Origin: a virus
Lineage: Duplodnaviria; Heunggongvirae; Uroviricota; Caudoviricetes; Straboviridae
DNA: 64,000 bases
Strand: one strand, 5' to 3'
Virus record (IMG/VR): IMGVR_UViG_2974656882_000001
Span: 1-64,000 of that record
Part shown: in pieces, positions 1 through 64,000 of the stretch
Position numbering within the stretch: position 1 is the stretch's first letter
Layout of the letters: each line of letters starts with the position of its first letter
Notes under the pieces: generated by a model
Told to the model about the DNA's origin: nothing
The model's database searches: none
What the model saw: the letters and a program-made list of their open reading frames with translations, nothing else
Program-made: the position numbers and the translations under genes

Positions 1-91
1 GTTATAATGGTTCTACCGGTTCACCGCTCTAAATTTAGCTGTTCCGTTGGACTAGAATAGCTGCTGCGCAGCCGGCGCTTCGCGCCGAAAT
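1..91. repeat. Inverted-repeat copy A. Begins with the PeSL-like element gTTATAATggttctacc, then a GC-rich hairpin (cggcgc-ttc-gcgccg). Truncated on the left by the window edge.
   Basis: Reverse complement of ~36141-36228 matches: first ~36 nt identical, a ~20-nt variable core, then ~30 nt identical. Confidence 0.8.
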
Positions 92-112
92 CTGAATATT
101 GTCGAGTATGAT

Positions 113-427
113 ATGAATATTGAAAGAGATGTAATAATCACTCCTGAAGGAGAAACATTTATTAATGTGTGGCCATTAAGTGCAATTCATTATAATGGTA
201 CTTGTAATGCTGAACTATCCGCTGAATTTATTCATAAAGCATTGAAATTTAAAGATGGTGAAGATATAATTTCATTTATAAATGATTTTGTTACTAATGG
301 ATTGAATAGTATTATTGGCTTGCCAAATACTCCTTCAACTATATATGATATTATGAATATTTTTGAAATGGCTTCTCGTGAGTGTGAAGCTAGATTTCCT
401 GAATTTAGACTGGTGTTAAATAAATGA
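113..427 (+). CDS. hypothetical protein (104 aa)
   Basis: ORF directly downstream of repeat A; stop overlaps next start (ATGA). Confidence 0.4.
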   Translation: MNIERDVIITPEGETFINVWPLSAIHYNGTCNAELSAEFIHKALKFKDGEDIISFINDFVTNGLNSIIGLPNTPSTIYDIMNIFEMASRECEARFPEFRLVLNK

Positions 428-741
428 GAGTATATAAATCCATTGAAGAGTTTGATGAAATTCAAGGTTGTCAAACAACATTATTTACTATAGGCGAAAT
501 TGATGAAAAGTTCCACCTTTCATGGATGCCTAATGTCCTTGAAGCCATCACATTGCCTCGCTATTCAGGATATTTTAATACATTTGACATGTGTCGTAAA
601 AATGCAGAAACCGTGCTCAATGCACGCTGCTCCAGCCAATCAGATATTAATACAGTCATACAGTTAATGAATGAATCTGTTCGCAAAGAATTGGAAATAA
701 ATCGTTTATTATTTCAATGTTTTAGGGAGATAGGCCTATGA
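424..741 (+). CDS. hypothetical protein (105 aa)
   Basis: ATGA-coupled ORF chain. Confidence 0.4.
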   Translation: MRVYKSIEEFDEIQGCQTTLFTIGEIDEKFHLSWMPNVLEAITLPRYSGYFNTFDMCRKNAETVLNARCSSQSDINTVIQLMNESVRKELEINRLLFQCFREIGL

Positions 742-935
742 ATATTTTTAATCAAATTCGTATTGCTAATGAGAATGCAGAAAATTTTTCTGAAGCTGCT
801 GCATTATGGTATCGGGTTGTTGTAGGTGTAGGTATATGCATTCCATTGTTGTTTATTGTTGGGTTCATTACCGGTGCATTGATGTTCAAGAATCCTCTAG
901 CTGCGGGTTCTGAGCTTGTCAACGCAATGTTCTAA
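738..935 (+). CDS. small hydrophobic protein (65 aa)
   Basis: ATGA-coupled; predicted TM segment (VVGVGICIPLLFIVGFITGALMF). Confidence 0.35.
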   Translation: MNIFNQIRIANENAENFSEAAALWYRVVVGVGICIPLLFIVGFITGALMFKNPLAAGSELVNAMF

Positions 936-977
936 TTAGTGTTACAACTTAGTTACCACTAAGCTTATATCAGGGAT

Positions 978-2207
978 ATGATAAAATGCTATCATATCCC
1001 ATTTGAGTCAATAAACCCTATCTTTGGAGATTATATGAATCTTGATTTTAGTCGAGACTTCACCGAAAGTGAAATTGAATATCTCAAATCTCTTTCACAA
1101 GAAGAACTCAATGCACTTGAAACACAATGTGAAAATTACATCACTTTATGTGATACAAATCAAATTAACCGAAAACTATTAATTAATAGCTTATATGGTG
1201 CACTCGGTAACATCTATTTTAGATTTTACGATCTTAGAAATGCTGAAGCTATTACAATCTTTGGGCAAATGGTTCTTCAATGGACTGAACGAAAGATTAA
1301 TGCATACTTAAACGAACTATGTGGAACTACAGATCATCCATATGTAATTTATGGTGACACAGATTCTCTTTACATTGAATTGAGTCCATTAATCGAAAAA
1401 GTTGGCATCGATAAATTCTCATCGACTGAAAAGCTTGTTGACTTTTTAGATGCAGTAGCTTCGAAGAAAATCGAACCAGTTATTAACAATGGGTTTAAAG
1501 AGATGTGTGAATATCTCAACAACTATGAACAATTGATGTTTATGGATCGTGAAGCTATTGCATGCCCACCACTTGGTTCTAATGGCATCGGCGGATTCTG
1601 GCGTGCCAAGAAACGATATGCACTTAATGTCTATGACATGGAAGGTACACGTTTCAAAGAGCCATACTTAAAAATTATGGGCATGGAAACTCAACAATCA
1701 TCAACGCCTAAAGCGGTCAAAGATGCATTGTTAGAAAGTATTCGTATTATGCTCCAAGAAGGTGAAAAACCATTGCAAGAGTATTTCAAGAAATTTGAAA
1801 ACGAATTCAGAAATCTTGATTATAAAGTAATTGCTGGCGTTCGTTCTGCAAATAACATTGCAAAATATGATGTGAATGGATTCCCGGGTCTTAAATGTCC
1901 AAGTCATGTTCGTGGTGTTCTTACATACCGACGTGCAATTAAGAAATACGATAACTTGCCAGATATCTCAGAAGGCGAAAAGGTAATGATCTTGCCTCTT
2001 AAACCAGGAAATCCATTTGGTGACAAGTGTATTGCATGGCCATCAGGTAATGAATTGCCAAAAGAAATTCGTGCAGATGTTCTGAAGCATATGGATGTCA
2101 TGGATTTATTTGGCAAAACATACAAAAAACCTCTTGAAGGTATGTGTGAATCTGCAGGTATGCAAGCTGAAAAACGTTCGTCATTGATGGATATGTTTGA
2201 TTTTTAA
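978..2207 (+). CDS. 43: DNA polymerase, C-terminal segment only (gp43B-like: family B motif B KxxxNSxYG and motif C YGDTDS, thumb)
   Basis: LINSLYGALGNIYFRFYDLRNAEAITIFGQ and YVIYGDTDSLYIEL align with T4 gp43 residues ~550-630. The ORF corresponds to T4 gp43 from ~residue 490, so the gene is split and the N-terminal half lies outside the window. Confidence 0.9.
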   Translation: MIKCYHIPFESINPIFGDYMNLDFSRDFTESEIEYLKSLSQEELNALETQCENYITLCDTNQINRKLLINSLYGALGNIYFRFYDLRNAEAITIFGQMVLQWTERKINAYLNELCGTTDHPYVIYGDTDSLYIELSPLIEKVGIDKFSSTEKLVDFLDAVASKKIEPVINNGFKEMCEYLNNYEQLMFMDREAIACPPLGSNGIGGFWRAKKRYALNVYDMEGTRFKEPYLKIMGMETQQSSTPKAVKDALLESIRIMLQEGEKPLQEYFKKFENEFRNLDYKVIAGVRSANNIAKYDVNGFPGLKCPSHVRGVLTYRRAIKKYDNLPDISEGEKVMILPLKPGNPFGDKCIAWPSGNELPKEIRADVLKHMDVMDLFGKTYKKPLEGMCESAGMQAEKRSSLMDMFDF

Positions 2208-2214
2208 TTATTAC

Positions 2215-2226
2215 GGCCTTCGGGCC
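2215..2226 (+). promoter_or_regulatory. UUCG-tetraloop RNA hairpin (ggcc-ttcg-ggcc) directly after 43B
   Basis: perfect stem with UUCG loop, the T4-type stable RNA hairpin class. Confidence 0.6.
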
Positions 2227-2238
2227 TTGGAGTATGAT

Positions 2239-2448
2239 ATGGCTATTTTAGATTGGCTTAACCCACCTGAATCAAAGGTAGAACTTCTTCCTGGTGCACA
2301 AGAGCTATGGAAATCAATTGTTGTTGCTGGTACTTCTAATGGCAAATTGTTCGGATCTTCTCCTGAAGAAAATGCAAAATATCTTGCAAGCTTGGCAACA
2401 GAGCTGGTTAAAGAATATTCAACTATCTTTAAGGGCTCTCTACAATGA
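2239..2448 (+). CDS. hypothetical protein (69 aa; start moved to the ATG after the hairpin, SD GGAG)
   Basis: the track ORF's upstream start lies inside the hairpin; internal ATG has an RBS. Confidence 0.4.
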   Translation: MAILDWLNPPESKVELLPGAQELWKSIVVAGTSNGKLFGSSPEENAKYLASLATELVKEYSTIFKGSLQ

Positions 2449-2744
2449 ATTCACTAATGTGTAACCATGACTTTGATTTTAACTCGCAATTATTGAGTTC
2501 TCCGCCTAAGGTTCGTTGCCGAAAATGTAGAATTACAGCTACACTTGATGATGCTACTGAATATAAAGCATTCAGTACACCTATGAGCCCTATAACAGAG
2601 CTAGAAAAGAAAGAATTTTGGAAGGCATGCGCACTAGCGTATCTACCAAATAGTACGATTATCAGCGGCCAAACCGGTATTACATCATCTGTTTCAGCAA
2701 TTGCAGATAATATGGTCGAACATTTTGTAAAACGTTTCGGATAA
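2445..2744 (+). CDS. hypothetical Cys-rich protein (99 aa)
   Basis: ATGA overlap; CxxH...CxxC pattern. Confidence 0.4.
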   Translation: MNSLMCNHDFDFNSQLLSSPPKVRCRKCRITATLDDATEYKAFSTPMSPITELEKKEFWKACALAYLPNSTIISGQTGITSSVSAIADNMVEHFVKRFG

Positions 2745-2747
2745 TTA

Positions 2748-2788
2748 CCACAAAAGGCTAAAGTTTTATTTTACTTTAGCCTTTTGTG
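2748..2788 (+). terminator. long perfect stem-loop (17-bp stem ccacaaaaggctaaagt / actttagccttttgtgg) fused to a downstream TATAAT: PeSL-type terminator/promoter cassette
   Basis: inverted repeat read directly; a TATAAT hexamer lies immediately 3' of the stem (~2793-2798). Confidence 0.6.
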
Positions 2789-2836
2789 GTGTTATAATAG
2801 CACTATCAAATAAATTATCCTTAATGAGGAAATCGA

Positions 2837-3145
2837 ATGAAAATTACTTATCAACCGCATGCTTTAGAAATTACTCTCATTAAAGGCGAAGAACGTGAAT
2901 CGGCTTCAGTAGCTATTCCATCATGGGCAACATGTGTAGCTGTTGATCGTAATGGTGTAATTAGTGTTTTTGATGAATATCCAAATCGTTGCAGCGAAGA
3001 CTGGGATAGCCTGCTCGGCTCAACATATGAAATTGTTGCAGAAGTCCAAGACGTTGTACGAAATTGGGAAAACACTTGTCATCCTATTGACCAATCATTT
3101 AATACTAAAACTGAATTAATTTTACTAGTGGGAGAAGAGCCATGA
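2837..3145 (+). CDS. hypothetical protein (102 aa)
   Basis: SD GAGGAAA 6 nt upstream. Confidence 0.45.
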   Translation: MKITYQPHALEITLIKGEERESASVAIPSWATCVAVDRNGVISVFDEYPNRCSEDWDSLLGSTYEIVAEVQDVVRNWENTCHPIDQSFNTKTELILLVGEEP

Positions 3146-3435
3146 GCTTACTCTTTGGAAGCGTCATAGCAATATTTTTATCTTTGTTCCCTATCGTGAT
3201 GGCTGCGTATTACAAGAGCTCTACTGCAATTATGGTAGCGGTAGTTGTCCTAAATTTATTAGGATTCTTTACAATGGGCGTTACAACTTTTATTGCATTT
3301 GTTGTTGCAGCAATCTCTATTGGCGTAATGAACACCATTAAATCTATTGCATTTGCGTTATTCTTACTTGCAGTAGTAGCAGTTGCCGGAGTTGCGGACC
3401 TTGCGCTTATTGCAAATATTGTTGGAGCAATTTAA
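3142..3435 (+). CDS. small polytopic inner-membrane protein (97 aa, ~4 TM); Imm-like by position (T4 imm lies between 43 and 42)
   Basis: hydrophobicity only; synteny argument. Confidence 0.4.
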   Translation: MSLLFGSVIAIFLSLFPIVMAAYYKSSTAIMVAVVVLNLLGFFTMGVTTFIAFVVAAISIGVMNTIKSIAFALFLLAVVAVAGVADLALIANIVGAI

Positions 3436-3788
3436 TGAAGAATTTATTTTTAATTCTAAGCATATCGTTTCTATCATCCGTTAATGCTGCAGTGCCAGGA
3501 TGTTATAAATGGGATACCAAATGTATAGAAAAAGAATATGCACGTCAACAAGCATTAGATGAAGAGATTCGTGACCATCGTCGCCTTATGCAACAACACA
3601 TCGATGTGGCTGTTGAATCTGAACGCCCTGTGATGGAACAACTACGAAACAAACCGCAAATTTCACCAGAAGTTATCGCAGTTCAGATTTGTCGCCAAAT
3701 GGCAATCGATGAGACTGTTTTCCGGTTTGGCTATCTTAATTCAAAACACTATCGTACATTATTAGATACATGCATGGGAGTCAAATAA
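3435..3788 (+). CDS. secreted/periplasmic protein with N-terminal signal peptide (117 aa)
   Basis: MKNLFLILSISFLSSVNA-AVPG signal-peptide-like N-terminus. Confidence 0.45.
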   Translation: MKNLFLILSISFLSSVNAAVPGCYKWDTKCIEKEYARQQALDEEIRDHRRLMQQHIDVAVESERPVMEQLRNKPQISPEVIAVQICRQMAIDETVFRFGYLNSKHYRTLLDTCMGVK

Positions 3789-3789
3789 A

Positions 3790-4242
3790 ATGACTGAAGC
3801 AGAAGTTTCAAAATTAAAACAGGTACATGAATTTGAAGTTAATCATTTGGCACATGCAAACATGGCTTGGCAACGTAAGTATGAAGAAGCCACCGAGCTT
3901 CCTAAATATGACATCAACAAGTTGCCTGAAGGCCGAATGCATATTGTACCTGAACGTATTGTTTGTGCTGCAAACCAGTACACAGATCACAATGGAAACA
4001 AAGTTGTAATTGCAGGTGTTCGCCATGCATGTTATGTGATGTATTCGTCATTTGTTGGACACAATAGCGGTGAAACAATTCTATATCGTGAAACAGAAGT
4101 ACAAGGCTTCTTAACAAATAAACATCGATTTGTCGATCGCCAAGAAGCTTGGAAAATTGCAGCAGAGCAACAACAAATTGTTTGTCGTGTAGGTGGTGAT
4201 ACATCTAAAGGCGGAACTCTTTATTCGGAGAACTTGTACTAA
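3790..4242 (+). CDS. hypothetical protein (150 aa)
   Basis: ORF in operon context. Confidence 0.45.
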   Translation: MTEAEVSKLKQVHEFEVNHLAHANMAWQRKYEEATELPKYDINKLPEGRMHIVPERIVCAANQYTDHNGNKVVIAGVRHACYVMYSSFVGHNSGETILYRETEVQGFLTNKHRFVDRQEAWKIAAEQQQIVCRVGGDTSKGGTLYSENLY

Positions 4243-4562
4243 TGGAAATCGATGAAGATTATATTGACGTTGATTTTATCAATGAGCAAATCAATGATAA
4301 ACATCACAAAATCCTTTCACTATGCATATCATTGAGTAAAAAGGGCATTGATGCATTCTATTCATATTCACCTCATGTAGATTGGGCTGATGTTAGAGTT
4401 TATACTAGTGGATGGACACAAGACAATGACCCTGATTTAATATTTAGCTTCTTGTGGTCTGACATCACTCGAGACGGGCCTGTAGATTCAGAAACTGTAA
4501 GCATAGTGATGTCCAAATTTGATAAATGTATTTTTGCATTAGAAGGTCTTTTAAATGATTGA
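4242..4562 (+). CDS. hypothetical protein (106 aa)
   Basis: ATGA-coupled. Confidence 0.4.
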   Translation: MEIDEDYIDVDFINEQINDKHHKILSLCISLSKKGIDAFYSYSPHVDWADVRVYTSGWTQDNDPDLIFSFLWSDITRDGPVDSETVSIVMSKFDKCIFALEGLLND

Positions 4563-4875
4563 TTTCAAAGAACTGCTGAAAAAGACACCGCGTTTCACTA
4601 ATGTTGAAGAAGTTGCACCTATTATTGAAGCAATGGAAACTCTCTTGGCACGAGATATCACGGAACGCCCAGACTCAGATTCATGGCAACGATCACATAG
4701 CGCTACTTCAATGACGGAATCAGCACTCAAGGAAATGTATGAATTCATTTCTAGAGAATATGTTGCGACGGGACGCACCCAAATGCAAGTTGGATTTGAG
4801 TCTGAACAAGAAATCGGACGTGATTGGTTCCCGGCTAAAATAACTTTTACCGTTAGCAGATCTATGCTAACCTAA
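4555..4875 (+). CDS. hypothetical protein (106 aa)
   Basis: overlapping start. Confidence 0.4.
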   Translation: MIDFKELLKKTPRFTNVEEVAPIIEAMETLLARDITERPDSDSWQRSHSATSMTESALKEMYEFISREYVATGRTQMQVGFESEQEIGRDWFPAKITFTVSRSMLT

Positions 4876-4918
4876 TAATGGTGATATAATAGGTCCATCA
4901 ACAAACAATGAGGTAATT

Positions 4919-5551
4919 ATGGATAACATCGATTTAGCATTAAAAGTAGTTGAAGATCAAAATGATGCATTAGATTATCTTCATACTGCTATCGCAGTAA
5001 ATGGCGACAAATATTCAAACATGATTGATATTCTAAAAGTAGTTGCAGCATCAAACTACCGACAACGCATCATGATTACTGGCGTAGGTAAAAATTCAAA
5101 TCTTGCAACTAAAGCGTCTGAAACATTTGCAAGCCTTGGCATCCCATCCATGTATTTGAACACATGTCATTATTCTCATGGCGATGCAGGATTTATCGGA
5201 CATGATGACGTAGTTATCCATGTTTCGCGTTCTGGTAAAACAGAAGAAATGCAATATATGGCACGTCATTTGAAGACTATTCGTCCTAATGTTCTTCAAA
5301 TCTTGTTGCACTGCAATAGCCAATTAACTGAAGAGCAAAAGGCGCCATTTGACATCGAATTTGGTATTCCAGGCATTGTCGAATGCGATGATAATCATCT
5401 TGCACCCACAACAAGTACAACAGTGCTATTGGTTTTATTAGATACTATTGGTGTAATTTTGTCTAAACATCTTAGATTCACACGTGAAAATTTTTATTCA
5501 TACCATCCAGGTGGTTCACTTGGAGCAATGCTCAAATCTGAATCAAAATAA
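4919..5551 (+). CDS. SIS-domain sugar-phosphate isomerase (KdsD/GutQ/GmhA-like; predicted arabinose-5-phosphate isomerase type)
   Basis: ITGVGKNSNLATKASETFASLGIPS ... HGDAGFIGHDDVVIHVSRSGKTEE = SIS fold signature; own promoter ...ggtgaTATAATagg upstream. Confidence 0.75.
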   Translation: MDNIDLALKVVEDQNDALDYLHTAIAVNGDKYSNMIDILKVVAASNYRQRIMITGVGKNSNLATKASETFASLGIPSMYLNTCHYSHGDAGFIGHDDVVIHVSRSGKTEEMQYMARHLKTIRPNVLQILLHCNSQLTEEQKAPFDIEFGIPGIVECDDNHLAPTTSTTVLLVLLDTIGVILSKHLRFTRENFYSYHPGGSLGAMLKSESK

Positions 5552-5591
5552 TTTACTTTACATAAGAACTATGATATAATTGTCATAGTTC
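5551..5591 (+). promoter_or_regulatory. early promoter ATTTAC-N18-TATAAT with the -10 inside a hairpin loop (gaactatga / tcatagttc): PeSL-like
   Basis: read directly; coordinates approximate. Confidence 0.55.
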
Positions 5592-5610
5592 TTTCTTAGG
5601 AATAAACAAT

Positions 5611-7284
5611 ATGAAAAAAGTCGTAATTTTAGGTGCAGGTCTTGCAACTCGCCTATATCCAATCACCCATCATATTCCTAAAGTCTTAGTGAATTATAAG
5701 CAACACACAATTTTGCATCATTTATATTCATTGTACACTAGACTTGGTGCTGAACAAATTATTGTGGCTGTTCATAGCAAGTTTGCTTCACAAGTTAAAG
5801 AATACGCAAAGTTGTTCGGACTTGACATTGTTGTCGAAACTGTCGATGAAGCATATGGTTCAGCTTATGCAATTTCTAGATTAGCAGATCATGTCAACGG
5901 TCACAACGTTGTTTTTAACTGGTGTGATGTCATCCCGGATTTTGATGCATTTCGATGGGATGCAAATGCAATCTATACCTTTGGTGATGAATGTCGATAT
6001 AGCTACAATGGCAAAACTTTGAAAGAACACATTGTTGGTACAGGTGGTAACGTTGTAGGCATATACCAATATCGTGATTTCTTTATTTCACGTATCAATG
6101 ACAAAGATGAAGCTAATGAGTTCTTCAAAGGGCGTGATTTTGTTGAATTAATTGACACGACAAATGAAGCGTTTTATCAAGATTATTTGCTTAATTTAGT
6201 TGACTTAGGGGACAAGCCTAAGCTTGAAATTGCACATCGTAATCGTGAACTTAATCGTGAATTCAACCAAGTGACTATGGCCTCAGGTGTTGTTTATAAA
6301 GCGGCAATCAATGAAAAAGGACGTCAATTGCAAAAAGAAGAACTTGCATGGTATGCAAAGGTTGATAGCCCTGCATTGCCAAAAATTCTTGATCGTCGTG
6401 AAACTGACAAAATAATGTCATTCAAAATGGAACGTATCATCGGCAAACCGATGTTTGAAGTGTATACGCCAGAATTATTGCCGAAAATTCTCGAGACTCT
6501 CAAATTTGATAAAATGCCAGAGTTTACATCTCGTGAACAGATCATCAATGATTATCAATATGAGGTCATTGACAAAGTCATGAGCCGTTGTGATGAAATT
6601 AAAGGAGTCATTAAATCATTTGGCGACATCGAATATGTCAATAATGTCAAAATCGGACGTTTAGAAACAATGTTGAAGCAAGCATTTGCACATTTAACAT
6701 ATGAAGCAAACGATAAAGATTATTATGTTATTCATGGCGACCCGAACTTCAGTAATATAATGCTTGATCAAAACGGTGATGTTCGTTTAATTGATCCACG
6801 TGGATATTTTGGCAAAACAAAAATCTATGGGCCGCGAATTTATGATGAAGCTAAAGTGCTTTATGCGCTGACGGGTTATGATAAATTTAATTCAGATCAT
6901 ATGTGGGGTGGATTAGCCATCAACGGTAATGCTGCAACGATCAATATCGAGCCATTAAGCGTAACATCTCTTCATAGTAAATATTTTAATGAATACCATC
7001 ATCTCTGGGTTGCAGTGATTTGGATTGCTCTTGCAGGATATTTCAAAAATAATCCATTGAAATCCGTTAGTGCATTCTACTACGGTATGTATTTGTTAAC
7101 GACTGCTCTTGATAAAATGGGACGTCGTTTGAAAGATGGATCAGTGGCTCATGATTCAGGATTAGTTCATGCAGTACTATCTACAAAAAATCCAGACAAA
7201 TGGCTATTAACTGATCTTGAAACAGGTGAAAAATATCGCCCTTCGAAATTTATTGGTGATATGCACTGGGAGAAAATTCAATGA
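5611..7284 (+). CDS. bifunctional sugar-1-phosphate nucleotidyltransferase (RmlA/GlmU/LicC-like N-terminus) fused to an APH/choline-kinase-like sugar kinase (C-terminus)
   Basis: N-terminus VVILGAGLATRLYPITHHIPKVLV (GxGTRL NTase motif); C-terminus HGDPNFSNIMLD...DVRLIDPRG (Brenner HxDxxxxN kinase motif plus DFG-like ID). Same architecture class as AmgK/MurU and LicA/LicC pairs. Confidence 0.75.
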   Translation: MKKVVILGAGLATRLYPITHHIPKVLVNYKQHTILHHLYSLYTRLGAEQIIVAVHSKFASQVKEYAKLFGLDIVVETVDEAYGSAYAISRLADHVNGHNVVFNWCDVIPDFDAFRWDANAIYTFGDECRYSYNGKTLKEHIVGTGGNVVGIYQYRDFFISRINDKDEANEFFKGRDFVELIDTTNEAFYQDYLLNLVDLGDKPKLEIAHRNRELNREFNQVTMASGVVYKAAINEKGRQLQKEELAWYAKVDSPALPKILDRRETDKIMSFKMERIIGKPMFEVYTPELLPKILETLKFDKMPEFTSREQIINDYQYEVIDKVMSRCDEIKGVIKSFGDIEYVNNVKIGRLETMLKQAFAHLTYEANDKDYYVIHGDPNFSNIMLDQNGDVRLIDPRGYFGKTKIYGPRIYDEAKVLYALTGYDKFNSDHMWGGLAINGNAATINIEPLSVTSLHSKYFNEYHHLWVAVIWIALAGYFKNNPLKSVSAFYYGMYLLTTALDKMGRRLKDGSVAHDSGLVHAVLSTKNPDKWLLTDLETGEKYRPSKFIGDMHWEKIQ

Positions 7285-7661
7285 TTCGTCCAAAACAATT
7301 TTGCTTTGATGTCGATAATACCATCACTCTTTGGGATGATAGTCGTGACTATGAAAATTTCAAACCTGATCTTGAAATGGTATCAATGATCAATGAGTTA
7401 TATGATCAAGGGCATCATATAACTCTATTCACAGCTCGAGGCATGACATCAGTAGGTTCAGATGCAATAAGCCGTGCTATTGTGCCTGCACTAGTTAAAA
7501 ATCTTGAAAAGATTAAATTGAAATATCATCAACTGCTCACACATAAACCAGTGTATGATTGGATCATTGATGATAAGGCGTTGAACCCTAAAGAATTCAA
7601 AGATGCTTTTCGTAACAATGAATTATTATCTAAACAACCATATGTCCCAGAGGTGAATTGA
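7281..7661 (+). CDS. HAD-superfamily phosphatase (KdsC-like small sugar-phosphate phosphatase)
   Basis: FCFDVDNTITLW = DxDxT motif I; ATGA-coupled to the flanking genes. Confidence 0.65.
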   Translation: MIRPKQFCFDVDNTITLWDDSRDYENFKPDLEMVSMINELYDQGHHITLFTARGMTSVGSDAISRAIVPALVKNLEKIKLKYHQLLTHKPVYDWIIDDKALNPKEFKDAFRNNELLSKQPYVPEVN

Positions 7662-8365
7662 TGACAAAGTATATTTTAGCTAGCACATTTGAAGAAGCAT
7701 TCAAACGCCTCAATTATCTAGTGATTACTGAACCTGAATTTGTCACGGATTCTCGTATCGGCAAATGTCGTGAAATCGGATCAATTCTTTTAGAGGTAGC
7801 ACTTCCGGATACTGGCGCAATTTTCAAAGATAAAAATATTAATCGTATCGATTATGGTTACGCAGAAAAATTCTGGGAATTCATGATCCAAGGTGGCACA
7901 GATGCGGAACAAGTGTTTAAGGACTATCCAAATGTCGCGAAATTTATTGCGAAACCGAAAACGGATGCTTTACCTGCAAATTTCAATACCTTCTATGGGC
8001 CACGAATTGTTTCACAGTTACCAGCCCTTATCAAAGAACTTAAAGAAAAACCGAACTCACGACGTGTAGTTTTTCAAATTCTTCAAGAACAAGATCAAGT
8101 GCTTTTAGATGCAGATGAATCGTTAGAATATCCATGTACAGATTCTGTTACCTTTTATATTCGTGAAGGACGTTTGTACATGCATACACATATGCGAAGC
8201 CAAAACTGTGCAGTAGTTATGCAGCTCGATTTTTATTTGATGCACCGATTCATGGAATATATCGCAAAAGAATGCAATGTTGAATTTGGCACTTATGCAC
8301 ATTCTATTGTTTCTGCTCATGTATTTGAACGTGATTTGGATTACGTTAAGAACTTTTTAGGATAA
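7661..8365 (+). CDS. 42: dCMP hydroxymethylase (thymidylate-synthase fold)
   Basis: NSRRVVFQIL...YPCTDSVTFYIREGRLYMHTHMRSQNCAVV aligns with T4 gp42 DSRRGIMIY...FMCTNTVQYLIRDKKINAVVNMRSNDVV (catalytic Cys region). The track start is a TTG; the true ATG is at 7661, overlapping the upstream stop. Confidence 0.8.
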   Translation: MTKYILASTFEEAFKRLNYLVITEPEFVTDSRIGKCREIGSILLEVALPDTGAIFKDKNINRIDYGYAEKFWEFMIQGGTDAEQVFKDYPNVAKFIAKPKTDALPANFNTFYGPRIVSQLPALIKELKEKPNSRRVVFQILQEQDQVLLDADESLEYPCTDSVTFYIREGRLYMHTHMRSQNCAVVMQLDFYLMHRFMEYIAKECNVEFGTYAHSIVSAHVFERDLDYVKNFLG

Positions 8366-8370
8366 ATGAT

Positions 8371-9315
8371 ATGGCTAGAATGATTGTACCAATTTTTTCG
8401 ATGCGATCATATGAAACTAGAAAGTATGCCGTTCTTAAAGACGGCAACTTCCAGTTGCATCTACATCGAGCTCAACCTGGTGACCTGATTGCCGTGCCAT
8501 TTAATATATCTGACATGGGTGATTTAACATATTTGTTTCCGGATTTTAAATTCGTTCAATTTCAGTATGGCTTTAATGCAGATGAAACTCGTCAATGGTT
8601 CTGGGATTGGAATCAATCTAATGTTGACGAAATAATGCGTGTATATAATTTAGATACACTTATAACCGACATTTCTGGATATAATGGCGTTCATAATTTT
8701 ATTTTTAATGCAAATATATCTAAAGTTTCTTCAATGCCACGTTTGTATATTGACAAATATTGGGACAAAGATTTAGAGACTGCTAAATCTGCAATACGAG
8801 TATTTGTTCTAAATCATTCTCAAAAGGATGAATTTGTCGCTAATGGCATTTCTGCAGATAAAATTGTTGTATCGCAAAAGGTTGTCAATCCTAGCGTTAT
8901 TGAGCGATATACTAAGCGCATTGATCATGATGAAATTCAGCCTCTAGGTTCTAATGTGGTATTTTTCCCGTTTAGAATTTCTGACCCATGTTACGATTTT
9001 ATGGGCGTTGCCAAGACATGTGCTGAAACTGGAAATATGTTAGTCATTACTGATCCTAACGATACCTTTATTGACAAAAAATCTATGCTCAAAAGGATGT
9101 ACCCAAATCTAGAGATCATGGAGTGCAAATTAGATAAAGTTTCATATTATATTGTACTTTCGCAGCATCCAACAATTATCTACAACGAAAATCCAGATAA
9201 TGTGTTTCATCCTGGCCTAGGCGAATTGATTTATTTCGATGCTAACATTATTAGTGATTATAATATACCATCAATTGATGATATTTTAATTACAGGTGAT
9301 GTATGGCAAAACTAA
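8371..9315 (+). CDS. putative DNA-sugar transferase (314 aa) occupying the beta-glucosyltransferase position after gene 42
   Basis: synteny only (T4 order 42, beta-gt); no strong motif recognised. Confidence 0.3.
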   Translation: MARMIVPIFSMRSYETRKYAVLKDGNFQLHLHRAQPGDLIAVPFNISDMGDLTYLFPDFKFVQFQYGFNADETRQWFWDWNQSNVDEIMRVYNLDTLITDISGYNGVHNFIFNANISKVSSMPRLYIDKYWDKDLETAKSAIRVFVLNHSQKDEFVANGISADKIVVSQKVVNPSVIERYTKRIDHDEIQPLGSNVVFFPFRISDPCYDFMGVAKTCAETGNMLVITDPNDTFIDKKSMLKRMYPNLEIMECKLDKVSYYIVLSQHPTIIYNENPDNVFHPGLGELIYFDANIISDYNIPSIDDILITGDVWQN

Positions 9316-9845
9316 TCTTAGTTGAAGGTCCTGATAACGCTGGCAAAACTACATTAATTTCAAATTTAGAACGATTTACTCCTGCAGTTTTGATGCCATT
9401 TCCTAAACGCACAAGTGAAGGTCGCTTCACTTGTGTAACTCGCAACGAAGTTGCAATATTTGAAACGATGTTAAGATACATCGATGACGACACAACGTAT
9501 ATTCTTGATCGTGGTGGTTTAAGTAATATTGTATATGAAGGTGTACTTCGTGGTAAACCAACTCAAATTTTCAAAGATGACTTCAAAAGATTCATCAAAC
9601 AAAATGATGTTTTAGTAGTTGGTCTTACTCGTAACAAACTTAATGACAACTTTGCAGATGATTTGATTTCAATTAGTGAAGAACAATTTAATGCGATTGT
9701 TGACGAGTTTGAAGATGTGTATAATGAATTTGGAATAACTCCTTATCGAATCCTTGACCATGATGTGTACAACAACATCAATGATATTGTTCCATTTGAA
9801 AAAGTAATGGAAGACTTAAAAATTGAAGAATTTATTGGACCTTAA
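9303..9845 (+). CDS. P-loop kinase-like protein (180 aa), possible (d)NMP or sugar kinase
   Basis: Walker A LVEGPDNAGKTTLISN at the N-terminus. Confidence 0.45.
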   Translation: MAKLILVEGPDNAGKTTLISNLERFTPAVLMPFPKRTSEGRFTCVTRNEVAIFETMLRYIDDDTTYILDRGGLSNIVYEGVLRGKPTQIFKDDFKRFIKQNDVLVVGLTRNKLNDNFADDLISISEEQFNAIVDEFEDVYNEFGITPYRILDHDVYNNINDIVPFEKVMEDLKIEEFIGP

Positions 9846-9846
9846 T

Positions 9847-10968
9847 ATGAAAATTTTATACTTACCTTGTCGTTCTGTGCCATTTAACATTAACCGTGTT
9901 GATGGTGGCCTTGAAGCAGTTCAATATAATTTTATTGTGAATTTATCTAAAGTTCATGATATCGATTATGTTGCATTTGGAGATGAAGAATTTGGTGATG
10001 TTAAAGTCAACACATTATCAATTGATAAACCTATTGGTGCCAAGTTTACTACTGCTCATGCATACAAAATCAAATATAAACTTCAGGAAATTACAGACTG
10101 GGACCAGTATGATGCCATTGTAATTATCGAAGGTAGCAAAATGGTACTTAACACCCTTGCAGAATTAGGACAGATTTCTAAAGTTCGAAATATTCTTGCA
10201 ACACCACTCGATCCATCAGTACGTGGAATTGTACAATGCTGGAACAACGCAGTAATGGTCCATAAATTAGGTGGTAAAAATATTGTCCCAACTCAAACCT
10301 TTAAAGACTTAGCTGCAAATGTTTATTCAAAAATGAATGAACGAATTGCTGCAGAAGTTATTGATTTTGATTACTGGCAAGCTAATGATATTATTGCGGA
10401 TGAATTTTATCCACCTATTCTTATTAGCGAACGCCCAACAGTTCTTGAATCTGAAGGACACATTGTTCAAGCCCAACGATTTGATAATACGTTTAGAAAA
10501 TCAAACGTTGCATTCGGTGCAATGGAATTATACGATGGCCCTAAGATTGCCTTTTGTCCTTCTAAATGGGCTCCGGGTAAGAAATGGCTCAAACAAGACC
10601 ATTGGGTAATTATTGATGCAAAACGTCAAGCTGTTCAAACTGAAATTTCGACAGCAAAACTTCTTGTTAATACTTGTCACAACACTGGCACAGTAGAGAA
10701 TGGCTCACTTGAGGCAATCTCACAAGGCACGCCAGTACTTCAACTAATTCAAAAAGGATACAACCATGCTACATTTGAGTACGACCCTAATACTGTTCGA
10801 GTTGAATTTGAAGAAGGCGCAAGCACTCAAGAACTAATCGAGTTATATGCCAAGGCATTAAATGATTTTGAAGATACATATGAGCAACGAGTTGCAAGAG
10901 CAGAATATCTTTATAAGAAATTTAATGAAGAAGCGTACTTTAAGCTCTGGGAAGCTGTTTTAAAATAA
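9847..10968 (+). CDS. GT-B fold glycosyltransferase (GT4-like); paralog of 11028-12146
   Basis: N-terminus MKILYLPC...GGLE; C-terminus TGTVENGSLEAISQGTPVL (E-X7-E-like GT-B motif); ~45% identity to the next ORF along the whole length; start moved to the internal ATG that matches the paralog. Confidence 0.55.
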   Translation: MKILYLPCRSVPFNINRVDGGLEAVQYNFIVNLSKVHDIDYVAFGDEEFGDVKVNTLSIDKPIGAKFTTAHAYKIKYKLQEITDWDQYDAIVIIEGSKMVLNTLAELGQISKVRNILATPLDPSVRGIVQCWNNAVMVHKLGGKNIVPTQTFKDLAANVYSKMNERIAAEVIDFDYWQANDIIADEFYPPILISERPTVLESEGHIVQAQRFDNTFRKSNVAFGAMELYDGPKIAFCPSKWAPGKKWLKQDHWVIIDAKRQAVQTEISTAKLLVNTCHNTGTVENGSLEAISQGTPVLQLIQKGYNHATFEYDPNTVRVEFEEGASTQELIELYAKALNDFEDTYEQRVARAEYLYKKFNEEAYFKLWEAVLK

Positions 10969-10978
10969 TTCTGAAAAT

Positions 10979-10994
10979 GGAGCCTTCGGGCTCC
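10979..10994 (+). promoter_or_regulatory. UUCG-tetraloop hairpin (ggagcc-ttcg-ggctcc)
   Basis: perfect 6-bp stem with UUCG loop between the paralogous GT genes. Confidence 0.6.
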
Positions 10995-11027
10995 ATAAAT
11001 ACTACTACACTTTCTTTGAGATGAAAC

Positions 11028-12146
11028 ATGAAAATCTTATACATTCCATGTCGATTTATTACTTTTAATGCCAACTATATTTCAGGTGGCCTTGAATCGG
11101 TCCAATTGAACTTTATCAAAACGATGAGCAAGAAGCATCAAATTGATTATATTGCATTTGGCGATGAAACATTTGGACCTTACAAAGTAAACCCAATCTC
11201 TATTGACTATCCGATTGTTGACAAATATACGGTAAAACATGGCAAAAAGATCATTGAAAAAATTGCAGAACTTGATTGCTCCCAATACGATGCTATCGTA
11301 ACTGTAGAGGCAGCAAAAGGTGTTATCAATGGTTTAATTAAACTAGGGCTTGGACCAAAGATTCGAAATTTATTGGCTACTCCACTTGACCCTACAATTC
11401 GCACACTTGTTTCTATTTGGCGCACTGCGGTATTCATTCACCAGAATGGCGGTAAAAATTTAGTTCCTACTCAAACCTTTAAAGATTTGACATCTAAAGT
11501 TTATTCAAAAATGAACAGACGTTTAGCGGTAGGTGCCATTGATTTTGATTATTGGGCTAAGAATGACATCATCTCTGATAATTTCTTTCCAGCTACGTTA
11601 ATCGAGAATCCGCCAGAAGTTTTGCCATCAAAGGGATATGTAGTACAAGCTCAACGGTATGACTTAAAATTTAGAAAGACAAATGTAGCATTAGAAGCAA
11701 TGAAACATTGTCCACATAAAATTATTGCATTCTTGCCAAGACAGTGGGCACCTCCAAAGAAATATCTTAAAGAGCCTTTTGTGCATATGGATATACCTCG
11801 TAAAGCAATCCAAGATACAATTAAAGAAGCACTAGTTCTTGTAAATACTTGTCATGATACCGGTACTATTGAACATGGCTCAATGGAAGCGATTGAAAAG
11901 GGTGTTCCAGTATTACAACTTATTCAACGAGGCTATAGTCATGCCACGTTAGAACATGATCCAACTACACAAGTTGTATGGATCGATGATGGTATGACAA
12001 CTGAGGAAATTATTGCAGCTTATTCTGATGCGTTAAATAATTTCACCGATACATTTGAACAACGAGTAAATCGTGCAAATGCATTATACGAACAATACCG
12101 CCCTGAACGTGTATTTGCACTATGGGAAAAGGCACTTCTGGAGTAA
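11028..12146 (+). CDS. GT-B fold glycosyltransferase, tandem paralog
   Basis: MKILYIPC...GGLE; TGTIEHGSMEAIEKGVPVL. Confidence 0.55.
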   Translation: MKILYIPCRFITFNANYISGGLESVQLNFIKTMSKKHQIDYIAFGDETFGPYKVNPISIDYPIVDKYTVKHGKKIIEKIAELDCSQYDAIVTVEAAKGVINGLIKLGLGPKIRNLLATPLDPTIRTLVSIWRTAVFIHQNGGKNLVPTQTFKDLTSKVYSKMNRRLAVGAIDFDYWAKNDIISDNFFPATLIENPPEVLPSKGYVVQAQRYDLKFRKTNVALEAMKHCPHKIIAFLPRQWAPPKKYLKEPFVHMDIPRKAIQDTIKEALVLVNTCHDTGTIEHGSMEAIEKGVPVLQLIQRGYSHATLEHDPTTQVVWIDDGMTTEEIIAAYSDALNNFTDTFEQRVNRANALYEQYRPERVFALWEKALLE

Positions 12147-12148
12147 AT

Positions 12149-12460
12149 ATGTCCACTAACGATGAAGATCTTAATACAGCTAATGACAGCAGAGGCCCAT
12201 CCGGAGCACTATACGAAAAGTCTTTAGGTATCATTAGAGAGGCAATGAAAGATGTCAAACAAGAAATCTTGATTAAGCTTGAAGACGGATCAGACCATAT
12301 TGTGTATATCCATGATATTACAATAAATGCTAATAGTGTTTCATATGATTTTTCTACGCCAAGCGAAGACAGAAAGGATGAATTAACAAAGCATGTAGAG
12401 TATATCATTCAATTGCAAATGGCTGACATTAAAAGTAAAAAGAAAATGTTTACATATTAA
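12149..12460 (+). CDS. hypothetical protein (103 aa)
   Basis: SD GGAG then ATG immediately after the GT stop. Confidence 0.4.
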   Translation: MSTNDEDLNTANDSRGPSGALYEKSLGIIREAMKDVKQEILIKLEDGSDHIVYIHDITINANSVSYDFSTPSEDRKDELTKHVEYIIQLQMADIKSKKKMFTY

Positions 12461-12465
12461 GCAAT

Positions 12466-12479
12466 GGTCCTTCGGGACC
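12466..12479 (+). promoter_or_regulatory. UUCG hairpin (ggtcc-ttcg-ggacc) followed by TGGTATATAAT (-10-like) upstream of gene 41
   Basis: read directly. Confidence 0.55.
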
Positions 12480-12520
12480 ATCTTGGTATATAATTATTCT
12501 AATTGAATAAGGGTGACTAT

Positions 12521-14017
12521 ATGATAGACGTTATTTTAGGCCAATTGATTTCTAATCAAGAATATTTTGGCAGAGTATGGCCATACCTCAAAGAAGACTA
12601 TTTTGAGAAAGGTCCTGCACGAATTCTTTATAATTCAATTAAGTCTCATGTTGACGCATACAATGGAATCCCATCAAAGGTCGCATTAGATTTAGTTGTA
12701 AACAACTCAAATTTAAATGAAGTTGATTTTAAAGGCGTGTCAACACTTTTAGGAAATCTTAAAACTGAACCTGAATCTGTAGATTGGCTTGTCCCAGAAA
12801 CTGAAAAATACGTGCAACGACGTGCAATGTACAATGCAACTGTAAAAATTGTACAAATTCAGACGAATGCAGATAAACCATTAAATCAACGAGACAAGCG
12901 TTTGCCTGATGTCGGTGCTATTCCGGATATCATGCGAGATGCATTATCAGTTTGTTTCGATTCTTCTATCGGGCATTCATGGATGGAAGACTATGAAGCT
13001 CGATGGTTGTCTTACCAAAATAAAACACGTAAAATCCCGTTTAAGCTCAATATGCTAAATAAAATTACAAAGGGTGGTGTAGAAATTGGCACATTGAATA
13101 TTATTTTAGCTGGTGTAAACGTTGGTAAATCTTTAGGATTGTGTTCGCTTACTGCAGACTATTTACAATCTGGTAAAAATGTTTTGTACATCTCAATGGA
13201 GATGGCAGAAGAAGTTGTGGCAAAGCGTATTGATGCAAACTTACTTGATGTCACAATGGATGACATTGACGATGGTAAAATCAGTTACCCTGAATACAAA
13301 TCTAAGATGGAACGTTGGAGAAAGGCAAATGTTCTTGGAGAGTTGTACATCAAACAATATCCTATTGGAGGTGCTCATGCATTAACATTCAAGGCGTTAT
13401 TAAACGAATTGAAGTTGAAGAAAGCCTTCAAGCCTGATATTATTGTTGTAGATTATCTTGGCATCTGTGCATCATCTCGAATTAAAGTGTTTAGTGAAAA
13501 CTCATACACACTTGTTAAAGCTATTGCAGAAGAACTTCGAGCACTGGCTGTTGAAGAACGAGTACCTATTTGGACCGCAGCTCAGACCACTCGTGGTGGC
13601 TGGGATAACTCTGATATCACTATGAGTGATATCGCAGAATCTGCCGGCCTAAGTCATACTGCCGACTTTATCTTGGCTGCGATCGAAACCGAAGATTTAG
13701 CTACCCAAGGCGTCCAGTTAATGAAACAAATTAAATCACGTTATGGGGATAAGTCAATATTCAATAAATTTAATTTGTGTGTCAAGAAAGGTAATCAACG
13801 CTGGTATGAAGAAGATGGTCCTAGTGCACCAGTTATTCCAGAATCTCAAATGACCGACGAGATAATTATCAAAGCATGTGTTGCCGCTAAAGAAACTATT
13901 CCTGTTACTGAAGAATCTATTCAATTGTCAAATATCGAAGAGATGAATAAAGTACATCGTATTTCAAGTGCATCTCGAGCGGAATTAGATGATCTTGCAG
14001 CAAAACTAACCTTTTAA
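12521..14017 (+). CDS. 41: replicative DNA helicase (DnaB-like primase-helicase)
   Basis: Near-colinear identity to T4 gp41 (e.g. GVNVGKSLGLCSLTADYLQSGKNVLYISMEMAEEV; IAEELRALAVEERVPIWTAAQ). Start set at MIDVILGQL to match T4 MVEIILSHL. Confidence 0.92.
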   Translation: MIDVILGQLISNQEYFGRVWPYLKEDYFEKGPARILYNSIKSHVDAYNGIPSKVALDLVVNNSNLNEVDFKGVSTLLGNLKTEPESVDWLVPETEKYVQRRAMYNATVKIVQIQTNADKPLNQRDKRLPDVGAIPDIMRDALSVCFDSSIGHSWMEDYEARWLSYQNKTRKIPFKLNMLNKITKGGVEIGTLNIILAGVNVGKSLGLCSLTADYLQSGKNVLYISMEMAEEVVAKRIDANLLDVTMDDIDDGKISYPEYKSKMERWRKANVLGELYIKQYPIGGAHALTFKALLNELKLKKAFKPDIIVVDYLGICASSRIKVFSENSYTLVKAIAEELRALAVEERVPIWTAAQTTRGGWDNSDITMSDIAESAGLSHTADFILAAIETEDLATQGVQLMKQIKSRYGDKSIFNKFNLCVKKGNQRWYEEDGPSAPVIPESQMTDEIIIKACVAAKETIPVTEESIQLSNIEEMNKVHRISSASRAELDDLAAKLTF

Positions 14018-14018
14018 T

Positions 14019-14046
14019 TTTACTTTATGGTAGAACTGTGATATAA
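14019..14046 (+). promoter_or_regulatory. PeSL hairpin promoter ggtagaac-tgtgaTATAATg-gttctacc (-10 inside the loop). The 3' arm plus -10 is identical to the first 17 nt of the window.
   Basis: read directly; coordinates approximate. Confidence 0.6.
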
Positions 14047-14073
14047 TGGTTCTACCTATTACGGAGAAATGAA

Positions 14074-14256
14074 ATGAGCAATAACGAAGATAAAAAATTG
14101 CGCAAGCTAGTCCAAAATATTCGTGACGCAATCCATGAAGCCGAAGCTTTTGCGGATAAACATGAATTAGATTTTTACATTCAGCCTGCATATGGCATGG
14201 GTGGTACGTATGACGGTGAAACCGGCGAATGGCGTCCAAGTTCGCAGAATTGTTAA
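14074..14256 (+). CDS. small hypothetical protein (60 aa); paralog of the next ORF
   Basis: shared ...E(R/H)LDF(Y/S)IQ(P/S)..G.GG... core. Confidence 0.35.
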   Translation: MSNNEDKKLRKLVQNIRDAIHEAEAFADKHELDFYIQPAYGMGGTYDGETGEWRPSSQNC

Positions 14257-14268
14257 GGAAGAAATACC

Positions 14269-14460
14269 ATGGCGATAACGGATAATGTACGTGCTCAACG
14301 CTACTTAAACGACTTAGTCTCAAGTATCCAAGAGCTTGTTGAAGAGGCTGAACGTCTTTCAATTGAAGAACGACTAGATTTTTCGATCCAGTCTCCAAAC
14401 GGCTTTGGAGTTATTGAACAAGTTTGGCACAACTCAAATTGGTCTAATTCAGAGGCTTAA
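14269..14460 (+). CDS. small hypothetical protein (63 aa), tandem paralog
   Basis: as above. Confidence 0.35.
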   Translation: MAITDNVRAQRYLNDLVSSIQELVEEAERLSIEERLDFSIQSPNGFGVIEQVWHNSNWSNSEA

Positions 14461-14461
14461 C

Positions 14462-14776
14462 ATGTATTATGATTTTTATGACACACCTAGTGATGATCGT
14501 GCAATATTTGCAAATAGTATTTTCAAATACATTTACCAAAAATACAACGGTAACTTCAAAAGTGTTGCTTTCCAAATTGAAGCAAAGCAAATGGACATGT
14601 ATTTGACCGAATACTGCAGAAACATTTATGAAGTCATTGACAACCAAATCCCTATGATGTCATGGGTAAACTACCTTGAAAATGGGTATGACGCAACAAT
14701 GTTTGATGAAGGTGAAATGACAGAAGAAAGGTGGTTAGATCGAATTTATACGGCATGTAAAAAATACTATAAATAA
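14462..14776 (+). CDS. hypothetical protein (104 aa; start at MYYDFYD)
   Basis: SD-like cagagg upstream; the track's upstream extension overlaps the previous gene. Confidence 0.4.
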   Translation: MYYDFYDTPSDDRAIFANSIFKYIYQKYNGNFKSVAFQIEAKQMDMYLTEYCRNIYEVIDNQIPMMSWVNYLENGYDATMFDEGEMTEERWLDRIYTACKKYYK

Positions 14777-14845
14777 TTTATTCATATCTATGGATAATAT
14801 GATATAATACAAGTAAATACCTTACACATTTTAACGAGTATCATT

Positions 14846-15382
14846 ATGAACTTTAAAACACTATACGAAGCTGCAGGAACTCAACTTACTGTAATTAAAA
14901 AGGATCGCGATTTCATGTACACTGAACCATCAGGCAACGAAATCGCAGTACATGTTGCAGCATATGCTTTACGCCCTGGTTATGCAGTAGGAAGCCATTT
15001 TAATCTTACCTTAATTATTGCACCAGCTAAAAATCAATTCGGCTTTGGCAAAACACTTAAAGACGCGGTAAATTTTGAGATTAAAGGCTGGTTAGCAACA
15101 CTTGATAAATCCAGCACAGGGTATCATCCTTTAAATGCTGCAATTGTTAATAAAATTTTGCATGGCGCACATGTTGCAATCTCGCCAAGCGACCGAAAGA
15201 AAGCCTATTTTATTTCTGAAGATGATTTAGAGCGCATTTCGGATAAAGCAAATGGCGACCCTAAAAAATTAAACATTAAAGATGAAACCAATATGAATGT
15301 GCGTGGTACAGTATCAGAAATGTTAAAAAATCCTAAAGTAGTATCAATTATTGAAAAAATGATTAGCGCTGCAGAAGATTAA
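14846..15382 (+). CDS. hypothetical protein (178 aa)
   Basis: own promoter (ggataatatgaTATAAT) upstream. Confidence 0.45.
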   Translation: MNFKTLYEAAGTQLTVIKKDRDFMYTEPSGNEIAVHVAAYALRPGYAVGSHFNLTLIIAPAKNQFGFGKTLKDAVNFEIKGWLATLDKSSTGYHPLNAAIVNKILHGAHVAISPSDRKKAYFISEDDLERISDKANGDPKKLNIKDETNMNVRGTVSEMLKNPKVVSIIEKMISAAED

Positions 15383-15410
15383 ATTGTAAAAAATGATGTA
15401 CATCTTAGGT

Positions 15411-15435
15411 TATTTTGTTTAAAATAAACCTAAGA
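15411..15435 (+). promoter_or_regulatory. stem-loop atcttaggtt / aacctaagat with 15-nt loop; no T-tract
   Basis: 10-bp perfect inverted repeat between genes; possible processing or stability element rather than a terminator. Confidence 0.4.
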
Positions 15436-15454
15436 TCACATAGAGGAAATTATT

Positions 15455-15631
15455 ATGAAAGCTAAAGACATTGAATCAGTTATTGAAGCAAGAAAATCAA
15501 TAAAACGAGTTGTTGCTTCTATTCGAGACGATTTGAATGCTAGTAAGACTGATGTCCAAATCTCGTTTGAACTTAATCAAATGCAACTTCGCATCAAACA
15601 ACTTATGAACAGTTTAGGTAAACTACAATGA
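15455..15631 (+). CDS. small hypothetical protein (58 aa)
   Basis: SD GAGGAAA; stop overlaps next ATG; below the 60-aa ORF-track cutoff. Confidence 0.3.
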   Translation: MKAKDIESVIEARKSIKRVVASIRDDLNASKTDVQISFELNQMQLRIKQLMNSLGKLQ

Positions 15632-16611
15632 TTCCTTTAATTATTGGCTCATATGCTTTAGCTAAGCAACTTGATTGGCTTAATATTCCACATAACCTTA
15701 ATCCTAAAGATATTGACATTATTTGTGCGACAAAGAAAGATGCAGATGATGTTATTCGATACCTCAAAGAGGACTCATCCGAGTGTAAGTTGGTATTCAA
15801 TGCTGCTTCACCAAAGTTCAAAACGTATACTCGAGCATACAAATGTGATGGCGTCATTTTTGAAATTACTCACGCAGAAACGGTCGATTGTACAACATAT
15901 GAACTTGCATTTCACGCAGCTGGAGATATACTGCCAACCGTTGTTGTCAATGGTATCAATTTTAAAGTTGCATCTATTGATATGTTGTATTCATTAAAGT
16001 GGTCTCATCGATTTCTTAAAGATAGTCCTCACTTTTTGAAGACTATGCGTACCATTCGTAATCTTCGTTCGCCTGCAGTAGGAGCAAACCCATGGGATAC
16101 TGGATGGATTGAACGACGAATAGCGGAAACATATAATTACGACCATGTCAAATTAAATGTCAAGAAAAATGAATTCTTTAATTCAAATTTCAATTATGTA
16201 TATGACCATGACTCTATTCATGAAGCAGTCAAGTTAATGGAAAAACCTGCATACACATATTATATGGCAACTGATGCAGAAGTTGAGTGTTCTAGAGAAA
16301 AATTCTTTGCATGTGAACAATATATTCGTTTACTCGGAGTTTTAGAAGAGACATATGTTTTGGCTTTAGAACGCTCTCAAATTCCTAATGATTTTAAGGT
16401 TGATCCATATAAAAGCTTCTTGATGGCATTAGAAAAGGTTTGTACATCTATTACTAGTGGTTGGTTTAGAGCTTTTGCATGGGAGAACTATGAAATAATT
16501 GTACGTATGTATGATGCAGCATATGTAGATAAGTTTAAATATGCATTAAGAACCGGCAAAATTGAGCCATACTCACCTAACATCGGAGAAACACATGAGA
16601 ACATTAGCTAG
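15628..16611 (+). CDS. putative Pol-beta-superfamily nucleotidyltransferase-like protein (327 aa)
   Basis: LIIGSYALAKQLDWLNIPHNLNPKDIDIIC resembles the hG[GS]...DhDh NTase signature, though the GS-to-DxD spacing is unusually long. Confidence 0.35.
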   Translation: MIPLIIGSYALAKQLDWLNIPHNLNPKDIDIICATKKDADDVIRYLKEDSSECKLVFNAASPKFKTYTRAYKCDGVIFEITHAETVDCTTYELAFHAAGDILPTVVVNGINFKVASIDMLYSLKWSHRFLKDSPHFLKTMRTIRNLRSPAVGANPWDTGWIERRIAETYNYDHVKLNVKKNEFFNSNFNYVYDHDSIHEAVKLMEKPAYTYYMATDAEVECSREKFFACEQYIRLLGVLEETYVLALERSQIPNDFKVDPYKSFLMALEKVCTSITSGWFRAFAWENYEIIVRMYDAAYVDKFKYALRTGKIEPYSPNIGETHENIS

Positions 16612-16750
16612 TTTACTTGCTTTTGCAATTTACATCACTGGTATTGTCCTTGCAAAAGGCTTCTGGTGGACTTTCGGTGCAATCGTATTACCGCCTATTT
16701 CATGGTACATTGCAATTGAACATTTTGTTCGCCACTTTAATTTGTTATAA
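16595..16750 (+). CDS. small membrane protein (51 aa)
   Basis: SD GGAGAAA; TM segment. Confidence 0.3.
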   Translation: MRTLASLLAFAIYITGIVLAKGFWWTFGAIVLPPISWYIAIEHFVRHFNLL

Positions 16751-16755
16751 AAATA

Positions 16756-16795
16756 AAAGGAAATCAGTTTACTCTGATTTCCTTTTGTGGTATAA
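16756..16795 (+). terminator. rho-independent-type hairpin (aaaaggaaatcag / ctgatttcctttt) abutting TGTGGTATAAT extended -10: PeSL cassette
   Basis: read directly. Confidence 0.6.
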
Positions 16796-16827
16796 TTATT
16801 CTACCAAAATCAATTGAGTAAATTATT

Positions 16828-17151
16828 ATGCAAAAATATATCCTTAAAAATGGCAAATACAGATTAACTACAATTAAATTTGGACGCACACTCCATGAAA
16901 AACTTTTAGACATTGAGCCAGGTAAATATCGCATTGCTATGTGTAATGTGGCTACTAATTTGGAAGTTGAACGCCAACACAATTGTATTATTTTTATTTT
17001 AGGAGAATTCAAATATTACTTTGATCTCGACGGTGAATTTTCAATGTTGCTCAAAGGCAACACTCGCCTAAATGAAAACTTTGATGAAAACAATAAGGTT
17101 GTAGAATATCTCATGGAATTTTTACAAACACCACAACTTGAACGCATTTGA
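16828..17151 (+). CDS. hypothetical protein (107 aa)
   Basis: ORF with promoter cassette upstream. Confidence 0.4.
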   Translation: MQKYILKNGKYRLTTIKFGRTLHEKLLDIEPGKYRIAMCNVATNLEVERQHNCIIFILGEFKYYFDLDGEFSMLLKGNTRLNENFDENNKVVEYLMEFLQTPQLERI

Positions 17152-17222
17152 CAATTTAAGTTTACATGTGCTATTATTTGTTTTATAATAGCACTATCAA
17201 ATAATTTATTGGAAGTATCAAA

Positions 17223-17540
17223 ATGGTTAATTTGTTTCCTGAACCGCAAAAGGTATTTTACCATGGTAGTTGTACTGCCGCAGGAATCAAATCAATGTTA
17301 CTTCCACCTGAAGCTTCAGGAACACTGTCAGAAAAAGGACGCAATAAAAATCTAGATCGAGTTTTCTTTACTGAAGATCTTGGACTCGCAAAGGTTTACG
17401 CAGGTAGAGCTGCGAATTCAATAGGCGGAGAACCTGTTTTATTCCGAGTAGTTGCGCCGGTTGACGTTGTTTGTATGAATGACACTAAAGGAGCTTCAGT
17501 TTATCATGCAGCTTGGGCATTTGTAGAGCAAATACAATGA
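17223..17540 (+). CDS. small protein with PARP-like (H-Y-E class) ADP-ribosyltransferase donor-site motifs (105 aa)
   Basis: VFYHGSCTAAGIKSMLLPPEASG...FFTEDLGLAKVYAGRA parallels the PARP1 [24 protein letters not shown]...YFADMVSKSANY segment (HGS, GI, aromatic-acidic, Tyr); too short for a full ART domain. Confidence 0.3.
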   Translation: MVNLFPEPQKVFYHGSCTAAGIKSMLLPPEASGTLSEKGRNKNLDRVFFTEDLGLAKVYAGRAANSIGGEPVLFRVVAPVDVVCMNDTKGASVYHAAWAFVEQIQ

Positions 17541-17653
17541 AAGAATTTTTCAAACGTGATGAGTACGGCAACATTGGTCCAGAGTGGTTCCGCTGGGTTG
17601 TAACAATTGCCGCATTCTCAACGATTCCATTTTTAATCATATTATTAAAGTGA
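17537..17653 (+). CDS. micro membrane protein (38 aa)
   Basis: ATGA overlap with upstream stop; hydrophobic C-terminal half. Confidence 0.25.
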   Translation: MKEFFKRDEYGNIGPEWFRWVVTIAAFSTIPFLIILLK

Positions 17654-17662
17654 GTAAATTAA

Positions 17663-18688
17663 ATGAGTTGGTTTAGTGATTTTTTATTTGGCAAAAATAC
17701 ACGTGAAACGATAGAGCCTGCTAAATCTATGTTGGATCCAGTAGATGACAAGTTTCCTTTGAACACCTGGGTCAAATTTGAACACATAGTAGAACAAACT
17801 GATGACCTTGTGGCTTTGCGCTTCAACAAACTATTTGCTCGATTTGAAAATTCAACGTATGAGTGGAAAGACAGAGTTTTTGGACGTGACACACGTGTTG
17901 AAGTCTTTGCGTGTTCGCCGATATCACAAATTGAATTATTTAGTCTACAAGATGAAACTGGATCGAAATTCAATTTAACACTCACCTTAGATCTATTAGG
18001 TAAAACTACAAACGGCGAACATCGCACAGTAGTCAGTGCAAGCATCAAACGTAAGTCCGGAAATAAATCTGAACATGCAGATGTTGACGGCATTAGACAC
18101 ATTTCATCTGTTGCAGAAGCTATTGTATTCATTGAACAATTGATACATGATGGCAAAATCGTTTTGACACCTACTCCTGTAGGTCGATATGAATCATATA
18201 GATTCGAGTTTGGTAAGCATTGGAAAAAGGATAACATCATTGTTACATGTTATCCACGTTCAATGACAATTCACACACTCAATGATGATGGCACAATAAA
18301 CGTTGATAACATAACTACTCGTTTGGTGTTTAACACAGAATCTTTTTATCGTGATGCAAATAATAAATTAAACGAAATCGGCGTTCGTGATGAAACATGG
18401 GTAGAAGTCGAATCGCCTGAATCTGAATGGCCTGAAGCGTTTATTGCGACTAAAGCAAAGGAAATATCTGAGCGATTCAAAGAATTATCAGAACATATGG
18501 ATCATGTATTTGCAATGCATAAACGTATTGCTGATGCGATGCAATCATATGAAGTAGGCTACATTGCTCCTATTAAATGCTTTGATAGCTATACAGCATT
18601 TTTGAATATAGCAAAAATGAAATCAGATTTTGAGGACTACGAAGTCGAAAATTACTTACGTAGTATCGGCAAATTTGAACGAGGATAA
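17663..18688 (+). CDS. hypothetical protein (341 aa)
   Basis: long ORF, no recognised motif. Confidence 0.5.
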   Translation: MSWFSDFLFGKNTRETIEPAKSMLDPVDDKFPLNTWVKFEHIVEQTDDLVALRFNKLFARFENSTYEWKDRVFGRDTRVEVFACSPISQIELFSLQDETGSKFNLTLTLDLLGKTTNGEHRTVVSASIKRKSGNKSEHADVDGIRHISSVAEAIVFIEQLIHDGKIVLTPTPVGRYESYRFEFGKHWKKDNIIVTCYPRSMTIHTLNDDGTINVDNITTRLVFNTESFYRDANNKLNEIGVRDETWVEVESPESEWPEAFIATKAKEISERFKELSEHMDHVFAMHKRIADAMQSYEVGYIAPIKCFDSYTAFLNIAKMKSDFEDYEVENYLRSIGKFERG

Positions 18689-18689
18689 T

Positions 18690-18860
18690 ATGAGCAATCG
18701 AGATGGACGTAAGGCTAAACGTAATGCCAAAAACAAATTTTCTACACCTAATAAAATTTGCCCGGTTTGTCAGAACACATTAGACAAATGCGCAGACCAT
18801 TCTGCGCCTGGTCATGCGCATCACCGATATTGCAAAACGTGCAAATACTCTAATTTTTGA
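18690..18860 (+). CDS. small zinc-ribbon protein (56 aa; CPVC...CKTC)
   Basis: SD GAGGATAA; two CxxC pairs. Confidence 0.35.
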   Translation: MSNRDGRKAKRNAKNKFSTPNKICPVCQNTLDKCADHSAPGHAHHRYCKTCKYSNF

Positions 18861-18921
18861 GTTTACTTTAGCAAATGTTAATGATATAATAGTTCTATAA
18901 CACAGATATGAGGAAGTTATA

Positions 18922-19431
18922 ATGGTATACACACATGTATTTACTCGAGAAAAATTGCAGCATTTAATTGGTGCAATTCAACAAATTTTGTTAAAGAAAG
19001 ATGAAATCCAATACTGCGTTAGACATGATGAAGTTTTCTTCATGGAATTAGGCAACAATGTATCATTTCGATCGACCGTTGCAGTTTGTAATAATTTTTT
19101 CTTAGATCTTCGTCAAGTTGAACTTGATCATGACGTTTTTTCTGTAAGTGATACTGTCTCTGTATATTACTGTTTACCTACTCTGGCAAAATACCTATGC
19201 ATTAAGTTTGCAAAGAAAACCGAATACGGTGTCAGATTAGAAGAGGCTGCATCATATCCTGTAGGCGGTGAACGTGAATTTGACTATGAACTGGCATCAA
19301 GTTGGCGCTATGATTCTGATCGTAAAACTCCAACATTCTGGTTAAACGAACGACGTTGGGAATTTCTTAAATTCGTTAAAGACGAATTAGAACAACTTCT
19401 CGAAACAAATGTTTTGGAGCAATTGAAATGA
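18922..19431 (+). CDS. hypothetical protein (169 aa)
   Basis: promoter gatataatagttctata upstream. Confidence 0.45.
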   Translation: MVYTHVFTREKLQHLIGAIQQILLKKDEIQYCVRHDEVFFMELGNNVSFRSTVAVCNNFFLDLRQVELDHDVFSVSDTVSVYYCLPTLAKYLCIKFAKKTEYGVRLEEAASYPVGGEREFDYELASSWRYDSDRKTPTFWLNERRWEFLKFVKDELEQLLETNVLEQLK

Positions 19432-19805
19432 CGCCTAGCCAATTATCTGTTTTACAAGAGACTCTACGTTTACTTAAAATTGCTCGGGATAATTTTGGCA
19501 ATATAGATGCATTATTAGATAAATTAACACATACTATAGCGATTGCTGGTGTATGTGCTACCGCAAAGTTAGATACTCTCAAATTCTACTGCGGAGTTGA
19601 CGTTAACTCAATCATCAGAAGTTGGCCGGCTCTCAATGGCAACCTCACTGCATATCCTATTGGAGGCCCAGAAGAATATAACCTCAATTACCGATTAGTC
19701 TGGAGCAATCCACGACGATTAGAATTTATTAACTATATGATTGAGCAATTAAGCGAAATTGAAACTCAGTCAAAACTGGAAATCCAAGGTGAACAAAATG
19801 TCTAA
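19428..19805 (+). CDS. hypothetical protein (125 aa)
   Basis: ATGA-coupled. Confidence 0.45.
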   Translation: MTPSQLSVLQETLRLLKIARDNFGNIDALLDKLTHTIAIAGVCATAKLDTLKFYCGVDVNSIIRSWPALNGNLTAYPIGGPEEYNLNYRLVWSNPRRLEFINYMIEQLSEIETQSKLEIQGEQNV

Positions 19806-20202
19806 CAAAGTTAATGAACTTGCATTTAAAATCATCGAATGGGAATCTTTTGCACAAGAATGCTTTATGGATTACTATTTGCACGATTGTGTGGATTGGG
19901 AAGATTGGAAAGATTGGCTAATCAAACAAGGACACATTGAACGAGCAAATGCAATTGGGTATCAAATTTACAATGAAAAGAATCGTTGTATTGATCAAGA
20001 ATTACTGTTTCGTGTATTTGGTAATGAACATATTGTCTATGAAGATGCCACAATGCCTGTAGTAGAGTATCGAGAAGATCCTGAGCTGTATATGGAACTA
20101 TGGCGTAAAGATGTATTCTTATGGGCTCAATACCTTGCATCAAACGATGAAGACTATGAACATGTAACCAATTGGATTAACAAATACTATGAAAACACCT
20201 AA
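19798..20202 (+). CDS. hypothetical protein (134 aa; start at MSNKVNEL)
   Basis: SD AAGGTGA upstream of internal ATG. Confidence 0.4.
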   Translation: MSNKVNELAFKIIEWESFAQECFMDYYLHDCVDWEDWKDWLIKQGHIERANAIGYQIYNEKNRCIDQELLFRVFGNEHIVYEDATMPVVEYREDPELYMELWRKDVFLWAQYLASNDEDYEHVTNWINKYYENT

Positions 20203-20512
20203 AATTGAAAATGTTGTAATTAAAATTGTACGTGCAACTGAAAGTTCAGGTAATATTCAATACTTTGTCCGTGCTACACGCACAGACGATGATCAATTAT
20301 TTGGCAATAACTTAGACTACCACTGTTTTCAAACAGCATATAATGGGCGTATTCGTGATGAAGAAGATTGCATTAATGACGCACTATTTTCTGCAATAAT
20401 GCTGCTTAAGTTCTTTGGGCACAAAGGCCCTGATTTACAGCTTATAGGCTTTACTGAAGAAAATATGAAAGTGGTAGAAGAAGCTAAACGCTTTTGGAGA
20501 GTTACTAAATGA
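20189..20512 (+). CDS. hypothetical protein (107 aa)
   Basis: overlapping chain. Confidence 0.4.
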   Translation: MKTPKIENVVIKIVRATESSGNIQYFVRATRTDDDQLFGNNLDYHCFQTAYNGRIRDEEDCINDALFSAIMLLKFFGHKGPDLQLIGFTEENMKVVEEAKRFWRVTK

Positions 20513-20802
20513 GCATTTACATCGTAACTGAAAAGGAAGAGCGTCACATTGAATTTAACGGACGTAATGGATGGGATTGCACTACTGTTGTAAATGATGT
20601 AAAAGTTTTTCTAATGGATTTGGATCAAATCCGCGAACTTTTATCATTTCATACTCATACTGCTGCAGAGTGTGAGGCACTTGTAGCAAACCTAGAAAAA
20701 AGCGGCGACTTGGCACACTCATATCTCCAATATGCTGATTCCGAATATTATACATCATATAATATACAACTCATAAATAATGAAATAAGGAGACTATTAT
20801 GA
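20509..20802 (+). CDS. hypothetical protein (97 aa)
   Basis: ATGA-coupled. Confidence 0.4.
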   Translation: MSIYIVTEKEERHIEFNGRNGWDCTTVVNDVKVFLMDLDQIRELLSFHTHTAAECEALVANLEKSGDLAHSYLQYADSEYYTSYNIQLINNEIRRLL

Positions 20803-21275
20803 GTATAGCAGGTGCAGCAAAAACAGTTGTCGATAGCGCTTATGCATTTCGTTTCATTAGATTAATCCAGAAGGATTTTAAGGATTGGAAGGCATTTGAA
20901 ACAGGCATTATTGATGAAAAAGGTAACGTAATTAAACGCCCTCAAACCGATGAAGAAAAGAGTTCGTATACACCATTTCACGGCGCAGTACGGGCTCTTA
21001 AACGTAATTTGTCAAGAGTTCCAGGTGCAACTACTTGGACGTCATTGACAAGTTCATTAGCAGCAATTGGATCTCGATTTGGATTAACTGAATCAGAGAT
21101 GCGGTTAATTGAATCTGAACTCAGTCCTCTTTTTGAAGATATGGTCGCAGGCGATGCAAATGGTGATCCTACCAGTATTGCTTCAGGTACTACTACTGGT
21201 GCCATAGTAAATGCAGGTCCTCAAACAATCGGCAAAAAGAAAAAGAGTTTAGCAGAAGTTTACTATGACAAATAG
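20799..21275 (+). CDS. hypothetical protein (158 aa) immediately upstream of primase
   Basis: ATGA-coupled. Confidence 0.45.
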   Translation: MSIAGAAKTVVDSAYAFRFIRLIQKDFKDWKAFETGIIDEKGNVIKRPQTDEEKSSYTPFHGAVRALKRNLSRVPGATTWTSLTSSLAAIGSRFGLTESEMRLIESELSPLFEDMVAGDANGDPTSIASGTTTGAIVNAGPQTIGKKKKSLAEVYYDK

Positions 21276-21321
21276 TATATAATGGAACCAATTGGTTCCA
21301 TTTGTTTTATGTGAGGAAAGT

Positions 21322-22350
21322 ATGAGTTCTTGGATCGATAATGAATACGCCATAAGAGTATTATCATATGAGCGAAATTACAAGTTAATTCATGGTATGC
21401 CTATACGTATAAATTGTTCATGTCCGATTTGTGGTGACTCTCAAAAAGATCGCCTCAAAGCTCGTTTTTGGTATTACCATCATCAAAATACTACATTTGT
21501 ACATTGCTTTAACTGTGATTACAGTTCTAGATTTGATCGTTTTTTGCAAGAAAAAGATGAAGAAGTGTATCGTGAATACATGATGGAAAAATTTAAAGAG
21601 AATGGTAACACAGTAGAACGATCTAAACCAGTCGAGGTTTCAGACAAACTTACAACTACATTTAATGTAATCGAAAAATTAAATTATTCTACAAGAATTG
21701 ACATGTTGCCTGAAAATCACCCTATTATCAAGTACGTATCTACACGTCGTATTCCTAAAGAAAAATGGCACAGATTATGGTTTACTGATAAATGGCAAGA
21801 GCTTTGTAACTCTATTAAGCCAGGTACATTCGAGAACCCAAAACAGGAATTCCGACTAGTGATACCAATCTTCAATAAGAAAGGTGAAATCGAATCATTC
21901 CAAGGACGTGCATTAAAGGCATCTAATATCAAATACATGACAATCAAAGCGCATGAACATGCGTCTAAAGTGTATGGCCAAGATACAATCGATGAATCTA
22001 AAGATTTTGTATTTGTAATGGAAGGGCCTATTGATAGCTTATTTCTGGAAAACGCTCTTGCAATTACTGGTGGTTCATTGAATTTAGACCAAGTGCCATA
22101 CCCAGAAAAACGTATTTGGGTCCTCGACAATGAATGCCGCCATCCCGATACCATTAAACGTATGAACAAACTTATTGAAGCAGGCGAACGCGTTTGTTTT
22201 TGGGATCAAGCTCCTTGGCAATCTAAAGATGTCAATGACATGGTCGCAAAAGATGGTGCACTGCCTGAGCAGATCCAGCAATACATTCTTGAAAACTCTG
22301 AATCTGGGCTCATGGCACAGATTCGTATGACACAATTCAGCAAAATATGA
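21322..22350 (+). CDS. 61: DNA primase
   Basis: MSSWIDNEYAIRVL...CPICGDSQKDRLKARFWYY...RLVIPIFNKKGEIESFQGRALK...EGPIDSLFLENALAITGG...RIWVLDNECRHPDTIKRMNKLIEAGERVCFWD aligns along the whole length with T4 gp61 (zinc ribbon plus TOPRIM). Confidence 0.92.
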   Translation: MSSWIDNEYAIRVLSYERNYKLIHGMPIRINCSCPICGDSQKDRLKARFWYYHHQNTTFVHCFNCDYSSRFDRFLQEKDEEVYREYMMEKFKENGNTVERSKPVEVSDKLTTTFNVIEKLNYSTRIDMLPENHPIIKYVSTRRIPKEKWHRLWFTDKWQELCNSIKPGTFENPKQEFRLVIPIFNKKGEIESFQGRALKASNIKYMTIKAHEHASKVYGQDTIDESKDFVFVMEGPIDSLFLENALAITGGSLNLDQVPYPEKRIWVLDNECRHPDTIKRMNKLIEAGERVCFWDQAPWQSKDVNDMVAKDGALPEQIQQYILENSESGLMAQIRMTQFSKI

Positions 22351-22357
22351 GGTAATT

Positions 22358-22834
22358 ATGGATATTCTAAGTTCATTTACACATTCAAAGGCAGCTATTG
22401 AGCAGATTTCTAAAAAGCTATTCAGCATGTTTGAAGAAAATGATTTGTATGGAATCATTTCTCGTTCAAAGTTGGCATATCTCGAAATCCAAGAGCATCA
22501 ACTTGACAAAAAGCTAGTGGTTATTGAGATCTATGAGCATAGTGCATTATACCCAGAAGTATCATTTGAAGCGCCTAGAAGTACTATACTTGCGTGTGAT
22601 GAAAGTGTAATCGAATTATGGCACAAGGCTTCATTAGCTATTATTGAAAGCGCCAATGCTGCGAAGGCTCTCAAGTTCTTAAAAGAGTTTCCGGAAAGTG
22701 ACCATGCACTAGTTCACATAATTATATCAAGTTATGAACGCCTTTCCAAGTTAGGCAAATCGGACAAAGACATAGCAGAGTCTTGTGCAAAACTGATGTC
22801 GCAATTAATTCAACAAAAATATTCATCAAAATAA
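22358..22834 (+). CDS. hypothetical protein (158 aa)
   Basis: SD then ATG 8 nt after the primase stop. Confidence 0.45.
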   Translation: MDILSSFTHSKAAIEQISKKLFSMFEENDLYGIISRSKLAYLEIQEHQLDKKLVVIEIYEHSALYPEVSFEAPRSTILACDESVIELWHKASLAIIESANAAKALKFLKEFPESDHALVHIIISSYERLSKLGKSDKDIAESCAKLMSQLIQQKYSSK

Positions 22835-22874
22835 GTTTACTTTTGATAAGACTATTGTTATAATAGTCTTATCA
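22835..22874 (+). promoter_or_regulatory. early promoter GTTTAC-N18-TATAAT with a PeSL hairpin gataagactat / atagtcttatc around the -10
   Basis: read directly; coordinates approximate. Confidence 0.6.
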
Positions 22875-22897
22875 AATAACCTAATGAGTAAAACATC

Positions 22898-23215
22898 ATG
22901 GCAAAACTTAAAATCACACAACGACAATACACAATCAAAGCTCCATCTATTCTTGATAAAGTTTTGCCATGGCGTTCTGCAGACATTGTTGAAGTTCTTT
23001 GTTTTGATAATACATTTGTATCTGAATCTACTGCATTATACGGTGAAGTCAATCGTGCAATTCTCTGGGGAATAGAGTTTTGTGATATTTCAGTAGTTGA
23101 ATCGATCAATAGTATTGATGCTGCTGCTAAGGCCTTTGGTAATTTATCTGGACCGCTAATTATCGAAACACAACGTAGTGATATTAAACGAGTATTAATG
23201 GTAGAAGTCTTATAA
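22898..23215 (+). CDS. hypothetical protein (105 aa)
   Basis: conserved leader aatgagtaaaacatcATG. Confidence 0.45.
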   Translation: MAKLKITQRQYTIKAPSILDKVLPWRSADIVEVLCFDNTFVSESTALYGEVNRAILWGIEFCDISVVESINSIDAAAKAFGNLSGPLIIETQRSDIKRVLMVEVL

Positions 23216-23275
23216 GGCTTCACCATTTATTGCATTTGAAAGTCTTGTACACTTAGTAATTTTGAGGAAAATGAA

Positions 23276-23692
23276 ATGTTAAATTCACGTCTACTTGAAG
23301 AAAAACTGCGTATCAAAGCTCGAACTATTCGTGTAGCACGCTTACAAGTAAAAGCACAAATCAGAGAACGCCAAAGCTTGCTGGAATTTGTTACTAATAT
23401 GCACTATGGGCGTATGGCTGAACGTGATTATTCTACAGCAAAAATTTTAGACCGTAAACGCATCAAAATCCAAAAACAAATTCAGTCTTTGGATAAAGTA
23501 GATTATCATTTGGCTCGTGAGCAAGTCAACTTCGGATTAGTCATTCAGCGAATTACAACATTCAACGGTCAATATGGGTCATCTAAGGTTTTTGCTGAAA
23601 AATGGTCTCAAGTTCTTTCAGCCGCTCTCGAGCAATTAACTGTTGAAATTCCTTATCGTTTTCGACATTACACATTTAACCAAGGCTGGTAA
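23276..23692 (+). CDS. hypothetical protein (138 aa), basic coiled-coil-like
   Basis: SD GAGGAAAA. Confidence 0.45.
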   Translation: MLNSRLLEEKLRIKARTIRVARLQVKAQIRERQSLLEFVTNMHYGRMAERDYSTAKILDRKRIKIQKQIQSLDKVDYHLAREQVNFGLVIQRITTFNGQYGSSKVFAEKWSQVLSAALEQLTVEIPYRFRHYTFNQGW

Positions 23693-23693
23693 T

Positions 23694-24011
23694 ATGAAAA
23701 AATTTTTAAATCGTAAATATGATATCTGTGCAGCTTTTGCATGGATATCGTTTGCCTTAACTGCTGCATTAGCTGAATTGCATTTATATGAAATGGTGTT
23801 ATTTTATGGCCTACTGGCAGTTATTTCATTTACTTGGATAGACCATTATCGTAAATCGGTAATGCAACCTATGGTATACGGCGCTTGCTCATTTGTTGTC
23901 ACTATGGTGTCTATGACGGTAATTGAGCAAACTATTGCTGCTGCAATCATGGCAGTTTCTTCACAGCTGGTTGTATTCTTTTTGGTGAAAACTTATGAAA
24001 ATATTAATTGA
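23694..24011 (+). CDS. membrane protein (106 aa, 3 TM)
   Basis: start right after upstream TAA; hydrophobic helices. Confidence 0.4.
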   Translation: MKKFLNRKYDICAAFAWISFALTAALAELHLYEMVLFYGLLAVISFTWIDHYRKSVMQPMVYGACSFVVTMVSMTVIEQTIAAAIMAVSSQLVVFFLVKTYENIN

Positions 24012-24330
24012 ATTTGCATCAGATGGAAGTACGATAACATTTACACCGGTAGACCTGGATGTCAAAGCTCTAAATAAGTGTTATTCAGACAATGGTGCAT
24101 ACTATGAATTCTCTGAATTCTCATTTCGTGTGCCAATCTTGGAACTAGCTGATCATCAAGATCGTATTTTAGATATAGGCTATTGGCCGCATTTTGATGG
24201 ATTTTCTAAAGTAATATTAATCGATGACATCAATAATGTGGAATTCGAATTCGAATATCCTGAAATCTTGTCATCCTCAACGAGTATATCAAAGACATAT
24301 GTTTACATTTCACTTAAAGGTGCTGCATGA
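23995..24330 (+). CDS. hypothetical protein (111 aa)
   Basis: overlapping chain. Confidence 0.4.
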   Translation: MKILIEFASDGSTITFTPVDLDVKALNKCYSDNGAYYEFSEFSFRVPILELADHQDRILDIGYWPHFDGFSKVILIDDINNVEFEFEYPEILSSSTSISKTYVYISLKGAA

Positions 24331-24980
24331 TGACTCCATTTGAAGTTAAAGAACAAGCAAATAAAGAGATTCAAGCTCGTGCTCGTACATTTATTGATTT
24401 GGCAATTGAAGCTATTGCTGAATTAACAAAACATGCTGAACTTGATGAGTACCCAGTGCCTCATTTTGTGCAGTCATACCGTGGTTTTCATCTTGATGTA
24501 ATTCCATTTGAAAATACATATTGGGTTGACAATCCTAACTATGTGCCAAACCAAACTAGTGAATTCTACCGTCGTCCAGAAAATATTGAAAAACAAGCAG
24601 GCTTCTCGCAAATCCAGAAATCTGACAAGGTCGTAAATTTACAATTAGTTGAAGTACAAGACTCTTGGGATGACTACAGAGGCGATCCTGAAACTTGGAA
24701 CATAAGCCTAATTCCAGAAGAGTTATTTTGGCACGGCACTAAAGAACAAATCTTGAAACTCTTTGAAGATCGATTTAAAGAACAGATTGATCGCCAAATT
24801 GAAAATGAGTTCCAAAGCAAATGGTCTCAGTTGTTCTACTACTTTACTCCAGAAGAATTGATCAAATCTGCAGAAGCAATGAAAGCTGTTCGTGAAGGCG
24901 ATCCTGAGCAACCTTGGAACTCTGTTGCGTTTGAGCGTTATTTAGACATGATGCGAGATAAATATGCTATTAACACCTAA
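24327..24980 (+). CDS. hypothetical protein (217 aa)
   Basis: ATGA-coupled. Confidence 0.45.
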   Translation: MMTPFEVKEQANKEIQARARTFIDLAIEAIAELTKHAELDEYPVPHFVQSYRGFHLDVIPFENTYWVDNPNYVPNQTSEFYRRPENIEKQAGFSQIQKSDKVVNLQLVEVQDSWDDYRGDPETWNISLIPEELFWHGTKEQILKLFEDRFKEQIDRQIENEFQSKWSQLFYYFTPEELIKSAEAMKAVREGDPEQPWNSVAFERYLDMMRDKYAINT

Positions 24981-25185
24981 TCAACTCGATACTGTACTAA
25001 TACAATGGTGCAAATTGTTTAATGTGTCATACACAAATATGCATGATGAAGCATTTTGTGTTCGGCACATAAACGGTGAATGGCTCTATCTTTGGTACAA
25101 CGATGATGAAAACTTAGCATCAGAATTTATCAAACAGTTAGAAAACTTATTAAATTTAAATGTTTTAGAAATTATCAAAGGCTGA
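24964..25185 (+). CDS. hypothetical protein (73 aa)
   Basis: overlapping chain. Confidence 0.35.
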   Translation: MLLTPNQLDTVLIQWCKLFNVSYTNMHDEAFCVRHINGEWLYLWYNDDENLASEFIKQLENLLNLNVLEIIKG

Positions 25186-25263
25186 TTTTAGTTACACGCT
25201 TTAAAAATTCTTTGTTATAATTACCTTATCAAATTTACTACCCAATCTTTTGGAGAAATACAC

Positions 25264-25782
25264 ATGGCACATTTCAATCAATGCTCGCAGTTAGTTGATG
25301 GTATCGATGCAGCTCGTCAAGTTGCAGAAGATTTACGGTTTAATGGCGAACAATATCTCGATTCAATGCTCGATATGCAAAAAGGTTTACAAACAAAATT
25401 GGCAATCGAAAAGCCAGAAATGAATTTGAATCCAAATGAAATCGATACTGCAGGTAAAACGGTTGATTGGCTTCGTACTCAATGGGATTGCATGAGCGAT
25501 GAATTCCGCGAATTGCTTACTTCTCTTGGTGGTATGTCAAATGGCGAAAAAGATGCATCAGGTGTTTGGAAAGCATGGAAAGCAAATAACCTTGAAAAAC
25601 GTGCAACTCTTATCAAAGATTTGAGTCCTGAAGATCAACTCGAAATCAAATTCGAATTAATTGATATGTGGCATTTCTTCTTGAATATGAACGTTGCACT
25701 TGGACTTCGCTCTGAAGAGATCTTCGAGTTGTATTACTTGAAAAACAAAGAAAACTTTGATCGCCAGAACAATGGCTATTAA
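25264..25782 (+). CDS. 56: dCTPase/dUTPase (MazG-like all-alpha NTP pyrophosphatase)
   Basis: MAHFNQCSQLVDGID...DEFRELLTSLGGMSNGEKDASGVWKAWKA...SPEDQLEIKFELIDMWHFFLNM...EEIFELYYLKNKENFDRQNNGY is near-identical in pattern to T4 gp56. Confidence 0.85.
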   Translation: MAHFNQCSQLVDGIDAARQVAEDLRFNGEQYLDSMLDMQKGLQTKLAIEKPEMNLNPNEIDTAGKTVDWLRTQWDCMSDEFRELLTSLGGMSNGEKDASGVWKAWKANNLEKRATLIKDLSPEDQLEIKFELIDMWHFFLNMNVALGLRSEEIFELYYLKNKENFDRQNNGY

Positions 25783-25999
25783 TCGTCTTTGTACTACGGA
25801 AGAATTCTTCCGTAGTCATTCTATTGATGAATGCAATAGAATAATCGAAGGTTCTAAACAATCTGGCCATAATTTCTACAGCCTAAAGGATAAAACATAT
25901 TGGCCAAAGAGCGCTGGTAGTAAAAACGATATATGCTGTATATCGCTATCGATGTTGGTCAAAGGTAAAAATGAAAATGGGAATTATGTTATTATGTAA
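25772..25999 (+). CDS. hypothetical protein (75 aa), overlaps the end of gene 56
   Basis: ATG 11 nt before the gene-56 stop. Confidence 0.3.
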   Translation: MAINRLCTTEEFFRSHSIDECNRIIEGSKQSGHNFYSLKDKTYWPKSAGSKNDICCISLSMLVKGKNENGNYVIM

Positions 26000-26009
26000 T
26001 ATTTCATCA

Positions 26010-26036
26010 AAAAGGTGCTCAATGAGCACCTTTTGT
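26010..26036 (+). terminator. rho-independent terminator (aaaggtgctc-aatg-agcaccttttgttg)
   Basis: GC stem plus T-tract, followed by GTTTAC-N18-TATAAT. Confidence 0.7.
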
Positions 26037-26096
26037 TGTTTACAACACATGTATATTGTAGTATAATTAAACCTATCATCCAATGAGTAAATCATT

Positions 26097-26516
26097 ATGA
26101 AATTCTATAAAGTAAATAGACGTGAAATTTATGGCAAACGAATCGGAAATTCATTAGCAGATGTACATCGTTCAAGCCCTATTTTCAAAGCAGAATATGT
26201 AAAAATAGATGATGAGCTCAATGTGTTTTCTATACATGGGCTGCCAATTTGGCGAGACCGTTTTTCATATCACCAAATGCTGCAATTACAGTTATGTCGT
26301 AAAGATTTAGAATTATTTGTTGAATGCGAAGACCCAGGCAAGAAACAGGTTTCTAATATCAAGTATCAAGTAGTTACTCGAGATTATGATGGCTGCTCAG
26401 TTGTTGAAACACATGATTCGGTTAAAGCTGCAACAGAACGTTGTGGCTATCTTAATGAGGTGTCTCCAGAGTACCATGAAGTACATGTTGAATTTGATTA
26501 TGAGTGGGAGAATTAA
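26097..26516 (+). CDS. hypothetical protein (139 aa)
   Basis: conserved leader ccaatgagtaaatcattATG. Confidence 0.45.
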   Translation: MKFYKVNRREIYGKRIGNSLADVHRSSPIFKAEYVKIDDELNVFSIHGLPIWRDRFSYHQMLQLQLCRKDLELFVECEDPGKKQVSNIKYQVVTRDYDGCSVVETHDSVKAATERCGYLNEVSPEYHEVHVEFDYEWEN

Positions 26517-26517
26517 A

Positions 26518-26997
26518 ATGAGCAAGATCAAAACCATGGCAGAATCTGACGCATTAGCACAAGTACTTTCTAGCGAAGAAGGTAGAACAATTTTTGATAC
26601 AGTTGTCCAATCAGAAATTAATGCAGAAATCATCCAAAAGATCGTAGATACACAACCAATTAACTCGGATGCCTTTGAAAAGGCATTTGGCCAACCAGTA
26701 GTTCTTTGTGTTGATGATGCACCTGAACCTCCAGATATTCATTTGCTGAAACGTTTAGTTTGTCATGTTCCAATCCCTGAACTGTTACCTAAACATTGGG
26801 AACCTAAAGGCGAATATTTAGAAGTATCATGTGGTAAAGATCACACGTATATGGAAAAAATTATTCCACGTTCGGAATTGAAATCTCACATCTCTAGCGG
26901 ATGGCGAATCACTCGCCTTACAAAGGTTAGCCGTGGACTTGTTTACAAGAAATGGTCTAATGCAATCCAGGCGATGGAGAATACTGATGCAGTTTAA
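26518..26997 (+). CDS. hypothetical protein (159 aa; start at MSKIKTMAESD)
   Basis: SD GGAGAA before the internal ATG; the track's longer version overlaps the upstream gene. Confidence 0.4.
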   Translation: MSKIKTMAESDALAQVLSSEEGRTIFDTVVQSEINAEIIQKIVDTQPINSDAFEKAFGQPVVLCVDDAPEPPDIHLLKRLVCHVPIPELLPKHWEPKGEYLEVSCGKDHTYMEKIIPRSELKSHISSGWRITRLTKVSRGLVYKKWSNAIQAMENTDAV

Positions 26998-27304
26998 ATT
27001 ATTCGGCAAAACATATAGAATATCGCGTGTAAATGAAGCTGAAACACAGATTGAAGAAAATTCATTAGATCTTCCAAGGGTTCCTAAATGCAATTGCAAT
27101 TTGCCAGATATTGAACCCGGGATGTATGTAAAGTTTTTAGTAAATCGTGATGCAGTCGGCATCAAAGCTGGTGATGTACGTAAAGTTGAAACTGTATGTG
27201 GCGATCTGATTATTACAGAAGGTGAACCAGACAAAGCATATGGCTGGCTGCCTAATTTTGGTATTCACAAATCATATTTGATGCCAATGAAAAAATGTGA
27301 ATAA
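26987..27304 (+). CDS. hypothetical protein (~105 aa)
   Basis: overlapping start. Confidence 0.35.
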   Translation: MQFKLFGKTYRISRVNEAETQIEENSLDLPRVPKCNCNLPDIEPGMYVKFLVNRDAVGIKAGDVRKVETVCGDLIITEGEPDKAYGWLPNFGIHKSYLMPMKKCE

Positions 27305-27308
27305 AGCA

Positions 27309-27345
27309 GTTTACTTCAACAAAAACAATTGATATAATAGTCTTA
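27309..27345 (+). promoter_or_regulatory. early promoter GTTTAC...GATATAAT plus conserved leader tagtcttatcaaatc
   Basis: read directly. Confidence 0.55.
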
Positions 27346-27384
27346 TCAAATCTAATAACGGATTTGATAATTGAGGAAATTACA

Positions 27385-27615
27385 ATGCAAATATTTTTAT
27401 CACACTTTGATGCTTCGCAATTTGTTTTAAATGGTAATCATTTAGTCAATGAAGCTAATGGCATCAGCATTCTTGTAATGCCTGAAGATAATTCATTTGC
27501 ATTGTATCAAAACAATGAGTTTGTAAAGGCCGAAAATGAATCTGGTCTTGAAGAACTCGTAAATCAAGTAATCAAATCATTTATTAAAACACGTCATTCA
27601 TTTGAATCTATCTAA
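27385..27615 (+). CDS. hypothetical protein (76 aa); leader contains the tcaaatc/gatttga stem-loop and SD GAGGAAA
   Basis: read directly. Confidence 0.4.
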   Translation: MQIFLSHFDASQFVLNGNHLVNEANGISILVMPEDNSFALYQNNEFVKAENESGLEELVNQVIKSFIKTRHSFESI

Positions 27616-27626
27616 GGAAGCTAATT

Positions 27627-27764
27627 ATGGCTAAGCAAAAAACTGCACAAGTTGAAATCCAAACTTCTAAAACTGGCAAACTTCGTGATCCACAAGGTTT
27701 AATGAAGCTTGCTTTAAAACTCGGACAAATTCGTTCTCGCCGTATTGCAGGTGAAGCTAAGTAA
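27627..27764 (+). CDS. small basic protein (45 aa)
   Basis: SD AAGGAAG 7 nt upstream; followed by terminator. Confidence 0.3.
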   Translation: MAKQKTAQVEIQTSKTGKLRDPQGLMKLALKLGQIRSRRIAGEAK

Positions 27765-27786
27765 ATAAAAGTTAAATGATATAAAT

Positions 27787-27808
27787 GGCACCGAATGGTG
27801 CCATTTTT
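27787..27808 (+). terminator. rho-independent terminator (ggcacc-gaat-ggtgcc-ttttt)
   Basis: read directly. Confidence 0.75.
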
Positions 27809-27818
27809 GTGAGGTAAT

Positions 27819-27953
27819 ATGACATATTTTGAAGTACGCAGAGCTCTAAACATAGAGCTTTCAAATCATTTTTCTGCTGAAGAATTAGCCGATGATAAAA
27901 TGAAACAAATCATCGAATTATTGGCAGTAGCCTTAGCGTACTCACTAAAGTAG
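27819..27953 (+). CDS. small protein (44 aa)
   Basis: SD GAGGTAA. Confidence 0.3.
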   Translation: MTYFEVRRALNIELSNHFSAEELADDKMKQIIELLAVALAYSLK

Positions 27954-27961
27954 AGGTAATT

Positions 27962-28459
27962 ATGAAATACGCTGGCATTGGATCTCGTAGAACGCCTATG
28001 GATGTTCTAGCCAAACTCAGAGAAGTTGCAAAACATTTAGAACTTGCAGGTCACGTTTGTCACACAGGCGGAGCTTTAGGCGCAGACAAAGCATTTATTG
28101 ATGGAGCTCCTGAAACAACTGTGCTTTGGTTGCCTTGGCAAGGCTACAATGGATATTATTCTAATACACCAGAATTACGTCAGAGACATATTGATTTTGC
28201 AGCCAAATATCATCCAAACTGGAAAGCTTGTAAATTCTCTGCTCGCAAAATGCATGGCAGAAATGCTCAAATTACACTCGGTGATAATCTTGATGAGCCA
28301 GCCGATTTTATTGTTTGTTGGACACCAGATGCAAAAATTGAAGGTGGTACTGGTATGGCTTTAAGAATTGCAATCGATTATGATATTCCAGTTTTCAATC
28401 TAGGTGCTAAACGTGGTGCAGATAAAGTAATTGAAGAGCTCTATAATTATATCTCATAA
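27962..28459 (+). CDS. DprA/Smf-like Rossmann-fold (SLOG-type) domain protein (165 aa)
   Basis: GIGSRRTP...VCHTGGALGADKAFIDGA matches the DprA pattern GSR...SGGAxGxDxxAHxGAL. Confidence 0.5.
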   Translation: MKYAGIGSRRTPMDVLAKLREVAKHLELAGHVCHTGGALGADKAFIDGAPETTVLWLPWQGYNGYYSNTPELRQRHIDFAAKYHPNWKACKFSARKMHGRNAQITLGDNLDEPADFIVCWTPDAKIEGGTGMALRIAIDYDIPVFNLGAKRGADKVIEELYNYIS

Positions 28460-28520
28460 AGGGTTTACTTTATACTAGAGATGTGGTATAATTGCTCTAT
28501 CATCTACCATGGAGTTTCTA

Positions 28521-28682
28521 ATGGTAAGACAATTTATTTCGTTTGTCATGACAGTAATGATTGTTATGATTCTGTTCATAACACCGGATCTTAAGTGCAC
28601 ATTAGCTGCAGCCGCAATATGCTTATCCGTATTTGTGGCTGTAAATATAATTTTAGATAAATCGGATTCAGTAAAATGGTAA
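28521..28682 (+). CDS. small membrane protein (53 aa)
   Basis: SD GGAG; 2 TM. Confidence 0.3.
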   Translation: MVRQFISFVMTVMIVMILFITPDLKCTLAAAAICLSVFVAVNIILDKSDSVKW

Positions 28683-28948
28683 TGTATGCTCTATCTGTGA
28701 CTATTGCATTTATGATATTTTCTGTAGCAGGAAATGTAATTGTGCACATTAAATATCAAAATGGGTTTGATCATTTTGATAGCTTTGACAAAAAGGTTTA
28801 TTGGGCTGTGCTTTTAATTGCATCATTCGCATGGATGGTTGCAGGCCCTATTGCAATAGTTGCTCTTGTAATTTATTTACTAAATAAGTTTACAACTCGA
28901 ATTTCCCATGGTATAATTAACCTTATCAACAAACGTAAACATAAGTGA
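28676..28948 (+). CDS. membrane protein (90 aa, 2-3 TM)
   Basis: overlapping start. Confidence 0.4.
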   Translation: MVMYALSVTIAFMIFSVAGNVIVHIKYQNGFDHFDSFDKKVYWAVLLIASFAWMVAGPIAIVALVIYLLNKFTTRISHGIINLINKRKHK

Positions 28949-29772
28949 GACAAAACATGAAATCTTTAAAAACTGCATTAGTAATCGCTTTAGCTGCCTC
29001 AACTATGATTGGTTGTTCAAAAGTAATGGATAGCGAAGTGGCTATTTCTGAAAATCGTTTCACTGGTGGAATCAGTGATAAGGTATTAACTCAAGGTCTT
29101 CATCAATTTGCAACACAGAAAATTATTCCCGTGTCAAAGCGAAATCTTGTTTTGCCAACAATCGTTGCAACTCCTATTGTTCAAGAAAAAATTGCAATGA
29201 AAAGCTTTCAAATGAAAGTAAACTATGGCATTGTACCTGAAAATGCTGCAATTGCATACAAAACTGAAAAAGCACAAAACATGACCACCAAAGATGGCGA
29301 CGTATATCTTCTTGGGTACTATGTTGAATATCTTGCAAAAGCAGCAATTAATGATGTTGTTTCACAATACCGAGCGTTAGAAGTCAATGACAATCGTTCT
29401 AAAATTGAAACTGAAATTCGCGATGCAATCAACAAAAAGCTTGATGCTTCAGGTAAATCGAAGTTTGTTCGAGTAAATGAAATTTCAGTAATTGATATTC
29501 AGCCGCCATCTCAAATTACTGAATCTTCTGCTGCAATCTTGAAATCTGAACAAGATCTCAAAACACGCAAAAACGAACTTGAAGTAGCGAAAGTTGAACA
29601 AGAAAAAATGAAAGTATTAGCTCAGCAAGCTGACGCTCAATATGTAAACTTGCTAAATGCACAAGCTCGAGTTACAGAAGCAGAAGCGTTGAAAATCGCT
29701 GCCTCTAAAGGTAATGTGTCTACAATCATCGTACCGCACAATTTTCAAAGTTTAGGTAATGTTTCTAAATAA
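28945..29772 (+). CDS. lipoprotein with SPFH/band-7 (prohibitin/HflC-like) domain and C-terminal coiled coil
   Basis: lipobox LAASTMIG-C; ...VRVNEISVIDIQPPSQI...EQDLKTRKNELEVAKVEQEKMKVLAQQADAQ typical of the SPFH C-terminal region. Confidence 0.5.
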   Translation: MRQNMKSLKTALVIALAASTMIGCSKVMDSEVAISENRFTGGISDKVLTQGLHQFATQKIIPVSKRNLVLPTIVATPIVQEKIAMKSFQMKVNYGIVPENAAIAYKTEKAQNMTTKDGDVYLLGYYVEYLAKAAINDVVSQYRALEVNDNRSKIETEIRDAINKKLDASGKSKFVRVNEISVIDIQPPSQITESSAAILKSEQDLKTRKNELEVAKVEQEKMKVLAQQADAQYVNLLNAQARVTEAEALKIAASKGNVSTIIVPHNFQSLGNVSK

Positions 29773-29784
29773 AACTATTTACAT

Positions 29785-29815
29785 GATAGAACTGTTATGA
29801 TATAATGGTTCTATC
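29785..29815 (+). promoter_or_regulatory. PeSL hairpin promoter ATTTAC-N18-TATAAT with gatagaac / gttctatc arms flanking the -10
   Basis: read directly. Confidence 0.6.
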
Positions 29816-29841
29816 AAATCAAACAACATAAGGATTTCACC

Positions 29842-30066
29842 ATGGATTTAGCTAATGTTATCGCAACTCGTCCTGAAGGTACTGTTGTAATCGCCGTTGT
29901 AGAATCTGAAGAAATGTATTCATACTTTGATGATGCAGGTAATATCTGGACACAAGACGATGAACAATGGGAATCTAACCATGGCTGGAGCCCTGAAGAT
30001 TCGATCGAATCACTGTCTGAAAATGATTTAGAAGTTAAAGTAATTTTTGATATTCGCGGAGAATAA
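29842..30066 (+). CDS. acidic hypothetical protein (74 aa)
   Basis: SD AAGGA. Confidence 0.4.
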   Translation: MDLANVIATRPEGTVVIAVVESEEMYSYFDDAGNIWTQDDEQWESNHGWSPEDSIESLSENDLEVKVIFDIRGE

Positions 30067-30067
30067 C

Positions 30068-30535
30068 ATGTCTTACAAAACATTCTCTCGCATAGTTTTA
30101 ATAAGCGCAATAGTTATATTTTTAGGCATAGCTGAATATAATTTCTGGCAAAATGGAGGCTATGCAAAATATGAAACACGGGTAACCGCTTCAGGAATAG
30201 TATCAGGCAAATATGAAACAGATTACGCCTGTGGATCAAAAGGACGATATACATGTTATGCTCGGTACTTAACAATCGATGGCGTAAATCAAGAAGTTGA
30301 TCTTGGTACATTTACTTCAGCATATAACGGCCAACATATAACGTTGACGAGAGAAGTGAGAGTAAACGATTCTGGGTGGAATGTATTGTGTATTGGCATA
30401 CACACTATTATGTGGGTATTAGCTGCATGTATACTCATACTAGTATTTGGGCAATTCATTTATTGGTCGGTAGAGTTATCAGATAAAATTTCATTAAAAA
30501 CTTTTTATCGAAACATTTGGATAGGTGGAAAATAA
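30068..30535 (+). CDS. N-terminally membrane-anchored protein (155 aa), second TM near the C-terminus
   Basis: start at MSYKTFSRIVLISAIVIFLGIA. Confidence 0.4.
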   Translation: MSYKTFSRIVLISAIVIFLGIAEYNFWQNGGYAKYETRVTASGIVSGKYETDYACGSKGRYTCYARYLTIDGVNQEVDLGTFTSAYNGQHITLTREVRVNDSGWNVLCIGIHTIMWVLAACILILVFGQFIYWSVELSDKISLKTFYRNIWIGGK

Positions 30536-30536
30536 T

Positions 30537-30878
30537 ATGAAGAAGAAATGTATTCTTTTAATTGATTCACTAAAAAACATACAAAACAACGTTAAAAGTG
30601 AACTTAAATTGCTCGATAGCAAAATTGCTAAAATTCATCGTACTATGTATAATGAACGTAAATGGAGAATTCGTAATAATAGACCGCTAGGTGCCAAAGA
30701 TAAAGCTCGTGAAAATGAGGTACAACAAGCTAAAGAATCGCTTGAACTTCTAGCAAGTACATTTAGACACCATATAAGAAGTTACGGTGATGCTATTTGT
30801 CGAATTCGTGAAGTTAAACGAGGTAACTCAAAGAAAAATGTTGATGACATTATCTTAAATCTGTTTACTTCGTTATAA
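30537..30878 (+). CDS. basic coiled-coil protein (113 aa)
   Basis: ATG right after upstream stop. Confidence 0.4.
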   Translation: MKKKCILLIDSLKNIQNNVKSELKLLDSKIAKIHRTMYNERKWRIRNNRPLGAKDKARENEVQQAKESLELLASTFRHHIRSYGDAICRIREVKRGNSKKNVDDIILNLFTSL

Positions 30879-30925
30879 AAGTATGGTATAATGGTCTTAT
30901 CAAATCTAATAATTGATTTGAAATT
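30864..30925 (+). promoter_or_regulatory. early promoter GTTTAC-N17-TATAAT (30864-30892) plus conserved structured leader atcaaatc-taataatt-gatttgaa (7-bp stem) just upstream of the SD
   Basis: same cassette, nearly identical, at ~31321-31380, ~32570-32628 and ~27334-27384. Confidence 0.65.
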
Positions 30926-30941
30926 AAATGAGTAAATTACT

Positions 30942-31286
30942 ATGAACATCTTAGATTTAATCGAATTCTTTCCTAAAGCTTCAACTATCCATACAGCATT
31001 TTGCAATGAGTTTGATATTGCTCCTCATGCTTTAGAAACTTTTAGCACTTACTATATTGAAAGCTTATCATTTAAAGATGGCTGCCCGATAATTCGTGCA
31101 TATACGATTTATTCTACCTGGTGCAATAGTGAAATGCGCACAGTTTATCATATCTTTGGATGGACGGTTTCGAAAAATCGTATAGAAATTGACGATGAGC
31201 CTTTAAATGCAAATCGTTTTACAGGATTTGACTTTGCTCTTTCATATTTGATGAATCGAGTTCAAGTTTCAGAATTAAAAAATTAA
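30942..31286 (+). CDS. hypothetical acidic protein (114 aa), member of a tandem paralog set
   Basis: shares ...I(E/T)IDDEP(L/F)... C-terminal block with 31381-31734. Confidence 0.45.
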   Translation: MNILDLIEFFPKASTIHTAFCNEFDIAPHALETFSTYYIESLSFKDGCPIIRAYTIYSTWCNSEMRTVYHIFGWTVSKNRIEIDDEPLNANRFTGFDFALSYLMNRVQVSELKN

Positions 31287-31296
31287 AATAAATTGC

Positions 31297-31327
31297 ACAA
31301 AAGGAGTATACATCATACTCCTTTTGT
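31297..31327 (+). terminator. hairpin acaaaaggagtat-acatc-atactccttttgt fused to GGTATAAT promoter
   Basis: read directly. Confidence 0.65.
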
Positions 31328-31380
31328 GGTATAATGGTCTTATCAAATCTAATAATTGATTTGAAATTGAGGAAATTATT

Positions 31381-31734
31381 ATGCTAAACATCCAATTACC
31401 TTCAGTTGAACAAATCGTAGATCAATTTCACATCGATTTCAATATCACCGATGGCAACTTCAATTACAAATCATCCTTTGTAACATCTGCAACTCCTAAC
31501 CGATTAACTGCTAATGGCTTTAATGATGGCTGGGAATTACGTATGCTAACTGTTTATTCAGTTTTTGATGCGGATATTGATGCAATTCAATATGTAATTT
31601 GGGGCTCTTCTGTTGACACAAGTACAATGGATATTACAATTGATGATGAACCATTTTTCGATCAATCATTCGATTCATTAGAGCAAGCATTACGTGCATT
31701 AAATTATGAAGTAAATGCATATAAAATTCACTAA
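31381..31734 (+). CDS. hypothetical acidic protein (117 aa), paralog
   Basis: MDITIDDEPFFDQSF versus RIEIDDEPLNANRF. Confidence 0.45.
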   Translation: MLNIQLPSVEQIVDQFHIDFNITDGNFNYKSSFVTSATPNRLTANGFNDGWELRMLTVYSVFDADIDAIQYVIWGSSVDTSTMDITIDDEPFFDQSFDSLEQALRALNYEVNAYKIH

Positions 31735-31802
31735 TTAGTTTACATGATAGAGCTGTTATGATATAATAGTTCTATCAAATCAATCACAATGAGTAAATTG
31801 TT

Positions 31803-32126
31803 ATGAACATCATATTTCCTTCACATATCGCAGTAGAAAACGCAATTGGCGCAGAGTTTTACGTAATTAGCTGCCCTAAGCTAAATCGTTTGTATTACAA
31901 AGGTGCCTTTGTTAATTCTGATTCAAATTGGGAAGTCCAAGGTTTCGCCTTATACAATTACTACGATGAAGACCTAGGTGAAACAATCTATATGTGCGTA
32001 GAATTCTCTTATGACACCGAAAATGAAGTTTTTGAATTTAAAGAATTCATTGAGCCAGGTGGTCATGATGATATTGATGAAGCCGAAGAATATTTACAAT
32101 CACTATATAATGTGAAATTAGTGTAA
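31803..32126 (+). CDS. hypothetical acidic protein (107 aa)
   Basis: own PeSL promoter and leader. Confidence 0.45.
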   Translation: MNIIFPSHIAVENAIGAEFYVISCPKLNRLYYKGAFVNSDSNWEVQGFALYNYYDEDLGETIYMCVEFSYDTENEVFEFKEFIEPGGHDDIDEAEEYLQSLYNVKLV

Positions 32127-32200
32127 AAGGCAATTTACATTGCGATAAGACTATGGTATAATAGTCTTATCAAATCAAACAACACATTGAGTAAATTAAT

Positions 32201-32536
32201 ATGCGTTCATTAAACAATTTCAAAAACACTGTTCCAAATTTTGTTAAGAATCACCTTGGCGCCATTGAATTGGTTCAAATTATGGAATTTCCGGACCATT
32301 TCCTTATTATGACGTTTGACGCTTTAGAAGAAGAGTACACTGTAACTTCAGTAAACAAACGTGAAAATGATGACCAATATGAATCTGAATTGTTCAATGG
32401 GTATTCTGAAAAAATAACTCTTGGCGAATACGAAGAAGAAGTCGAAGATGAAACGATTGATCTTGAAGTTATTACATCGTTTGAAGATTATGCAATATAT
32501 CGTTTTGCATTAGAACTCGGTATCGAAGGAATTTAA
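32201..32536 (+). CDS. hypothetical acidic protein (111 aa)
   Basis: own PeSL promoter and leader. Confidence 0.45.
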   Translation: MRSLNNFKNTVPNFVKNHLGAIELVQIMEFPDHFLIMTFDALEEEYTVTSVNKRENDDQYESELFNGYSEKITLGEYEEEVEDETIDLEVITSFEDYAIYRFALELGIEGI

Positions 32537-32628
32537 TTAAACTAATAAACTGTTTACATCTTGATAGGACTATAGTATAATAGTTCTATCAAATCTAATA
32601 ACAGATTTGAAATTTGAGGAAATTAAAA

Positions 32629-32835
32629 ATGAAAGCATCAATTACTAAAATCCCTGAAGGCACTACTGTTGTTTCACAACTTAACGGCGAATTTTACTTC
32701 TATAAACCTATTGAAGGTGAAATCGTTACACCTGAAGGACATCAAGCACCATGTTCAATGGTATGGTGCACTGATGAAAATGGAGGATGCTGGGAATACT
32801 CTTACCTTGACATTTCAAAAATCGAAATAAAATAA
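32629..32835 (+). CDS. hypothetical protein (68 aa)
   Basis: SD GAGGAAA. Confidence 0.35.
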   Translation: MKASITKIPEGTTVVSQLNGEFYFYKPIEGEIVTPEGHQAPCSMVWCTDENGGCWEYSYLDISKIEIK

Positions 32836-32836
32836 A

Positions 32837-32861
32837 ACAAAGGAGCTTTAAGCTCCTTTTG
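32837..32861 (+). terminator. terminator hairpin caaaggagcttt-aagctcctttt
   Basis: followed by a second AT-rich hairpin and GTGGTATAAT. Confidence 0.65.
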
Positions 32862-32951
32862 TGGCAAAAATAAAAAGAAAATTATTTACTTCTGCTTTTT
32901 ATTGTGGTATAATAGTTCTATCAACACGTTAAACTAATTGAGTAAAACATT

Positions 32952-33425
32952 ATGAATATTTTTCATTTTGACACAAATCCAGCTAAATCTGCACAATATC
33001 ATTGTGACAAACATGTTGTTAAAATGTGTGTCGAATATTGTCAAATTCTTTCTACTGTTTCTCGTTTAAACGGCTGTGATCAGGAAATTCTTTATAAAGC
33101 AACTCATAAAAATCACCCATGTGTTGTATGGACTATGCAATCTCGCCAAAACTACGAGTTCCTCCTTGATCTAGTTATCGAGTTATTTGGTGAATATACA
33201 TACCGCTATGGCAAAGTTCATGCTAGTTCACGAGTTATCCCTGCATTAATTGACAATATTTCAAAAATTCCATTAGGTGCAAATAAACTTACACCATTCG
33301 TCGCAGTAATGCCAGGTCGTATTCTTCATACTAATGTAATTAACGAGTACCGATCACTTTATAAAAATGAAAAAGCACACATGGCAAAATGGACCGGTCG
33401 TGGTATTCCATTCTTTATGAAATAA
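32952..33425 (+). CDS. hypothetical protein (157 aa)
   Basis: conserved leader ttgagtaaaacattATG. Confidence 0.45.
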   Translation: MNIFHFDTNPAKSAQYHCDKHVVKMCVEYCQILSTVSRLNGCDQEILYKATHKNHPCVVWTMQSRQNYEFLLDLVIELFGEYTYRYGKVHASSRVIPALIDNISKIPLGANKLTPFVAVMPGRILHTNVINEYRSLYKNEKAHMAKWTGRGIPFFMK

Positions 33426-33491
33426 AAACTATTTACATAGGTGCCATTATGTAGTATAATGGCACTAACAGAAATTAATGAGTAAAATATC

Positions 33492-33821
33492 ATGCCATTA
33501 CCAAATTTTATAGCACTTCGTAAATTCCTTGGTACTAATTATGATGAGCTGCACGCAACTCTCCTTGTAAAAGGCTTCATCAGAGACATTGATCAATCAT
33601 CAGGTGTTCTAGATCAAATTCTATTTAGAGGTAAATTTACTTGTTCTGAGGTGTTATCTTCACATAGGTTTCCGGTAAAAGTCCAATATCTTGCAATTGC
33701 TGCAGCTGTTGAAGAAATGGAAGCCAAAGGCATACAGTTACCAAAACATGGCATTGCATCTAAATGTACTACATGTTCAAAATGTAAATCCGAACGTGCT
33801 CTATTGGAGACGTATCAATGA
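33492..33821 (+). CDS. hypothetical Cys-containing protein (109 aa)
   Basis: C-terminal CTTCSKCKSE. Confidence 0.45.
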   Translation: MPLPNFIALRKFLGTNYDELHATLLVKGFIRDIDQSSGVLDQILFRGKFTCSEVLSSHRFPVKVQYLAIAAAVEEMEAKGIQLPKHGIASKCTTCSKCKSERALLETYQ

Positions 33822-34105
33822 AAGTTTATTTAGTCGTCGCACGCATTGATGATTATTATACAAGCATAACGCCAATGGGCATCCATAACACATATGATGA
33901 AGCTTTAGATAGTGCATATAACGCATTCAAAAATGTTCAATTTGCCGAAAACAATCGATATACAGGTTGGATTTTTGATTCTAATTTGATTTCAAAGGAC
34001 CAACAGCCTAAAGTAGTTCAATTACACGGCAAAAGGCATAATCAATGCGCATCGTATGAAGTTGACATTGCAATTATCGAATATGAATTAGGAGAAGCTC
34101 AATGA
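33818..34105 (+). CDS. hypothetical protein (95 aa)
   Basis: ATGA-coupled. Confidence 0.4.
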   Translation: MKVYLVVARIDDYYTSITPMGIHNTYDEALDSAYNAFKNVQFAENNRYTGWIFDSNLISKDQQPKVVQLHGKRHNQCASYEVDIAIIEYELGEAQ

Positions 34106-34308
34106 AATGGCACCCTTCGATTCCTCACACAATACGATGCGCATTTTTAGCAGCTATAGTTGCATTACTTTTGACGGCGATAATTGTGGTGCCACTGAAA
34201 GTTGTGGTACCACTCTTGCCTGAATCAGTACCCTTATCATTGTATTCGATAATTGTAGTGGTTGTATTGGCTTGTTTACTTTGTATTGACGAAAACTCGG
34301 AGTTATAA
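34102..34308 (+). CDS. small membrane protein (68 aa, 2 TM)
   Basis: ATGA-coupled; hydrophobic. Confidence 0.35.
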   Translation: MKWHPSIPHTIRCAFLAAIVALLLTAIIVVPLKVVVPLLPESVPLSLYSIIVVVVLACLLCIDENSEL

Positions 34309-34502
34309 TGTTTGTACTTACTCACAATGGCATTCAATATCAATACCATACACATGTTAGGCTTATTGCAAAATTAGGTGGTCTTAAAGCAATTGAAGCC
34401 AAATTACAGACACCTCTTATGTGTGGTGAACAGTATTATCTTAAGCATATTGTGTATATTGCTAATCAATTTAAGGATAAACTAAATGCAAACTTTAGCT
34501 GA
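34308..34502 (+). CDS. hypothetical protein (64 aa)
   Basis: overlapping chain. Confidence 0.3.
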   Translation: MFVLTHNGIQYQYHTHVRLIAKLGGLKAIEAKLQTPLMCGEQYYLKHIVYIANQFKDKLNANFS

Positions 34503-34929
34503 AATTAAGCAAGAGCTTGAACAAGAAAAGGCTGAACAATTTGGCAATCTTGAACAACGTGCAATTGAAAGCGATCCTCTCTGGCTTCTAGATGAAAATG
34601 GGGAGCCTATTCCAGAACGTGTAGAATCTACAGCTAAAATGATAATTCGAAGACAGATATGCCAAGTTTTGCGTAAACAAAAAAGTACAGCTGAAGAGCT
34701 CAAGTTTTATCGTGAATTCTTTAAGCAAACGATTTACGGTGTACCTGTTGAATTGCCTATCAACAATCAGTATTTGATTAATTTACAAAAATCTGATGCT
34801 TTGCGAATCTTGCTTAAAGAAGGATTTGTTAAAATGAAACGTAGACGCGGACGAACTATTTCACGAAGTCGTTTCAATTTTGGTTGGAAGCCTTGCGGTA
34901 CATATCAAACATACTTAGTCATCAGGTAA
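34486..34929 (+). CDS. hypothetical basic protein (147 aa)
   Basis: overlapping chain. Confidence 0.4.
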   Translation: MQTLAEIKQELEQEKAEQFGNLEQRAIESDPLWLLDENGEPIPERVESTAKMIIRRQICQVLRKQKSTAEELKFYREFFKQTIYGVPVELPINNQYLINLQKSDALRILLKEGFVKMKRRRGRTISRSRFNFGWKPCGTYQTYLVIR

Positions 34930-34935
34930 ACCAAA

Positions 34936-35154
34936 ATGAAAGCATTTAAACCTGAACGAATTATACTTGCAACCATTGCAGCGTTAATTTCATTATTTGG
35001 AGCATTTGGTGTTTTATCAATTGCTCATAAAATTTACACCACATTAGGCGCTCAATTTCCTGCAGATACTGCATTTGCAATTTACTGCATAAGCGCCTTT
35101 GTACTTAGTTGGATTGTTACACGTATTTTTGAAGATTATAAAGGTGATGATTGA
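34936..35154 (+). CDS. small membrane protein (72 aa, 2 TM)
   Basis: hydrophobic. Confidence 0.4.
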   Translation: MKAFKPERIILATIAALISLFGAFGVLSIAHKIYTTLGAQFPADTAFAIYCISAFVLSWIVTRIFEDYKGDD

Positions 35155-35251
35155 CATGCGTTTTTAAAGCTTTTTTTAATTTTATTTATATTCTTTGATG
35201 TAAAGCACAGATTAGTAATTGATCTATTAATAAATATTTACGGAGACGATT

Positions 35252-35443
35252 ATGTCACTAACATTAACTCAAGAGCAAGTAGATTTCTTAGCAATTAGTA
35301 TTGGAAATGCAAGAAGTTTGATGGATGCAGTACATGCGTATGACTCAGAAGAGTACCATGCACTAGGTGTTGCAAACAATATTCTTGATGGCTTTTCAGT
35401 TCAAGAGGCTAAAGAAGTCTATAAGGAACAATACAATGACTAA
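35252..35443 (+). CDS. hypothetical protein (63 aa)
   Basis: SD GGAGA. Confidence 0.35.
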   Translation: MSLTLTQEQVDFLAISIGNARSLMDAVHAYDSEEYHALGVANNILDGFSVQEAKEVYKEQYND

Positions 35444-35621
35444 ACAAAAAGGTGAAGTTACCGATAACTTCAAGAAAAATCCTAAAGCAACATTAAGTTT
35501 TGCTGCGATTGCTTTAGCAGGCGTAGCTGCAGTAGTTGGCGTTTTGACTGGATCCGTTGAACCAGAACAAGCGATGACATTAGTAACTAAATTACTTAAT
35601 GCGTTGATGCTAGGTGTTTAA
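35436..35621 (+). CDS. small membrane protein (61 aa)
   Basis: SD AAGGAA before the internal ATG. Confidence 0.3.
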   Translation: MTKQKGEVTDNFKKNPKATLSFAAIALAGVAAVVGVLTGSVEPEQAMTLVTKLLNALMLGV

Positions 35622-35640
35622 CACATAACCCGAGGTAATC

Positions 35641-36084
35641 ATGATTAAACAATATGTAAATTACGATTTGCTTGATGCTTTTGAGCATAATGACTTTGAT
35701 GCAATAGTACATGGCTGCAACTGTTTTCATACGATGGGTGCAGGTATTGCTGGTGCTATTGCAAAAAGATTTCCTGTAGCTGTTGAAGCAGACAAGAAAA
35801 CTGAGTATGGCGATTGGAGCAAGCTCGGCGATGTGAGCATCGCCACAACTGTTAATGGTGACATCATTAATGCATATACTCAATATCGTCCTGGTAAATG
35901 CCCAACACATCAGCTATATGAAAATATACGTGCAGCATTCACGTTAATTAATAGCAAATATGCTGGCAAATCTTTAGGAATTCCTAAAATCGGAGCAGGT
36001 ATTGCAGGTGGAAATTGGCAAGAAATTGCTGAGATCATCAATGACGTGACGCCAGATGTCAAAATTTATGTATTATACATATAA
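35641..36084 (+). CDS. macro-domain protein (ADP-ribose binding / hydrolase fold), 147 aa
   Basis: AIVHGCNCFHTMGAGIAGAI and IGAGIAGG are the two glycine-rich macro-domain motifs (compare IVNAAN...GGGVxxAI and GxGxxG). Confidence 0.7.
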   Translation: MIKQYVNYDLLDAFEHNDFDAIVHGCNCFHTMGAGIAGAIAKRFPVAVEADKKTEYGDWSKLGDVSIATTVNGDIINAYTQYRPGKCPTHQLYENIRAAFTLINSKYAGKSLGIPKIGAGIAGGNWQEIAEIINDVTPDVKIYVLYI

Positions 36085-36086
36085 CA

Positions 36087-36114
36087 AAAGGAGCCAAATG
36101 GCTCCTTTATTTTT
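36087..36114 (+). terminator. rho-independent terminator aaaggagcc-aaat-ggctccttta-ttttt (bidirectional-capable)
   Basis: near-identical terminators at 42541-42566 and 55817-55844. Confidence 0.8.
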
Positions 36115-36140
36115 CTCTCAAGATACATCAAACAAATCTA

Positions 36141-36228
36141 ATTTCGGCGCGAAGCGCCGGCTGCGCAGCTATACTTCTCCGACCAAATAGATAAATTTAG
36201 AGCGGTGAACCGGTAGAACCATTATAAC
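36141..36228. repeat. Inverted-repeat copy B (reverse complement of window positions 1-91)
   Basis: On the - strand it reads gTTATAATggttctaccggttcaccgctctaaattt...tagctgcgcagccggcgcttcgcgccgaaat; the central ~20 nt diverged and there is a 3-nt indel relative to copy A. Confidence 0.8.
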
Positions 36229-36247
36229 ATACAAATTTCATAAAGCA
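36221..36247 (-). promoter_or_regulatory. putative MotA-dependent middle promoter on the - strand: MotA box TGCTTTA, ~14 nt, then TATAAT (the -10 of repeat copy B), firing leftwards into the repeat
   Basis: - strand reads acTTGCTTTAtgaaatttgtatgtTATAATgg; the spacing is 1-2 nt longer than the canonical 12+/-1. Confidence 0.4.
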
Positions 36248-36360
36248 AGTGGATTATGCAAAATTAATCTATTTATATGATCATTTTTTAATCTCATAGA
36301 TGTTTACTTTGGCAACAATATTTGATACTATAGTTCTATCAAATAAATGAGCAAATTGTT

Positions 36361-36459
36361 ATGATTTACGTACTATTTGTCATTTTAGTACTTTTTATTA
36401 TTTTAGCATATCGATTCATTAATTATCGAGTTAAAAATAAATTTGGAGCCTTTAAATGA
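36361..36459 (+). CDS. micro-ORF encoding a 32-aa hydrophobic peptide, ATGA-coupled to the next gene
   Basis: preceded by GTTTAC...tactat...ttctatcaaataaatgagcaaattgttATG early-promoter/leader cassette. Confidence 0.25.
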   Translation: MIYVLFVILVLFIILAYRFINYRVKNKFGAFK

Positions 36460-37424
36460 TTTCATCACTTAAAATTGCTGAATGTTATGTAAACAAAGCA
36501 AAAAATGCAAAGGCTCGCGGTATTAAATTTGACATGTCATTAATTGCTTTTGCGAATATCAAATGCCAAGAAGTTTGTGCATATTCTGGGCTACCTTTTG
36601 ATGATTCGCTAAATGGCTCTCTTTCTTTAGAACGTATTGATAATTCTATTGGCTATATCGACGGCAATGTAATTCCGGTACGTCGTGAATTCAACACATT
36701 ACGTGGTAATCTTACTCTTGATACTATACACGCTCGTATTGAACAGTTGAATTCAATTGTAATTTCTAAAGAAGCTAAAATTGTGCACCATCAAACAGCT
36801 ATGGCATCAGAATTTACATTAGCTGGTCTGAAAGAGATTACATCTAGTTCACCTAAAGTATTTAACAAGCCTAAGCTCAACATTAAGCATTTGCCACGTT
36901 GGAAAAAGTATGTAGATACTTTAGCAAATACACAACGTGCACTAGAATCACGTATGGCATTAATTGCTGAAACTGAACTATTAATTATAGGCAAGAAAGG
37001 TACACCGCCAGGCAAAAATAAATTAAAGAATTTGCGCAAATTGCTAAATACTCATACTACTAAGGCTGATGCGTTAAAACTTGCTATCGATGGAGCAGAA
37101 AAGGCATTAGAAAAGTTTTATAAAAACTGTTGCAAGACTAGTGATGGGCAACCGTTGAATATTCAACTGCCAAAGATAGTAGTTGAAAAGCCATCCAACA
37201 CCTCATTTCATGTAGCCCAGATCGAACTTCTACGTCGAGAGATTAAAGAACATTCTACTGCAATTCTAAATTTAAAAACTATCATTGCTCCAGCGCTAAT
37301 TAAATTCAGAGACCTATCCGATGCAAATAAAGAACGTATTCGTTTAGGATTACCTATCAACACTACAACCTACGCTTTGCTAAAACATAAAGTAGGTTAT
37401 AATTGTCTTATTTACAAGATTTGA
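36456..37424 (+). CDS. protein with degenerate HNH-endonuclease-like N-terminal motif (322 aa), likely catalytically inactive
   Basis: CAYSGLPF...SLERIDNSIGYIDGNVIPVRREFNTLRGN follows the CxYCG...DHIxP..GG...NLxxlCxxCNxxKGN spacing, but His/Cys are replaced (DH to ER, C..CN to R..FN). Confidence 0.4.
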   Translation: MISSLKIAECYVNKAKNAKARGIKFDMSLIAFANIKCQEVCAYSGLPFDDSLNGSLSLERIDNSIGYIDGNVIPVRREFNTLRGNLTLDTIHARIEQLNSIVISKEAKIVHHQTAMASEFTLAGLKEITSSSPKVFNKPKLNIKHLPRWKKYVDTLANTQRALESRMALIAETELLIIGKKGTPPGKNKLKNLRKLLNTHTTKADALKLAIDGAEKALEKFYKNCCKTSDGQPLNIQLPKIVVEKPSNTSFHVAQIELLRREIKEHSTAILNLKTIIAPALIKFRDLSDANKERIRLGLPINTTTYALLKHKVGYNCLIYKI

Positions 37425-37434
37425 GGAACCTGCT

Positions 37435-37800
37435 ATGGAAATCATGTTTTTACTATTTCTTCTGGTAGGCGTAGGTATTACATTGCTTCACTACGCCAAT
37501 GAATCTCAGGCAAATAAAGCAAAATTTAACAATTTGTGGGCGGAGTATGATGCATTAATTCATGTAAATCAGGCGATATCTAAAGAACATCAACTCGTTG
37601 CAAAAGAACTTAAGCTCATCAAGGCGGAATACTTGCGCCTGAAGAATTCTAAACCTCAACCGTCCAATACTGAAATTACACACAATTTTACAAAATCTGA
37701 ATTACAGCGTATTCGTTTTTCTGTGCACCCAGATAAGCACCAAGGCAAAACTGCGCAGTTATTCATCAAAGTCAATGATATGTTGGAGAAAATGAAGTGA
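37435..37800 (+). CDS. membrane-anchored J-domain-like protein (121 aa)
   Basis: N-terminal TM (MEIMFLLFLLVGVGITLL), coiled coil, C-terminal ...ELQRIRFSVHPDKHQGKTAQLFIKVNDMLEKM with an HPD tripeptide in DnaJ helix II/III context. Confidence 0.5.
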   Translation: MEIMFLLFLLVGVGITLLHYANESQANKAKFNNLWAEYDALIHVNQAISKEHQLVAKELKLIKAEYLRLKNSKPQPSNTEITHNFTKSELQRIRFSVHPDKHQGKTAQLFIKVNDMLEKMK

Positions 37801-38096
37801 TTGCAGGATATACTATTTTTTACAAAGACAAAGATGGGTTTGAATTGCCTTTAACTGAATTAGGTGTTTTCAAAATCTATCCTAATGAACGAATTGCGAA
37901 AACTGCGATGCAAGAACTTGCAGACAGTATTACAAATATTCTACATCCTATTAAAACATTTAAGGCAAAACGAACGGCATTTTTAGGAATCAAAGTAGTG
38001 GAAGAAGTTGAAGCGCCAAAATTGCCTGAATACGCACGTGATGAATTGACTCGACAATTGAAAACTATGTTTGTAAAACAAGTGAAAGTAGCTTAA
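37797..38096 (+). CDS. hypothetical protein (99 aa)
   Basis: overlapping start. Confidence 0.4.
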   Translation: MIAGYTIFYKDKDGFELPLTELGVFKIYPNERIAKTAMQELADSITNILHPIKTFKAKRTAFLGIKVVEEVEAPKLPEYARDELTRQLKTMFVKQVKVA

Positions 38097-38121
38097 TGCT
38101 TTCAAGTTAATGTAATATAAT
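38097..38121 (+). promoter_or_regulatory. putative middle promoter for dda: MotA-box-like TGCTTTC(A), 12 nt, then TATAAT
   Basis: read directly: aaTGCTTTCaagttaatgtaaTATAATtt. Confidence 0.5.
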
Positions 38122-38147
38122 TTTTAAAAGTTTTTAGGTCAAATATT

Positions 38148-39509
38148 ATGAATGATTTGAAATTGGAAGATTTAAATGAAGGCCAACGTGCTGCATTTGA
38201 TGCGGTCATGAATGTCATTTCATCCAAATCTATGATGGCGACATCTTCACATGATGATGGTCCTTTACCGCACATCACAATCAATGGCCCTGCTGGTACA
38301 GGTAAAACTACATTAACCAAGTTCCTTATTAGTCATTTAATTGCAAAAGGCGAAAAGGGTGTAATGCTTGCAGCTCCTACTCACCAAGCAAAGAAAGTAC
38401 TATCAAACCTTTCAGGTATGGATGCTTCAACTATTCATTCATTGTTAAAAATTAACCCTACTACATATGAAGATTCTACAGTCTTCCAGCAGTCAGATAC
38501 ACCAGACCTATCGGAGTGTCGAGTGTTAATTTGCGATGAAGTCTCAATGTATGATCGCGAATTATTTCGGATTTTGATGGCATCTATTCCGCCATGGTGC
38601 ACTGTCATTGGATTAGGCGATATTGCTCAGATTCGCCCAGTAGCTCCAAATAGCAATGTGCCCGAATTGTCAGCGTTCTTCTTCAATGACAAGTTTCAAC
38701 AAGTTTCATTGACTGAAGTTATGCGTTCTAATGCACCGATCATTGAAGTAGCAACTGAAATTCGTCAAGGTGGTTGGATTCGTGAAAATATCCGAGACGG
38801 CAATGGTGTTCATTCAATGGTTAGACAAGGCGGCGGATCAGTAGCTGCGTTTTTAACAAAGTACTTTGAAATCGTCAAAGATCCTGATGACCTATTCGAT
38901 AATCGAATGTTAGCGTTTACAAACAAATCGGTAAATGATTTGAATAACATCATTCGTAAAAAGTTATATCAAACCACTGAGCCATATATCGTTAATGAAG
39001 TTCTTGTTATGCAAGAGCCACTAATTCGAAGTCACACATTCGAAGGCAAGACTTTTTCTGAAATCATTTTCAACAACGGTGAATTAGTCAGAATTGTTAA
39101 TTGTCGACGCAAAGATGTCAACTTGTTTATTAAAGGTTTTAAAGGTTCTGATTCTATCAATGTATGGGAACTTGAAATACGTGGTGTAGATTCTGTTGCA
39201 AGTGATGTGATACGTGTTATCCATGACGAACAAGAAATGAATAAATTCCAATACTTTATGTCGAAATCTGCAGGCGAATTTAAAAATGCACGTGATCGTC
39301 GTCCAAACTGGAAAGGGTGGTGGGATTTACGTAGTCAGTTCCATAAAGTCAAACCTTTGCCATGTGGCACTATTCACAAATCTCAAGGTTCTACTTTAGA
39401 TAACGTATTTTTATTTACGCCGTGTATTCATCGTGCTGATCCTGCATTAGCTCAGCAATTATTATATGTTGGAGCAACACGTGCTAAAAACAATGTGTAT
39501 TTTGTTTAA
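38148..39509 (+). CDS. dda: SF1B DNA helicase Dda
   Basis: LEDLNEGQRAAFDAVMNVI...HITINGPAGTGKTTLTKFLI...LAAPTHQAKKVLSNLSGMDASTIHSLLKINPTTYED...CRVLICDEVSMYD...GTIHKSQGSTLDNVFLFTP...LYVGATRA aligns along the whole length with T4 Dda. Confidence 0.92.
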   Translation: MNDLKLEDLNEGQRAAFDAVMNVISSKSMMATSSHDDGPLPHITINGPAGTGKTTLTKFLISHLIAKGEKGVMLAAPTHQAKKVLSNLSGMDASTIHSLLKINPTTYEDSTVFQQSDTPDLSECRVLICDEVSMYDRELFRILMASIPPWCTVIGLGDIAQIRPVAPNSNVPELSAFFFNDKFQQVSLTEVMRSNAPIIEVATEIRQGGWIRENIRDGNGVHSMVRQGGGSVAAFLTKYFEIVKDPDDLFDNRMLAFTNKSVNDLNNIIRKKLYQTTEPYIVNEVLVMQEPLIRSHTFEGKTFSEIIFNNGELVRIVNCRRKDVNLFIKGFKGSDSINVWELEIRGVDSVASDVIRVIHDEQEMNKFQYFMSKSAGEFKNARDRRPNWKGWWDLRSQFHKVKPLPCGTIHKSQGSTLDNVFLFTPCIHRADPALAQQLLYVGATRAKNNVYFV

Positions 39510-39566
39510 TGGTTTACTTTAGGATAGGCTTATGTTATAATAGGCCTATCAACCGGGAGTTATGAA

Positions 39567-39815
39567 ATGAACCTACCATATGAAGCATTAGTCAGAATAA
39601 TGGATCTTATTCGATGGGTAATCGATAATGGGCGTGATCAAAACGATTTTACACGAAATGTATTTTATGCATATCAGCCGTTTTATAATCTTGGCGCGAC
39701 GCTAGCATTTTGTGAGGACCAAGCTACTGTAACAATTCCATTTGCATTAGCGATGGATATTAACTCAGTAGTTCTCGCACATTCATTAGCATGGGAAACA
39801 TACAATGACAATTGA
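39567..39815 (+). CDS. hypothetical protein (82 aa)
   Basis: PeSL promoter gttataataggcctatc upstream. Confidence 0.4.
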   Translation: MNLPYEALVRIMDLIRWVIDNGRDQNDFTRNVFYAYQPFYNLGATLAFCEDQATVTIPFALAMDINSVVLAHSLAWETYNDN

Positions 39816-40125
39816 TGTAGTTTATATTAAGCCGAGCATCGCAATGCAATTACATGACATCGCTGATGAATTAGAACAATTTTTCATTGGGCAATTTGGT
39901 ATAAAGAAGTATCAAAGCAGCATGTATATTAGCATGGGAATTCGTGTCCATGATTGGATTGAACGTTTCAAACAATCAATGACAGAACGTGTTTCAGACA
40001 TTAGTGTAATTAATGTTCTTATTAGTGAACCAATAGATGTTGTAATTACAACTCGACAGCTCCATGAATTGGCTGATCTTATTAAACGGCGTGCAATTAT
40101 AGTGGAGAAACTAACAAATGTCTAA
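39805..40125 (+). CDS. hypothetical protein (106 aa)
   Basis: overlapping chain. Confidence 0.4.
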   Translation: MTIDVVYIKPSIAMQLHDIADELEQFFIGQFGIKKYQSSMYISMGIRVHDWIERFKQSMTERVSDISVINVLISEPIDVVITTRQLHELADLIKRRAIIVEKLTNV

Positions 40126-40468
40126 AACCATTAATATTCCAGTAGAACAAGCTAAAATTTTAACAGATTTGCTTAGACAAATTAATGTCGATTCGTTTGT
40201 GTCTGTATACAATCGTATGACAAAGGAAGAAAGAGCCGCTTTGACTGGGCGGTATATGGAAGTTCTTACTCAACCGTCGTTATCCTTTACGATCAAAAAT
40301 ATTTGCAACACATTTGATAATGAAGGCTTATCAACAGTCTCTTGGCTAAACGATTTATGTGAATATATTAGTGATGCTGCAATATCGGTGATCAAAATCG
40401 ATTTATACACATTAAGGCTTACTAAACAACTTTTAGAAGATTGGAGAACTATCAATGGCGAAGTATAA
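40118..40468 (+). CDS. hypothetical protein (116 aa)
   Basis: overlapping chain. Confidence 0.4.
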   Translation: MSKTINIPVEQAKILTDLLRQINVDSFVSVYNRMTKEERAALTGRYMEVLTQPSLSFTIKNICNTFDNEGLSTVSWLNDLCEYISDAAISVIKIDLYTLRLTKQLLEDWRTINGEV

Positions 40469-41114
40469 TGACTTTATTATTGACTTGGAAACTTTAGGCA
40501 ACAAACCTGATTGTATTGTTGTAGATTTATCAGTCTTGGTTTTCGACCCAGATCCTACTGTGGTACAATCATTAGACGAACTTATTGCAAATGGGCGCCG
40601 GTTTAAATTAAACCTTCAATCTCAAAAGGGGATCAGAAGTACTACTCCTTCAACTGTTAAGTGGTGGTCTGAACAATCTCCTGAGGCTAAGAAAAACTTA
40701 TTAGCTTCACCTGAAGATTTAACAGTAGAAGAAGCAATTACACAAGTTTTAGATTTTCTTAAAAGGAGTAACATCAATCAATGGAAATCTCAAGGCTGGT
40801 GTCGTGGAATGTCATTTGACTTCCCAATTTTTGTTGATATGATTCGCCAAGCATTTAAAACTAATGACACCGATAAACTCGAACCAATCAAGTTTCATTG
40901 TCAACGTGATATTCGAACTGCAATTGAGGCATATTCTCTTGTTCGTGGAATGACTAAGACTCCTCTTCGCAAAGGAGTTCTTGATGGATTCGTGCACCAT
41001 GACTCAATCCATGATTGCGCAAAGGATGTAATTATGCTTAAGACTGCGCAGCGTTATGCCCTTCAATTAGAAGATATGCCAGAAAAGGACGATGTAGATC
41101 CACAAACAACTTAA
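40455..41114 (+). CDS. dexA: 3'-5' exonuclease A (DEDDh family)
   Basis: FIIDLETLG (Exo I), KSQGWCRGMSFDFPIFVDMIR, HHDSIHDCAKD (Exo III H-x4-D); colinear with T4 DexA. Confidence 0.85.
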   Translation: MAKYNDFIIDLETLGNKPDCIVVDLSVLVFDPDPTVVQSLDELIANGRRFKLNLQSQKGIRSTTPSTVKWWSEQSPEAKKNLLASPEDLTVEEAITQVLDFLKRSNINQWKSQGWCRGMSFDFPIFVDMIRQAFKTNDTDKLEPIKFHCQRDIRTAIEAYSLVRGMTKTPLRKGVLDGFVHHDSIHDCAKDVIMLKTAQRYALQLEDMPEKDDVDPQTT

Positions 41115-41204
41115 TTTTTTTTTTTTTGGCCTAGATGTTTACATCTAGGCCATTTGATGTTATAATAGTCATATCAAATCATTAATCAAATTGAGGAAAT
41201 TATC

Positions 41205-41447
41205 ATGTCAAACAAAGCTCTTATCGCAAAAATCAACAAAATGCCTAAACCTACAAACACAACTGCAATCTCTCGTGCAGAGTTTGACGCAATCCTCACA
41301 AATCCTGAATTGACTGTAGTTGAAAAGCATTTTCACAATCATCTTGAAACTAATGTGGTTCTTTTCGTTATCAAAGACAATGAAATCGATTATGTTGCGG
41401 TAATGGAAGTTACTTCTGAAGGTACTCGAATTTACAAAGAGGTATAA
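41205..41447 (+). CDS. hypothetical protein (80 aa)
   Basis: PeSL promoter, leader and SD GAGGAAA. Confidence 0.4.
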   Translation: MSNKALIAKINKMPKPTNTTAISRAEFDAILTNPELTVVEKHFHNHLETNVVLFVIKDNEIDYVAVMEVTSEGTRIYKEV

Positions 41448-41449
41448 AA

Positions 41450-41941
41450 ATGAAAGGTTTCGAAAAGAACGTGTATTATCGTTTAATTAATGCAGCAGGT
41501 CTTCGTATGGAAGACATCGATTCAACTTTGCATTATGAACCATTGGCAAATTGGATTAATGATGAAGGCGGTGTAATGAAAGTCTTAGATGTTTCAGAGA
41601 CAGGTAATGCACTAACTATTCGAGTTGGACAGACCACCGAGCCGTACTATATTCATTCATCTTGCTTGAAATACTTTGTGCCATTAGAACCTGTAGCTGT
41701 TGAATCTGCAATTATTCCGCCTGTTAAACCTGCAAAGTCAGAAGTTGTAGATAATATTATTCAGTTTCCACGTAAAGGCACTCTCATGATTGGTGATCCA
41801 CCTACATCATGGGATCATTTGCGTCCACATATAACAAATGAAAAGAATCATGCGATAAAGGCCACTCAACCTCATGATTATAATCTGCCACTGCCAACTT
41901 ATAGTGCCACCATAGGAATGCATCCACGTATCTGTGCATAA
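41450..41941 (+). CDS. hypothetical protein (163 aa)
   Basis: ATG 3 nt after upstream stop. Confidence 0.4.
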   Translation: MKGFEKNVYYRLINAAGLRMEDIDSTLHYEPLANWINDEGGVMKVLDVSETGNALTIRVGQTTEPYYIHSSCLKYFVPLEPVAVESAIIPPVKPAKSEVVDNIIQFPRKGTLMIGDPPTSWDHLRPHITNEKNHAIKATQPHDYNLPLPTYSATIGMHPRICA

Positions 41942-41974
41942 AGCTATAAATACTTTCTTTAAAGAGAAAGTATT

Positions 41975-42538
41975 ATGGACGTTAAACCATTTTTTGATGC
42001 TGCTCGTGAACTTGCGGGCGGCAGACTCACCCAAGCACAAGTTGATGAATTAAACAAAGTTGTTAATCGCCTAGTACCAGATGATGTAGATATTTCTGAT
42101 CTTGGTGTAGATTTGATTCGCCAATTTGAAGGCTTGAGAACTAGAGCTTATCAAGATAGTGTAGGCATCTGGACTATTGGCTATGGCACAATTAGATACC
42201 CTAATGGTGTTGCAGTTAAGGCTGGAGATGTTTGCACAGAAGAACAGGCAAAGTCATATATGAAACATGATCTTCAAAAATTTGTTAAAGCGGTCAATAA
42301 ACTTGTAACTGTACCACTCAAACAAACTCAGTTTGATGCACTTGTATCATTAGTATACAATATTGGCGAAGGTGCATTTGCTGGCTCTACATTATTGAAG
42401 AAATTGAATTCTAAAGATTATGCTGGCGCTGCTGCACAGTTTTTAGTGTGGAACAAAGGACGAGTCAAAGGTAAATTGGAAGTTATTCCTGGGCTCACTA
42501 ATCGCCGCAAGAAAGAGAAAGCGTATTTTGAACAATAA
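41975..42538 (+). CDS. GH24 lysozyme (T4 e / P22 gp19-type muramidase) with ~40-aa N-terminal extension
   Basis: LIRQFEGLRTRAYQDSVGIWTIGYG contains the catalytic Glu...Asp...Thr triad context of T4 lysozyme ([25 protein letters not shown]). Confidence 0.75.
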   Translation: MDVKPFFDAARELAGGRLTQAQVDELNKVVNRLVPDDVDISDLGVDLIRQFEGLRTRAYQDSVGIWTIGYGTIRYPNGVAVKAGDVCTEEQAKSYMKHDLQKFVKAVNKLVTVPLKQTQFDALVSLVYNIGEGAFAGSTLLKKLNSKDYAGAAAQFLVWNKGRVKGKLEVIPGLTNRRKKEKAYFEQ

Positions 42539-42540
42539 TT

Positions 42541-42566
42541 AAAAGGAGCCATGGCTCCTTTTGCTT
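42541..42566 (+). terminator. rho-independent terminator aaaaggagcc-atg-gctccttttgctttttg
   Basis: followed by TGCTTTT, 12 nt, then TATAAT (imperfect MotA-type promoter) upstream of gene 39. Confidence 0.75.
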
Positions 42567-42615
42567 TTTGAGAATTGTTTTATAATTTCTCATATCCTAA
42601 TTATTTGGAGTAGTA

Positions 42616-44436
42616 ATGAGCAACACTGAAATTAAAATGTTATCTGACCGTGAACATGTATTAAAGCGTCCTGGCATGTACGTTGGTTCAGTTACAAATG
42701 AACCACATGAACGATTTCTGTTTGGTAAGTTTCAAACAGTAAAATATGTGCCAGGTCTTGTTAAAATTATTGATGAGATTATTGATAACTCATTGGATGA
42801 AGCCATTAGAACTAATTTTGAATTTGCAAATAAAATCGAAGTCAATATTGATGGCAATACAATTTCAGTCAAAGATAATGGTCGTGGCATTCCACAAGGC
42901 ATGGTCATTACTCCAGAAGGAACAGAATTGCCTGGTCCGGTAGCATGTTGGACAAGAACTAAAGCCGGTGGTAACTTTGGCGAAGATGCTGAACGTAAAA
43001 CTGCAGGCATGAATGGTGTCGGGTCTTCACTTACAAATATTTTCTCAAAGGAATTTGTTGGTGAAACATGCGATGGCACAAATACAATCAAAGTTTCATG
43101 TAAAGACAACATGGAAAGCATTGATTGGAAAGTAAAACGTGGAGGTAAACAAGGCACTGCAGTAACATTTGTGCCTGATTTCAGTTTACTTGATTGTGAT
43201 GGTATTGATGAAACTATCAACAATATTGTTGAAGACCGATTACAAATTTTAGCCGTTATTTATCCTGAAATTCAGTTCAAATTTAATAGTGCACGAGTTA
43301 TTGGTAACTTCAAAAAATATGCAAAAATGTATGATGAAAGTGCAATTATCATGGAAACTGATAATGTTCAATTAGCACTTGGACGATCTGATGATGGCTT
43401 TAGACACTTATCATTTGTGAATGCGATTCATACCAAAGTTGGTGGTTCTCATATTGATTATGTTATTGATGAACTATCAAATGAATTGATTCCACAAATT
43501 AAACGTCGCCATAAAGTTGAAGTTAATAAAGCACGAATCAAAGAATGCTTGACTATGTTATTATTCATTAAGAATATGTCAAATATGCGTTTTGATTCTC
43601 AAACTAAAGAACGACTAACGTCTCCATGGGGTGAAGTCAAAGCTCATATTGATATTGACATTAAAAAATTAGCTCGCATGTTTATTGCAAACGAAGATGT
43701 CTTAATGCCGATAATTGAAGCAGTTCTTGCAAAACTCTTGGCTGCAGAAAAGGCTGCTAATACCCGAGCTAATAAAAAGGCTGCTCGTGCAAAAGTTGCA
43801 AAACACATCAAGGCTAACGCCTATGGTAACGAGCAAAAAGAAACAACTTTATTTTTAACAGAAGGTGATTCTGCGATTGGTTATTTAATTTCAACTCGTG
43901 ATCGTGAACTTCATGGCGGTTATCCATTACGTGGTAAAGTAATGAATACATGGGGGATGACACCAGCAGAAATGCTCAAGAACAAAGAAATTTTCGATAT
44001 CTGTGCAATCACCGGTCTAACTATTGGTGAACCAGCAGAAAATCTAAATTATCGAAATATTGCAATTATGACAGATGCCGATGTTGATGGTACCGGCTCG
44101 ATCTATCCATCATTATTAGCATTCTTTAGTAATTGGCCTGAACTTTTTGAACAAGGGCGAATCAAGTTTGTCAAAACTCCGGTTGCAATTTGTCAGAAAG
44201 GCAAAGACCAAAAATGGTATTACACAATTGATGAATATGAAGCAGATAAGCCGAATCTCAAAGGCTACGGCTTCCGATACATCAAGGGATTAGGCTCCCT
44301 AGAAATGGATGAGTATGAACGTGTAATCAATGATCCCCATTTTGATGTAGTGAAACTTCCTGAAAATTGGAAAGAACAGTTTGAAATGCTCATGGGTAAT
44401 GATGCTCAACTTCGTAAAAACTGGATGTCAGCGTAA
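42616..44436 (+). CDS. 39: DNA topoisomerase II large subunit, ATPase (GyrB-like); gene 39 and 60 equivalents fused
   Basis: IKMLSDREHVLKRPGMYVGS...PGLVKIIDEIIDNSLDEA...GRGIPQ...MNGVGSSLTNIFS colinear with T4 gp39; a single 606-aa ORF covers the T4 39+60 span. Confidence 0.92.
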   Translation: MSNTEIKMLSDREHVLKRPGMYVGSVTNEPHERFLFGKFQTVKYVPGLVKIIDEIIDNSLDEAIRTNFEFANKIEVNIDGNTISVKDNGRGIPQGMVITPEGTELPGPVACWTRTKAGGNFGEDAERKTAGMNGVGSSLTNIFSKEFVGETCDGTNTIKVSCKDNMESIDWKVKRGGKQGTAVTFVPDFSLLDCDGIDETINNIVEDRLQILAVIYPEIQFKFNSARVIGNFKKYAKMYDESAIIMETDNVQLALGRSDDGFRHLSFVNAIHTKVGGSHIDYVIDELSNELIPQIKRRHKVEVNKARIKECLTMLLFIKNMSNMRFDSQTKERLTSPWGEVKAHIDIDIKKLARMFIANEDVLMPIIEAVLAKLLAAEKAANTRANKKAARAKVAKHIKANAYGNEQKETTLFLTEGDSAIGYLISTRDRELHGGYPLRGKVMNTWGMTPAEMLKNKEIFDICAITGLTIGEPAENLNYRNIAIMTDADVDGTGSIYPSLLAFFSNWPELFEQGRIKFVKTPVAICQKGKDQKWYYTIDEYEADKPNLKGYGFRYIKGLGSLEMDEYERVINDPHFDVVKLPENWKEQFEMLMGNDAQLRKNWMSA

Positions 44437-44458
44437 GCTGACTCCTTTGGAGAATAAT

Positions 44459-44818
44459 ATGATGAAAATGAAGAAACCTGTAGAATTAAATGCTACTATC
44501 TACAACCGCTTAGTCAAAGTGTTTAATGATGCAGCAAATGGCTTTAATCGCTGGGGAAATTATGATGCAGGCCTAAAGCACCATCGTTCTCGAATTATCG
44601 AATTACGCAAACAATTTCCAACATATCAAGAAATGAAAGATGCTGGCGTAAAATTTGTCGATGCATCGAAATACTTGAATGATGCAAATGAAGAAGTTAG
44701 TTGTATGGCATGGGAAGGTAATGCTTCAGAAGCAAAAGTTATTTACTTCATTGATTTTTGTCGTGGATCGGATCAACCGATTTCATTAAAAATTTATGGT
44801 ACTCCTGCACAACTTTAA
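44459..44818 (+). CDS. hypothetical protein (119 aa; start after SD GGAGAATAAT)
   Basis: the track's longer ORF begins inside gene 39. Confidence 0.4.
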   Translation: MMKMKKPVELNATIYNRLVKVFNDAANGFNRWGNYDAGLKHHRSRIIELRKQFPTYQEMKDAGVKFVDASKYLNDANEEVSCMAWEGNASEAKVIYFIDFCRGSDQPISLKIYGTPAQL

Positions 44819-44863
44819 GCAAATCTTAAAGGAAAATTACCCATCTAGTTATTGGAGAAAACA

Positions 44864-45058
44864 ATGAAAATCGTAATTGAAGTCGTAGCAACAAACATGG
44901 ATTCTGGGCACATTGCAGTACACCAAGAAACAGTCGATATTGAAATTGAGTCAGAACAAATTAAATCATTCTATATTGATAAGTTAACAAATTCAGAGCT
45001 CCTTTGCCCGAAAAAGGTAGGCCCTATTTTAATTACTCGCACCATCACAATTCTTTAA
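44864..45058 (+). CDS. hypothetical protein (64 aa)
   Basis: SD GGAGAAAACA. Confidence 0.3.
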   Translation: MKIVIEVVATNMDSGHIAVHQETVDIEIESEQIKSFYIDKLTNSELLCPKKVGPILITRTITIL

Positions 45059-45082
45059 TCCCAAAATTAATTGGAGAAATAT

Positions 45083-46105
45083 ATGTCATTCATTAAATAT
45101 TCTAGCCTTGAAAATCACACCAACGATAAGTTCATTCAGAAATGTTTTGAAGCTGTAGCAAATGGCGAAGGAACCGTCAACACGGAATTTGTTGCTCGAG
45201 AAAAAATTCATGGCACAAACTTCTCAGTAATTATCACACCTGATTCGATTCAAGCTGCAAAACGTTCAGGTCCTATTGCAATTACTGAAAAATTCTTTGG
45301 ATATGAAGACCTAATGGCTGAGCTGGATGACATCTTTAAAGAAATTCAACAAGATCTTGTCAAAAACGTGCCTTCATTTAAATCAATTCAAATTTTTGGT
45401 GAATACGCAGGTGGTGGAATCCAGAAAGAAGTTGATTATGGTCCTAAATCGTTTTATGTATTTGACATCTTCATGGATGCTCCGGATTCTGGATTCTCTC
45501 ATGGCTGGTGGTCAGATGTCAATGTTCAAGCATTCTGTGATTATCGTGGTTTAAAAATTGCTCCTCTAGTTGCCCGTGGAACACTTGAGCAATTACTTAA
45601 ATTGCCAGTAGAATTTGATTCTATTGTCCCATCATTAACTTGGGAAAATATGTATAGCGTTCATGCACAACCTGCTCCTAAAGATAATGTTGCAGAAGGA
45701 CTAGTAATTAAGCCTAATAGCCCTATGTTCTTGCCTAATGGTTCTCGTCTTGCGATTAAATATAAGACGGATAAATTTAAAGAAAAGGGTAAAGGCAAAG
45801 CTCCTAAAATTCCTGTGCCATTGAGTGATGCCGATAAAGAGTTATTAAACAAGTTATCAGAGTTCTCGACTATTGCTCGGATTTCAAATGTAGCATCTCA
45901 TATCGGTGAACTGACTCCTAAAATGTTTGGTAAACTTTTAGGTATGACAATGCATGATTTATTGACTGAAGCCGAACGTGAAGGCATTAGCCCTAAATCT
46001 GCTGAAGCGCCATCTAAAGTTAAAAATGAATTGCAGAAAATTGTTCAAGTCGATGTTCGTGAATTCTGGACATCATACGACTTTCCGGTTGTAAATGTAG
46101 ATTAA
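45083..46105 (+). CDS. rnlB: RNA ligase 2 (Rnl2)
   Basis: MSFIKYSSLENHTNDKFIQK...VAREKIHGTNFSVII matches T4 Rnl2 MFKKYSSLENHYNSKFIEK...VAREKIHGTNFSLII (KxHGxN adenylation motif I). Confidence 0.88.
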   Translation: MSFIKYSSLENHTNDKFIQKCFEAVANGEGTVNTEFVAREKIHGTNFSVIITPDSIQAAKRSGPIAITEKFFGYEDLMAELDDIFKEIQQDLVKNVPSFKSIQIFGEYAGGGIQKEVDYGPKSFYVFDIFMDAPDSGFSHGWWSDVNVQAFCDYRGLKIAPLVARGTLEQLLKLPVEFDSIVPSLTWENMYSVHAQPAPKDNVAEGLVIKPNSPMFLPNGSRLAIKYKTDKFKEKGKGKAPKIPVPLSDADKELLNKLSEFSTIARISNVASHIGELTPKMFGKLLGMTMHDLLTEAEREGISPKSAEAPSKVKNELQKIVQVDVREFWTSYDFPVVNVD

Positions 46106-46180
46106 AATAATTAGCCCAGATAGTTTACATTATCTGGGCTTTTTGATATTATAGTCTTATCATCTAATGAGTACATTGAA

Positions 46181-46558
46181 ATGAGTAAATTTAATCTTGT
46201 AACTGGACTAGAAAATATGATCGCACAAGTGGAAGTGATGCCACAAGATACCGTGTTCCGTATGGATTTATACAAAACATGTGTGATTGGCAAAACTGTC
46301 GGTTGGTCTAAAGATGCCTGGGGTGATATAAATGAATCTGCGACTATTCGAAAATTATTTGGCATAAAGAAATCTGATGCAATCTGGAAATTATTTTCTG
46401 GTGGAGCAGAAGTTAATTATGTCGATCGAACTTGGAAGGTTATTCGCCTTTTCACGGATGCAATTGGTGAAGTTGTCTCACGTGATGTATGGCTAAAACT
46501 AGCAAAATCTACTTTAGAAGAGGTCAAAAATGAAAAACAAACGAAATCCAATAGCTAA
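46181..46558 (+). CDS. hypothetical protein (125 aa)
   Basis: PeSL promoter and aatgagtacattgaaATG leader. Confidence 0.4.
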   Translation: MSKFNLVTGLENMIAQVEVMPQDTVFRMDLYKTCVIGKTVGWSKDAWGDINESATIRKLFGIKKSDAIWKLFSGGAEVNYVDRTWKVIRLFTDAIGEVVSRDVWLKLAKSTLEEVKNEKQTKSNS

Positions 46559-46631
46559 GGCTGTTAGAACACCTGCGTTCAAAATGCAGGTTGTCAAAGA
46601 CCGTACTAAGTATGATCGAAAGGATAAATTT

Positions 46632-46660
46632 AAAAAGGACCTACGGGTCCTTTAATTTTT
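46632..46660 (+). terminator. rho-independent terminator aaaaaggacc-tac-gggtcctttaattttt
   Basis: followed by GTTTAC-N18-TATAAT. Confidence 0.7.
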
Positions 46661-46748
46661 GTATATTATTTTCTTGGACTGTTTACTTTAGTAGCATTTG
46701 TTGGTATAATAATCATATCAAATCGAATATCATGATGAGGAAATTGAA

Positions 46749-46949
46749 ATGAAAATCGATATTATTAAATTACGTACTGCAATTGATCATCACCACCATG
46801 CACAAGAACGATTCTTTGATGAACACCAAGCTGCAGTTGACCGCAATTTAAATTTAGAAATGGCTGCACGTATTGATGCGGAAGTTCACACGGATGAAGA
46901 TATTCGTCGTTCAGTCGAATTATTGAAACAATATGAACATGTACTTTAA
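46749..46949 (+). CDS. small His-rich protein (66 aa) in the rIIA.1 position
   Basis: position directly upstream of rIIA. Confidence 0.35.
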   Translation: MKIDIIKLRTAIDHHHHAQERFFDEHQAAVDRNLNLEMAARIDAEVHTDEDIRRSVELLKQYEHVL

Positions 46950-46968
46950 TTTATAGGCGAAAACTGAA

Positions 46969-49176
46969 ATGAAATTCAATGAACAACATGAAACAATTCT
47001 TGGTAATAGCTCTGATGCACACACATTTACTATTAGCACATCGGCAAAAGCCTTTCAAATTTTGTCAAGTGGCATTTATAAAAATAAAATTCGTGCAGTA
47101 GTTCGTGAAGTAATTTGCAACGCATTAGATGCGCATCGCTTAATCAATTCATCTGAAAAATTCATCATTAAAGCTCCAACTGAACTTGATCCAAGATTTG
47201 TGGTACGAGATTTTGGTCCCGGGTTAAGTCATGACGACATGATTACAATTTATACCCAATACTTTAAGTCTCTCAAAACTGAAGATGGTAATCAGATTGG
47301 CGGGTTCGGTTTAGGTGCTAAGTCTCCATTCTCCTATACAGACACATTTAATGTAACATCATATCATGAAGGAATAGTTCGAATTTATACGGCGGCTCTA
47401 TCAAATGGCGAGCCTCAACTAATGAAAGTTTTCGAAGGCCCATTTGAAGATGGCGATCGAAATGGTATTGAAGTCACGGTTCCAGTTAAATTAGACGATA
47501 TTGGCATTTGGCAGATTGAACTTCGATACATATTGACGCCATTTGATCCAGCGACATTTGAAATTCGAGGCACTTCATTAGATATTAAACATTTGTGTGA
47601 CTATGAAACATATACACAATACCCTGAAATGTTTCTGACTTCATCAAATCAATACACAAATCCGCCAGGTGTATATGCGATTTGTGGCAATATCGTTTAT
47701 CCACTAGACGGCACACCTGGCATGAAATGCTCATGGCTTCGCGCTACTGCATCTGTTGTTTATGTACATTTTGACATTAATGAATTGATGCCACAACCTT
47801 CACGTGAACAATTGCAGATGGATGAGTTCACTGTCAAAAATATTTGTGCAAAGGTCAACAAGCTTAATAATGACCTGATGGAAAAAGACTTAAATGATTT
47901 GCGCAAAATTCAATATGCTCGTCCATTGGTTCGTGCATTAAACAAATTGCCTTCAGCAAAGTTCCAAGCAATTGAACGTGACAAAATTGAATTTTTAGAT
48001 GGCATGGATACCGATAAACTTTACTCTTCGGTAAAAGTGGTAAATTCATTAAAATTAACAAACATGTTAAGCCGTGCACGAGTATACACAGTAGACCCAT
48101 ATACGCCAAAAATTAAAAAAGTTGTTGACAATATTTCTGTTTGGCGCCGTTTCAAAGTATCAGAAGTCCGTCTTTCTGAATTGGTCGAATATTCTCGTCC
48201 AGAAATAACTTTTCTAGTAGATGAAGGGCTTACCATTAAGAAACTTAAAGATACTATTAGAGCCATTGCAATGTCGTCTGATGCAAAATATCCTAAAACA
48301 TCCACTGAAATTATTGTAGTTCGTAAGGATATTCCAGGCGAAATAGAGCTTATCGATGTGTTTAAAGACATCTATGAAGGTGATACGGTGCAGGTCTTGA
48401 CTACTTCTGAGCTTGAGCCTATTCGTAAAGAATTGGAAGAAAATGCTAAAGCCAACAGTCCTAAGACGCCACGAGAAAAACGCCCAGCTTCGCCGAATGC
48501 GTCACTTGTTAAATTTGATCATGCCACTAAACGTTATAAGACTGAAGATTTGTACTTGACCTCTACTGAAATTGCTGAACTATCCGGACTGTGCATAGGT
48601 AGTTATAACAACGATCCTACATCGTTGAGTGCAGAATTTAAGTTTGTAGATGGCGTGGATCTTCATCGAATCAAGACACTGGCAAAAACGTTTGCAGTAA
48701 GTGAGTATTATATTGTTCGCCCTGCAATCTATAAACGAGTCCTAGCAAATAAAAATTTGAGATGCATGATTGAATTTATTTTTGCTAATGTCACAAAACT
48801 AGTTGATAATTTTAATGTAGATGAATATTGTTATGTTTCTACAGGTGTCAAGATTCACGATAACCTACTTAGTAATAAAAAACTACATAAGATTTATGGA
48901 TCCATAGGAGGTGCATATACTCCAGAATTCATTGAATTCAACAATACCATTCAACTTGCTCGGAACATTCGAGTTAATTATGAAACTCCGGCACAAAGTG
49001 AATTTATCAAATCTCTTAACTCATACCATAATAACATGGATGCAGCAAAAGAAGTATTTGAGAAATTTAGAGAAGACCTTGTTAAGAAACACCCAATGGT
49101 CAGTTATATTTTGAAAACTTCATATGGCATTGGCGATGATATCGCAGATGACATCATCAAAACATTAGGAGTATAA
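46969..49176 (+). CDS. rIIA: rIIA (membrane-associated GHKL-ATPase-like lysis-inhibition / exclusion protein)
   Basis: ETILGNSSDAHTFTISTSAKAFQILSSGIYKNKIRAVVREVICNALDAH...FIIKAP..LDPRFVVRDFGPG...GGFGLGAKSPFSYTDTF..TSYH colinear with the T4 rIIA N-terminus. Confidence 0.92.
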   Translation: MKFNEQHETILGNSSDAHTFTISTSAKAFQILSSGIYKNKIRAVVREVICNALDAHRLINSSEKFIIKAPTELDPRFVVRDFGPGLSHDDMITIYTQYFKSLKTEDGNQIGGFGLGAKSPFSYTDTFNVTSYHEGIVRIYTAALSNGEPQLMKVFEGPFEDGDRNGIEVTVPVKLDDIGIWQIELRYILTPFDPATFEIRGTSLDIKHLCDYETYTQYPEMFLTSSNQYTNPPGVYAICGNIVYPLDGTPGMKCSWLRATASVVYVHFDINELMPQPSREQLQMDEFTVKNICAKVNKLNNDLMEKDLNDLRKIQYARPLVRALNKLPSAKFQAIERDKIEFLDGMDTDKLYSSVKVVNSLKLTNMLSRARVYTVDPYTPKIKKVVDNISVWRRFKVSEVRLSELVEYSRPEITFLVDEGLTIKKLKDTIRAIAMSSDAKYPKTSTEIIVVRKDIPGEIELIDVFKDIYEGDTVQVLTTSELEPIRKELEENAKANSPKTPREKRPASPNASLVKFDHATKRYKTEDLYLTSTEIAELSGLCIGSYNNDPTSLSAEFKFVDGVDLHRIKTLAKTFAVSEYYIVRPAIYKRVLANKNLRCMIEFIFANVTKLVDNFNVDEYCYVSTGVKIHDNLLSNKKLHKIYGSIGGAYTPEFIEFNNTIQLARNIRVNYETPAQSEFIKSLNSYHNNMDAAKEVFEKFREDLVKKHPMVSYILKTSYGIGDDIADDIIKTLGV

Positions 49177-49282
49177 CATGATGCCGGTATCATTCATAGT
49201 GGTATCAGCAGTAGTCGCAATAACATTAATTCTTGCAATCGTCATACTTTATGTATGGTGGTTGTATGAATTTAAATAAGCT

Positions 49283-49312
49283 GTTTACTGCTTCACAAAA
49301 TTTGTTTATAAT
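49283..49312 (+). promoter_or_regulatory. rIIB promoter with overlapping early (GTTTAC-N18-TATAAT) and middle (MotA box TGCTTCA, 11 nt, TATAAT) determinants
   Basis: ctGTTTACTGCTTCAcaaaatttgttTATAATgg. Confidence 0.65.
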
Positions 49313-49340
49313 GGTTTTATCTTCTTAAAAGGAAAGTCTC

Positions 49341-50627
49341 ATGTCTAAATTATCTAAAGAGCAAATTTCATCATTATTGATTGGACGTGCATCAGGCGTT
49401 ACACAACGTGCTATTGCAGAAAGTTTAAATTGTTCTATTGATACGGTTCGTCGTATTCAAAATGCAAATATTGAACAACTTTCATTATTCACACGAGTTC
49501 CTGGCACTAAGTCAATTTTTAAATTGACTGATGAATCTGCACAACTTTATATTAAAGATGAATTTTGTGCATTTGAATTAGAAATCACTGGTGACAAAAA
49601 AGACGGTGTCATTTATGCAAATGACATTTATGTTGGTAAATTGCTCGATGACGAGCAAGAAATTGATGATGAAACATTTGACAATTGGTCATTCTTTGAA
49701 AATGATGTAGGTGTCATGAAACATATCCGAGTCGGCAAAGTAATTATTACAGGTGCACCTCAACATCATAGCGAAGAGGAATTGGAGGAAATCGGAGTAG
49801 AAATCAAGAAACGGCAACATAAAGAAAAATTCGCTGAAGGGCAAAAATTTATTCTCAAACAAGCTCTTCAACAAAAGTCAGAAACAGTAAAATCTATTGA
49901 TGGAAAAATTACATCAACCGAACCTGAATCTGCAACATGGACCGCATCTTCAAAATTTATTTCAATTGTCAAAGGACGTAAAACGTTTAATGTCGATTCA
50001 TCTCATCCTAAATTTAAAGATGCATTACAGCTATTAATCAATGGCGATGTAGAACAAGCAATCGATATGATTAATACTGAACGTGCAGTGTCTAAATACA
50101 CTAAAGGCAACGTAGAAATTAGTAACGGGCAATTGTTTTACAAAGGTATCGAAATTCGTTCCGGATTGACATCTCGCATTATTTCCTCTATGGAAGCTGG
50201 CGAAGATTTTGAGTTTTATTTACCGTTCCTTGAAAATCTTATGCTCAATCCATCTGAACGTGCAGTTAAACGTTTATTTGACTTCTTACAGGCAAATGAT
50301 ATTGAAATTACAGCAGACGGCCATTTCATTGCATGGAAAAAGGTCGGTCCAGGCTTTTTCGACATCTATTCACACACTATGGACAATAGCCCAGGCAAAA
50401 TGGTAGAAATGCCTCGAAATATGGTCAATGAAGATGATGAACAAACTTGTTCAAACGGCCTTCATGTTTGTTCTAAATCATATCTAAGCCAGTATGCTTC
50501 ATGCTCTAGTAACCGAGTGGTTCGAGTTAAAGTGCATCCACGAGATGTAGTATCAATCCCGGTTGATTACAACAATGCTAAAATGCGCACATGCAAATAC
50601 CTTGTTATTGGCGAAGCTAAACTCTAA
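49341..50627 (+). CDS. rIIB: rIIB
   Basis: C-terminal 250 aa nearly colinear with T4 rIIB (SGLTSRIISSMEAGEDFEFYLPFLENL...ANDIEIT.DGHF.AWK...DNSPGK.V.MPR..VN.DD.QTCS.GLHVCSKSY...RVV.VKVHPRDVVSIP.DYN.AKMRTC.Y). Confidence 0.92.
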   Translation: MSKLSKEQISSLLIGRASGVTQRAIAESLNCSIDTVRRIQNANIEQLSLFTRVPGTKSIFKLTDESAQLYIKDEFCAFELEITGDKKDGVIYANDIYVGKLLDDEQEIDDETFDNWSFFENDVGVMKHIRVGKVIITGAPQHHSEEELEEIGVEIKKRQHKEKFAEGQKFILKQALQQKSETVKSIDGKITSTEPESATWTASSKFISIVKGRKTFNVDSSHPKFKDALQLLINGDVEQAIDMINTERAVSKYTKGNVEISNGQLFYKGIEIRSGLTSRIISSMEAGEDFEFYLPFLENLMLNPSERAVKRLFDFLQANDIEITADGHFIAWKKVGPGFFDIYSHTMDNSPGKMVEMPRNMVNEDDEQTCSNGLHVCSKSYLSQYASCSSNRVVRVKVHPRDVVSIPVDYNNAKMRTCKYLVIGEAKL

Positions 50628-50638
50628 TTTCCAACATA

Positions 50639-50656
50639 GGGCCTTCGGGCCCTTTT
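50639..50656 (+). terminator. UUCG hairpin gggcc-ttcg-ggccc plus tttt
   Basis: read directly. Confidence 0.7.
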
Positions 50657-50666
50657 GAGGCGTTGT

Positions 50667-51269
50667 ATGAAAGATAATAAAACATTTGTACGGTTGACAA
50701 ATATTCCGCCACGATTAATGTCAATCAGAGACCTATCTGCTGAATCTAGAGAAAAGGTTCATGATACCGTAAGTTATGCAATGAGTCAAAATTCCGAAAC
50801 TGATATAAAACAAGTCACAGAACGCTGTGTCATTGCTATATTGGCAGAGCAGTATGTCGCAGAATGGTTAAATGGCCATGTTATGCACGGTGAAGAAGAC
50901 TTAGAAGACCCATGGACATATGCATTCGATGTTTTGGCTGGTCCTGAATATTACGGGATGCGTATAGAAGTTAAGACTCATCAATCTGCGTCAAAATACA
51001 TATCGGTAAACACAGGACATGTAGGACCATTTAAAGGTAACACAGGCATAAACCTGAGACCATTTATAGAGCAACCACAAGCCGATCTAATTATCATATT
51101 TGACACCGAGAGACAACCATCAGGATGGTTAATAAAACCATATATGCTTAGCGATAAGGATTCCTTAGTGTATCCTGGAATCATTGTCAAGTCTAAATTT
51201 GAAGGGTATTACATTAATCAATATGTCAACACAGTAACTAAAAATAAATTGAATATTTTTTATTTTTAG
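50667..51269 (+). CDS. putative PD-(D/E)xK nuclease (200 aa) in the denB (endonuclease IV) position
   Basis: ...AFDVLAG-x9-RIEVKT = D...E-x-K core; synteny rIIB, denB, ndd. The track start is a TTG; the ATG is at 50667. Confidence 0.4.
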   Translation: MKDNKTFVRLTNIPPRLMSIRDLSAESREKVHDTVSYAMSQNSETDIKQVTERCVIAILAEQYVAEWLNGHVMHGEEDLEDPWTYAFDVLAGPEYYGMRIEVKTHQSASKYISVNTGHVGPFKGNTGINLRPFIEQPQADLIIIFDTERQPSGWLIKPYMLSDKDSLVYPGIIVKSKFEGYYINQYVNTVTKNKLNIFYF

Positions 51270-51330
51270 TATTTACAATTTAAATCTTATGTAGTATAAT
51301 TGCAATATCAAACCTAAACTGGAAATTGAA

Positions 51331-51789
51331 ATGAACAAATCACTTATGATGTTAAAGGACCTTCGTCTTGTTAAAGGCCAATTTATTGCACGATTGACTG
51401 CTAAAGGTGCATTGTATGAGCCACATACAACTGAACCGCCAGTATCTGATCTTAACAAAGCTGGGTTCTATTTCTTTGTTCACACTAATCGCCAAGAAGT
51501 ATATGCTCGATTCTATGTTGGTCGTCAACGTACATCATCCGGACTTCGAAATATTGTTTCGCAAATTCGCTTACGACGTTCAAAGACTGGCGATACTTTA
51601 ATGGATTCATTTTCATCATTTGACATCTATTATGTTAGCTTGGATAAAATGAAAGCTATTACAAATGGCTTTGGTAAAGGTAAACTTGCGTTAGCTTTAA
51701 CACGACAACATTCTGAAGGATTCCAAAATCTAGAAGAAATGAATCGTATGCTTAATGACAACTTTAAATTCCGTGCACAGAAGTATTAA
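51331..51789 (+). CDS. ndd: nucleoid disruption protein Ndd
   Basis: KAGFYFFVHTNRQEVYARFYVGRQRTSSGLRNIVSQIRLRRS...TNGFGKGKLALALTRQHSEGFQNLEEMNRMLNDNFKF is near-colinear with T4 Ndd. Confidence 0.82.
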   Translation: MNKSLMMLKDLRLVKGQFIARLTAKGALYEPHTTEPPVSDLNKAGFYFFVHTNRQEVYARFYVGRQRTSSGLRNIVSQIRLRRSKTGDTLMDSFSSFDIYYVSLDKMKAITNGFGKGKLALALTRQHSEGFQNLEEMNRMLNDNFKFRAQKY

Positions 51790-51931
51790 ATGAAATCTGC
51801 AATAGTTTTGTTGGCAATTGCGATTTCGTTATTCGATCTTGCAACAAATGGACCAGTAGATAATAAGTTTTTATACCAGATATGGTAGCCTTATTCTCTG
51901 GAACAATATGGTTTTTACTCGGAGGCTCAAA

Positions 51932-52090
51932 ATGAGCACAAATCAATTCATTGCTTTATTTTTAATGTTTCTTTATTCGATTGTGCGATCTTTGATGCCG
52001 CCTATGGATTTTGCTGATCCTGGGTATCTATTTGGACTAGCTATTGTGTCGTATATCACATACGTAATTTGCTTTAAGCTGGTCAAATAG
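51932..52090 (+). CDS. small membrane protein (52 aa); ac-like by position
   Basis: hydrophobic; lies between ndd and 52 where T4 ac/stp lie. Confidence 0.3.
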   Translation: MSTNQFIALFLMFLYSIVRSLMPPMDFADPGYLFGLAIVSYITYVICFKLVK

Positions 52091-52093
52091 CAT
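52070..52093 (+). promoter_or_regulatory. putative middle promoter: MotA box TGCTTTA, 11 nt, then TAGCAT
   Basis: aatTTGCTTTAagctggtcaaaTAGCATac. Confidence 0.4.
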
Positions 52094-52111
52094 ACTTTTA
52101 ATTTAAAATTC

Positions 52112-52145
52112 TAACTGGTTAAGTTTCATGCTTAACCAGTTTTGT
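52112..52145 (+). terminator. terminator: 11-bp perfect stem aactggttaag / cttaaccagtt plus tttg, followed by the gene-52 promoter tgtgtTTATAAT
   Basis: read directly. Confidence 0.7.
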
Positions 52146-52179
52146 GTTTATAATAGACAAAAATACAGAGGAACCATTT

Positions 52180-53523
52180 ATGCAAAATATCGAACGCGAA
52201 CTATCAGATATTATTGATGTAGAAGCAAAAGCTTATGCAATGTACACTGTTGAAAACCGTGCAATTCCTAACATGATTGACGGATTCAAACCTGTACAAC
52301 GATTCATGATTTATCGTGCAATTCAGCTGTCAAAAGGCAATAAAGATAAAATGCACAAATTAGCTTCAGTTGCAGGTGGTGTAGCTGATGCCGGGTATCA
52401 TCATGGTGAAAACTCAGCTCAAGAAGCTGGTGCACTAATGGCCAACACGTGGAATAACAACTTCCCGTTCTTAGATGGGCAAGGTAACTTTGGATCTCGT
52501 CTCGTTCAAGAGGCTGCAGCATCTCGTTATATTTTCTGTCGTATATCGGAAAATTTCAATAAGGTCTTTAAAGATATTGAAATTGCTCCAGAACATGAAG
52601 ATAAAGAGCATATGCCTCCGAAGTTCTATTTGCCAGTTATCCCTACTGTGTTGCTAAATGGTGTCCGCGGTATTGCAACAGGCTACTCTACATCTATTTT
52701 GCCACATAGTTTTGAATCAGTTGTACATTGCACAAAGAAAGCGCTTGAAGGCAACCTTACGATTGAGCCTCAAGTTGCATTCCCGGAGTTCAACGGTGAA
52801 GTTCGTTACATTGAGCCTGGCAAATATGAATTGCATGGTGTTTATGAAATTACTTCAAAAACACAAATGTACATTTCTGAGATCCCGTACTCTTGGGATC
52901 GTGCAAAATATGTAGAAAAGGTATTAGATCCTCTAGAAGATGCAGGACTCATTTCATACGATGACGACTGCTCAAAGAAAGGTTTTGGATTTAAAGTCAA
53001 GTTCCGCAAAGACTACAAACTTCCAGAATCCGAAGATGCACTAGATGAAAAGATCAAACGTGATTTCAAACTTGTCGAACGTGTTTCTCAAAACATCGTA
53101 GTCATTGACGAAAATGGCAAGCTTAATGACAAATTTGAAACTGCCGCTCCGTTAATTGAGCATTTTGTTAAAGTTCGTTTAAAATTTGTAGAAAAACGAA
53201 TTGAATACATGAAACAACGTGCTGAACAAACGTTCAAATTGGCTATTGCTAAGGCGCTTTTCATCAAAGAGGTTAATGCAGGCAATATTTCAATTAAAGG
53301 TAAAACACGAAGTGAACTCAAATCTGAGTTATCGAAAACTTCAGTGTTTGAAGGATTTGAAGATCAATTAGTATCAATGAACATCTATCATATGACAGAT
53401 GATGAAGTAGAAAATCTTAAAGCCAAGGCTCATGAAGCTAAAGCAGATCTAGACTATTGGCAAACCACTACAGCTAAAGCAGAATACGCTAAAGATTTAG
53501 AAGAGCTTTCTACTCTTAAATGA
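52180..53523 (+). CDS. 52: DNA topoisomerase II medium subunit (GyrA-like DNA-cleavage subunit)
   Basis: MQNIERELSDIIDVEAKAYAMYTVENRAIPNMIDGFKPVQRFMIYRA...GNFGSR...IPTVLLNGV.GIATGY colinear with T4 gp52. The track start is a GTG; the ATG with SD AGAGGA is at 52180. Confidence 0.92.
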   Translation: MQNIERELSDIIDVEAKAYAMYTVENRAIPNMIDGFKPVQRFMIYRAIQLSKGNKDKMHKLASVAGGVADAGYHHGENSAQEAGALMANTWNNNFPFLDGQGNFGSRLVQEAAASRYIFCRISENFNKVFKDIEIAPEHEDKEHMPPKFYLPVIPTVLLNGVRGIATGYSTSILPHSFESVVHCTKKALEGNLTIEPQVAFPEFNGEVRYIEPGKYELHGVYEITSKTQMYISEIPYSWDRAKYVEKVLDPLEDAGLISYDDDCSKKGFGFKVKFRKDYKLPESEDALDEKIKRDFKLVERVSQNIVVIDENGKLNDKFETAAPLIEHFVKVRLKFVEKRIEYMKQRAEQTFKLAIAKALFIKEVNAGNISIKGKTRSELKSELSKTSVFEGFEDQLVSMNIYHMTDDEVENLKAKAHEAKADLDYWQTTTAKAEYAKDLEELSTLK

Positions 53524-53525
53524 TT

Positions 53526-53552
53526 AAAAAGGGACCAAATGGTCCCTTTTGC
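53526..53552 (+). terminator. rho-independent terminator aaaagggacc-aaat-ggtcccttttg
   Basis: followed by GTTTAC...TATTAT promoter for motA. Confidence 0.75.
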
Positions 53553-53612
53553 TGTTTACATTGTTAGTTAATTTTGTTATTATAGTCTTATCAACTAATT
53601 GGAACAAAATAA

Positions 53613-54230
53613 ATGGATAAATTGTTTTATATGGCTCAAGCGGCCAAACAATTGAATCTTGACAAAACACCAGGTGATCAAGCCTTAAATTGTTTATTGA
53701 AACTATATGGTACTCAATATCATTCTAAAGATGAAATAGGTGAACACCTGGATGAATTGATTGAATTCAATCTTGTCGATGAATCTAACGAGATGTACAT
53801 CATTTCTATTTTTGGTGATGAACTTGTTGAAAATGCAATGAAGTTATTTGTTGAAGCCGAACGCCCGGACTTACTTGTCAAACGCACAGGCTCAAACAAA
53901 CGTGAAATCACTGAAGACATGGAATCGTGCCGAGATCATGCAGTAGAGTATATTAAAGGCAAAATTGAAATAAAAGATGTCAGTGTTAGTCGTAGTAATA
54001 TTTTCTTATTCTTTGAAAAACGATGCAAAGGCATTGGATGTATTGAAATCAAAAATAAACCGGAAATTCGCGTTTGTATTCGTAAGCCATCGCAAGAAAC
54101 TATTGACTTATTTGCATCAATCGGTATGTCATATCGCTCTACACCTGCACAAACATACTTCGATATGCCACGTACAATCGAAAATATCGAAATCTTAATT
54201 GACACTATTGTAAACTATTTTAACTCTTAA
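53613..54230 (+). CDS. motA: MotA middle-transcription activator
   Basis: VKRTGSNKREITEDME...VSVSRSNIFLFFEKRCKGIGCIEIKN...RVCIRK...DLFASIGMSYRSTPAQTYFDMPRTIENIEILIDTIVNYF parallels T4 MotA (KKRATRKAREITSDME...VEIYRSNYLAILEKRTNGIRNFEINN...FTDIGMSCKIAKNGNVYLDIKRSAENIEAVITVASEL). Confidence 0.8.
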   Translation: MDKLFYMAQAAKQLNLDKTPGDQALNCLLKLYGTQYHSKDEIGEHLDELIEFNLVDESNEMYIISIFGDELVENAMKLFVEAERPDLLVKRTGSNKREITEDMESCRDHAVEYIKGKIEIKDVSVSRSNIFLFFEKRCKGIGCIEIKNKPEIRVCIRKPSQETIDLFASIGMSYRSTPAQTYFDMPRTIENIEILIDTIVNYFNS

Positions 54231-54241
54231 GGGACTCTATC

Positions 54242-54517
54242 ATGGTATTTGAAACTCTCGCTGAGATCGCTGCTGTTGTATCAATTCTTATCAAATTTGG
54301 GCACGATGACATTATTGAAGATAAAAACTTATTCATTGCATTTTTGAATGAACTTGGCATTACTATTAACGGCAAAAAGGTTACCGCTGGCAACCTTTTT
54401 AATTTGACACAAGATATCACGAATCGTCAAAAAGAACAACTTATCGCAGAATTTAATATTGGTCATGCTCCAATTTATAAAAAATTAGCAATGTATACAA
54501 ACACTGCTAAATTTTAA
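54242..54517 (+). CDS. asiA: AsiA anti-sigma70 / MotA co-activator
   Basis: VSILIKFGHDDIIEDKNLFIAFLNELGITINGKKV...KEQLIAEFN.G....YKKLAMYTN versus T4 AsiA ASILIKFSREDIVENRANFIAFLNEIGVTHEGRKL...KKTLIDEFNEG...YRYLEMYTN. Confidence 0.82.
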   Translation: MVFETLAEIAAVVSILIKFGHDDIIEDKNLFIAFLNELGITINGKKVTAGNLFNLTQDITNRQKEQLIAEFNIGHAPIYKKLAMYTNTAKF

Positions 54518-55240
54518 TTATCTAGCACGTCCTATTGCTCTAGCGGCTTGGTTACATATTGAATCAAGTCGCTTTTGGGCAATTCGAGGTCGTTCGTACC
54601 AATACATTGCCACCGACCCAGAATAGATGTTATCTAAGTTAAAGTACGGACAACTGTACATATATGCAACACCTTTGACATCTTCTGTAGTCGGCAAATA
54701 GTTAAATTCTGAATCAGATGAAAATGATTGCCCAGAAAGATGAGCTATATATTCATTTGATGTTTTGTCAACTGGATATCCACCGGTATTTTTAGGATCA
54801 ACTGAAGGAGGAATTTTGCCTTCATACACTTCTAGATCTACAAAATAATTTAAGTTTTTAGGGCGGAAAACATATACGCCAGAAAAATCTGCATTTGATG
54901 CTACATGCAGGCTTTGAAGTTGTTCCTGAATTGTTGCATTAAATCGCTTATTTCGTTCGGCTTGGAGTGCTTGTGCATAATTTTCAAACGATGCATCCAC
55001 ATATAGTTTTCCTATGGCATCACTCTTTACCCAAATCATGACCATAATAAAGACTGCAAATAATGCTGCTACTCTTGAAGCTAACACTTTGCCAGTAGCT
55101 CCATCTTTGAATAAGATGTCTAAAAGGCCAAAGATAAAATCAAATATAGGCAATATGTTTCTACGTGATTCACGATTTTCAGGTGTAAGTGTGCCATCTT
55201 CTACTTGGGTAGAGGGTTGTTGGGCTTTGTTAGTGTTCAT
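54518..55240 (-). CDS. t: holin T
   Basis: ILPIFDFIFGLLDILFKDGATGKVLASRVAAL...FRPKNLNYFVDLEVYEGK...GGYPVDKT.NEYIAHL...AYMYSCPYFNLDNIYSGSVAMYWY...RLDSICNQAARAIGRA is colinear with the T4 t product. Confidence 0.88.
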   Translation of the reverse strand: MNTNKAQQPSTQVEDGTLTPENRESRRNILPIFDFIFGLLDILFKDGATGKVLASRVAALFAVFIMVMIWVKSDAIGKLYVDASFENYAQALQAERNKRFNATIQEQLQSLHVASNADFSGVYVFRPKNLNYFVDLEVYEGKIPPSVDPKNTGGYPVDKTSNEYIAHLSGQSFSSDSEFNYLPTTEDVKGVAYMYSCPYFNLDNIYSGSVAMYWYERPRIAQKRLDSICNQAARAIGRAR

Positions 55241-55267
55241 GGTTATAGGTTTAGGTTTTAATAGGAA

Positions 55268-55279
55268 TATTTATAAATA
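55268..55279. promoter_or_regulatory. palindromic late-promoter element TATTTATAAATA giving TATAAATA on both strands: late promoter for t (-) and for ORF 55303 (+)
   Basis: T4 late promoter consensus TATAAATA; the 12-mer is its own reverse complement and sits ~25 nt upstream of each divergent start. Confidence 0.65.
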
Positions 55280-55302
55280 ATTCCGATTTAAAGGAGAAAT
55301 CA

Positions 55303-55818
55303 ATGAAATTTGAAGATGTTAAAGTAGGCCAAGTTGTTAAATGGGGCGACAACTATAAAGGCCAGGACTACACATGTGTCGTAGCGTTTAAAAATATAAC
55401 TACTGGCAAAGTGTTGATATATAGAATTTTAGATGATCGCAATATGTACCCACAATATAGATATTTTGGATTTCCTATAGAAGTTGCAGCATCCGAATTA
55501 ATGCCAAGAGAATCTTGGCAACCGAGTAGGCCTTTAGATGCTTTCAAATTCATAGTAAATAATAAAGATGAAAAGGCAACATATGAATCATTAGGATTCA
55601 TATTTGACAATTGGCATCTTGAGCCTGCACCAACAAGTTTCCCGTTTTACTATAGCCAAAATGCAAACTCGGGCAAACACTTATACACAAAGGAAGAGTA
55701 CGATGATATACTTTTGCCACAATACAAACTTGAAAATTCACAAATGGTGCTAGACGATAATTACACCGTAATAAAATATGGAGCGTCATTATTAAAAATG
55801 ATAGATGTAGAAAAATAA
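55303..55818 (+). CDS. hypothetical late protein (171 aa)
   Basis: SD AAGGAGAAA; late promoter upstream; between t and the tail-fibre operon but on the opposite strand (so not a gp38 equivalent). Confidence 0.45.
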   Translation: MKFEDVKVGQVVKWGDNYKGQDYTCVVAFKNITTGKVLIYRILDDRNMYPQYRYFGFPIEVAASELMPRESWQPSRPLDAFKFIVNNKDEKATYESLGFIFDNWHLEPAPTSFPFYYSQNANSGKHLYTKEEYDDILLPQYKLENSQMVLDDNYTVIKYGASLLKMIDVEK

Positions 55819-55844
55819 AAATGGGAGCCATATGGCTCCCATTT
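55817..55844. terminator. bidirectional rho-independent terminator aaaatgggagcc-atat-ggctcccatttt between convergent ORF 55303 (+) and the tail-fibre operon (-)
   Basis: symmetric A-tract / stem / T-tract. Confidence 0.8.
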
Positions 55845-55854
55845 TGCTGTTTAA

Positions 55855-58800
55855 TTATACCAAATCCCAAATTTGGATTGTTACCATCGCAGAGTCAAGT
55901 GGTGTATCTGGTTGGTCTGTGTCACATGTAGTAAAGTTAAACTGAGACGGGGACGCCATCATACCTGATGTAACAACTGGTTGCCCGTCGCTCATCCAAG
56001 AGAATGCAGTATTGTTATTGTCAAAATACGTGCGTTGCGATGAACCGCTTAAGGTAAATGTAGGCTCGGTTGGTGTGGTGTCTAATTTTAGTAAATAAGA
56101 CGTTCTGCCTCCATCCGTATTTGTTTTTAGCACGGTTGATACAGTACCTTCAAATAAACAGCCATATGCAGAATATGTAACGCCAATCCATTTCAAAGTC
56201 ACAGTCCCAGTGCCGGTAAGCCCATGATTAGGAACATTTAATGTTGCATCAATTGAGCTATCATTTTGTGCAATAGCCGTAATAGTACCGCTAAATATAG
56301 GCTGTGTCGATCCAAATACAAAATGCATTATACTTCCTAGCTTTATTGTATTACGTAAAGACCTTGTTTCTCCATATGATGCAACAAATCGTACAGTGTT
56401 AGCATTAATTACAACAACTTGACAATCTCTATAATTGAACGTTGAGCCTCTCCATGCTGCAACAAGTTTAGCAGTCTTTTGTGCAGTAACTTCAATAGTT
56501 TTAGCTTTATCTGCATTTGTTGCATTATCGGCTTGTGCGGCTGCAGGAACTTTGCCTGTAACTTTTGAACCATCGACGTTAGATGCAGTCAATGTAACGT
56601 TTTGTTGTCCGTCAAATGATACTGCATTTGTTGTGATGCCACCAGTAATTTGGAAAGATCGCGGTGTTTTCAACCGTACTGCATAGGCAGATGCACCAGT
56701 TTCAGCAACATTAACATTTTGAACAAATGCTGTAGTGGCAATTGTTGTGTTGTTGGTTGCAGTAGCCTGTGTAGCAACGCTTAAAGGAATATTAACATTA
56801 CCTGATCCATCAAAACTCACAGAACCTGATGCACCAGAACCAGTGATACCAATTGCTCGAGCAGTTTGTAGTGTAGTTGCAGTAGATGCATTACCATTGA
56901 GCGAACCAGTAAGTGTTCCGCTAATAGTACCGTTGAATGTACCGGTGAATGTACCGCTGAATCCACCCGCAGACTGCACTACGCCAGCAGTTGTAACCCA
57001 GAGCAAATCTGTAAATGTATTAGAAGGATCTACAGATGTCGCGTTAGAGCGTTTAACTACGAATCCTGTGTTAGAACCGACTCCGACAAATCCAGCACCA
57101 CCAGCCTTTTTAACTAATGCAAGATCGTTGTTGTTGCCAACGTTGATCATTGTATTGTCGCTTAATGTTTGGATACTCCCATTAGTAGACAATACACCAG
57201 CAGTAGAAATAGATGCAACGTTTGCGTTGTTGTCACTTCGTTGGAAAATCCATCCACGTTTTTCAACACCAGTAGTGGCACAAGTTAAATATACTGCCCA
57301 TGACGCATTGTCTAGATCACCATGTTTACCAGTTCCTGCATTACCGGTACCAGCGAAAGTAATGCCGTAATTTGGTTTACCAGATTGAGCACCAGCATAT
57401 AAACTTAAACCCGCTAAAACTGTATTAGAAGTATTAGAAATGCCAAGACCAGTACTAGCAGAAATTAGGCCACCATCAACCCTTCCATTAAATGCATGAG
57501 AAGCTGCAATATATGACAACGCTCCATTTCCTATAGCAGTAGTTCCGCCAGAAGACATAATTCTTGCATCATAATCTATATTACTAGCGCCTGAATGGAA
57601 ATCAATATACACTTGAGATGCAGTACCAATTGTACCTAATTCTGTTTGATTACCTAAATGTGTAGCACCACTATTTCGTAAAGTAGATGTATAAACTACA
57701 CCACTTGAATCCATACGTAGAACCGGAGTCGGTCCATATTTGATGATGTATTCTGCAATAGAATCCGTGTCATTCAACCGATGAAGCCATGTGCCACCAG
57801 TGTGAGTAGGAGGTATCATGCTTAGTTTTGTGTATTCTGTATTTTTTGCAGGTGTCGCTACAGAATTTTTAAACGTAATTGCGCCAAACACTTCAGGGTC
57901 GAGTGAATCTAATGTGTTGTACACATATGCGTCGACTGCACCATCTGGTTTAGCTCCTACTGCGGCAGATTGAAAATCCTGCACCCAAGAGGTTTGGTAG
58001 CCCGTAGTAACAACCAATGAAGCGTATAAGTACCCAGAAGTATGTACATATATGTCGTAATCGTTAGATGTGCCGACTTTGACAAAACATGCACTAGGGC
58101 CAGCATTAGGTAGCCATCCGCCATTAGATAACAAGTTATTTTTCTGTTCTATATTAACAGTCATGGTGATAGTAGCTGGGTTGCTATTACCTGACTTAAG
58201 TGTAATAATAGTTGTTCCGGCTTGTTGTGGGTTGTATGCATTAAACCCGGTGCCACCAATGATTTTTAATGACATCGTGCGTCCAGACTGCCCTAACGTT
58301 GCACGTCCTAGTTTTCTCCATCCGCTAGTACCATCACTTGCAAGCATGCTAGAAGATGCATCAATATTTCTTGAAAAATCAGCAATACCGTCAAGATAAA
58401 CCGGTCCATTTGTATTAGAAATTGTTCGTCCTAATTTGAATAAAAATGCTTCAGTCGATGCGCTATCTAAAGATCCTGTAGCTATGTACATTCCAGAATC
58501 AGCCCAATTTGGTCCTGGGCGATATACGCCGATAGATGTAACTGTTCTGTATCCTGAAGACGATTGTACATTACCTCCAAGGAAAGGCACAAAGCCATAT
58601 GTTGTAGCAACATTGGTGTCGTTTACTTTAAATGGGATATTGTTACCTGTACCTATAGTAGCCAAAGTGGCGTATGCTGTACCGTCTCCAGACACTAAAC
58701 CATCTTTAGAAAAAATCCCGAATGCACGTGTCGCTACGCCGTATTGATTATTTACTTCTAAATTTCTTACTCGTATTCCACCTGCGTTTGAATTATTTAC

Positions 58801-59997
58801 TGAAGGCCCTAAAAAGCTAATCGGTACGGTGACATCATTACTAATGCTAGGAGTAGTAATACCTTGAGTAACGACTAAACGTCCTGAAATGGTATCTCCA
58901 CTTCTATTAACTTTAGTGTCTTGAAGGGCTTTGCCTTGAGCAGCAGTTAACGCTTCTGTGACAGATGTAGAAGTTAATGTATTGTTTAATTTAACTAAAC
59001 CAGCTTGGCCTGTAGTTGCAGAATTAATTGTTAATGCAGTAGAAACATTTGCCGTGCCATCAAATGCTAAAGAGCCTGTAGCATCACCGGTAAAAGTGAA
59101 TGTACGTTTTGTGCGCAAAGACTCTGTCATGTTAACACCTTCAAGAGGCAGTGCAACTTGAACACTGTACGGAGTCAATGAATCTTCGATAGTGAGATAA
59201 ATCGGATCTGCGGGATTGCTATAAAGAGTAGTGTTATTTGCGGTTAAATAAATTTTTTCAATCGATATATTGTAATATGTCCAAGATGATGTAGGGATGC
59301 TAGCATCTCCGCTTGTACCGCCTAAAATTATTACATTGTGGTCTGCCGCTTGCCCGTATCTCACGTGTTCAAATGGCGCCTTTGATCCAGTAGACACAGC
59401 TTGATACGAGTGCCAAGTTGGCCCAGAATAATTATATCCTGTAAGGTTCACACTCCATGGTCCTTGAGAAGAGAGGCCAGAAGAATAGTCAAAACCTTGA
59501 ATAATAATTTTCATCATTGTTGATGCATTACGAGCAGCCTTAGGTAAATGGATAATAAGTGCACCATTTGCTGTGCCAGCGGCTCGGATAGTAGCAACAT
59601 CACGAATAATACGAGAATCTCCTGATGTTGTCAACACATTTTCTTTATAAAGTTTAGTTGAATCTTCAATAGTAATATCTCGTGTACCATCAAAAACCAC
59701 ATCATTAATTTTTCTTCCCGTAAGGAGTCTTGACGCAGTTGCAGCATTACCATTTAGGGCGCCATTGAATTGCGCAGCTGTGACTGCATTACCGCCTGTA
59801 ACATTGATGGGGCCTGTTACAGTACCGCCTTTACCAAAGCCAAGTTCTACTACATTTGCACCATTCTTTGAAAATATTGTACGATCAACTAAGTTTACCG
59901 CTATTTCGCCTTCATCCAATAAAGACGCTGCAGGCACTGCACCGGCAGTGCTCGATCTTAGATGTTTAATTCTGTTAATATTTGGATCTAATGCCAT
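55855..59997 (-). CDS. 37: long-tail-fibre distal subunit (gp37-type), 1380 aa
   Basis: operon order 34-35-36-37 on the - strand; Gly/Thr/Ser-rich beta-fibre repeats; no separate gp38 adhesin gene follows. Confidence 0.8.
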   Translation of the reverse strand: MALDPNINRIKHLRSSTAGAVPAASLLDEGEIAVNLVDRTIFSKNGANVVELGFGKGGTVTGPINVTGGNAVTAAQFNGALNGNAATASRLLTGRKINDVVFDGTRDITIEDSTKLYKENVLTTSGDSRIIRDVATIRAAGTANGALIIHLPKAARNASTMMKIIIQGFDYSSGLSSQGPWSVNLTGYNYSGPTWHSYQAVSTGSKAPFEHVRYGQAADHNVIILGGTSGDASIPTSSWTYYNISIEKIYLTANNTTLYSNPADPIYLTIEDSLTPYSVQVALPLEGVNMTESLRTKRTFTFTGDATGSLAFDGTANVSTALTINSATTGQAGLVKLNNTLTSTSVTEALTAAQGKALQDTKVNRSGDTISGRLVVTQGITTPSISNDVTVPISFLGPSVNNSNAGGIRVRNLEVNNQYGVATRAFGIFSKDGLVSGDGTAYATLATIGTGNNIPFKVNDTNVATTYGFVPFLGGNVQSSSGYRTVTSIGVYRPGPNWADSGMYIATGSLDSASTEAFLFKLGRTISNTNGPVYLDGIADFSRNIDASSSMLASDGTSGWRKLGRATLGQSGRTMSLKIIGGTGFNAYNPQQAGTTIITLKSGNSNPATITMTVNIEQKNNLLSNGGWLPNAGPSACFVKVGTSNDYDIYVHTSGYLYASLVVTTGYQTSWVQDFQSAAVGAKPDGAVDAYVYNTLDSLDPEVFGAITFKNSVATPAKNTEYTKLSMIPPTHTGGTWLHRLNDTDSIAEYIIKYGPTPVLRMDSSGVVYTSTLRNSGATHLGNQTELGTIGTASQVYIDFHSGASNIDYDARIMSSGGTTAIGNGALSYIAASHAFNGRVDGGLISASTGLGISNTSNTVLAGLSLYAGAQSGKPNYGITFAGTGNAGTGKHGDLDNASWAVYLTCATTGVEKRGWIFQRSDNNANVASISTAGVLSTNGSIQTLSDNTMINVGNNNDLALVKKAGGAGFVGVGSNTGFVVKRSNATSVDPSNTFTDLLWVTTAGVVQSAGGFSGTFTGTFNGTISGTLTGSLNGNASTATTLQTARAIGITGSGASGSVSFDGSGNVNIPLSVATQATATNNTTIATTAFVQNVNVAETGASAYAVRLKTPRSFQITGGITTNAVSFDGQQNVTLTASNVDGSKVTGKVPAAAQADNATNADKAKTIEVTAQKTAKLVAAWRGSTFNYRDCQVVVINANTVRFVASYGETRSLRNTIKLGSIMHFVFGSTQPIFSGTITAIAQNDSSIDATLNVPNHGLTGTGTVTLKWIGVTYSAYGCLFEGTVSTVLKTNTDGGRTSYLLKLDTTPTEPTFTLSGSSQRTYFDNNNTAFSWMSDGQPVVTSGMMASPSQFNFTTCDTDQPDTPLDSAMVTIQIWDLV

Positions 59998-60009
59998 CTG
60001 ATAATTTCC

Positions 60010-60714
60010 TTAAAATGTTCCGTAATCTAGAATTATACCTCGCTGAACCACTTGTCCTAATTGAGGCACTTGTGCCGGCGCAGTAGCAACATTTTGCGAT
60101 ATAATGTTTGGTGCAGTCAATACACCTGTCATTGTATCCCCAGATCGTAAAACTCTATTATTTGCGTTATTTGTAACGGTATTTATTAAATTGTCAACGT
60201 AGTCTTTGCGTGTAGCATGTGACGCTATAGTAGGATTTAAGTCAATGTTAACCGCGTTGAATGTACCTGTACCATCAGTGTTAATAGACGCCACGTTCCT
60301 TGACTGTGTTCTAAAAATCCATCCGCCATTAGCAGCAACATTATAAACGGCCCAGTTACCAACAACAGAACCATGACGCCCTAATGATGCGTCTAGCGTA
60401 CTACCAACAAAAAAACCATATGTTGGCATAGCGCCATTTGCAATGCCGCCATAGAGATTAATAGACGTCAAGTTACCAGTTGTGCCGCCACCTGCACGCA
60501 AAACAATATTCTGGTTAAATACAACTTGTGCGTTATATGTGCCGCCTTGCGCCTTAGAAACAAAGTCATTGTCAATAGCTTGTGGTTTGTCATTTTCTGA
60601 ATATACTTTGTATGTTTTATATAGAAGTGTATCACCTGTTGGATACAGCGGGAAATTTCCCTGGGTCCAAACGAGTGTTCCACCAATCGTTGTACCTGCT
60701 TTTAAATCTGCCAT
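60010..60714 (-). CDS. 36: long-tail-fibre small distal subunit (knee)
   Basis: MADLKAGTTIGG...WTQGNFPLYPTGDTLLYKTYKVYSE.DKPQAIDNDFVSKAQGGTY...TRKDYVD..INTVT.NANNRVLRSGDTMTG.LTAPN is colinear with T4 gp36. Confidence 0.88.
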   Translation of the reverse strand: MADLKAGTTIGGTLVWTQGNFPLYPTGDTLLYKTYKVYSENDKPQAIDNDFVSKAQGGTYNAQVVFNQNIVLRAGGGTTGNLTSINLYGGIANGAMPTYGFFVGSTLDASLGRHGSVVGNWAVYNVAANGGWIFRTQSRNVASINTDGTGTFNAVNIDLNPTIASHATRKDYVDNLINTVTNNANNRVLRSGDTMTGVLTAPNIISQNVATAPAQVPQLGQVVQRGIILDYGTF

Positions 60715-60733
60715 AGTATGTCCTCTTATTTTA

Positions 60734-60741
60734 ATATTTAT
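60734..60741 (-). promoter_or_regulatory. late promoter TATAAATA (on the - strand) upstream of gene 36, preceded by terminator aaaaggccc-taaa-gggcctttt (60746-60768)
   Basis: - strand reads gcgTATAAATAttaaaataagaggacatactATG. Confidence 0.65.
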
Positions 60742-60769
60742 ACGCTAAAAGGCCCTAAAGGGCCTTTTA

Positions 60770-61903
60770 TTATGGTGCAGGCGGTGGCCCACTAGAATCT
60801 CCTTCATATATTCCTACTACTGGCACTATATTTGTGAGAGCGCTTACTCTAATATCCATATCCATTAATCGTACGCCAGTTTGTTTTTCAACAAATTCAC
60901 CGGCTTTAATACCATTAACACCAATCATAGCGTTAGTACTTTGTTTGCTTCCATCTCGTGTAACCTCAGAAAGTACTACATTTCTGACCATAGATGTACC
61001 AGATAGAGTATCATTTCTAGGATACCTTGAAACAACAATAGTGAAGCCGTCTGCACCGGCAGGAACAGTTGAATACACTGTTTTGTTGGCCCAATTTACA
61101 CTCGAAGATTCTATTGACGCAGAAGCATCAAGCAACGTAGAACCCTTTAACCATCGTATGTCCATACGAGTTTTCATGCCAGCTGATTGCATCTGTGATG
61201 AATGAACTAAGTCAGCCTGTAATATAACTACTGAGCCTACTTTCAGTCCATAATCAGAAAGCTTATTGTATGTATTAGCAGTAGGGAACCTTTTGTATTC
61301 ATACCCAGTTGTTGCGGCATATGTCTGCTGATCATACACTATACGTGTAGGAAATCCAAGAGCTCCAATATCTGCAAATGTATCGTAAACCGTGGTATAA
61401 TTTGCATAGCCTTTGTCGATCCCATCAGTCGAGATCATAACTTCGCCTACGATTTTCTTTAAGGATGGACTATAAAAGCCTACATATCCGGCGGAATAGT
61501 TGTTGCAAAGAAATTGCCCAGGCCAATTAACTGAGCCTGCAGCAGAAAACCAAGCATCAATCGCAGGTGACGATCTTAAATTTCTACCAGAAAATATTAC
61601 GATAATCTTATGAGTTGTAGCGTTCATATATTGTATGAACGTATTGTTAAGTGTGGAGTCCGTAGTTGTCAACTCAAACGCTTTAACTTCGCCTGTGTCT
61701 TCAGGATTATTCATACCACGAAGATTTAATCCATTCGAAGTAGCCCCTTCAATATTTTTCCCGTTACGTTTAAGATATGGTGCACCAGAATAATTAGTAG
61801 CGCCGCCAACTTCAAATTTATATGTGACCGCATCCGCTTCAGAAAAGACGTCAGATTCTACTGCGTCTTTTCTGAATGCTGCCATAAAGGTAGCAGTTGC
61901 CAT
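60770..61903 (-). CDS. 35: long-tail-fibre hinge connector (gp35-type), 377 aa
   Basis: position and size between 34 and 36; SD AAGGAGA. Confidence 0.65.
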   Translation of the reverse strand: MATATFMAAFRKDAVESDVFSEADAVTYKFEVGGATNYSGAPYLKRNGKNIEGATSNGLNLRGMNNPEDTGEVKAFELTTTDSTLNNTFIQYMNATTHKIIVIFSGRNLRSSPAIDAWFSAAGSVNWPGQFLCNNYSAGYVGFYSPSLKKIVGEVMISTDGIDKGYANYTTVYDTFADIGALGFPTRIVYDQQTYAATTGYEYKRFPTANTYNKLSDYGLKVGSVVILQADLVHSSQMQSAGMKTRMDIRWLKGSTLLDASASIESSSVNWANKTVYSTVPAGADGFTIVVSRYPRNDTLSGTSMVRNVVLSEVTRDGSKQSTNAMIGVNGIKAGEFVEKQTGVRLMDMDIRVSALTNIVPVVGIYEGDSSGPPPAP

Positions 61904-61912
61904 ATTATCTCC

Positions 61913-64000
61913 TTATTCTATCCAATCAAAGCGAACAGTTTTTGTCTCTGGATTCGCATAGATTCTTAAATTGCCAATTTGTATCCAATCTCTGATGCGC
62001 ATAGAATCAAAGACTGAACCATTGTTACTCATAGCACCAATATCTTGTGGTAACGGCGGATGATTGTTTGTAAACATTCTACCCCAGCCATCCCAGCGAT
62101 TTGTTGCAGGATTCCATTGACGGGACCACATAGTTCCTGCAATATGTCCAGGAAGATTTGCTTTATCTGCTGGCGGACGTGGCGCCCAAATTTGATATGT
62201 ACCTGAGCCATTAGACGCAGATGATCCAAATTGAGACAACGTACCAGGTCCGTTGAATTCATCATACTTATCATACCATGGTAGTGTAGCACCAGTTTCT
62301 TCATTTTTGGCATAGACACCTACAAGATACGGGCGCATAGTATTATAAATTGCAGGATCAGTAATATCGATTGTCCATGTACCAAAGTTGTTAGAATTAG
62401 GTACAGCATTAGGCGTAGCCAAAGACTGTGGAATTGTAGCAGTAATAGGCTGGCTGACGTTTAATCTACCAGTCATAGTGTCACCAGACTTCTTGACATA
62501 TAATGGATCTAAAATCCCTGCACGATTTTTTGTTGTCATTACAGTATATACTGTGCCTGAATCCAAAGCTCGGATAAATGCAGCATCAGTTGCAATCAAG
62601 TCTAGACCGCGTGTAGTAGTACCTACTTTAGTTTGTCCTGAGACTGCCGTCAACGCATCAAATCCAGCAATTCGGAATCCGACAGAGTCTGTACTTACGA
62701 TACCTGAAACATTTAGTGTGTTGTTTATTGTCGTCGCACCAACTACATTTAAAGTATTGTTGAATTTAATTGCACCAGAATGATGAATTTCATATGCAAC
62801 AATATCGATAGGAGCAGATTGAGCGGTAAGGTACTTATAGCCAAATTTAAGTGTAGATGACCCAACGCCATTAATGTTACCATCATGTATCGCAAATGTC
62901 CAAGCTCGAGGAGCTACAGCACCAGAGACCATACGCAGCTTGCCATTGTCTGTGTTAAGTGATTCACCTGAAGTTTTGCCTACTTCTAACATTTCACGTA
63001 CGTCAACACGATCATTAAACAATGTAGGGCTAGTGAATGTTAAACTTCCTTCAACAGTCTGATTAATATCTCTACGGATGAACTGAGTAGAGTCAATTCC
63101 ATCTAATTTATCGGAATCTACAGCCTTAGCTTTCAACGGCATGTAATTCACAAGAGTTTTATTCAACTCATATGGTGAAATCGCATATCCGGTCTTAGCA
63201 TAAGTTTCAATATCTGCTGTTGATCCAACAGTATCATTTCCTACAAATGTAATCGAACCGCTAGAGATTTTTACCGGACCACGCAAAGAAGCTGAAGCCT
63301 CCCAAGACGTCTCGACTTGTATTACTTGCTTTAAGTTTACTGGACATACAGCGGTAGTGCCAGAAGTTCCAGCTATAGTCTCTGCAGTATTAGCAATTCT
63401 AATAATACCTTCTGCAGCAGTTGTAGCCTTTTTAGCATGTAACTTTTTAGGAGTAACAACAGTGTTGTCATCAGTGCCGGCATTAACTTCAGTTTGAGTA
63501 GCTAATCGTGTTGTACCACGTTGTGTTTCAGTAGGTGCAACAATATCAAATGTTGTTGTAGTCCAAAGGTTGCCGGCCTGTGTCAAACCAGATGCGGCAA
63601 CTACCGCAGTACGTGAAGGTGTAGACAAATATGCTTTAATTTTATCCGGTCCAGAGATTAGTCCTGCTGTGCCAGCATTAAACTCAGTTTGAGTTGCAAG
63701 TTTAGCAATACCAGTCAAAGCTTCTGTAGCTTTACGATCATTTAATGTTTTTGGCGTAACATATTTAAAATAATCGGTGCCGGCATTAACTTCGGTTTGA
63801 TTCGCAACCTGGGTAAAACCGATTCTACCATCTGTAGCAGTTTTTGTGTGCAATGTTTCTGGAGTAACAGCTAATGGGTACTTCGCTACTGATGCAGCAC
63901 CAGAAATAACTTCAGCAGAATTTGCTAAGTACACTGTACCTAAAGCCATTTCTGTAGAATAAAATTCTCTTAATGTTTTTGGAGTTACAATGTTCACATA
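61913..64000 (-). CDS. 34: long-tail-fibre proximal subunit, C-terminal ~695 aa only (N-terminus beyond the window end)
   Basis: first gene of the 34-37 operon order; open at the window edge; repetitive fibre-shaft sequence. Confidence 0.75.
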   Translation of the reverse strand, partial: YVNIVTPKTLREFYSTEMALGTVYLANSAEVISGAASVAKYPLAVTPETLHTKTATDGRIGFTQVANQTEVNAGTDYFKYVTPKTLNDRKATEALTGIAKLATQTEFNAGTAGLISGPDKIKAYLSTPSRTAVVAASGLTQAGNLWTTTTFDIVAPTETQRGTTRLATQTEVNAGTDDNTVVTPKKLHAKKATTAAEGIIRIANTAETIAGTSGTTAVCPVNLKQVIQVETSWEASASLRGPVKISSGSITFVGNDTVGSTADIETYAKTGYAISPYELNKTLVNYMPLKAKAVDSDKLDGIDSTQFIRRDINQTVEGSLTFTSPTLFNDRVDVREMLEVGKTSGESLNTDNGKLRMVSGAVAPRAWTFAIHDGNINGVGSSTLKFGYKYLTAQSAPIDIVAYEIHHSGAIKFNNTLNVVGATTINNTLNVSGIVSTDSVGFRIAGFDALTAVSGQTKVGTTTRGLDLIATDAAFIRALDSGTVYTVMTTKNRAGILDPLYVKKSGDTMTGRLNVSQPITATIPQSLATPNAVPNSNNFGTWTIDITDPAIYNTMRPYLVGVYAKNEETGATLPWYDKYDEFNGPGTLSQFGSSASNGSGTYQIWAPRPPADKANLPGHIAGTMWSRQWNPATNRWDGWGRMFTNNHPPLPQDIGAMSNNGSVFDSMRIRDWIQIGNLRIYANPETKTVRFDWIE

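What the first reader, a model, noticed from the sequence alone, without database searches (positions are those of the whole stretch)
27300..33500. PeSL-like mobile promoter cassettes: the -10 hexamer sits in the loop of a hairpin, and a near-identical promoter plus structured leader is replicated in front of successive small ORFs
At least 25 intergenic sites carry (GTTTAC or TGn)-TATAAT followed by a conserved rGTyCTATCAAATC block. In many, the sequence 5' of the -10 is the reverse complement of the block 3' of it (e.g. gatagaac-tgttatgaTATAATg-gttctatc; gataagactat-tgtTATAAT-atagtcttatc), so the -10 lies in a hairpin loop. Several cassettes (30864-30941, 31321-31380, 32570-32628, 27334-27384) are almost base-for-base identical. 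They extend into a 5' leader with a 7-bp stem (tcaaatc / gatttga) just upstream of the SD, and a conserved aaTGAGTAAA-N5-7-ATG initiation region recurs elsewhere. This is the signature of recombination-competent regulatory cassettes (PeSL type) that shuffle ORFs in hyperplastic regions. The conserved leader hairpin suggests a shared post-transcriptional control, such as an RNase or translational-repressor target.
Basis: seen in the sequence. Interest (0 to 1): 0.55.

Follow-up and report, generated by a model that had tools for sequence, protein, structure and literature searches.

The report
Phage promoter–hairpin cassettes that shuffle genes
The early-gene region of Acinetobacter phage AbTZA1 holds many near-identical promoter-plus-hairpin cassettes of a kind already described in other T4-like phages (PeSLs), and comparison with sister phages shows that small genes have been gained and lost by recombination between these cassettes.

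Summary
The window is bases 1-64000 of Acinetobacter phage AbTZA1, a T4-like phage of the Straboviridae.

- **Promoters:** 29 T4-early-type promoters (GTTTAC-N18-TATAAT) lie on the gene strand. 23 carry the conserved downstream block, against 1.45 expected by chance.
- **Hairpins:** Ten promoters have an inverted repeat straddling the -10. The arm sequences differ between promoters but stay complementary. Mismatches are G·T 20 times and A·C twice, which points to a sense-strand RNA hairpin. About eight other promoters have a terminator hairpin with the -35 in its loop.
- **Interchange:** Orthologous sites in other phages switch between the two hairpin types.
- **Leaders:** Four cassettes share a hairpin that starts at +1/+2 of the transcript. 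TGAG(G/T)AAA-N5-ATG is the standard ribosome-binding site.
- **Recombination:** Against Melin, PhT2 and AB-Navy71, six of eleven indels have a cassette at both ends, with crossovers inside the shared block.

Arbiol et al. 2010 already describe PeSL subclasses whose stem-loop overlaps the -10. This is therefore a new member of a known kind. The roles of the hairpins (attenuator or 3' barrier; 5' stabiliser) are inferred, not shown.

The parts
27309..27384 (+). Cassette for gp053. -35 GTTTAC at 27309-27314; -10 TATAAT at 27333-27338; predicted +1 at A27345; 5'-terminal leader hairpin at 27345-27368; SD GAGG at 27373-27376; ATG at 27385. No upstream hairpin.
   Evidence: leader hairpin -8.1 kcal/mol, z -6.2
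27783..27806 (+). Terminator-like hairpin AAATGGCACC-gaat-GGTGCCATTT followed by TTGTG. It lies after gp054 and has no promoter. AB-Navy71 has a 496-bp ORF insertion immediately downstream.
28463..28520 (+). Promoter for gp057 (-35 at 28463-28468, -10 at 28487-28492). No clear hairpin.
28888..28956 (+). Promoter for gp059 (-10 at 28912-28917), lying inside the 3' end of gp058.
29777..29841 (+). Cassette for gp060. -35 at 29777-29782; -10 at 29801-29806. Stem-loop spanning the -10 with arms 29784-29798 and 29802-29816 (15 bp including 2 G·U).
   Evidence: -15.4 kcal/mol, z -5.6
30863..30941 (+). Cassette for gp063. -10 at 30887-30892; leader hairpin at 30900-30921; RBS TGAGTAAA at 30929-30936. 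It is the left partner of the gp063 deletion seen in Melin.
31296..31380 (+). Cassette for gp064. Terminator hairpin at 31296-31328 (14-bp arms, T-run TTTTGTG) overlapping the -35; -10 at 31330-31335; leader hairpin at 31343-31364.
31738..31802 (+). Cassette for gp065. -10 at 31762-31767; stem-loop arms at 31745-31759 and 31763-31777; RBS TGAGTAAA at 31790-31797. It is the left partner of the gp065 deletion in Melin.
   Evidence: z -6.1
32133..32200 (+). Cassette for gp066. -10 at 32157-32162; stem-loop arms at 32144-32154 and 32161-32171; RBS TGAGTAAA at 32188-32195. It is the right partner of the gp065 deletion (Melin) and the left partner of the gp066 deletion (PhT2).
   Evidence: z -6.5
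32552..32628 (+). Cassette for gp067. -10 at 32576-32581; stem-loop arms at 32561-32573 and 32580-32592 (1 G·U); leader hairpin at 32589-32610, which overlaps the 3' arm.
32839..32859 (+). Terminator-like hairpin AAAGGAGCT-tta-AGCTCCTTT followed by TGTGG, after gp067.
32884..32951 (+). Cassette for gp068 (-10 at 32908-32913; RBS TGAGTAAA at 32939-32946).
33431..33491 (+). Cassette for gp069. -10 at 33455-33460. Stem-loop arms at 33441-33450 and 33456-33465 (GTGCCATTAT/ATAATGGCAC), so here the -10 lies largely in the stem. RBS TGAGTAAA at 33479-33486.
   Evidence: z -5.1
5564..5593 (+). -10-spanning stem-loop of the gp014 promoter, with unrelated arm sequence AAGAACTATGA/TCATAGTTCTT.
   Evidence: z -6.2
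14029..14056 (+). -10-spanning stem-loop of the gp023 promoter (GGTAGAAC/GTTCTACC). The AM101 ortholog has ATAGGACTAT/ATAGTCCTAT instead.
17168..17194 (+). -10-spanning stem-loop of the gp031 promoter (GTGCTATTAT/ATAATAGCAC). The AM101 ortholog has a terminator hairpin around the -35 instead.
22842..22876 (+). -10-spanning stem-loop of the gp043 promoter (15-bp arms). AM101 shows an A-T to G-C compensatory change.
   Evidence: z -7.5
39523..39550 (+). -10-spanning stem-loop of the gp082 promoter (GATAGGCTTAT/ATAGGCCTATC).
16755..16796 (+). Example of the other class: terminator hairpin AAAAGGAAATCAG-tttact-CTGATTTCCTTTT with most of the -35 hexamer in its loop, followed by GTGG-TATAAT (gp030). 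Similar elements lie at 2747-2790, 26010-26034, 41127-41152, 46113-46140 and 53527-53550.

Best explanation
These are PeSL-type composite regulatory cassettes of a T4-like phage. Each cassette sits between the stop codon of one early gene and the start of the next, and it has three working parts.

1. Promoter. It is a strong host sigma-70 early promoter of the T4 type: an AT-rich upstream region, GTTTAC, an 18-nt gap (equivalent to TTTACN with a 17-nt spacer), often TGn, then TATAAT, with the start predicted at the A of tATCAAATC.

2. Stem-loop squeezed into the promoter. Its arms use only the positions the promoter leaves free. In one class the arms flank the -35 and end in a T-run, forming an intrinsic terminator. 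In the other class the 5' arm is the spacer and the 3' arm runs from the AAT of the -10 to about +6. In this second class the 5' arm lies upstream of the cassette's own start site. The hairpin can therefore form only in RNA that reads through from an upstream promoter. There it most likely insulates transcription units, by attenuating read-through and/or blocking 3' exonucleases.

3. Short leader. It is either an unstructured A/C-rich stretch or a hairpin beginning at +1/+2. The hairpin most likely protects the 5' end from 5'-end-dependent decay. The leader ends in the phage's standard ribosome-binding site, TGAG(G/T)AAA-N5-ATG.

The 40-50 bp from the -10 to the RBS are nearly identical in many cassettes. 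They therefore act as portable homology for the phage recombination system. Exchange between neighbouring cassettes deletes, inserts or swaps the small ORFs between them and keeps the cassettes homogenised.

Shown here: the sequence anatomy, the covariation of the arms, the strand-specific G·U tolerance, and the cassette-to-cassette breakpoints. Inferred: promoter activity, the hairpin's effect on read-through, and the leader hairpin's role.
For: Promoter motif: 23 hits against 1.45 expected, all on the gene strand. The sites lie directly upstream of annotated genes.

Covariation of the arms: the spacer and the post -10 block of the same promoter are more complementary than those of different promoters. 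Permutation tests give p<1e-4 for AbTZA1 (n=44), 2e-4 for AM101 (n=19), 3e-4 for Acj9 (n=19) and 0.03 for T4 (n=11). The arm sequences are unrelated between sites but each pair is complementary, for example AAGAACTATGA, GTGCCATTAT, ATATTATGAGA and CGTGTTATGTAGT.

Ortholog comparisons: there are double compensatory changes, such as gp043 and gp067 going from A-T to G-C in AM101, and complete arm replacement with pairing kept at gp023. T4's dmd promoter reads GACAAGACTA..TAGTCTTGTC, against AbTZA1's GATAAGACTAT..ATAGTCTTATC.

Strand asymmetry: 34 unique -10-spanning stems contain 380 Watson-Crick pairs, 20 G·T and 2 A·C (p=6e-5). The terminator-class stems show the same bias, 11 against 3.

Functional equivalence: orthologous intergenic sites switch between the -10-spanning and the terminator class, at gp031 and gp014.

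Position: the hairpins start 10-27 nt after the upstream stop codon.

Stability: z = -5 to -7.5.

Recombination:
- 7 of 11 indels against Melin, PhT2 and AB-Navy71 have a breakpoint within 50 bp of a -10.
- 6 of the 11 have a cassette at both ends.
- Shared homology at the joins is 46-50 bp.
- Chimeric cassettes have crossovers in TATAATAGT or in TATAATAGTCTTATCAAATC.

Cassettes evolve differently from their ORFs: cassettes are nearly identical from the -10 to the RBS (81% mean column identity over the whole 95-column alignment, which includes the divergent upstream halves), while the ORFs they precede share only 24-35% amino-acid identity. The same leader cassette occurs in Acj9 and Acj61, where it precedes orthologs of gp065 and gp067 at 51-60% amino-acid identity.

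Leader hairpins: they start at +1/+2, and variants keep pairing: AUCAAAUA/UAUUUGAU, UCAAAUAAA/UUUAUUUGA and AUCAAAA/UUUUGAU.

Literature: PeSL stem-loops overlapping the -10 or the -35 have been described, G-T pairs were noted in them, and one stem-loop and two promoters were tested in lacZ reporters (PMC2839356; PMC4122927).
Against: - No transcript data exist for this phage, so promoter use and start sites are predictions.
- The -10-spanning hairpins are not followed by a U-tract. Their tails read aatcaaac, taacctaa, tattacgg and similar. They are therefore not canonical intrinsic terminators, and their effect on read-through is unproven.
- Only about a third of promoters carry them. 8-11 of the 29 have no convincing hairpin.
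- A fixed-register, column-wise covariation test over all 93 promoters is not significant: 53/500 and 134/500 shuffles reach the observed pairing.
- Many stems are paralogous or orthologous copies, so the G·T count is not made of fully independent events.
- Five of the eleven indels are not cassette-to-cassette, for example the gp061 loss at a plain gene junction.
- Breakpoints at gene boundaries are also what selection alone would leave.
Confidence: 0.7

Rival explanations
1. The inverted repeats act in DNA rather than RNA. In this view a hairpin or cruciform forms at the promoter, either in supercoiled DNA or in one strand during replication. It would either help open the -10 or serve as a preferred cleavage or exchange site for phage enzymes (endonuclease VII, gp46/47). 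That would make the cassettes active recombination sites, in the way that folded attC sites serve integrons.
For: - Crossovers map to the loop/-10 region of the repeats, as reported for RB49 mini-circles (PMC2839356).
- The phage encodes endonuclease VII and the gp46/47 nuclease, annotated as palindrome-specific.
- G·T tolerance on one strand would also fit a hairpin formed only in the sense DNA strand.
Against: - A cruciform needs both strands to pair, yet A·C (the partner of G·T on the other strand) is tolerated only as the complement of G·T, never on the sense strand: 20 against 2.
- Orthologous sites swap this hairpin for an ordinary RNA terminator placed about 20 nt upstream. That argues for a shared RNA role rather than a role tied to the -10.
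- The crossover positions coincide with the longest identical blocks, as plain homologous recombination predicts.
- No site-specific recombinase is annotated.
Confidence: 0.12
2. The palindrome is an operator for a dimeric DNA-binding protein that shuts off, or modulates, a subset of early promoters.
For: The repeats are centred on the promoter core near -12, where a bound protein would block RNA polymerase. Early transcription in T4-type phages is shut off within minutes by means that are not fully understood (PMC2988021).
Against: - The arm sequences are unrelated between promoters and change in concert between orthologs. A protein would need conserved half-sites, not conserved complementarity.
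- The repeats span up to 35 bp and vary in register.
- The G·T versus A·C asymmetry has no meaning for duplex recognition.
Confidence: 0.03
3. The repeats and the near-identity of the cassettes have no function of their own. In this view they are leftovers of tandem duplication of a gene with its promoter. They are kept similar by gene conversion, and the inverted repeats arise from templated (quasi-palindrome) mutation.
For: - gp063, gp064 and gp065 are weak paralogs, so part of the array did arise by duplication.
- Within Acj61, four tandem cassettes are identical over 35 nt, as gene conversion would produce.
- Recombinant cassettes with broken stems exist, such as the gp066 promoter in Melin.
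Against: - Hairpins with unrelated sequences occur at non-paralogous genes and in different genera, always just after a stop codon.
- Templated mutation would not favour G·T over A·C.
- The interchange with true terminators at orthologous sites points to selection for a stem-loop as such.
Confidence: 0.1
4. This rival concerns the leader only. The conserved hairpin AUCAAAUC-UAAUAAYN-GAUUUGA, perhaps together with TGAGTAAA, is the binding or cleavage site of a phage factor such as a translational repressor or endoribonuclease. That factor would co-regulate the cassette genes.
For: - Stem and loop sequence are almost invariant between AbTZA1, Acj9 and Acj61, while the downstream proteins are only 51-60% identical. 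That is more conservation than structure alone requires.
- The phage encodes RegA.
Against: - AM101 keeps a 5'-terminal hairpin with a different stem and loop sequence.
- The hairpin does not cover the SD or the AUG, which are the regions where RegA-type repressors act (my knowledge of T4 RegA).
- Its constant feature is that it starts at +1/+2. That is the hallmark of 5'-end protection against RNase E-type decay (established knowledge for E. coli, not tested here).
- The sequence identity can also come from cassette exchange.
Confidence: 0.25

Closest known systems
PeSLs (promoter-early stem-loops) of coliphages RB49 and phi1 (Arbiol et al. 2010, PMC2839356)
   Same: - Composite promoter plus stem-loop in the gap between stop codon and RBS.
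- Stem-loops placed between the -35 and -10, or overlapping the -35 or the -10.
- G-T pairs in the stems.
- Clustering in hyperplastic regions in front of small ORFans.
- Indels between sister phages bounded by the elements, with crossovers inside them.
   Different: - The promoter here is of the T4 early type (GTTTAC) rather than perfect TTGACA.
- The stems are AT-rich and lack the polyG/polyC motif.
- The conserved block extends into the transcribed leader (ATCAAATC, with or without a 5' hairpin) and the RBS.
- Mini-circles and terminator activity were shown for RB49/phi1 and are untested here.
PeSLs of T4/PST and KVP40/nt-1 (Comeau et al. 2014, PMC4122927), and the elements at the T-even internal-protein loci (Repoila et al. 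1994, as cited in PMC2839356)
   Same: They share the TTTACW-N17-TAYWAT promoter, weak AT-rich stem-loops, and an association with ORF exchange. T4 itself has two -10-spanning repeats among the 11 promoters scanned, upstream of dmd and motB. The dmd repeat differs from an AbTZA1 stem by one compensatory pair.
   Different: In the 2014 figures the stem-loops are described as lying just upstream of the promoter. Here most overlap the promoter core. The Acinetobacter phage lineage was not analysed in that work.
T4 genes whose promoter lies inside a hairpin, so that only the shorter transcript is translated (gene e, soc, 49, I-TevI; my knowledge of the T4 literature, not checked here)
   Same: A promoter is embedded in an inverted repeat, so that read-through RNA forms a hairpin while promoter-initiated RNA lacks the 5' arm.
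   Different: In those cases the 3' arm sequesters the ribosome-binding site, and the internal promoter is late or middle. Here the 3' arm ends at about +6, which is 20-40 nt before the RBS, so translation is not obviously masked.
5'-terminal stabilising stem-loops of bacterial mRNAs (for example the ompA leader; established knowledge)
   Same: The leader hairpin begins at the first or second transcribed nucleotide.
   Different: No decay measurements exist for this phage. The sequence conservation here exceeds what a purely structural element needs.

Membership tests
PeSL (promoter-early stem-loop cassette) | Strong sigma-70-type early promoter (-35, about 17-nt spacer, -10) with an AT-rich upstream region | tested here: met
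   29 sites in the window have GTTTAC-N18-TATAAT or TGn-TATAAT. The region upstream of the -35 is 70-91% A+T at most sites, against 64% for the genome. This is sequence evidence only; activity was not tested.
PeSL (promoter-early stem-loop cassette) | A stable stem-loop associated with the promoter, in any of the five described positions (upstream, overlapping the -35, in the spacer, overlapping the -10, or downstream) | tested here: met
   10 of 29 promoters have a stem-loop spanning the -10 and about 8 have one around or upstream of the -35. z-scores are -5 to -7.5. 8-11 promoters have none.
PeSL (promoter-early stem-loop cassette) | Intergenic position between the stop codon of the upstream gene and the SD/start of the downstream gene | tested here: met
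   Annotation and coordinates agree. The one exception is the promoter with its -10 at 28912, which lies inside the end of gp058.
PeSL (promoter-early stem-loop cassette) | Concentration in hyperplastic regions, in front of small ORFs of unknown function | tested here: met
   Ten cassettes lie in 27.3-33.5 kb in front of hypothetical ORFs of 53-271 aa (gp057 to gp059). About 19 cassettes lie in the other 50 kb of the early region.
PeSL (promoter-early stem-loop cassette) | Indels or replacements between closely related phages are bounded by the elements, with crossovers inside them | tested here: met
   6 of 11 indels against Melin, PhT2 and AB-Navy71 have a cassette at both ends. Joins share 46-50 bp of homology and chimeric cassettes are present.
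PeSL (promoter-early stem-loop cassette) | The stem-loop terminates or attenuates upstream transcription | not testable with these tools
   Only indirect support exists: sense-strand G·U tolerance and interchange with canonical terminators at orthologous sites. The -10-spanning class lacks a U-tract.
PeSL (promoter-early stem-loop cassette) | Formation of circular excision products (mini-circles) by recombination between neighbouring elements | not testable with these tools
   This needs inverse PCR on infected cells or phage particles.
Intrinsic (Rho-independent) terminator | GC-containing stem-loop immediately followed by a U-rich tract | tested here: not met
   This verdict applies to the -10-spanning class, whose tails are A-rich (aatcaaac, taacctaa, and similar). 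The criterion is met by the other class, for example 31296-31328 and 16755-16786.
Rfam RNA families | Match to any curated covariance model at the gathering score | tested here: not met
   No hits in the whole window.

The most novel reading that the evidence does not exclude
In this reading the promoter-embedded palindromes are more than passive homology and RNA insulators. They would be strand-specific folded DNA sites, analogous to integron attC hairpins. The phage's structure-specific nucleases (endonuclease VII, gp46/47) would cut them to start cassette excision and insertion, which would make the array a recombinase-free gene-cassette system. The strand-specific G·T tolerance and the crossovers in the loop/-10 region do not exclude this.
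Probability: 0.07. Interest if true: 0.75.

Novelty: new member of a known kind. Interest (0 to 1): 0.33.

Why it matters
The result extends PeSL-type cassettes to the Acinetobacter T4-like phages (Twarogvirinae), which include phages used therapeutically. It also gives a concrete account of why sister phages differ by whole small early ORFs.

The comparative data add two points that could be tested directly.

1. The stem-loops behave as sense-strand RNA structures, and they are interchangeable with ordinary terminators.
2. The homogenised unit extends into a conserved 5'-terminal leader hairpin and RBS that are shared across genera.

For phage engineering, the cassettes mark natural, tolerated insertion and deletion points, and they provide compact strong promoters for Acinetobacter.

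Tried and rejected
1. Column-wise covariation in a single register. I tested two registers (axis at -12, and between -12 and -11) over all 93 promoters of four phages. Neither was significant: 53/500 and 134/500 shuffles reached the observed pairing. Only about a third of promoters carry the repeat, and the registers differ. The register-free permutation test is the informative one.

2. Rfam at gathering thresholds over the whole window gave no hits.

3. A leader peptide. In several cassettes aATGAGTAAAnnnnnATGA reads as a 5-codon mini-ORF (MSKLL-stop) overlapping the real start. I rejected this for three reasons. The stop depends only on the base after the ATG. Many copies begin with TTG or lack the stop. 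TGAGGAAA occupies exactly the same position and spacing, so the motif is simply the RBS.

4. TGAGTAAA as a special repressor site. I found no evidence for it. It is as frequent as TGAGGAAA (18 against 15 copies) and shows no fixed link to leader type.

5. Recent tandem duplication as the whole explanation for cassette identity. I rejected this because the ORFs are only 24-35% identical, or unrelated.

6. Phage 133 as a further comparison. Its early promoters do not fit this consensus, with only 2 hits, so it added nothing.

7. Literature search for PeSLs or promoter analyses in Acinetobacter T4-like phages, or for AbTZA1. Nothing relevant turned up in the searchable library.

Full report
**Identity of the sequence.** Bases 27300-33500 of the window are 100% identical to Acinetobacter phage AbTZA1 (MK278860.1 / NC_049445.1) at the same coordinates. 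The window is therefore bases 1-64000 of that 168,223-bp genome (Straboviridae, Twarogvirinae, Hadassahvirus). The first ~55 kb is the early region. Nearly all its genes are on the + strand, and they include the split DNA polymerase, primase, helicase, dda, srd, rIIA/B, motA and asiA. regA, alt, endonuclease VII and gp46/47 lie elsewhere in the genome.

- The pattern TATAATNNNYYTATCA with up to one mismatch occurs 23 times, always on the + strand. Dinucleotide shuffles give 1.45.
- A scan for GTTTAC-N18-TATAAT (equivalent to TTTACN-N17-TATAAT), or TGn-TATAAT, finds 29 sites in the window and about 48 in the genome. Almost all lie directly upstream of annotated genes.
- The generic sigma-70 scan ranks the same sites at the top, at 10-11 of 12 matches.

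**The hairpin at the -10.** Ten of the 29 window promoters have an inverted repeat spanning the -10, and about 17-19 of 48 do so genome-wide.
- The 5' arm is the spacer.
- The 3' arm runs from the AAT of the hexamer to about +6.
- The loop is usually gTTAT or ggTATA. More exactly, then, half of the -10 is in the loop.
- As RNA the ten fold at -11.6 to -17.1 kcal/mol, with z = -5.1 to -7.5.

The arms are not one conserved motif. Examples are GATAGAAC, GATAAGACTAT, GGTAGAAC, GTGCCATTAT, GTGCTATTAT, AAGAACTATGA, ATATTATGAGA and TATATGAGG, each matched by its own complement.

A register-free permutation test asked whether a promoter's spacer pairs better with its own downstream block than with those of other promoters. 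It gives p<1e-4 in AbTZA1 (n=44), 2e-4 in AM101 (n=19), 3e-4 in Acj9 (n=19) and 0.03 in T4 (n=11). A fixed-register column test over all 93 promoters is not significant. That is expected when only a third of the sites carry the repeat and the registers differ by a few bases, but it limits how far the claim can be generalised.

**A second hairpin class.** About eight other window promoters have a GC-richer hairpin that encloses or overlaps the -35 and ends in TTTTGTGG just before TATAAT. These lie at 2747-2790, 16755-16786, 26010-26034, 31296-31328, 41127-41152, 46113-46140 and 53527-53550. They are ordinary intrinsic terminators whose T-run doubles as the TGn spacer.

**RNA or DNA?** I pooled the unique stems from AbTZA1, Melin, PhT2, AM101, Acj9 and T4.
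- The 34 -10-spanning stems contain 380 Watson-Crick pairs, 20 G·T and 2 A·C (binomial p = 6e-5).
- The 36 terminator-class stems show 11 G·T against 3 A·C.

A duplex-level feature, whether a protein operator or a cruciform, should tolerate G·T and A·C equally. A sense-strand RNA should tolerate only G·U, which is what is seen. The counts include related copies, so the p-value is optimistic, but the direction is clear.

The 5' arm lies upstream of the cassette's own predicted start. The hairpin can therefore exist only in RNA that reads through from an upstream promoter. It always begins 10-27 nt after the upstream stop codon.

**Orthologous sites.**
- The gp043 and gp067 promoters show A-T to G-C double changes between AbTZA1 and AM101.
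- The gp023 promoter has entirely different arms in AM101 (ATAGGACTAT/ATAGTCCTAT against GGTAGAAC/GTTCTACC), and they are still complementary.
- The gp031 site has a -10-spanning hairpin in AbTZA1 and a terminator around the -35 in AM101.
- The gp014 site has a -10-spanning hairpin in AbTZA1, a different one in AM101, and a terminator in Acj9.

This interchange argues that what is selected is a stem-loop after the upstream gene, placed wherever the promoter leaves free positions.

Even T4 has two examples among the 11 promoters scanned, upstream of dmd and motB. The dmd stem (GACAAGACTA/TAGTCTTGTC) differs from an AbTZA1 stem by one compensatory pair.

**What the hairpin does is inferred.** The -10-spanning class lacks a U-tract, so it is not a canonical terminator. 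The best-supported reading is the one given for PeSL stem-loops: attenuation of read-through and/or a barrier for 3' exonucleases, which insulates the many tandem early units. This was not testable here.

**Leader and RBS.** With +1 placed at the A seven nucleotides after the hexamer, four AbTZA1 cassettes form a hairpin that starts at +1/+2. These are at 27345-27368, 30900-30921, 31343-31364 and 32589-32610, with z = -4.1 to -6.2.
- The same sequence occurs four or five times in Acj9 and five times in Acj61, including four tandem copies.
- AM101 and Acj9 have variants that keep pairing: AUCAAAUA/UAUUUGAU, UCAAAUAAA/UUUAUUUGA and AUCAAAA/UUUUGAU.
- A stem that begins at the very 5' end is the classic arrangement for protection from 5'-end-dependent decay (established knowledge, not tested here). 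A factor-binding role remains possible, given the near-invariant loop across three genera.
- The other leaders are unstructured and A/C-rich.
- TGAGTAAA occurs 18 times on the + strand and once on the - strand. It sits at exactly the position and spacing (N5 before the ATG) of TGAGGAAA, which occurs 15 times. It is therefore the weaker variant of the phage's standard RBS.

**Recombination.** I compared the early region with Melin and PhT2 (about 50 kb each) and with an 8.7-kb segment of AB-Navy71. This gave eleven indels or replacements.
- Seven have a breakpoint within 50 bp of a -10, and six have a cassette at both ends.
- Melin lacks gp065. Its sequence is 100% the 31762 cassette up to TATAATAGT and 100% the 32157 cassette after it.
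- PhT2 lacks gp066, with the switch inside TATAATAGTCTTATCAAATC.
- Melin lacks gp063, with a chimeric cassette at the join.
- Melin has an extra ORF at 41161 flanked by two copies of a 50-bp cassette block.
- Melin has another extra ORF at 46147 flanked by two terminator-promoter cassettes, of which AbTZA1 keeps a hybrid.

I also applied a conservative null in which breakpoints fall only at gene junctions, about 28% of which carry a promoter. Under it, cassettes at both ends are expected in about 8% of events, not 55%. The other five events, such as the gp061 loss at a plain junction, show that the cassettes are not the only route.

One recombinant, the gp066 promoter in Melin, has a partly broken stem. 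This shows how imperfect repeats arise.

gp063, gp064 and gp065 are only 24-35% identical, while their cassettes are nearly identical from the -10 to the RBS. In Acj61 the hairpin-leader cassette precedes orthologs of gp065 and gp067, although gp065 has a different leader in AbTZA1. Cassettes therefore evolve in concert within a genome and are exchanged among ORFs.

**Comparison with what is known.** Arbiol et al. 2010 defined PeSLs in RB49/phi1 as a strong early promoter plus a stem-loop.
- They described five subclasses according to where the stem-loop sits. The commonest positions are between the -35 and -10, or overlapping the -10.
- They noted G-T pairs in the stems.
- They showed promoter and terminator activity in reporters and demonstrated mini-circles (PMC2839356).
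- Comeau et al. 2014 extended the concept to T4/PST and KVP40/nt-1 (PMC4122927).

Every sequence-level defining feature is met here. The functional features could not be tested. I found no paper applying the concept to Acinetobacter phages in the searchable library.

The finding is thus a new member of a known kind. Its local peculiarities are the T4-type -35, AT-rich stems, and a conserved transcribed leader and RBS as part of the repeated unit.

**Verdict.** The '-10 in a hairpin loop' feature is a known PeSL subclass, and it behaves as an RNA structure of read-through transcripts. Interest is moderate to low: this is a clean, well-documented example that adds some testable detail, not a new kind of system.

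Noticed in passing
window 1-90 (+) and 36226-36140 (-). Also genome 65907-65990 (+), about 97820-97900 (+) and 136131-136060 (-), which correspond to L006:15907-15990, L006:47834-47853 and L007:36066-36085.: A five-copy repeat. Each copy is a consensus promoter (tgTTATAAT) followed by about 45-75 conserved nucleotides: GGTTCTAC(C)GGTTCACCGCTCTAAATTTATCTATTTGGTCGGAGAAGTATAGCTGC..., and in two copies (window 1-90 and 36226-36140) also a CGGCGC-TTC-GCGCCG hairpin. Three copies form long 5' leaders of + strand genes (gp001, gp109, gp155). Two copies point against their neighbouring genes, in unusually large gaps: between Tk.4 phosphatase and srd, and between gp193 and gp194. The repeat is present in Melin and PhT2, but not in the fetched 50 kb of AM101, Acj9, 133 or T4. 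There is no Rfam hit, no compensatory pairs among three copies, and no conserved small ORF. Its function is unknown; it could be a small RNA, a shared regulatory leader or a mobile element.
   Followed up: partly
window 30942-32536: gp063, gp064 and gp065 (107-117 aa) are weakly similar to each other: 35% over 63 aa at E=5e-4, and 24% over 80 aa at E=1e-3. They form a diverged tandem paralog family. Each has its own cassette, and members are individually present or absent in sister phages. Acj61 has a gp065 ortholog at 60% identity.
   Followed up: partly
L015 (T4) about 18583-18612 and about 5186-5215 of the locus, which is T4 genome about 20588 and about 7191: Phage T4 itself has -10-spanning inverted repeats at the promoters upstream of dmd (GACAAGACTA-tggtatag-TAGTCTTGTC) and motB (GGGACCA-gagtataa-TGGTCCC). 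The dmd stem is nearly the same as an AbTZA1 stem apart from one compensatory pair. The module is therefore either old or exchanged between subfamilies.
   Followed up: partly
window 15400-15455: A 13-bp hairpin, CTTAGGTTATTT-tgttta-AAATAAACCTAAG, lies just before the gp027 RBS with no promoter. Melin and PhT2 lack gp026, and at this position Melin has a promoter with a -10-spanning repeat (ATAGGGCTATT/AATGGCCCTAT); the PhT2 sequence here was not read.
   Followed up: no
window 25790-26002: A 211-bp non-coding stretch lies between the dUTPase/dCTPase gene and gp050. It is absent from Melin and replaced in PhT2. It ends about 60 bp upstream of the -10 at 26062 and just before a terminator hairpin at 26010-26034.
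   Followed up: no
window 1035-2207, and genome 165973-167481: The DNA polymerase is split into 43A and 43B parts, separated by about 1.7 kb that holds five small ORFs and one copy of the five-copy repeat. The Melin record annotates the same gene as 'intron interrupted'.
   Followed up: no

What the first reader, a model, noticed from the sequence alone, without database searches (positions are those of the whole stretch)
35641..36084. Stand-alone macro-domain protein at the end of the hyperplastic early block
The 147-aa ORF has both glycine-rich macro-domain motifs (AIVHGCNC...MGAGIAGAI; IGAGIAGG). A phage early macro domain could reverse host ADP-ribosylation-based defences (DarT-type DNA ADP-ribosylation), hydrolyse ADP-ribose-derived immune signals, or edit marks written by phage ADP-ribosyltransferases. 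It is the last gene before the inverted-repeat copy B and has its own terminator.
Basis: partly seen in the sequence, partly recalled or inferred. Interest (0 to 1): 0.6.

Follow-up and report, generated by a model that had tools for sequence, protein, structure and literature searches.

The report
Phage Tk.4/AdfM-type macro-domain ADP-ribose eraser
This early gene of Acinetobacter phage AbTZA1 encodes a small ADP-ribose-removing enzyme of a family found in thousands of phages, whose T4 counterpart was recently shown to protect the phage from a bacterial defence that ADP-ribosylates DNA, so it is real and interesting biology but already known in kind.

Summary
Window 35641-36084 (+) is gp077 of Acinetobacter phage AbTZA1, a 147-aa stand-alone macro domain (Pfam E 7.7e-10; PHROG 335 E 4e-57; AF2 pLDDT 91). 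Its best structural matches are TARG1, Poa1p and DarG. It is followed by a hairpin terminator and a real inverted-repeat copy.

It belongs to the TARG1/ALC1-like branch but lacks the TARG1/DarG catalytic lysine. Q81 sits at that position, with H24 and N27 conserved, which is the active-site type of SCO6735, an enzyme shown to cleave thymidine-linked ADP-ribose from DNA.

It is a homologue of T4 Tk.4 (37% identity). Tk.4 was renamed AdfM in 2025 because a knockout sensitises T4 to DarTG2. The same family also includes Adpp, an ADPR-1''-phosphate phosphatase embedded in NARP1 operons. AbTZA1 has no NARP1, ModA or ModB, but it keeps a homologue of AdfN (T4 30.3).

Best reading: an early-expressed eraser of DarT2-type DNA ADP-ribosylation. 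Sequence and phylogeny cannot exclude the phosphatase role or a dual role. I could not show that DarT2 occurs in Acinetobacter.

Verdict: a new member of a known, recently characterised family. Interest is modest.

The parts
35641..36084 (+). gp077 CDS (147 aa plus stop): stand-alone macro domain, homologue of T4 Tk.4/AdfM, PHROG 335
   Evidence: ORF. RefSeq YP_009882144.1 'phosphatase'. Pfam Macro E 7.7e-10. PHROG 335 E 4e-57. 37% identity to T4 Tk.4, E 6e-30. AF2 pLDDT 91.3. Foldseek best hit TARG1, TM 0.78/0.82.
35632..35635 (+). Shine-Dalgarno-like GAGG, 5 nt before the ATG
   Evidence: Read directly from the sequence.
35710..35751 (+). Codons H24-A37 (HGCNCFHTMGAGIA): first substrate-binding loop. 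H24 and N27 are equivalent to SCO6735 H24 and N27, followed by the G-x-G diphosphate loop.
   Evidence: N27, G35 and A37 are invariant and H24 and G33 nearly invariant across 83 family members. SCO6735 mutagenesis is reported in PMC9411070. Profile alignment to 5e3b.
35881..35883 (+). Codon Q81, at the position of the TARG1 K84 / DarG K80 catalytic lysine and of the essential SCO6735 Q85
   Evidence: Pairwise alignment with TARG1. Q in 81 of 83 family members, including the T4 group and the Adps-linked members. SCO6735 Q85A is inactive.
35983..36018 (+). Codons P115-W126 (PKIGAGIAGGNW): second glycine-rich loop. A122 lies at the position of TARG1 D125.
36087..36117 (+). Intrinsic-terminator-like hairpin (AAAGGAGCC-AAAT-GGCTCCTTT) plus T-run, ending the transcription unit. 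The hairpin also reads on the minus strand.
   Evidence: Analogous hairpins follow the orthologues in L008 and L009.
33432..33460 (+). Nearest strong early-promoter-like site upstream (TTTACA-17-TATAAT, 11/12). Another lies at 32885-32913. No convincing + strand terminator lies between these and 36087.
   Evidence: Motif enrichment 15 against 0.17 expected.
36141..36251 (-). Copy B of a five-copy promoter-plus-leader repeat. Its -10-like TATAATGGTTCTAC is on the minus strand, pointing back toward the terminator hairpin and the 3' end of the macro gene.

Best explanation
gp077 is an early-expressed, stand-alone ADP-ribose hydrolase of the TARG1/ALC1-like macro class. It belongs to the lysine-less 'Gln-type' subgroup that also holds SCO6735, BT1257, T4 Tk.4/AdfM and Adpp.

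Proposed mechanism: the two glycine-rich loops hold the diphosphate of ADP-ribose. Q81, positioned by N27, hydrogen-bonds the distal ribose. The bond at ribose C1'' is then hydrolysed by a water molecule rather than by a lysine nucleophile.

In AbTZA1 its most likely job is that of T4 AdfM: stripping ADP-ribose from thymidines that a host DarT2 toxin places on single-stranded phage DNA, so that replication can proceed. It would work alongside gp142, a homologue of AdfN (T4 30.3), which in T4 handles guanine-linked ADP-ribose.

What is shown here: domain, fold, subclass, conserved residues, homology, synteny, purifying selection, and absence of NARP1.
What is inferred: catalytic activity, DNA substrate, early timing, and anti-DarT2 role.
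For: - Macro domain and fold.
- Closest solved relatives by profile: BT1257 5e-14, SCO6735 3e-13, Poa1p 1e-12, TARG1 3e-11, DarG 1e-9.
- Q81 aligns with TARG1 K84. H24, N27 and Q81 match the SCO6735 residues H24, N27 and Q85. Q85A abolishes dT-ADPr hydrolysis, and SCO6735 rescues cells from DarT (PMC9411070; PMC9967889).
- Homologue of T4 Tk.4. BFVD top hit is 'tk.4 [Acinetobacter phage 133]', TM 0.94.
- tk.4 was the single HIDEN-SEQ hit under DarTG2, and a clean knockout sensitises T4. T4 lacking adfA and adfN stays DarTG2-resistant.
- No Adps, Namat or second macro gene in the 168-kb genome. The phosphatase alone is insufficient against aRES.
- AbTZA1 keeps a 30.3/AdfN homologue (42% identity, E 2e-29).
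- Early-promoter motifs lie upstream and the gene is on the + strand.
- Synteny is conserved and dN/dS is about 0.17.
- DarTG2 modules occur on Moraxellaceae plasmids, and DarTG is reported in A. baumannii hotspots.
Against: - No assay exists for this protein.
- The T4 evidence is genetic only. Removal of ADP-ribose from DNA by Tk.4 was inferred by those authors, not shown.
- gp077 is as similar to NARP1-embedded Adpp-type members (34-49% identity) as to the T4 group (39-46%). A clade joining it to T4 while excluding Adps-linked members appears in only 35% of bootstraps.
- No active-site column separates the two groups.
- Position 25 is Gly, not the Val/Ile said to be specific to SCO6735.
- I could not demonstrate DarT2 in Acinetobacter: none stood out on its plasmids, and none was named among the top 120 DarT homologues.
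- The gene is not next to vs as it is in T4.
Confidence: 0.5

Rival explanations
1. gp077 is an ADPR-1''-phosphate phosphatase like Adpp or Poa1p. It would remove the 1''-phosphate from the ADPR-1''P made by RES-domain NADases (aRES) or by RNA 2'-phosphotransferase chemistry. That would either feed a salvage route or detoxify the metabolite.
For: - Same PHROG and same invariant residues as the homologue sitting between Adps and Namat in Vibrio phage AG74.
- Adpp of Vibrio phage Gary converts ADPR-1''P to ADPR in vitro.
- 10 of the 80 nearest viral loci have Adps within 6 kb, one of them 49-50% identical to gp077.
- RefSeq and PHROG call the protein 'phosphatase'.
- Poa1p is a top structural hit.
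- gp077 has a basic residue (K86) after 'PG' in the mobile loop, where 8 of 10 Adps-linked members have R (depends on the alignment).
Against: - AbTZA1 has no Adps or Namat.
- In the published system all three genes are required, so ADPR alone does not restore NAD+.
- The phage encodes no Tpt1/KptA.
- T4, which also lacks NARP1, needs its copy against DarTG2.
- Only a minority of the family is NARP1-linked.
Confidence: 0.2
2. gp077 is a generalist hydrolase of C1''-linked ADP-ribose. It performs both reactions (dT-ADPr DNA and ADPR-1''P, perhaps also O-acetyl-ADPR or Glu-ADPr). The outcome depends on which partners the phage carries.
For: - AdfM-type and Adpp-type members share every conserved active-site residue, and NARP1-linked members are scattered across the tree.
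- All three proteins score alike on the PADLOC DarG model.
- SCO6735 and TARG1 act on both DNA and protein substrates.
- Poa1p acts on ADPR-1''P and O-acetyl-ADPR.
Against: No member has been tested on both substrates. DarG itself is DNA-specific.
Confidence: 0.2
3. gp077 acts on other ADP-ribose species. It might degrade Thoeris-type signals (gcADPR, His-ADPR), or it might reverse protein or RNA ADP-ribosylation written by the phage's own Alt-like transferase or by host toxins such as CmdT.
For: - The comparative survey argues that phage macro domains mostly target soluble ADPr derivatives (PMC9503650).
- AbTZA1 encodes an Alt homologue.
- The gene occupies the slot that modA and modB hold in T4.
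Against: - No family member is reported to cleave Thoeris signals.
- AbTZA1 lacks ModA and ModB.
- The CmdTAC paper reports strong defence against T4. T4 carries tk.4, so Tk.4 evidently does not neutralise CmdT.
- In T4 the only condition that made tk.4 important was DarTG2.
Confidence: 0.1

Closest known systems
T4 Tk.4 = AdfM (anti-DarT factor, macrodomain; bioRxiv 10.1101/2025.11.20.689424)
   Same: Same PHROG 335 and a similar size (147 aa against 155 aa). 37% identity, E 6e-30. The conserved motif set is the same (HGCNCF, MG-x-G, N-x-YTQ, IGAG-x-x-x-G-N-W). Both are stand-alone early-region genes of a Straboviridae phage that lacks NARP1.
   Different: The genomic position differs: T4 has it between tk.3 and vs, while AbTZA1 has it just upstream of srd, where T4 has modA and modB. 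The second loop is AGG rather than GKG. There is no phenotype data for AbTZA1, and the host genus differs.
Adpp, the ADPR-1''P phosphatase of NARP1-AP operons (Vibrio phage Gary; homologue in AG74)
   Same: Same family and the same invariant residues. 36% identity to the AG74 homologue.
   Different: Adpp sits between Adps and Namat and needs both. AbTZA1 has neither.
SCO6735 of Streptomyces coelicolor (PDB 5e3b) and BT1257 (2fg1)
   Same: These are the best solved-structure relatives by profile. They are lysine-less members of the ALC1-like branch with the H-x-x-N ... Q ... IG-x-G-[IL]-AGG-x-W signature. SCO6735 hydrolyses dT-ADPr and neutralises DarT.
   Different: They are cellular housekeeping or repair genes. 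SCO6735 has Val25 and a longer Lys-rich mobile loop, while gp077 has Gly25 and a shorter loop with R83 and K86.
DarG2 antitoxin macrodomain, and PhiKZ gp104 (also named AdfM; PMC13309987)
   Same: Same fold class. gp077 matches the PADLOC and NCBIfam DarG models over their macro part. Both remove DarT2 marks from DNA.
   Different: They use a catalytic Lys in an 'FPTK' motif, whereas gp077 has 'YTQ'. DarG2 has a C-terminal DarT-binding domain and an adjacent darT gene. gp077 against gp104 gives only E 0.003 over 26 aa.
Human TARG1/OARD1 and yeast Poa1p
   Same: These are the top Foldseek hits (TM 0.78-0.82 and 0.79).
   Different: The TARG1 dyad K84/D125 is Q81/A122 in gp077. Poa1p has Ser at the Gln position and Cys at the N77 position (alignment).

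Membership tests
Macro domain superfamily (Pfam PF01661) | HMM score above the curated cut-off over the full model | tested here: met
   39.2 bits against a cut-off of 22, model positions 1-118 of 118.
Macro domain superfamily (Pfam PF01661) | Three-layer alpha/beta macro fold | tested here: met
   AF2 pLDDT 91.3. All of the top 50 PDB hits listed are macro domains or designed proteins built on a macro-domain scaffold.
TARG1 (terminal ADP-ribose glycohydrolase) | Catalytic dyad Lys84/Asp125 | tested here: not met
   Q81 and A122 occupy these positions.
DarG2 antitoxin | Catalytic Lys in a 'TK' motif (Lys80) | tested here: not met
   gp077 has YTQ. Moraxella DarG2 has NFPTKQHW and PhiKZ gp104 has FPTKDNW. 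Equivalence of K80 and K84 is from the literature.
DarG2 antitoxin | C-terminal DarT-binding domain and an adjacent darT gene | tested here: not met
   The protein is 147 aa and matches only positions 11-140 of the 329-position PADLOC DarG model. No neighbouring gene carries any Pfam domain that would indicate a DarT.
Gln-type ALC1-like macrodomains (SCO6735 type) | Gln at the TARG1-Lys84 position, held by Asn27, with His24 upstream | tested here: met
   H24, N27 and Q81 are present. N27 is invariant and H24 and Q81 nearly invariant across 83 family members. Roles of the residues are from PMC9411070.
Gln-type ALC1-like macrodomains (SCO6735 type) | Val/Ile at position 25, described as specific to SCO6735 | tested here: not met
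   G25 in gp077 and in 81 of 83 family members. The proposed role is backbone-mediated, so the consequence is unclear.
Gln-type ALC1-like macrodomains (SCO6735 type) | Hydrolysis of thymidine-linked ADP-ribose on ssDNA | not testable with these tools
   Needs an enzyme assay.
T4 Tk.4/AdfM family (PHROG 335) | Full-length sequence homology to T4 Tk.4 | tested here: met
   37% identity over 154 aa, E 6e-30. PHROG 335 E 4e-57. Acinetobacter phage 133 'tk.4', TM 0.94.
T4 Tk.4/AdfM family (PHROG 335) | Protects the phage from DarTG2 | not testable with these tools
   Shown only for T4.
Adpp of NARP1-AP | Encoded within or next to an Adps-Namat (NARP1) operon | tested here: not met
   No Adps or Namat anywhere in the genome (tblastn E > 0.1; annotation).
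Adpp of NARP1-AP | ADPR-1''P phosphatase activity | not testable with these tools
   Shown for Vibrio phage Gary Adpp.

The most novel reading that the evidence does not exclude
The Gln-type phage macro domain (Tk.4/AdfM/Adpp, PHROG 335) is one bifunctional C1''-ADP-ribose hydrolase. On its own it erases DarT2 marks from DNA. When paired with NARP1 it feeds ADPR-1''P from aRES back into NAD+. Under this reading gp077 carries both activities. In AbTZA1 it has taken over the early slot upstream of srd that T4 uses for the writers ModA and ModB, and a convergent promoter-plus-leader repeat may add antisense control.
Probability: 0.2. Interest if true: 0.5.

Novelty: new member of a known kind. 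Interest (0 to 1): 0.27.

Why it matters
The finding assigns a likely counter-defence function to a gene conserved across the T4-like phages of Acinetobacter baumannii, which are candidates for phage therapy. If host strains carry DarTG2, this gene would help set host range.

It also highlights a point that two recent papers leave open. The T4-type AdfM and the NARP1-linked Adpp are one family with indistinguishable active sites, and they lack the catalytic lysine of DarG. Their substrate range and mechanism therefore deserve a direct comparison.

As a discovery in itself it is incremental, because the family, its fold class and its two roles are already described.

Tried and rejected
- Single-sequence AF2 gave an unusable model (pLDDT 44). 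It was replaced by the alignment-based model.
- I tried to assign gp077 to the AdfM branch or the Adpp branch by NJ tree, by bootstrap (the first attempt timed out), and by context-associated alignment columns. There was no robust separation. The only associated loop position depends on the alignment and is confounded by phylogeny.
- pI does not discriminate either.
- Neighbour clustering around 80 bacterial relatives found no recurrent partner. The two apparent clusters were antisense ORFs overlapping the macro gene itself.
- The search for DarT2 in Acinetobacter was unresolved. tblastn of two DarT2 proteins against plasmids and a large protein search gave Moraxella and Psychrobacter but no named Acinetobacter hit.
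- The supplement of the A. baumannii hotspot paper is not held, and the A. baumannii review was uninformative.
- The Migulavirinae preprint concerns the host ThsA macro domain, not a phage one.
- The Rfam gathering scan of the whole window found nothing.
- I considered MacroD/YmdB-type ('RNase III inhibitor', 'O-acetyl-ADP-ribose deacetylase') labels seen in some records. I rejected them as annotation carry-over, because the fold and profile hits point to the TARG1/ALC1 branch.
- I rejected membership of DarG2 and of TARG1 on catalytic residues and architecture.

Full report
**Identity of the window.** The window is the first 64 kb of Acinetobacter phage AbTZA1 (MK278860 / NC_049445; Straboviridae, Twarogvirinae, Hadassahvirus). 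Window coordinates equal record coordinates.

**The observation.** The ORF at 35641-36084 (+) is RefSeq gp077, annotated 'phosphatase'. It has a GAGG ribosome-binding site 5 nt upstream. It encodes 147 aa containing both quoted glycine-rich motifs. It matches Pfam Macro over the whole model (39.2 bits, cut-off 22) and PHROG 335 at E 4e-57. tblastn finds homologues in 2,588 phage records. Against a 67%-identical orthologue, dN/dS is about 0.17. The gene is real and constrained.

**Fold and subclass.** Single-sequence folding failed (pLDDT 44). With a 46-sequence alignment the model is confident (pLDDT 91.3, pTM 0.87).
- Foldseek against the PDB ranks TARG1 first (TM 0.78/0.82), then Poa1p and the DarG macrodomains.
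- A profile search of PDB sequences ranks BT1257 (5e-14), SCO6735 (3e-13), Poa1p (1e-12), TARG1 (3e-11) and DarG (1e-9).
- This places the protein in the TARG1/ALC1-like branch, not in MacroD.

The catalytic dyad of TARG1 is absent: Q81 aligns with K84 and A122 aligns with D125. DarG uses the equivalent Lys80 in a 'TK' motif. I confirmed that motif in a real DarG2 from a Moraxella plasmid (NFPTKQHW) and in PhiKZ gp104 (FPTKDNW). gp077 has YTQ instead.

The Gln is not a defect. In SCO6735 the equivalent Gln85 is essential (Q85A is inactive), Asn27 positions it, and the enzyme hydrolyses thymidine-linked ADP-ribose on DNA and protects against DarT (PMC9411070). gp077 has H24, N27 and Q81 at these positions. 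Across 83 family members N27 is invariant and H24 and Q81 are nearly so. The one SCO6735-specific residue that is not shared is Val25, which is Gly here.

**What is known about the family.**
- The T4 homologue is Tk.4 (155 aa, long annotated 'A1pp phosphatase motif'), 37% identical to gp077.
- A 2025 preprint found tk.4 as the single transposon-sequencing hit under DarTG2. It showed that a clean knockout sensitises T4, and renamed the gene adfM. This fits the earlier finding that T4 lacking adfA and adfN remains DarTG2-resistant. The biochemistry of Tk.4 was inferred, not shown.
- A 2026 preprint showed that a Poa1p-like macro protein embedded between Adps and Namat in NARP1 operons (Adpp, Vibrio phage Gary) converts ADPR-1''P to ADPR. 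Together with both NARP1 enzymes it overcomes the RES-domain defence aRES.
- The same Adps-macro-Namat arrangement is present in Vibrio phage AG74. Its macro protein is 36% identical to gp077 and 34% identical to Tk.4.
- A 2026 paper uses the same name, AdfM, for PhiKZ gp104 and shows it removes DarT2 marks in vitro. That protein is a Lys-type DarG2-like macrodomain from a different subfamily.

**Which role fits gp077?** Sequence does not decide.
- gp077, Tk.4 and the AG74 protein share every conserved residue.
- All three hit the PADLOC DarG model with similar scores.
- Among the 80 nearest viral loci, 10 have Adps within 6 kb and these are scattered over the tree.
- The Acinetobacter group (97%) and the T4 group (99%) are each well supported. 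A clade uniting them without Adps-linked members appears in only 35% of bootstraps.
- No active-site column tracks context.

Genome context does discriminate.
- AbTZA1 has no Adps, no Namat and no second macro gene.
- In the published system the phosphatase is useless without both partners.
- AbTZA1 carries a clear homologue of T4 30.3/AdfN, the NADAR eraser of guanine-linked DNA ADP-ribose (gp142, 42% identity, E 2e-29). It therefore keeps both T4-type enzymatic DNA-ADPr erasers.

For these reasons I favour the AdfM-like role, at confidence about 0.5. The phosphatase role and a dual-substrate role are the main rivals.

The weak point is the host. DarTG is reported in A. baumannii defence hotspots, and DarTG2 modules occur on Moraxella and Psychrobacter plasmids. 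I could not find a DarT2 assigned to Acinetobacter.

**Anatomy of the locus.**
- The T4-type early-promoter motif GTTTAC-N17-TATAAT occurs 15 times in the window against 0.17 expected, always on the + strand.
- The nearest promoter-like sites upstream of the macro gene are at 32885 and 33432. No convincing + strand terminator precedes 36087. The gene is probably the last cistron of an early transcript. This is an inference from motifs.
- Genes gp068-gp074 are not conserved in relatives. The block gp075-gp076-macro-srd-gp079-dda.1-dda is syntenic in diverged Acinetobacter T4-like phages. The gene therefore marks the boundary of the variable block rather than being part of it.
- gp078 is a true Srd homologue (E 1e-20), and gp080 is a Dda.1/Y01A family protein.
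- In T4 the slot immediately upstream of srd holds modA and modB. AbTZA1 has no ModA or ModB but does have Alt.

**Cellular relatives.** The family is widespread in bacteria at 40-54% identity. It is always a stand-alone gene with no recurrent neighbour and no adjacent DarT, like SCO6735 and BT1257.

**Verdict.** This is a correct and well-read finding, but not a new kind of thing. gp077 is a new member of the Tk.4/AdfM-Adpp family of phage Gln-type macro domains. Its most likely role is erasing DarT2-type DNA ADP-ribosylation. Its exact substrate range is the open question.

Noticed in passing
window 36141-36251 and 1-91 (continuing to 168201 of the circular record). Also, outside the window, record 65903-65967, 97814-97875 and 136044-136103: A five-copy repeat made of an early-promoter -10 (TATAATGGTTCTAC) plus a conserved 55-90 nt leader with GC-rich palindromes. 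Three copies point into + strand gene clusters. Two (36.2 kb and 136.0 kb) point leftward, convergent with upstream + strand genes, one of which is the macro gene. One search shows 4-6 matching places in each of the 25 Acinetobacter phage records listed, including those of about 76% identity. There is no Rfam match. It could be a small-RNA or leader family, or a PeSL-like mobile promoter cassette.
   Followed up: partly
window 35641-39509, compared with T4 9410-13130 (L088): The macro gene sits immediately upstream of srd, dda.1 and dda. This is the slot where T4 carries the ADP-ribosyltransferase genes modA and modB. AbTZA1 has no ModA or ModB homologue (tblastn E > 1). An ADP-ribose eraser thus occupies the place of two writers.
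   Followed up: partly
record 85070-85561 (gp142) and 85575-86237 (gp143), outside the window (L004): These are homologues of T4 30.3/AdfN (the NADAR anti-DarTG1 factor; 42% identity, E 2e-29) and of T4 30.2. Both are annotated 'hypothetical protein'.
   Followed up: partly
window 36456-37424 (gp078): This gene is annotated 'Srd anti-sigma factor' in RefSeq but 'putative HNH endonuclease' in several related records. It has no Pfam hit. It is 30% identical to T4 Srd over 234 aa (E 1e-20). It is 322 aa, against 248 aa for T4 Srd.
   Followed up: partly
window 32952-33425 (gp068): This gene is annotated 'DNA binding protein' but matches Pfam Pyr_excise (pyrimidine-dimer DNA glycosylase, DenV-like) at E 8e-9.
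   Followed up: no
window 1035-2207 and record 165973-167481: Two separate CDSs are annotated 'DNA polymerase', suggesting a split gene 43. They are separated across the record origin by about 1.8 kb, which holds five small annotated ORFs (gp201, gp200, gp001-gp003) and one copy of the repeat element.
   Followed up: no
window 30858-32614: There is a run of very similar early-promoter cassettes spaced about 395-445 bp apart, each preceding a single small ORF (gp063-gp067). It has the look of modular single-gene promoter cassettes.
   Followed up: no
window 4919-8365: This is a cluster annotated arabinose-5-phosphate isomerase, capsular polysaccharide biosynthesis protein, phosphoheptose isomerase and a thymidylate-synthase-like gene. 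A second thymidylate synthase lies at 72123-73073, outside the window. The cluster may be a sugar-based DNA hypermodification pathway.
   Followed up: no
window 10270-10417 and 11448-11595: A 148-nt direct repeat (72% identity) lies within the adjacent genes gp019 and gp020, which are probably tandem paralogues.
   Followed up: no
literature; BFVD Q6J2P1; P0027 and P0033: Two papers from 2025-2026 give the name AdfM to two different macro subfamilies: T4 Tk.4 (Gln-type) and PhiKZ gp104 (Lys-type, DarG2-like). Separately, some Acinetobacter-phage orthologues (phage 133 tk.4, 245 aa; P0027, P0033) are roughly 95 aa longer than gp077. The nature of the extra sequence is unknown.
   Followed up: no
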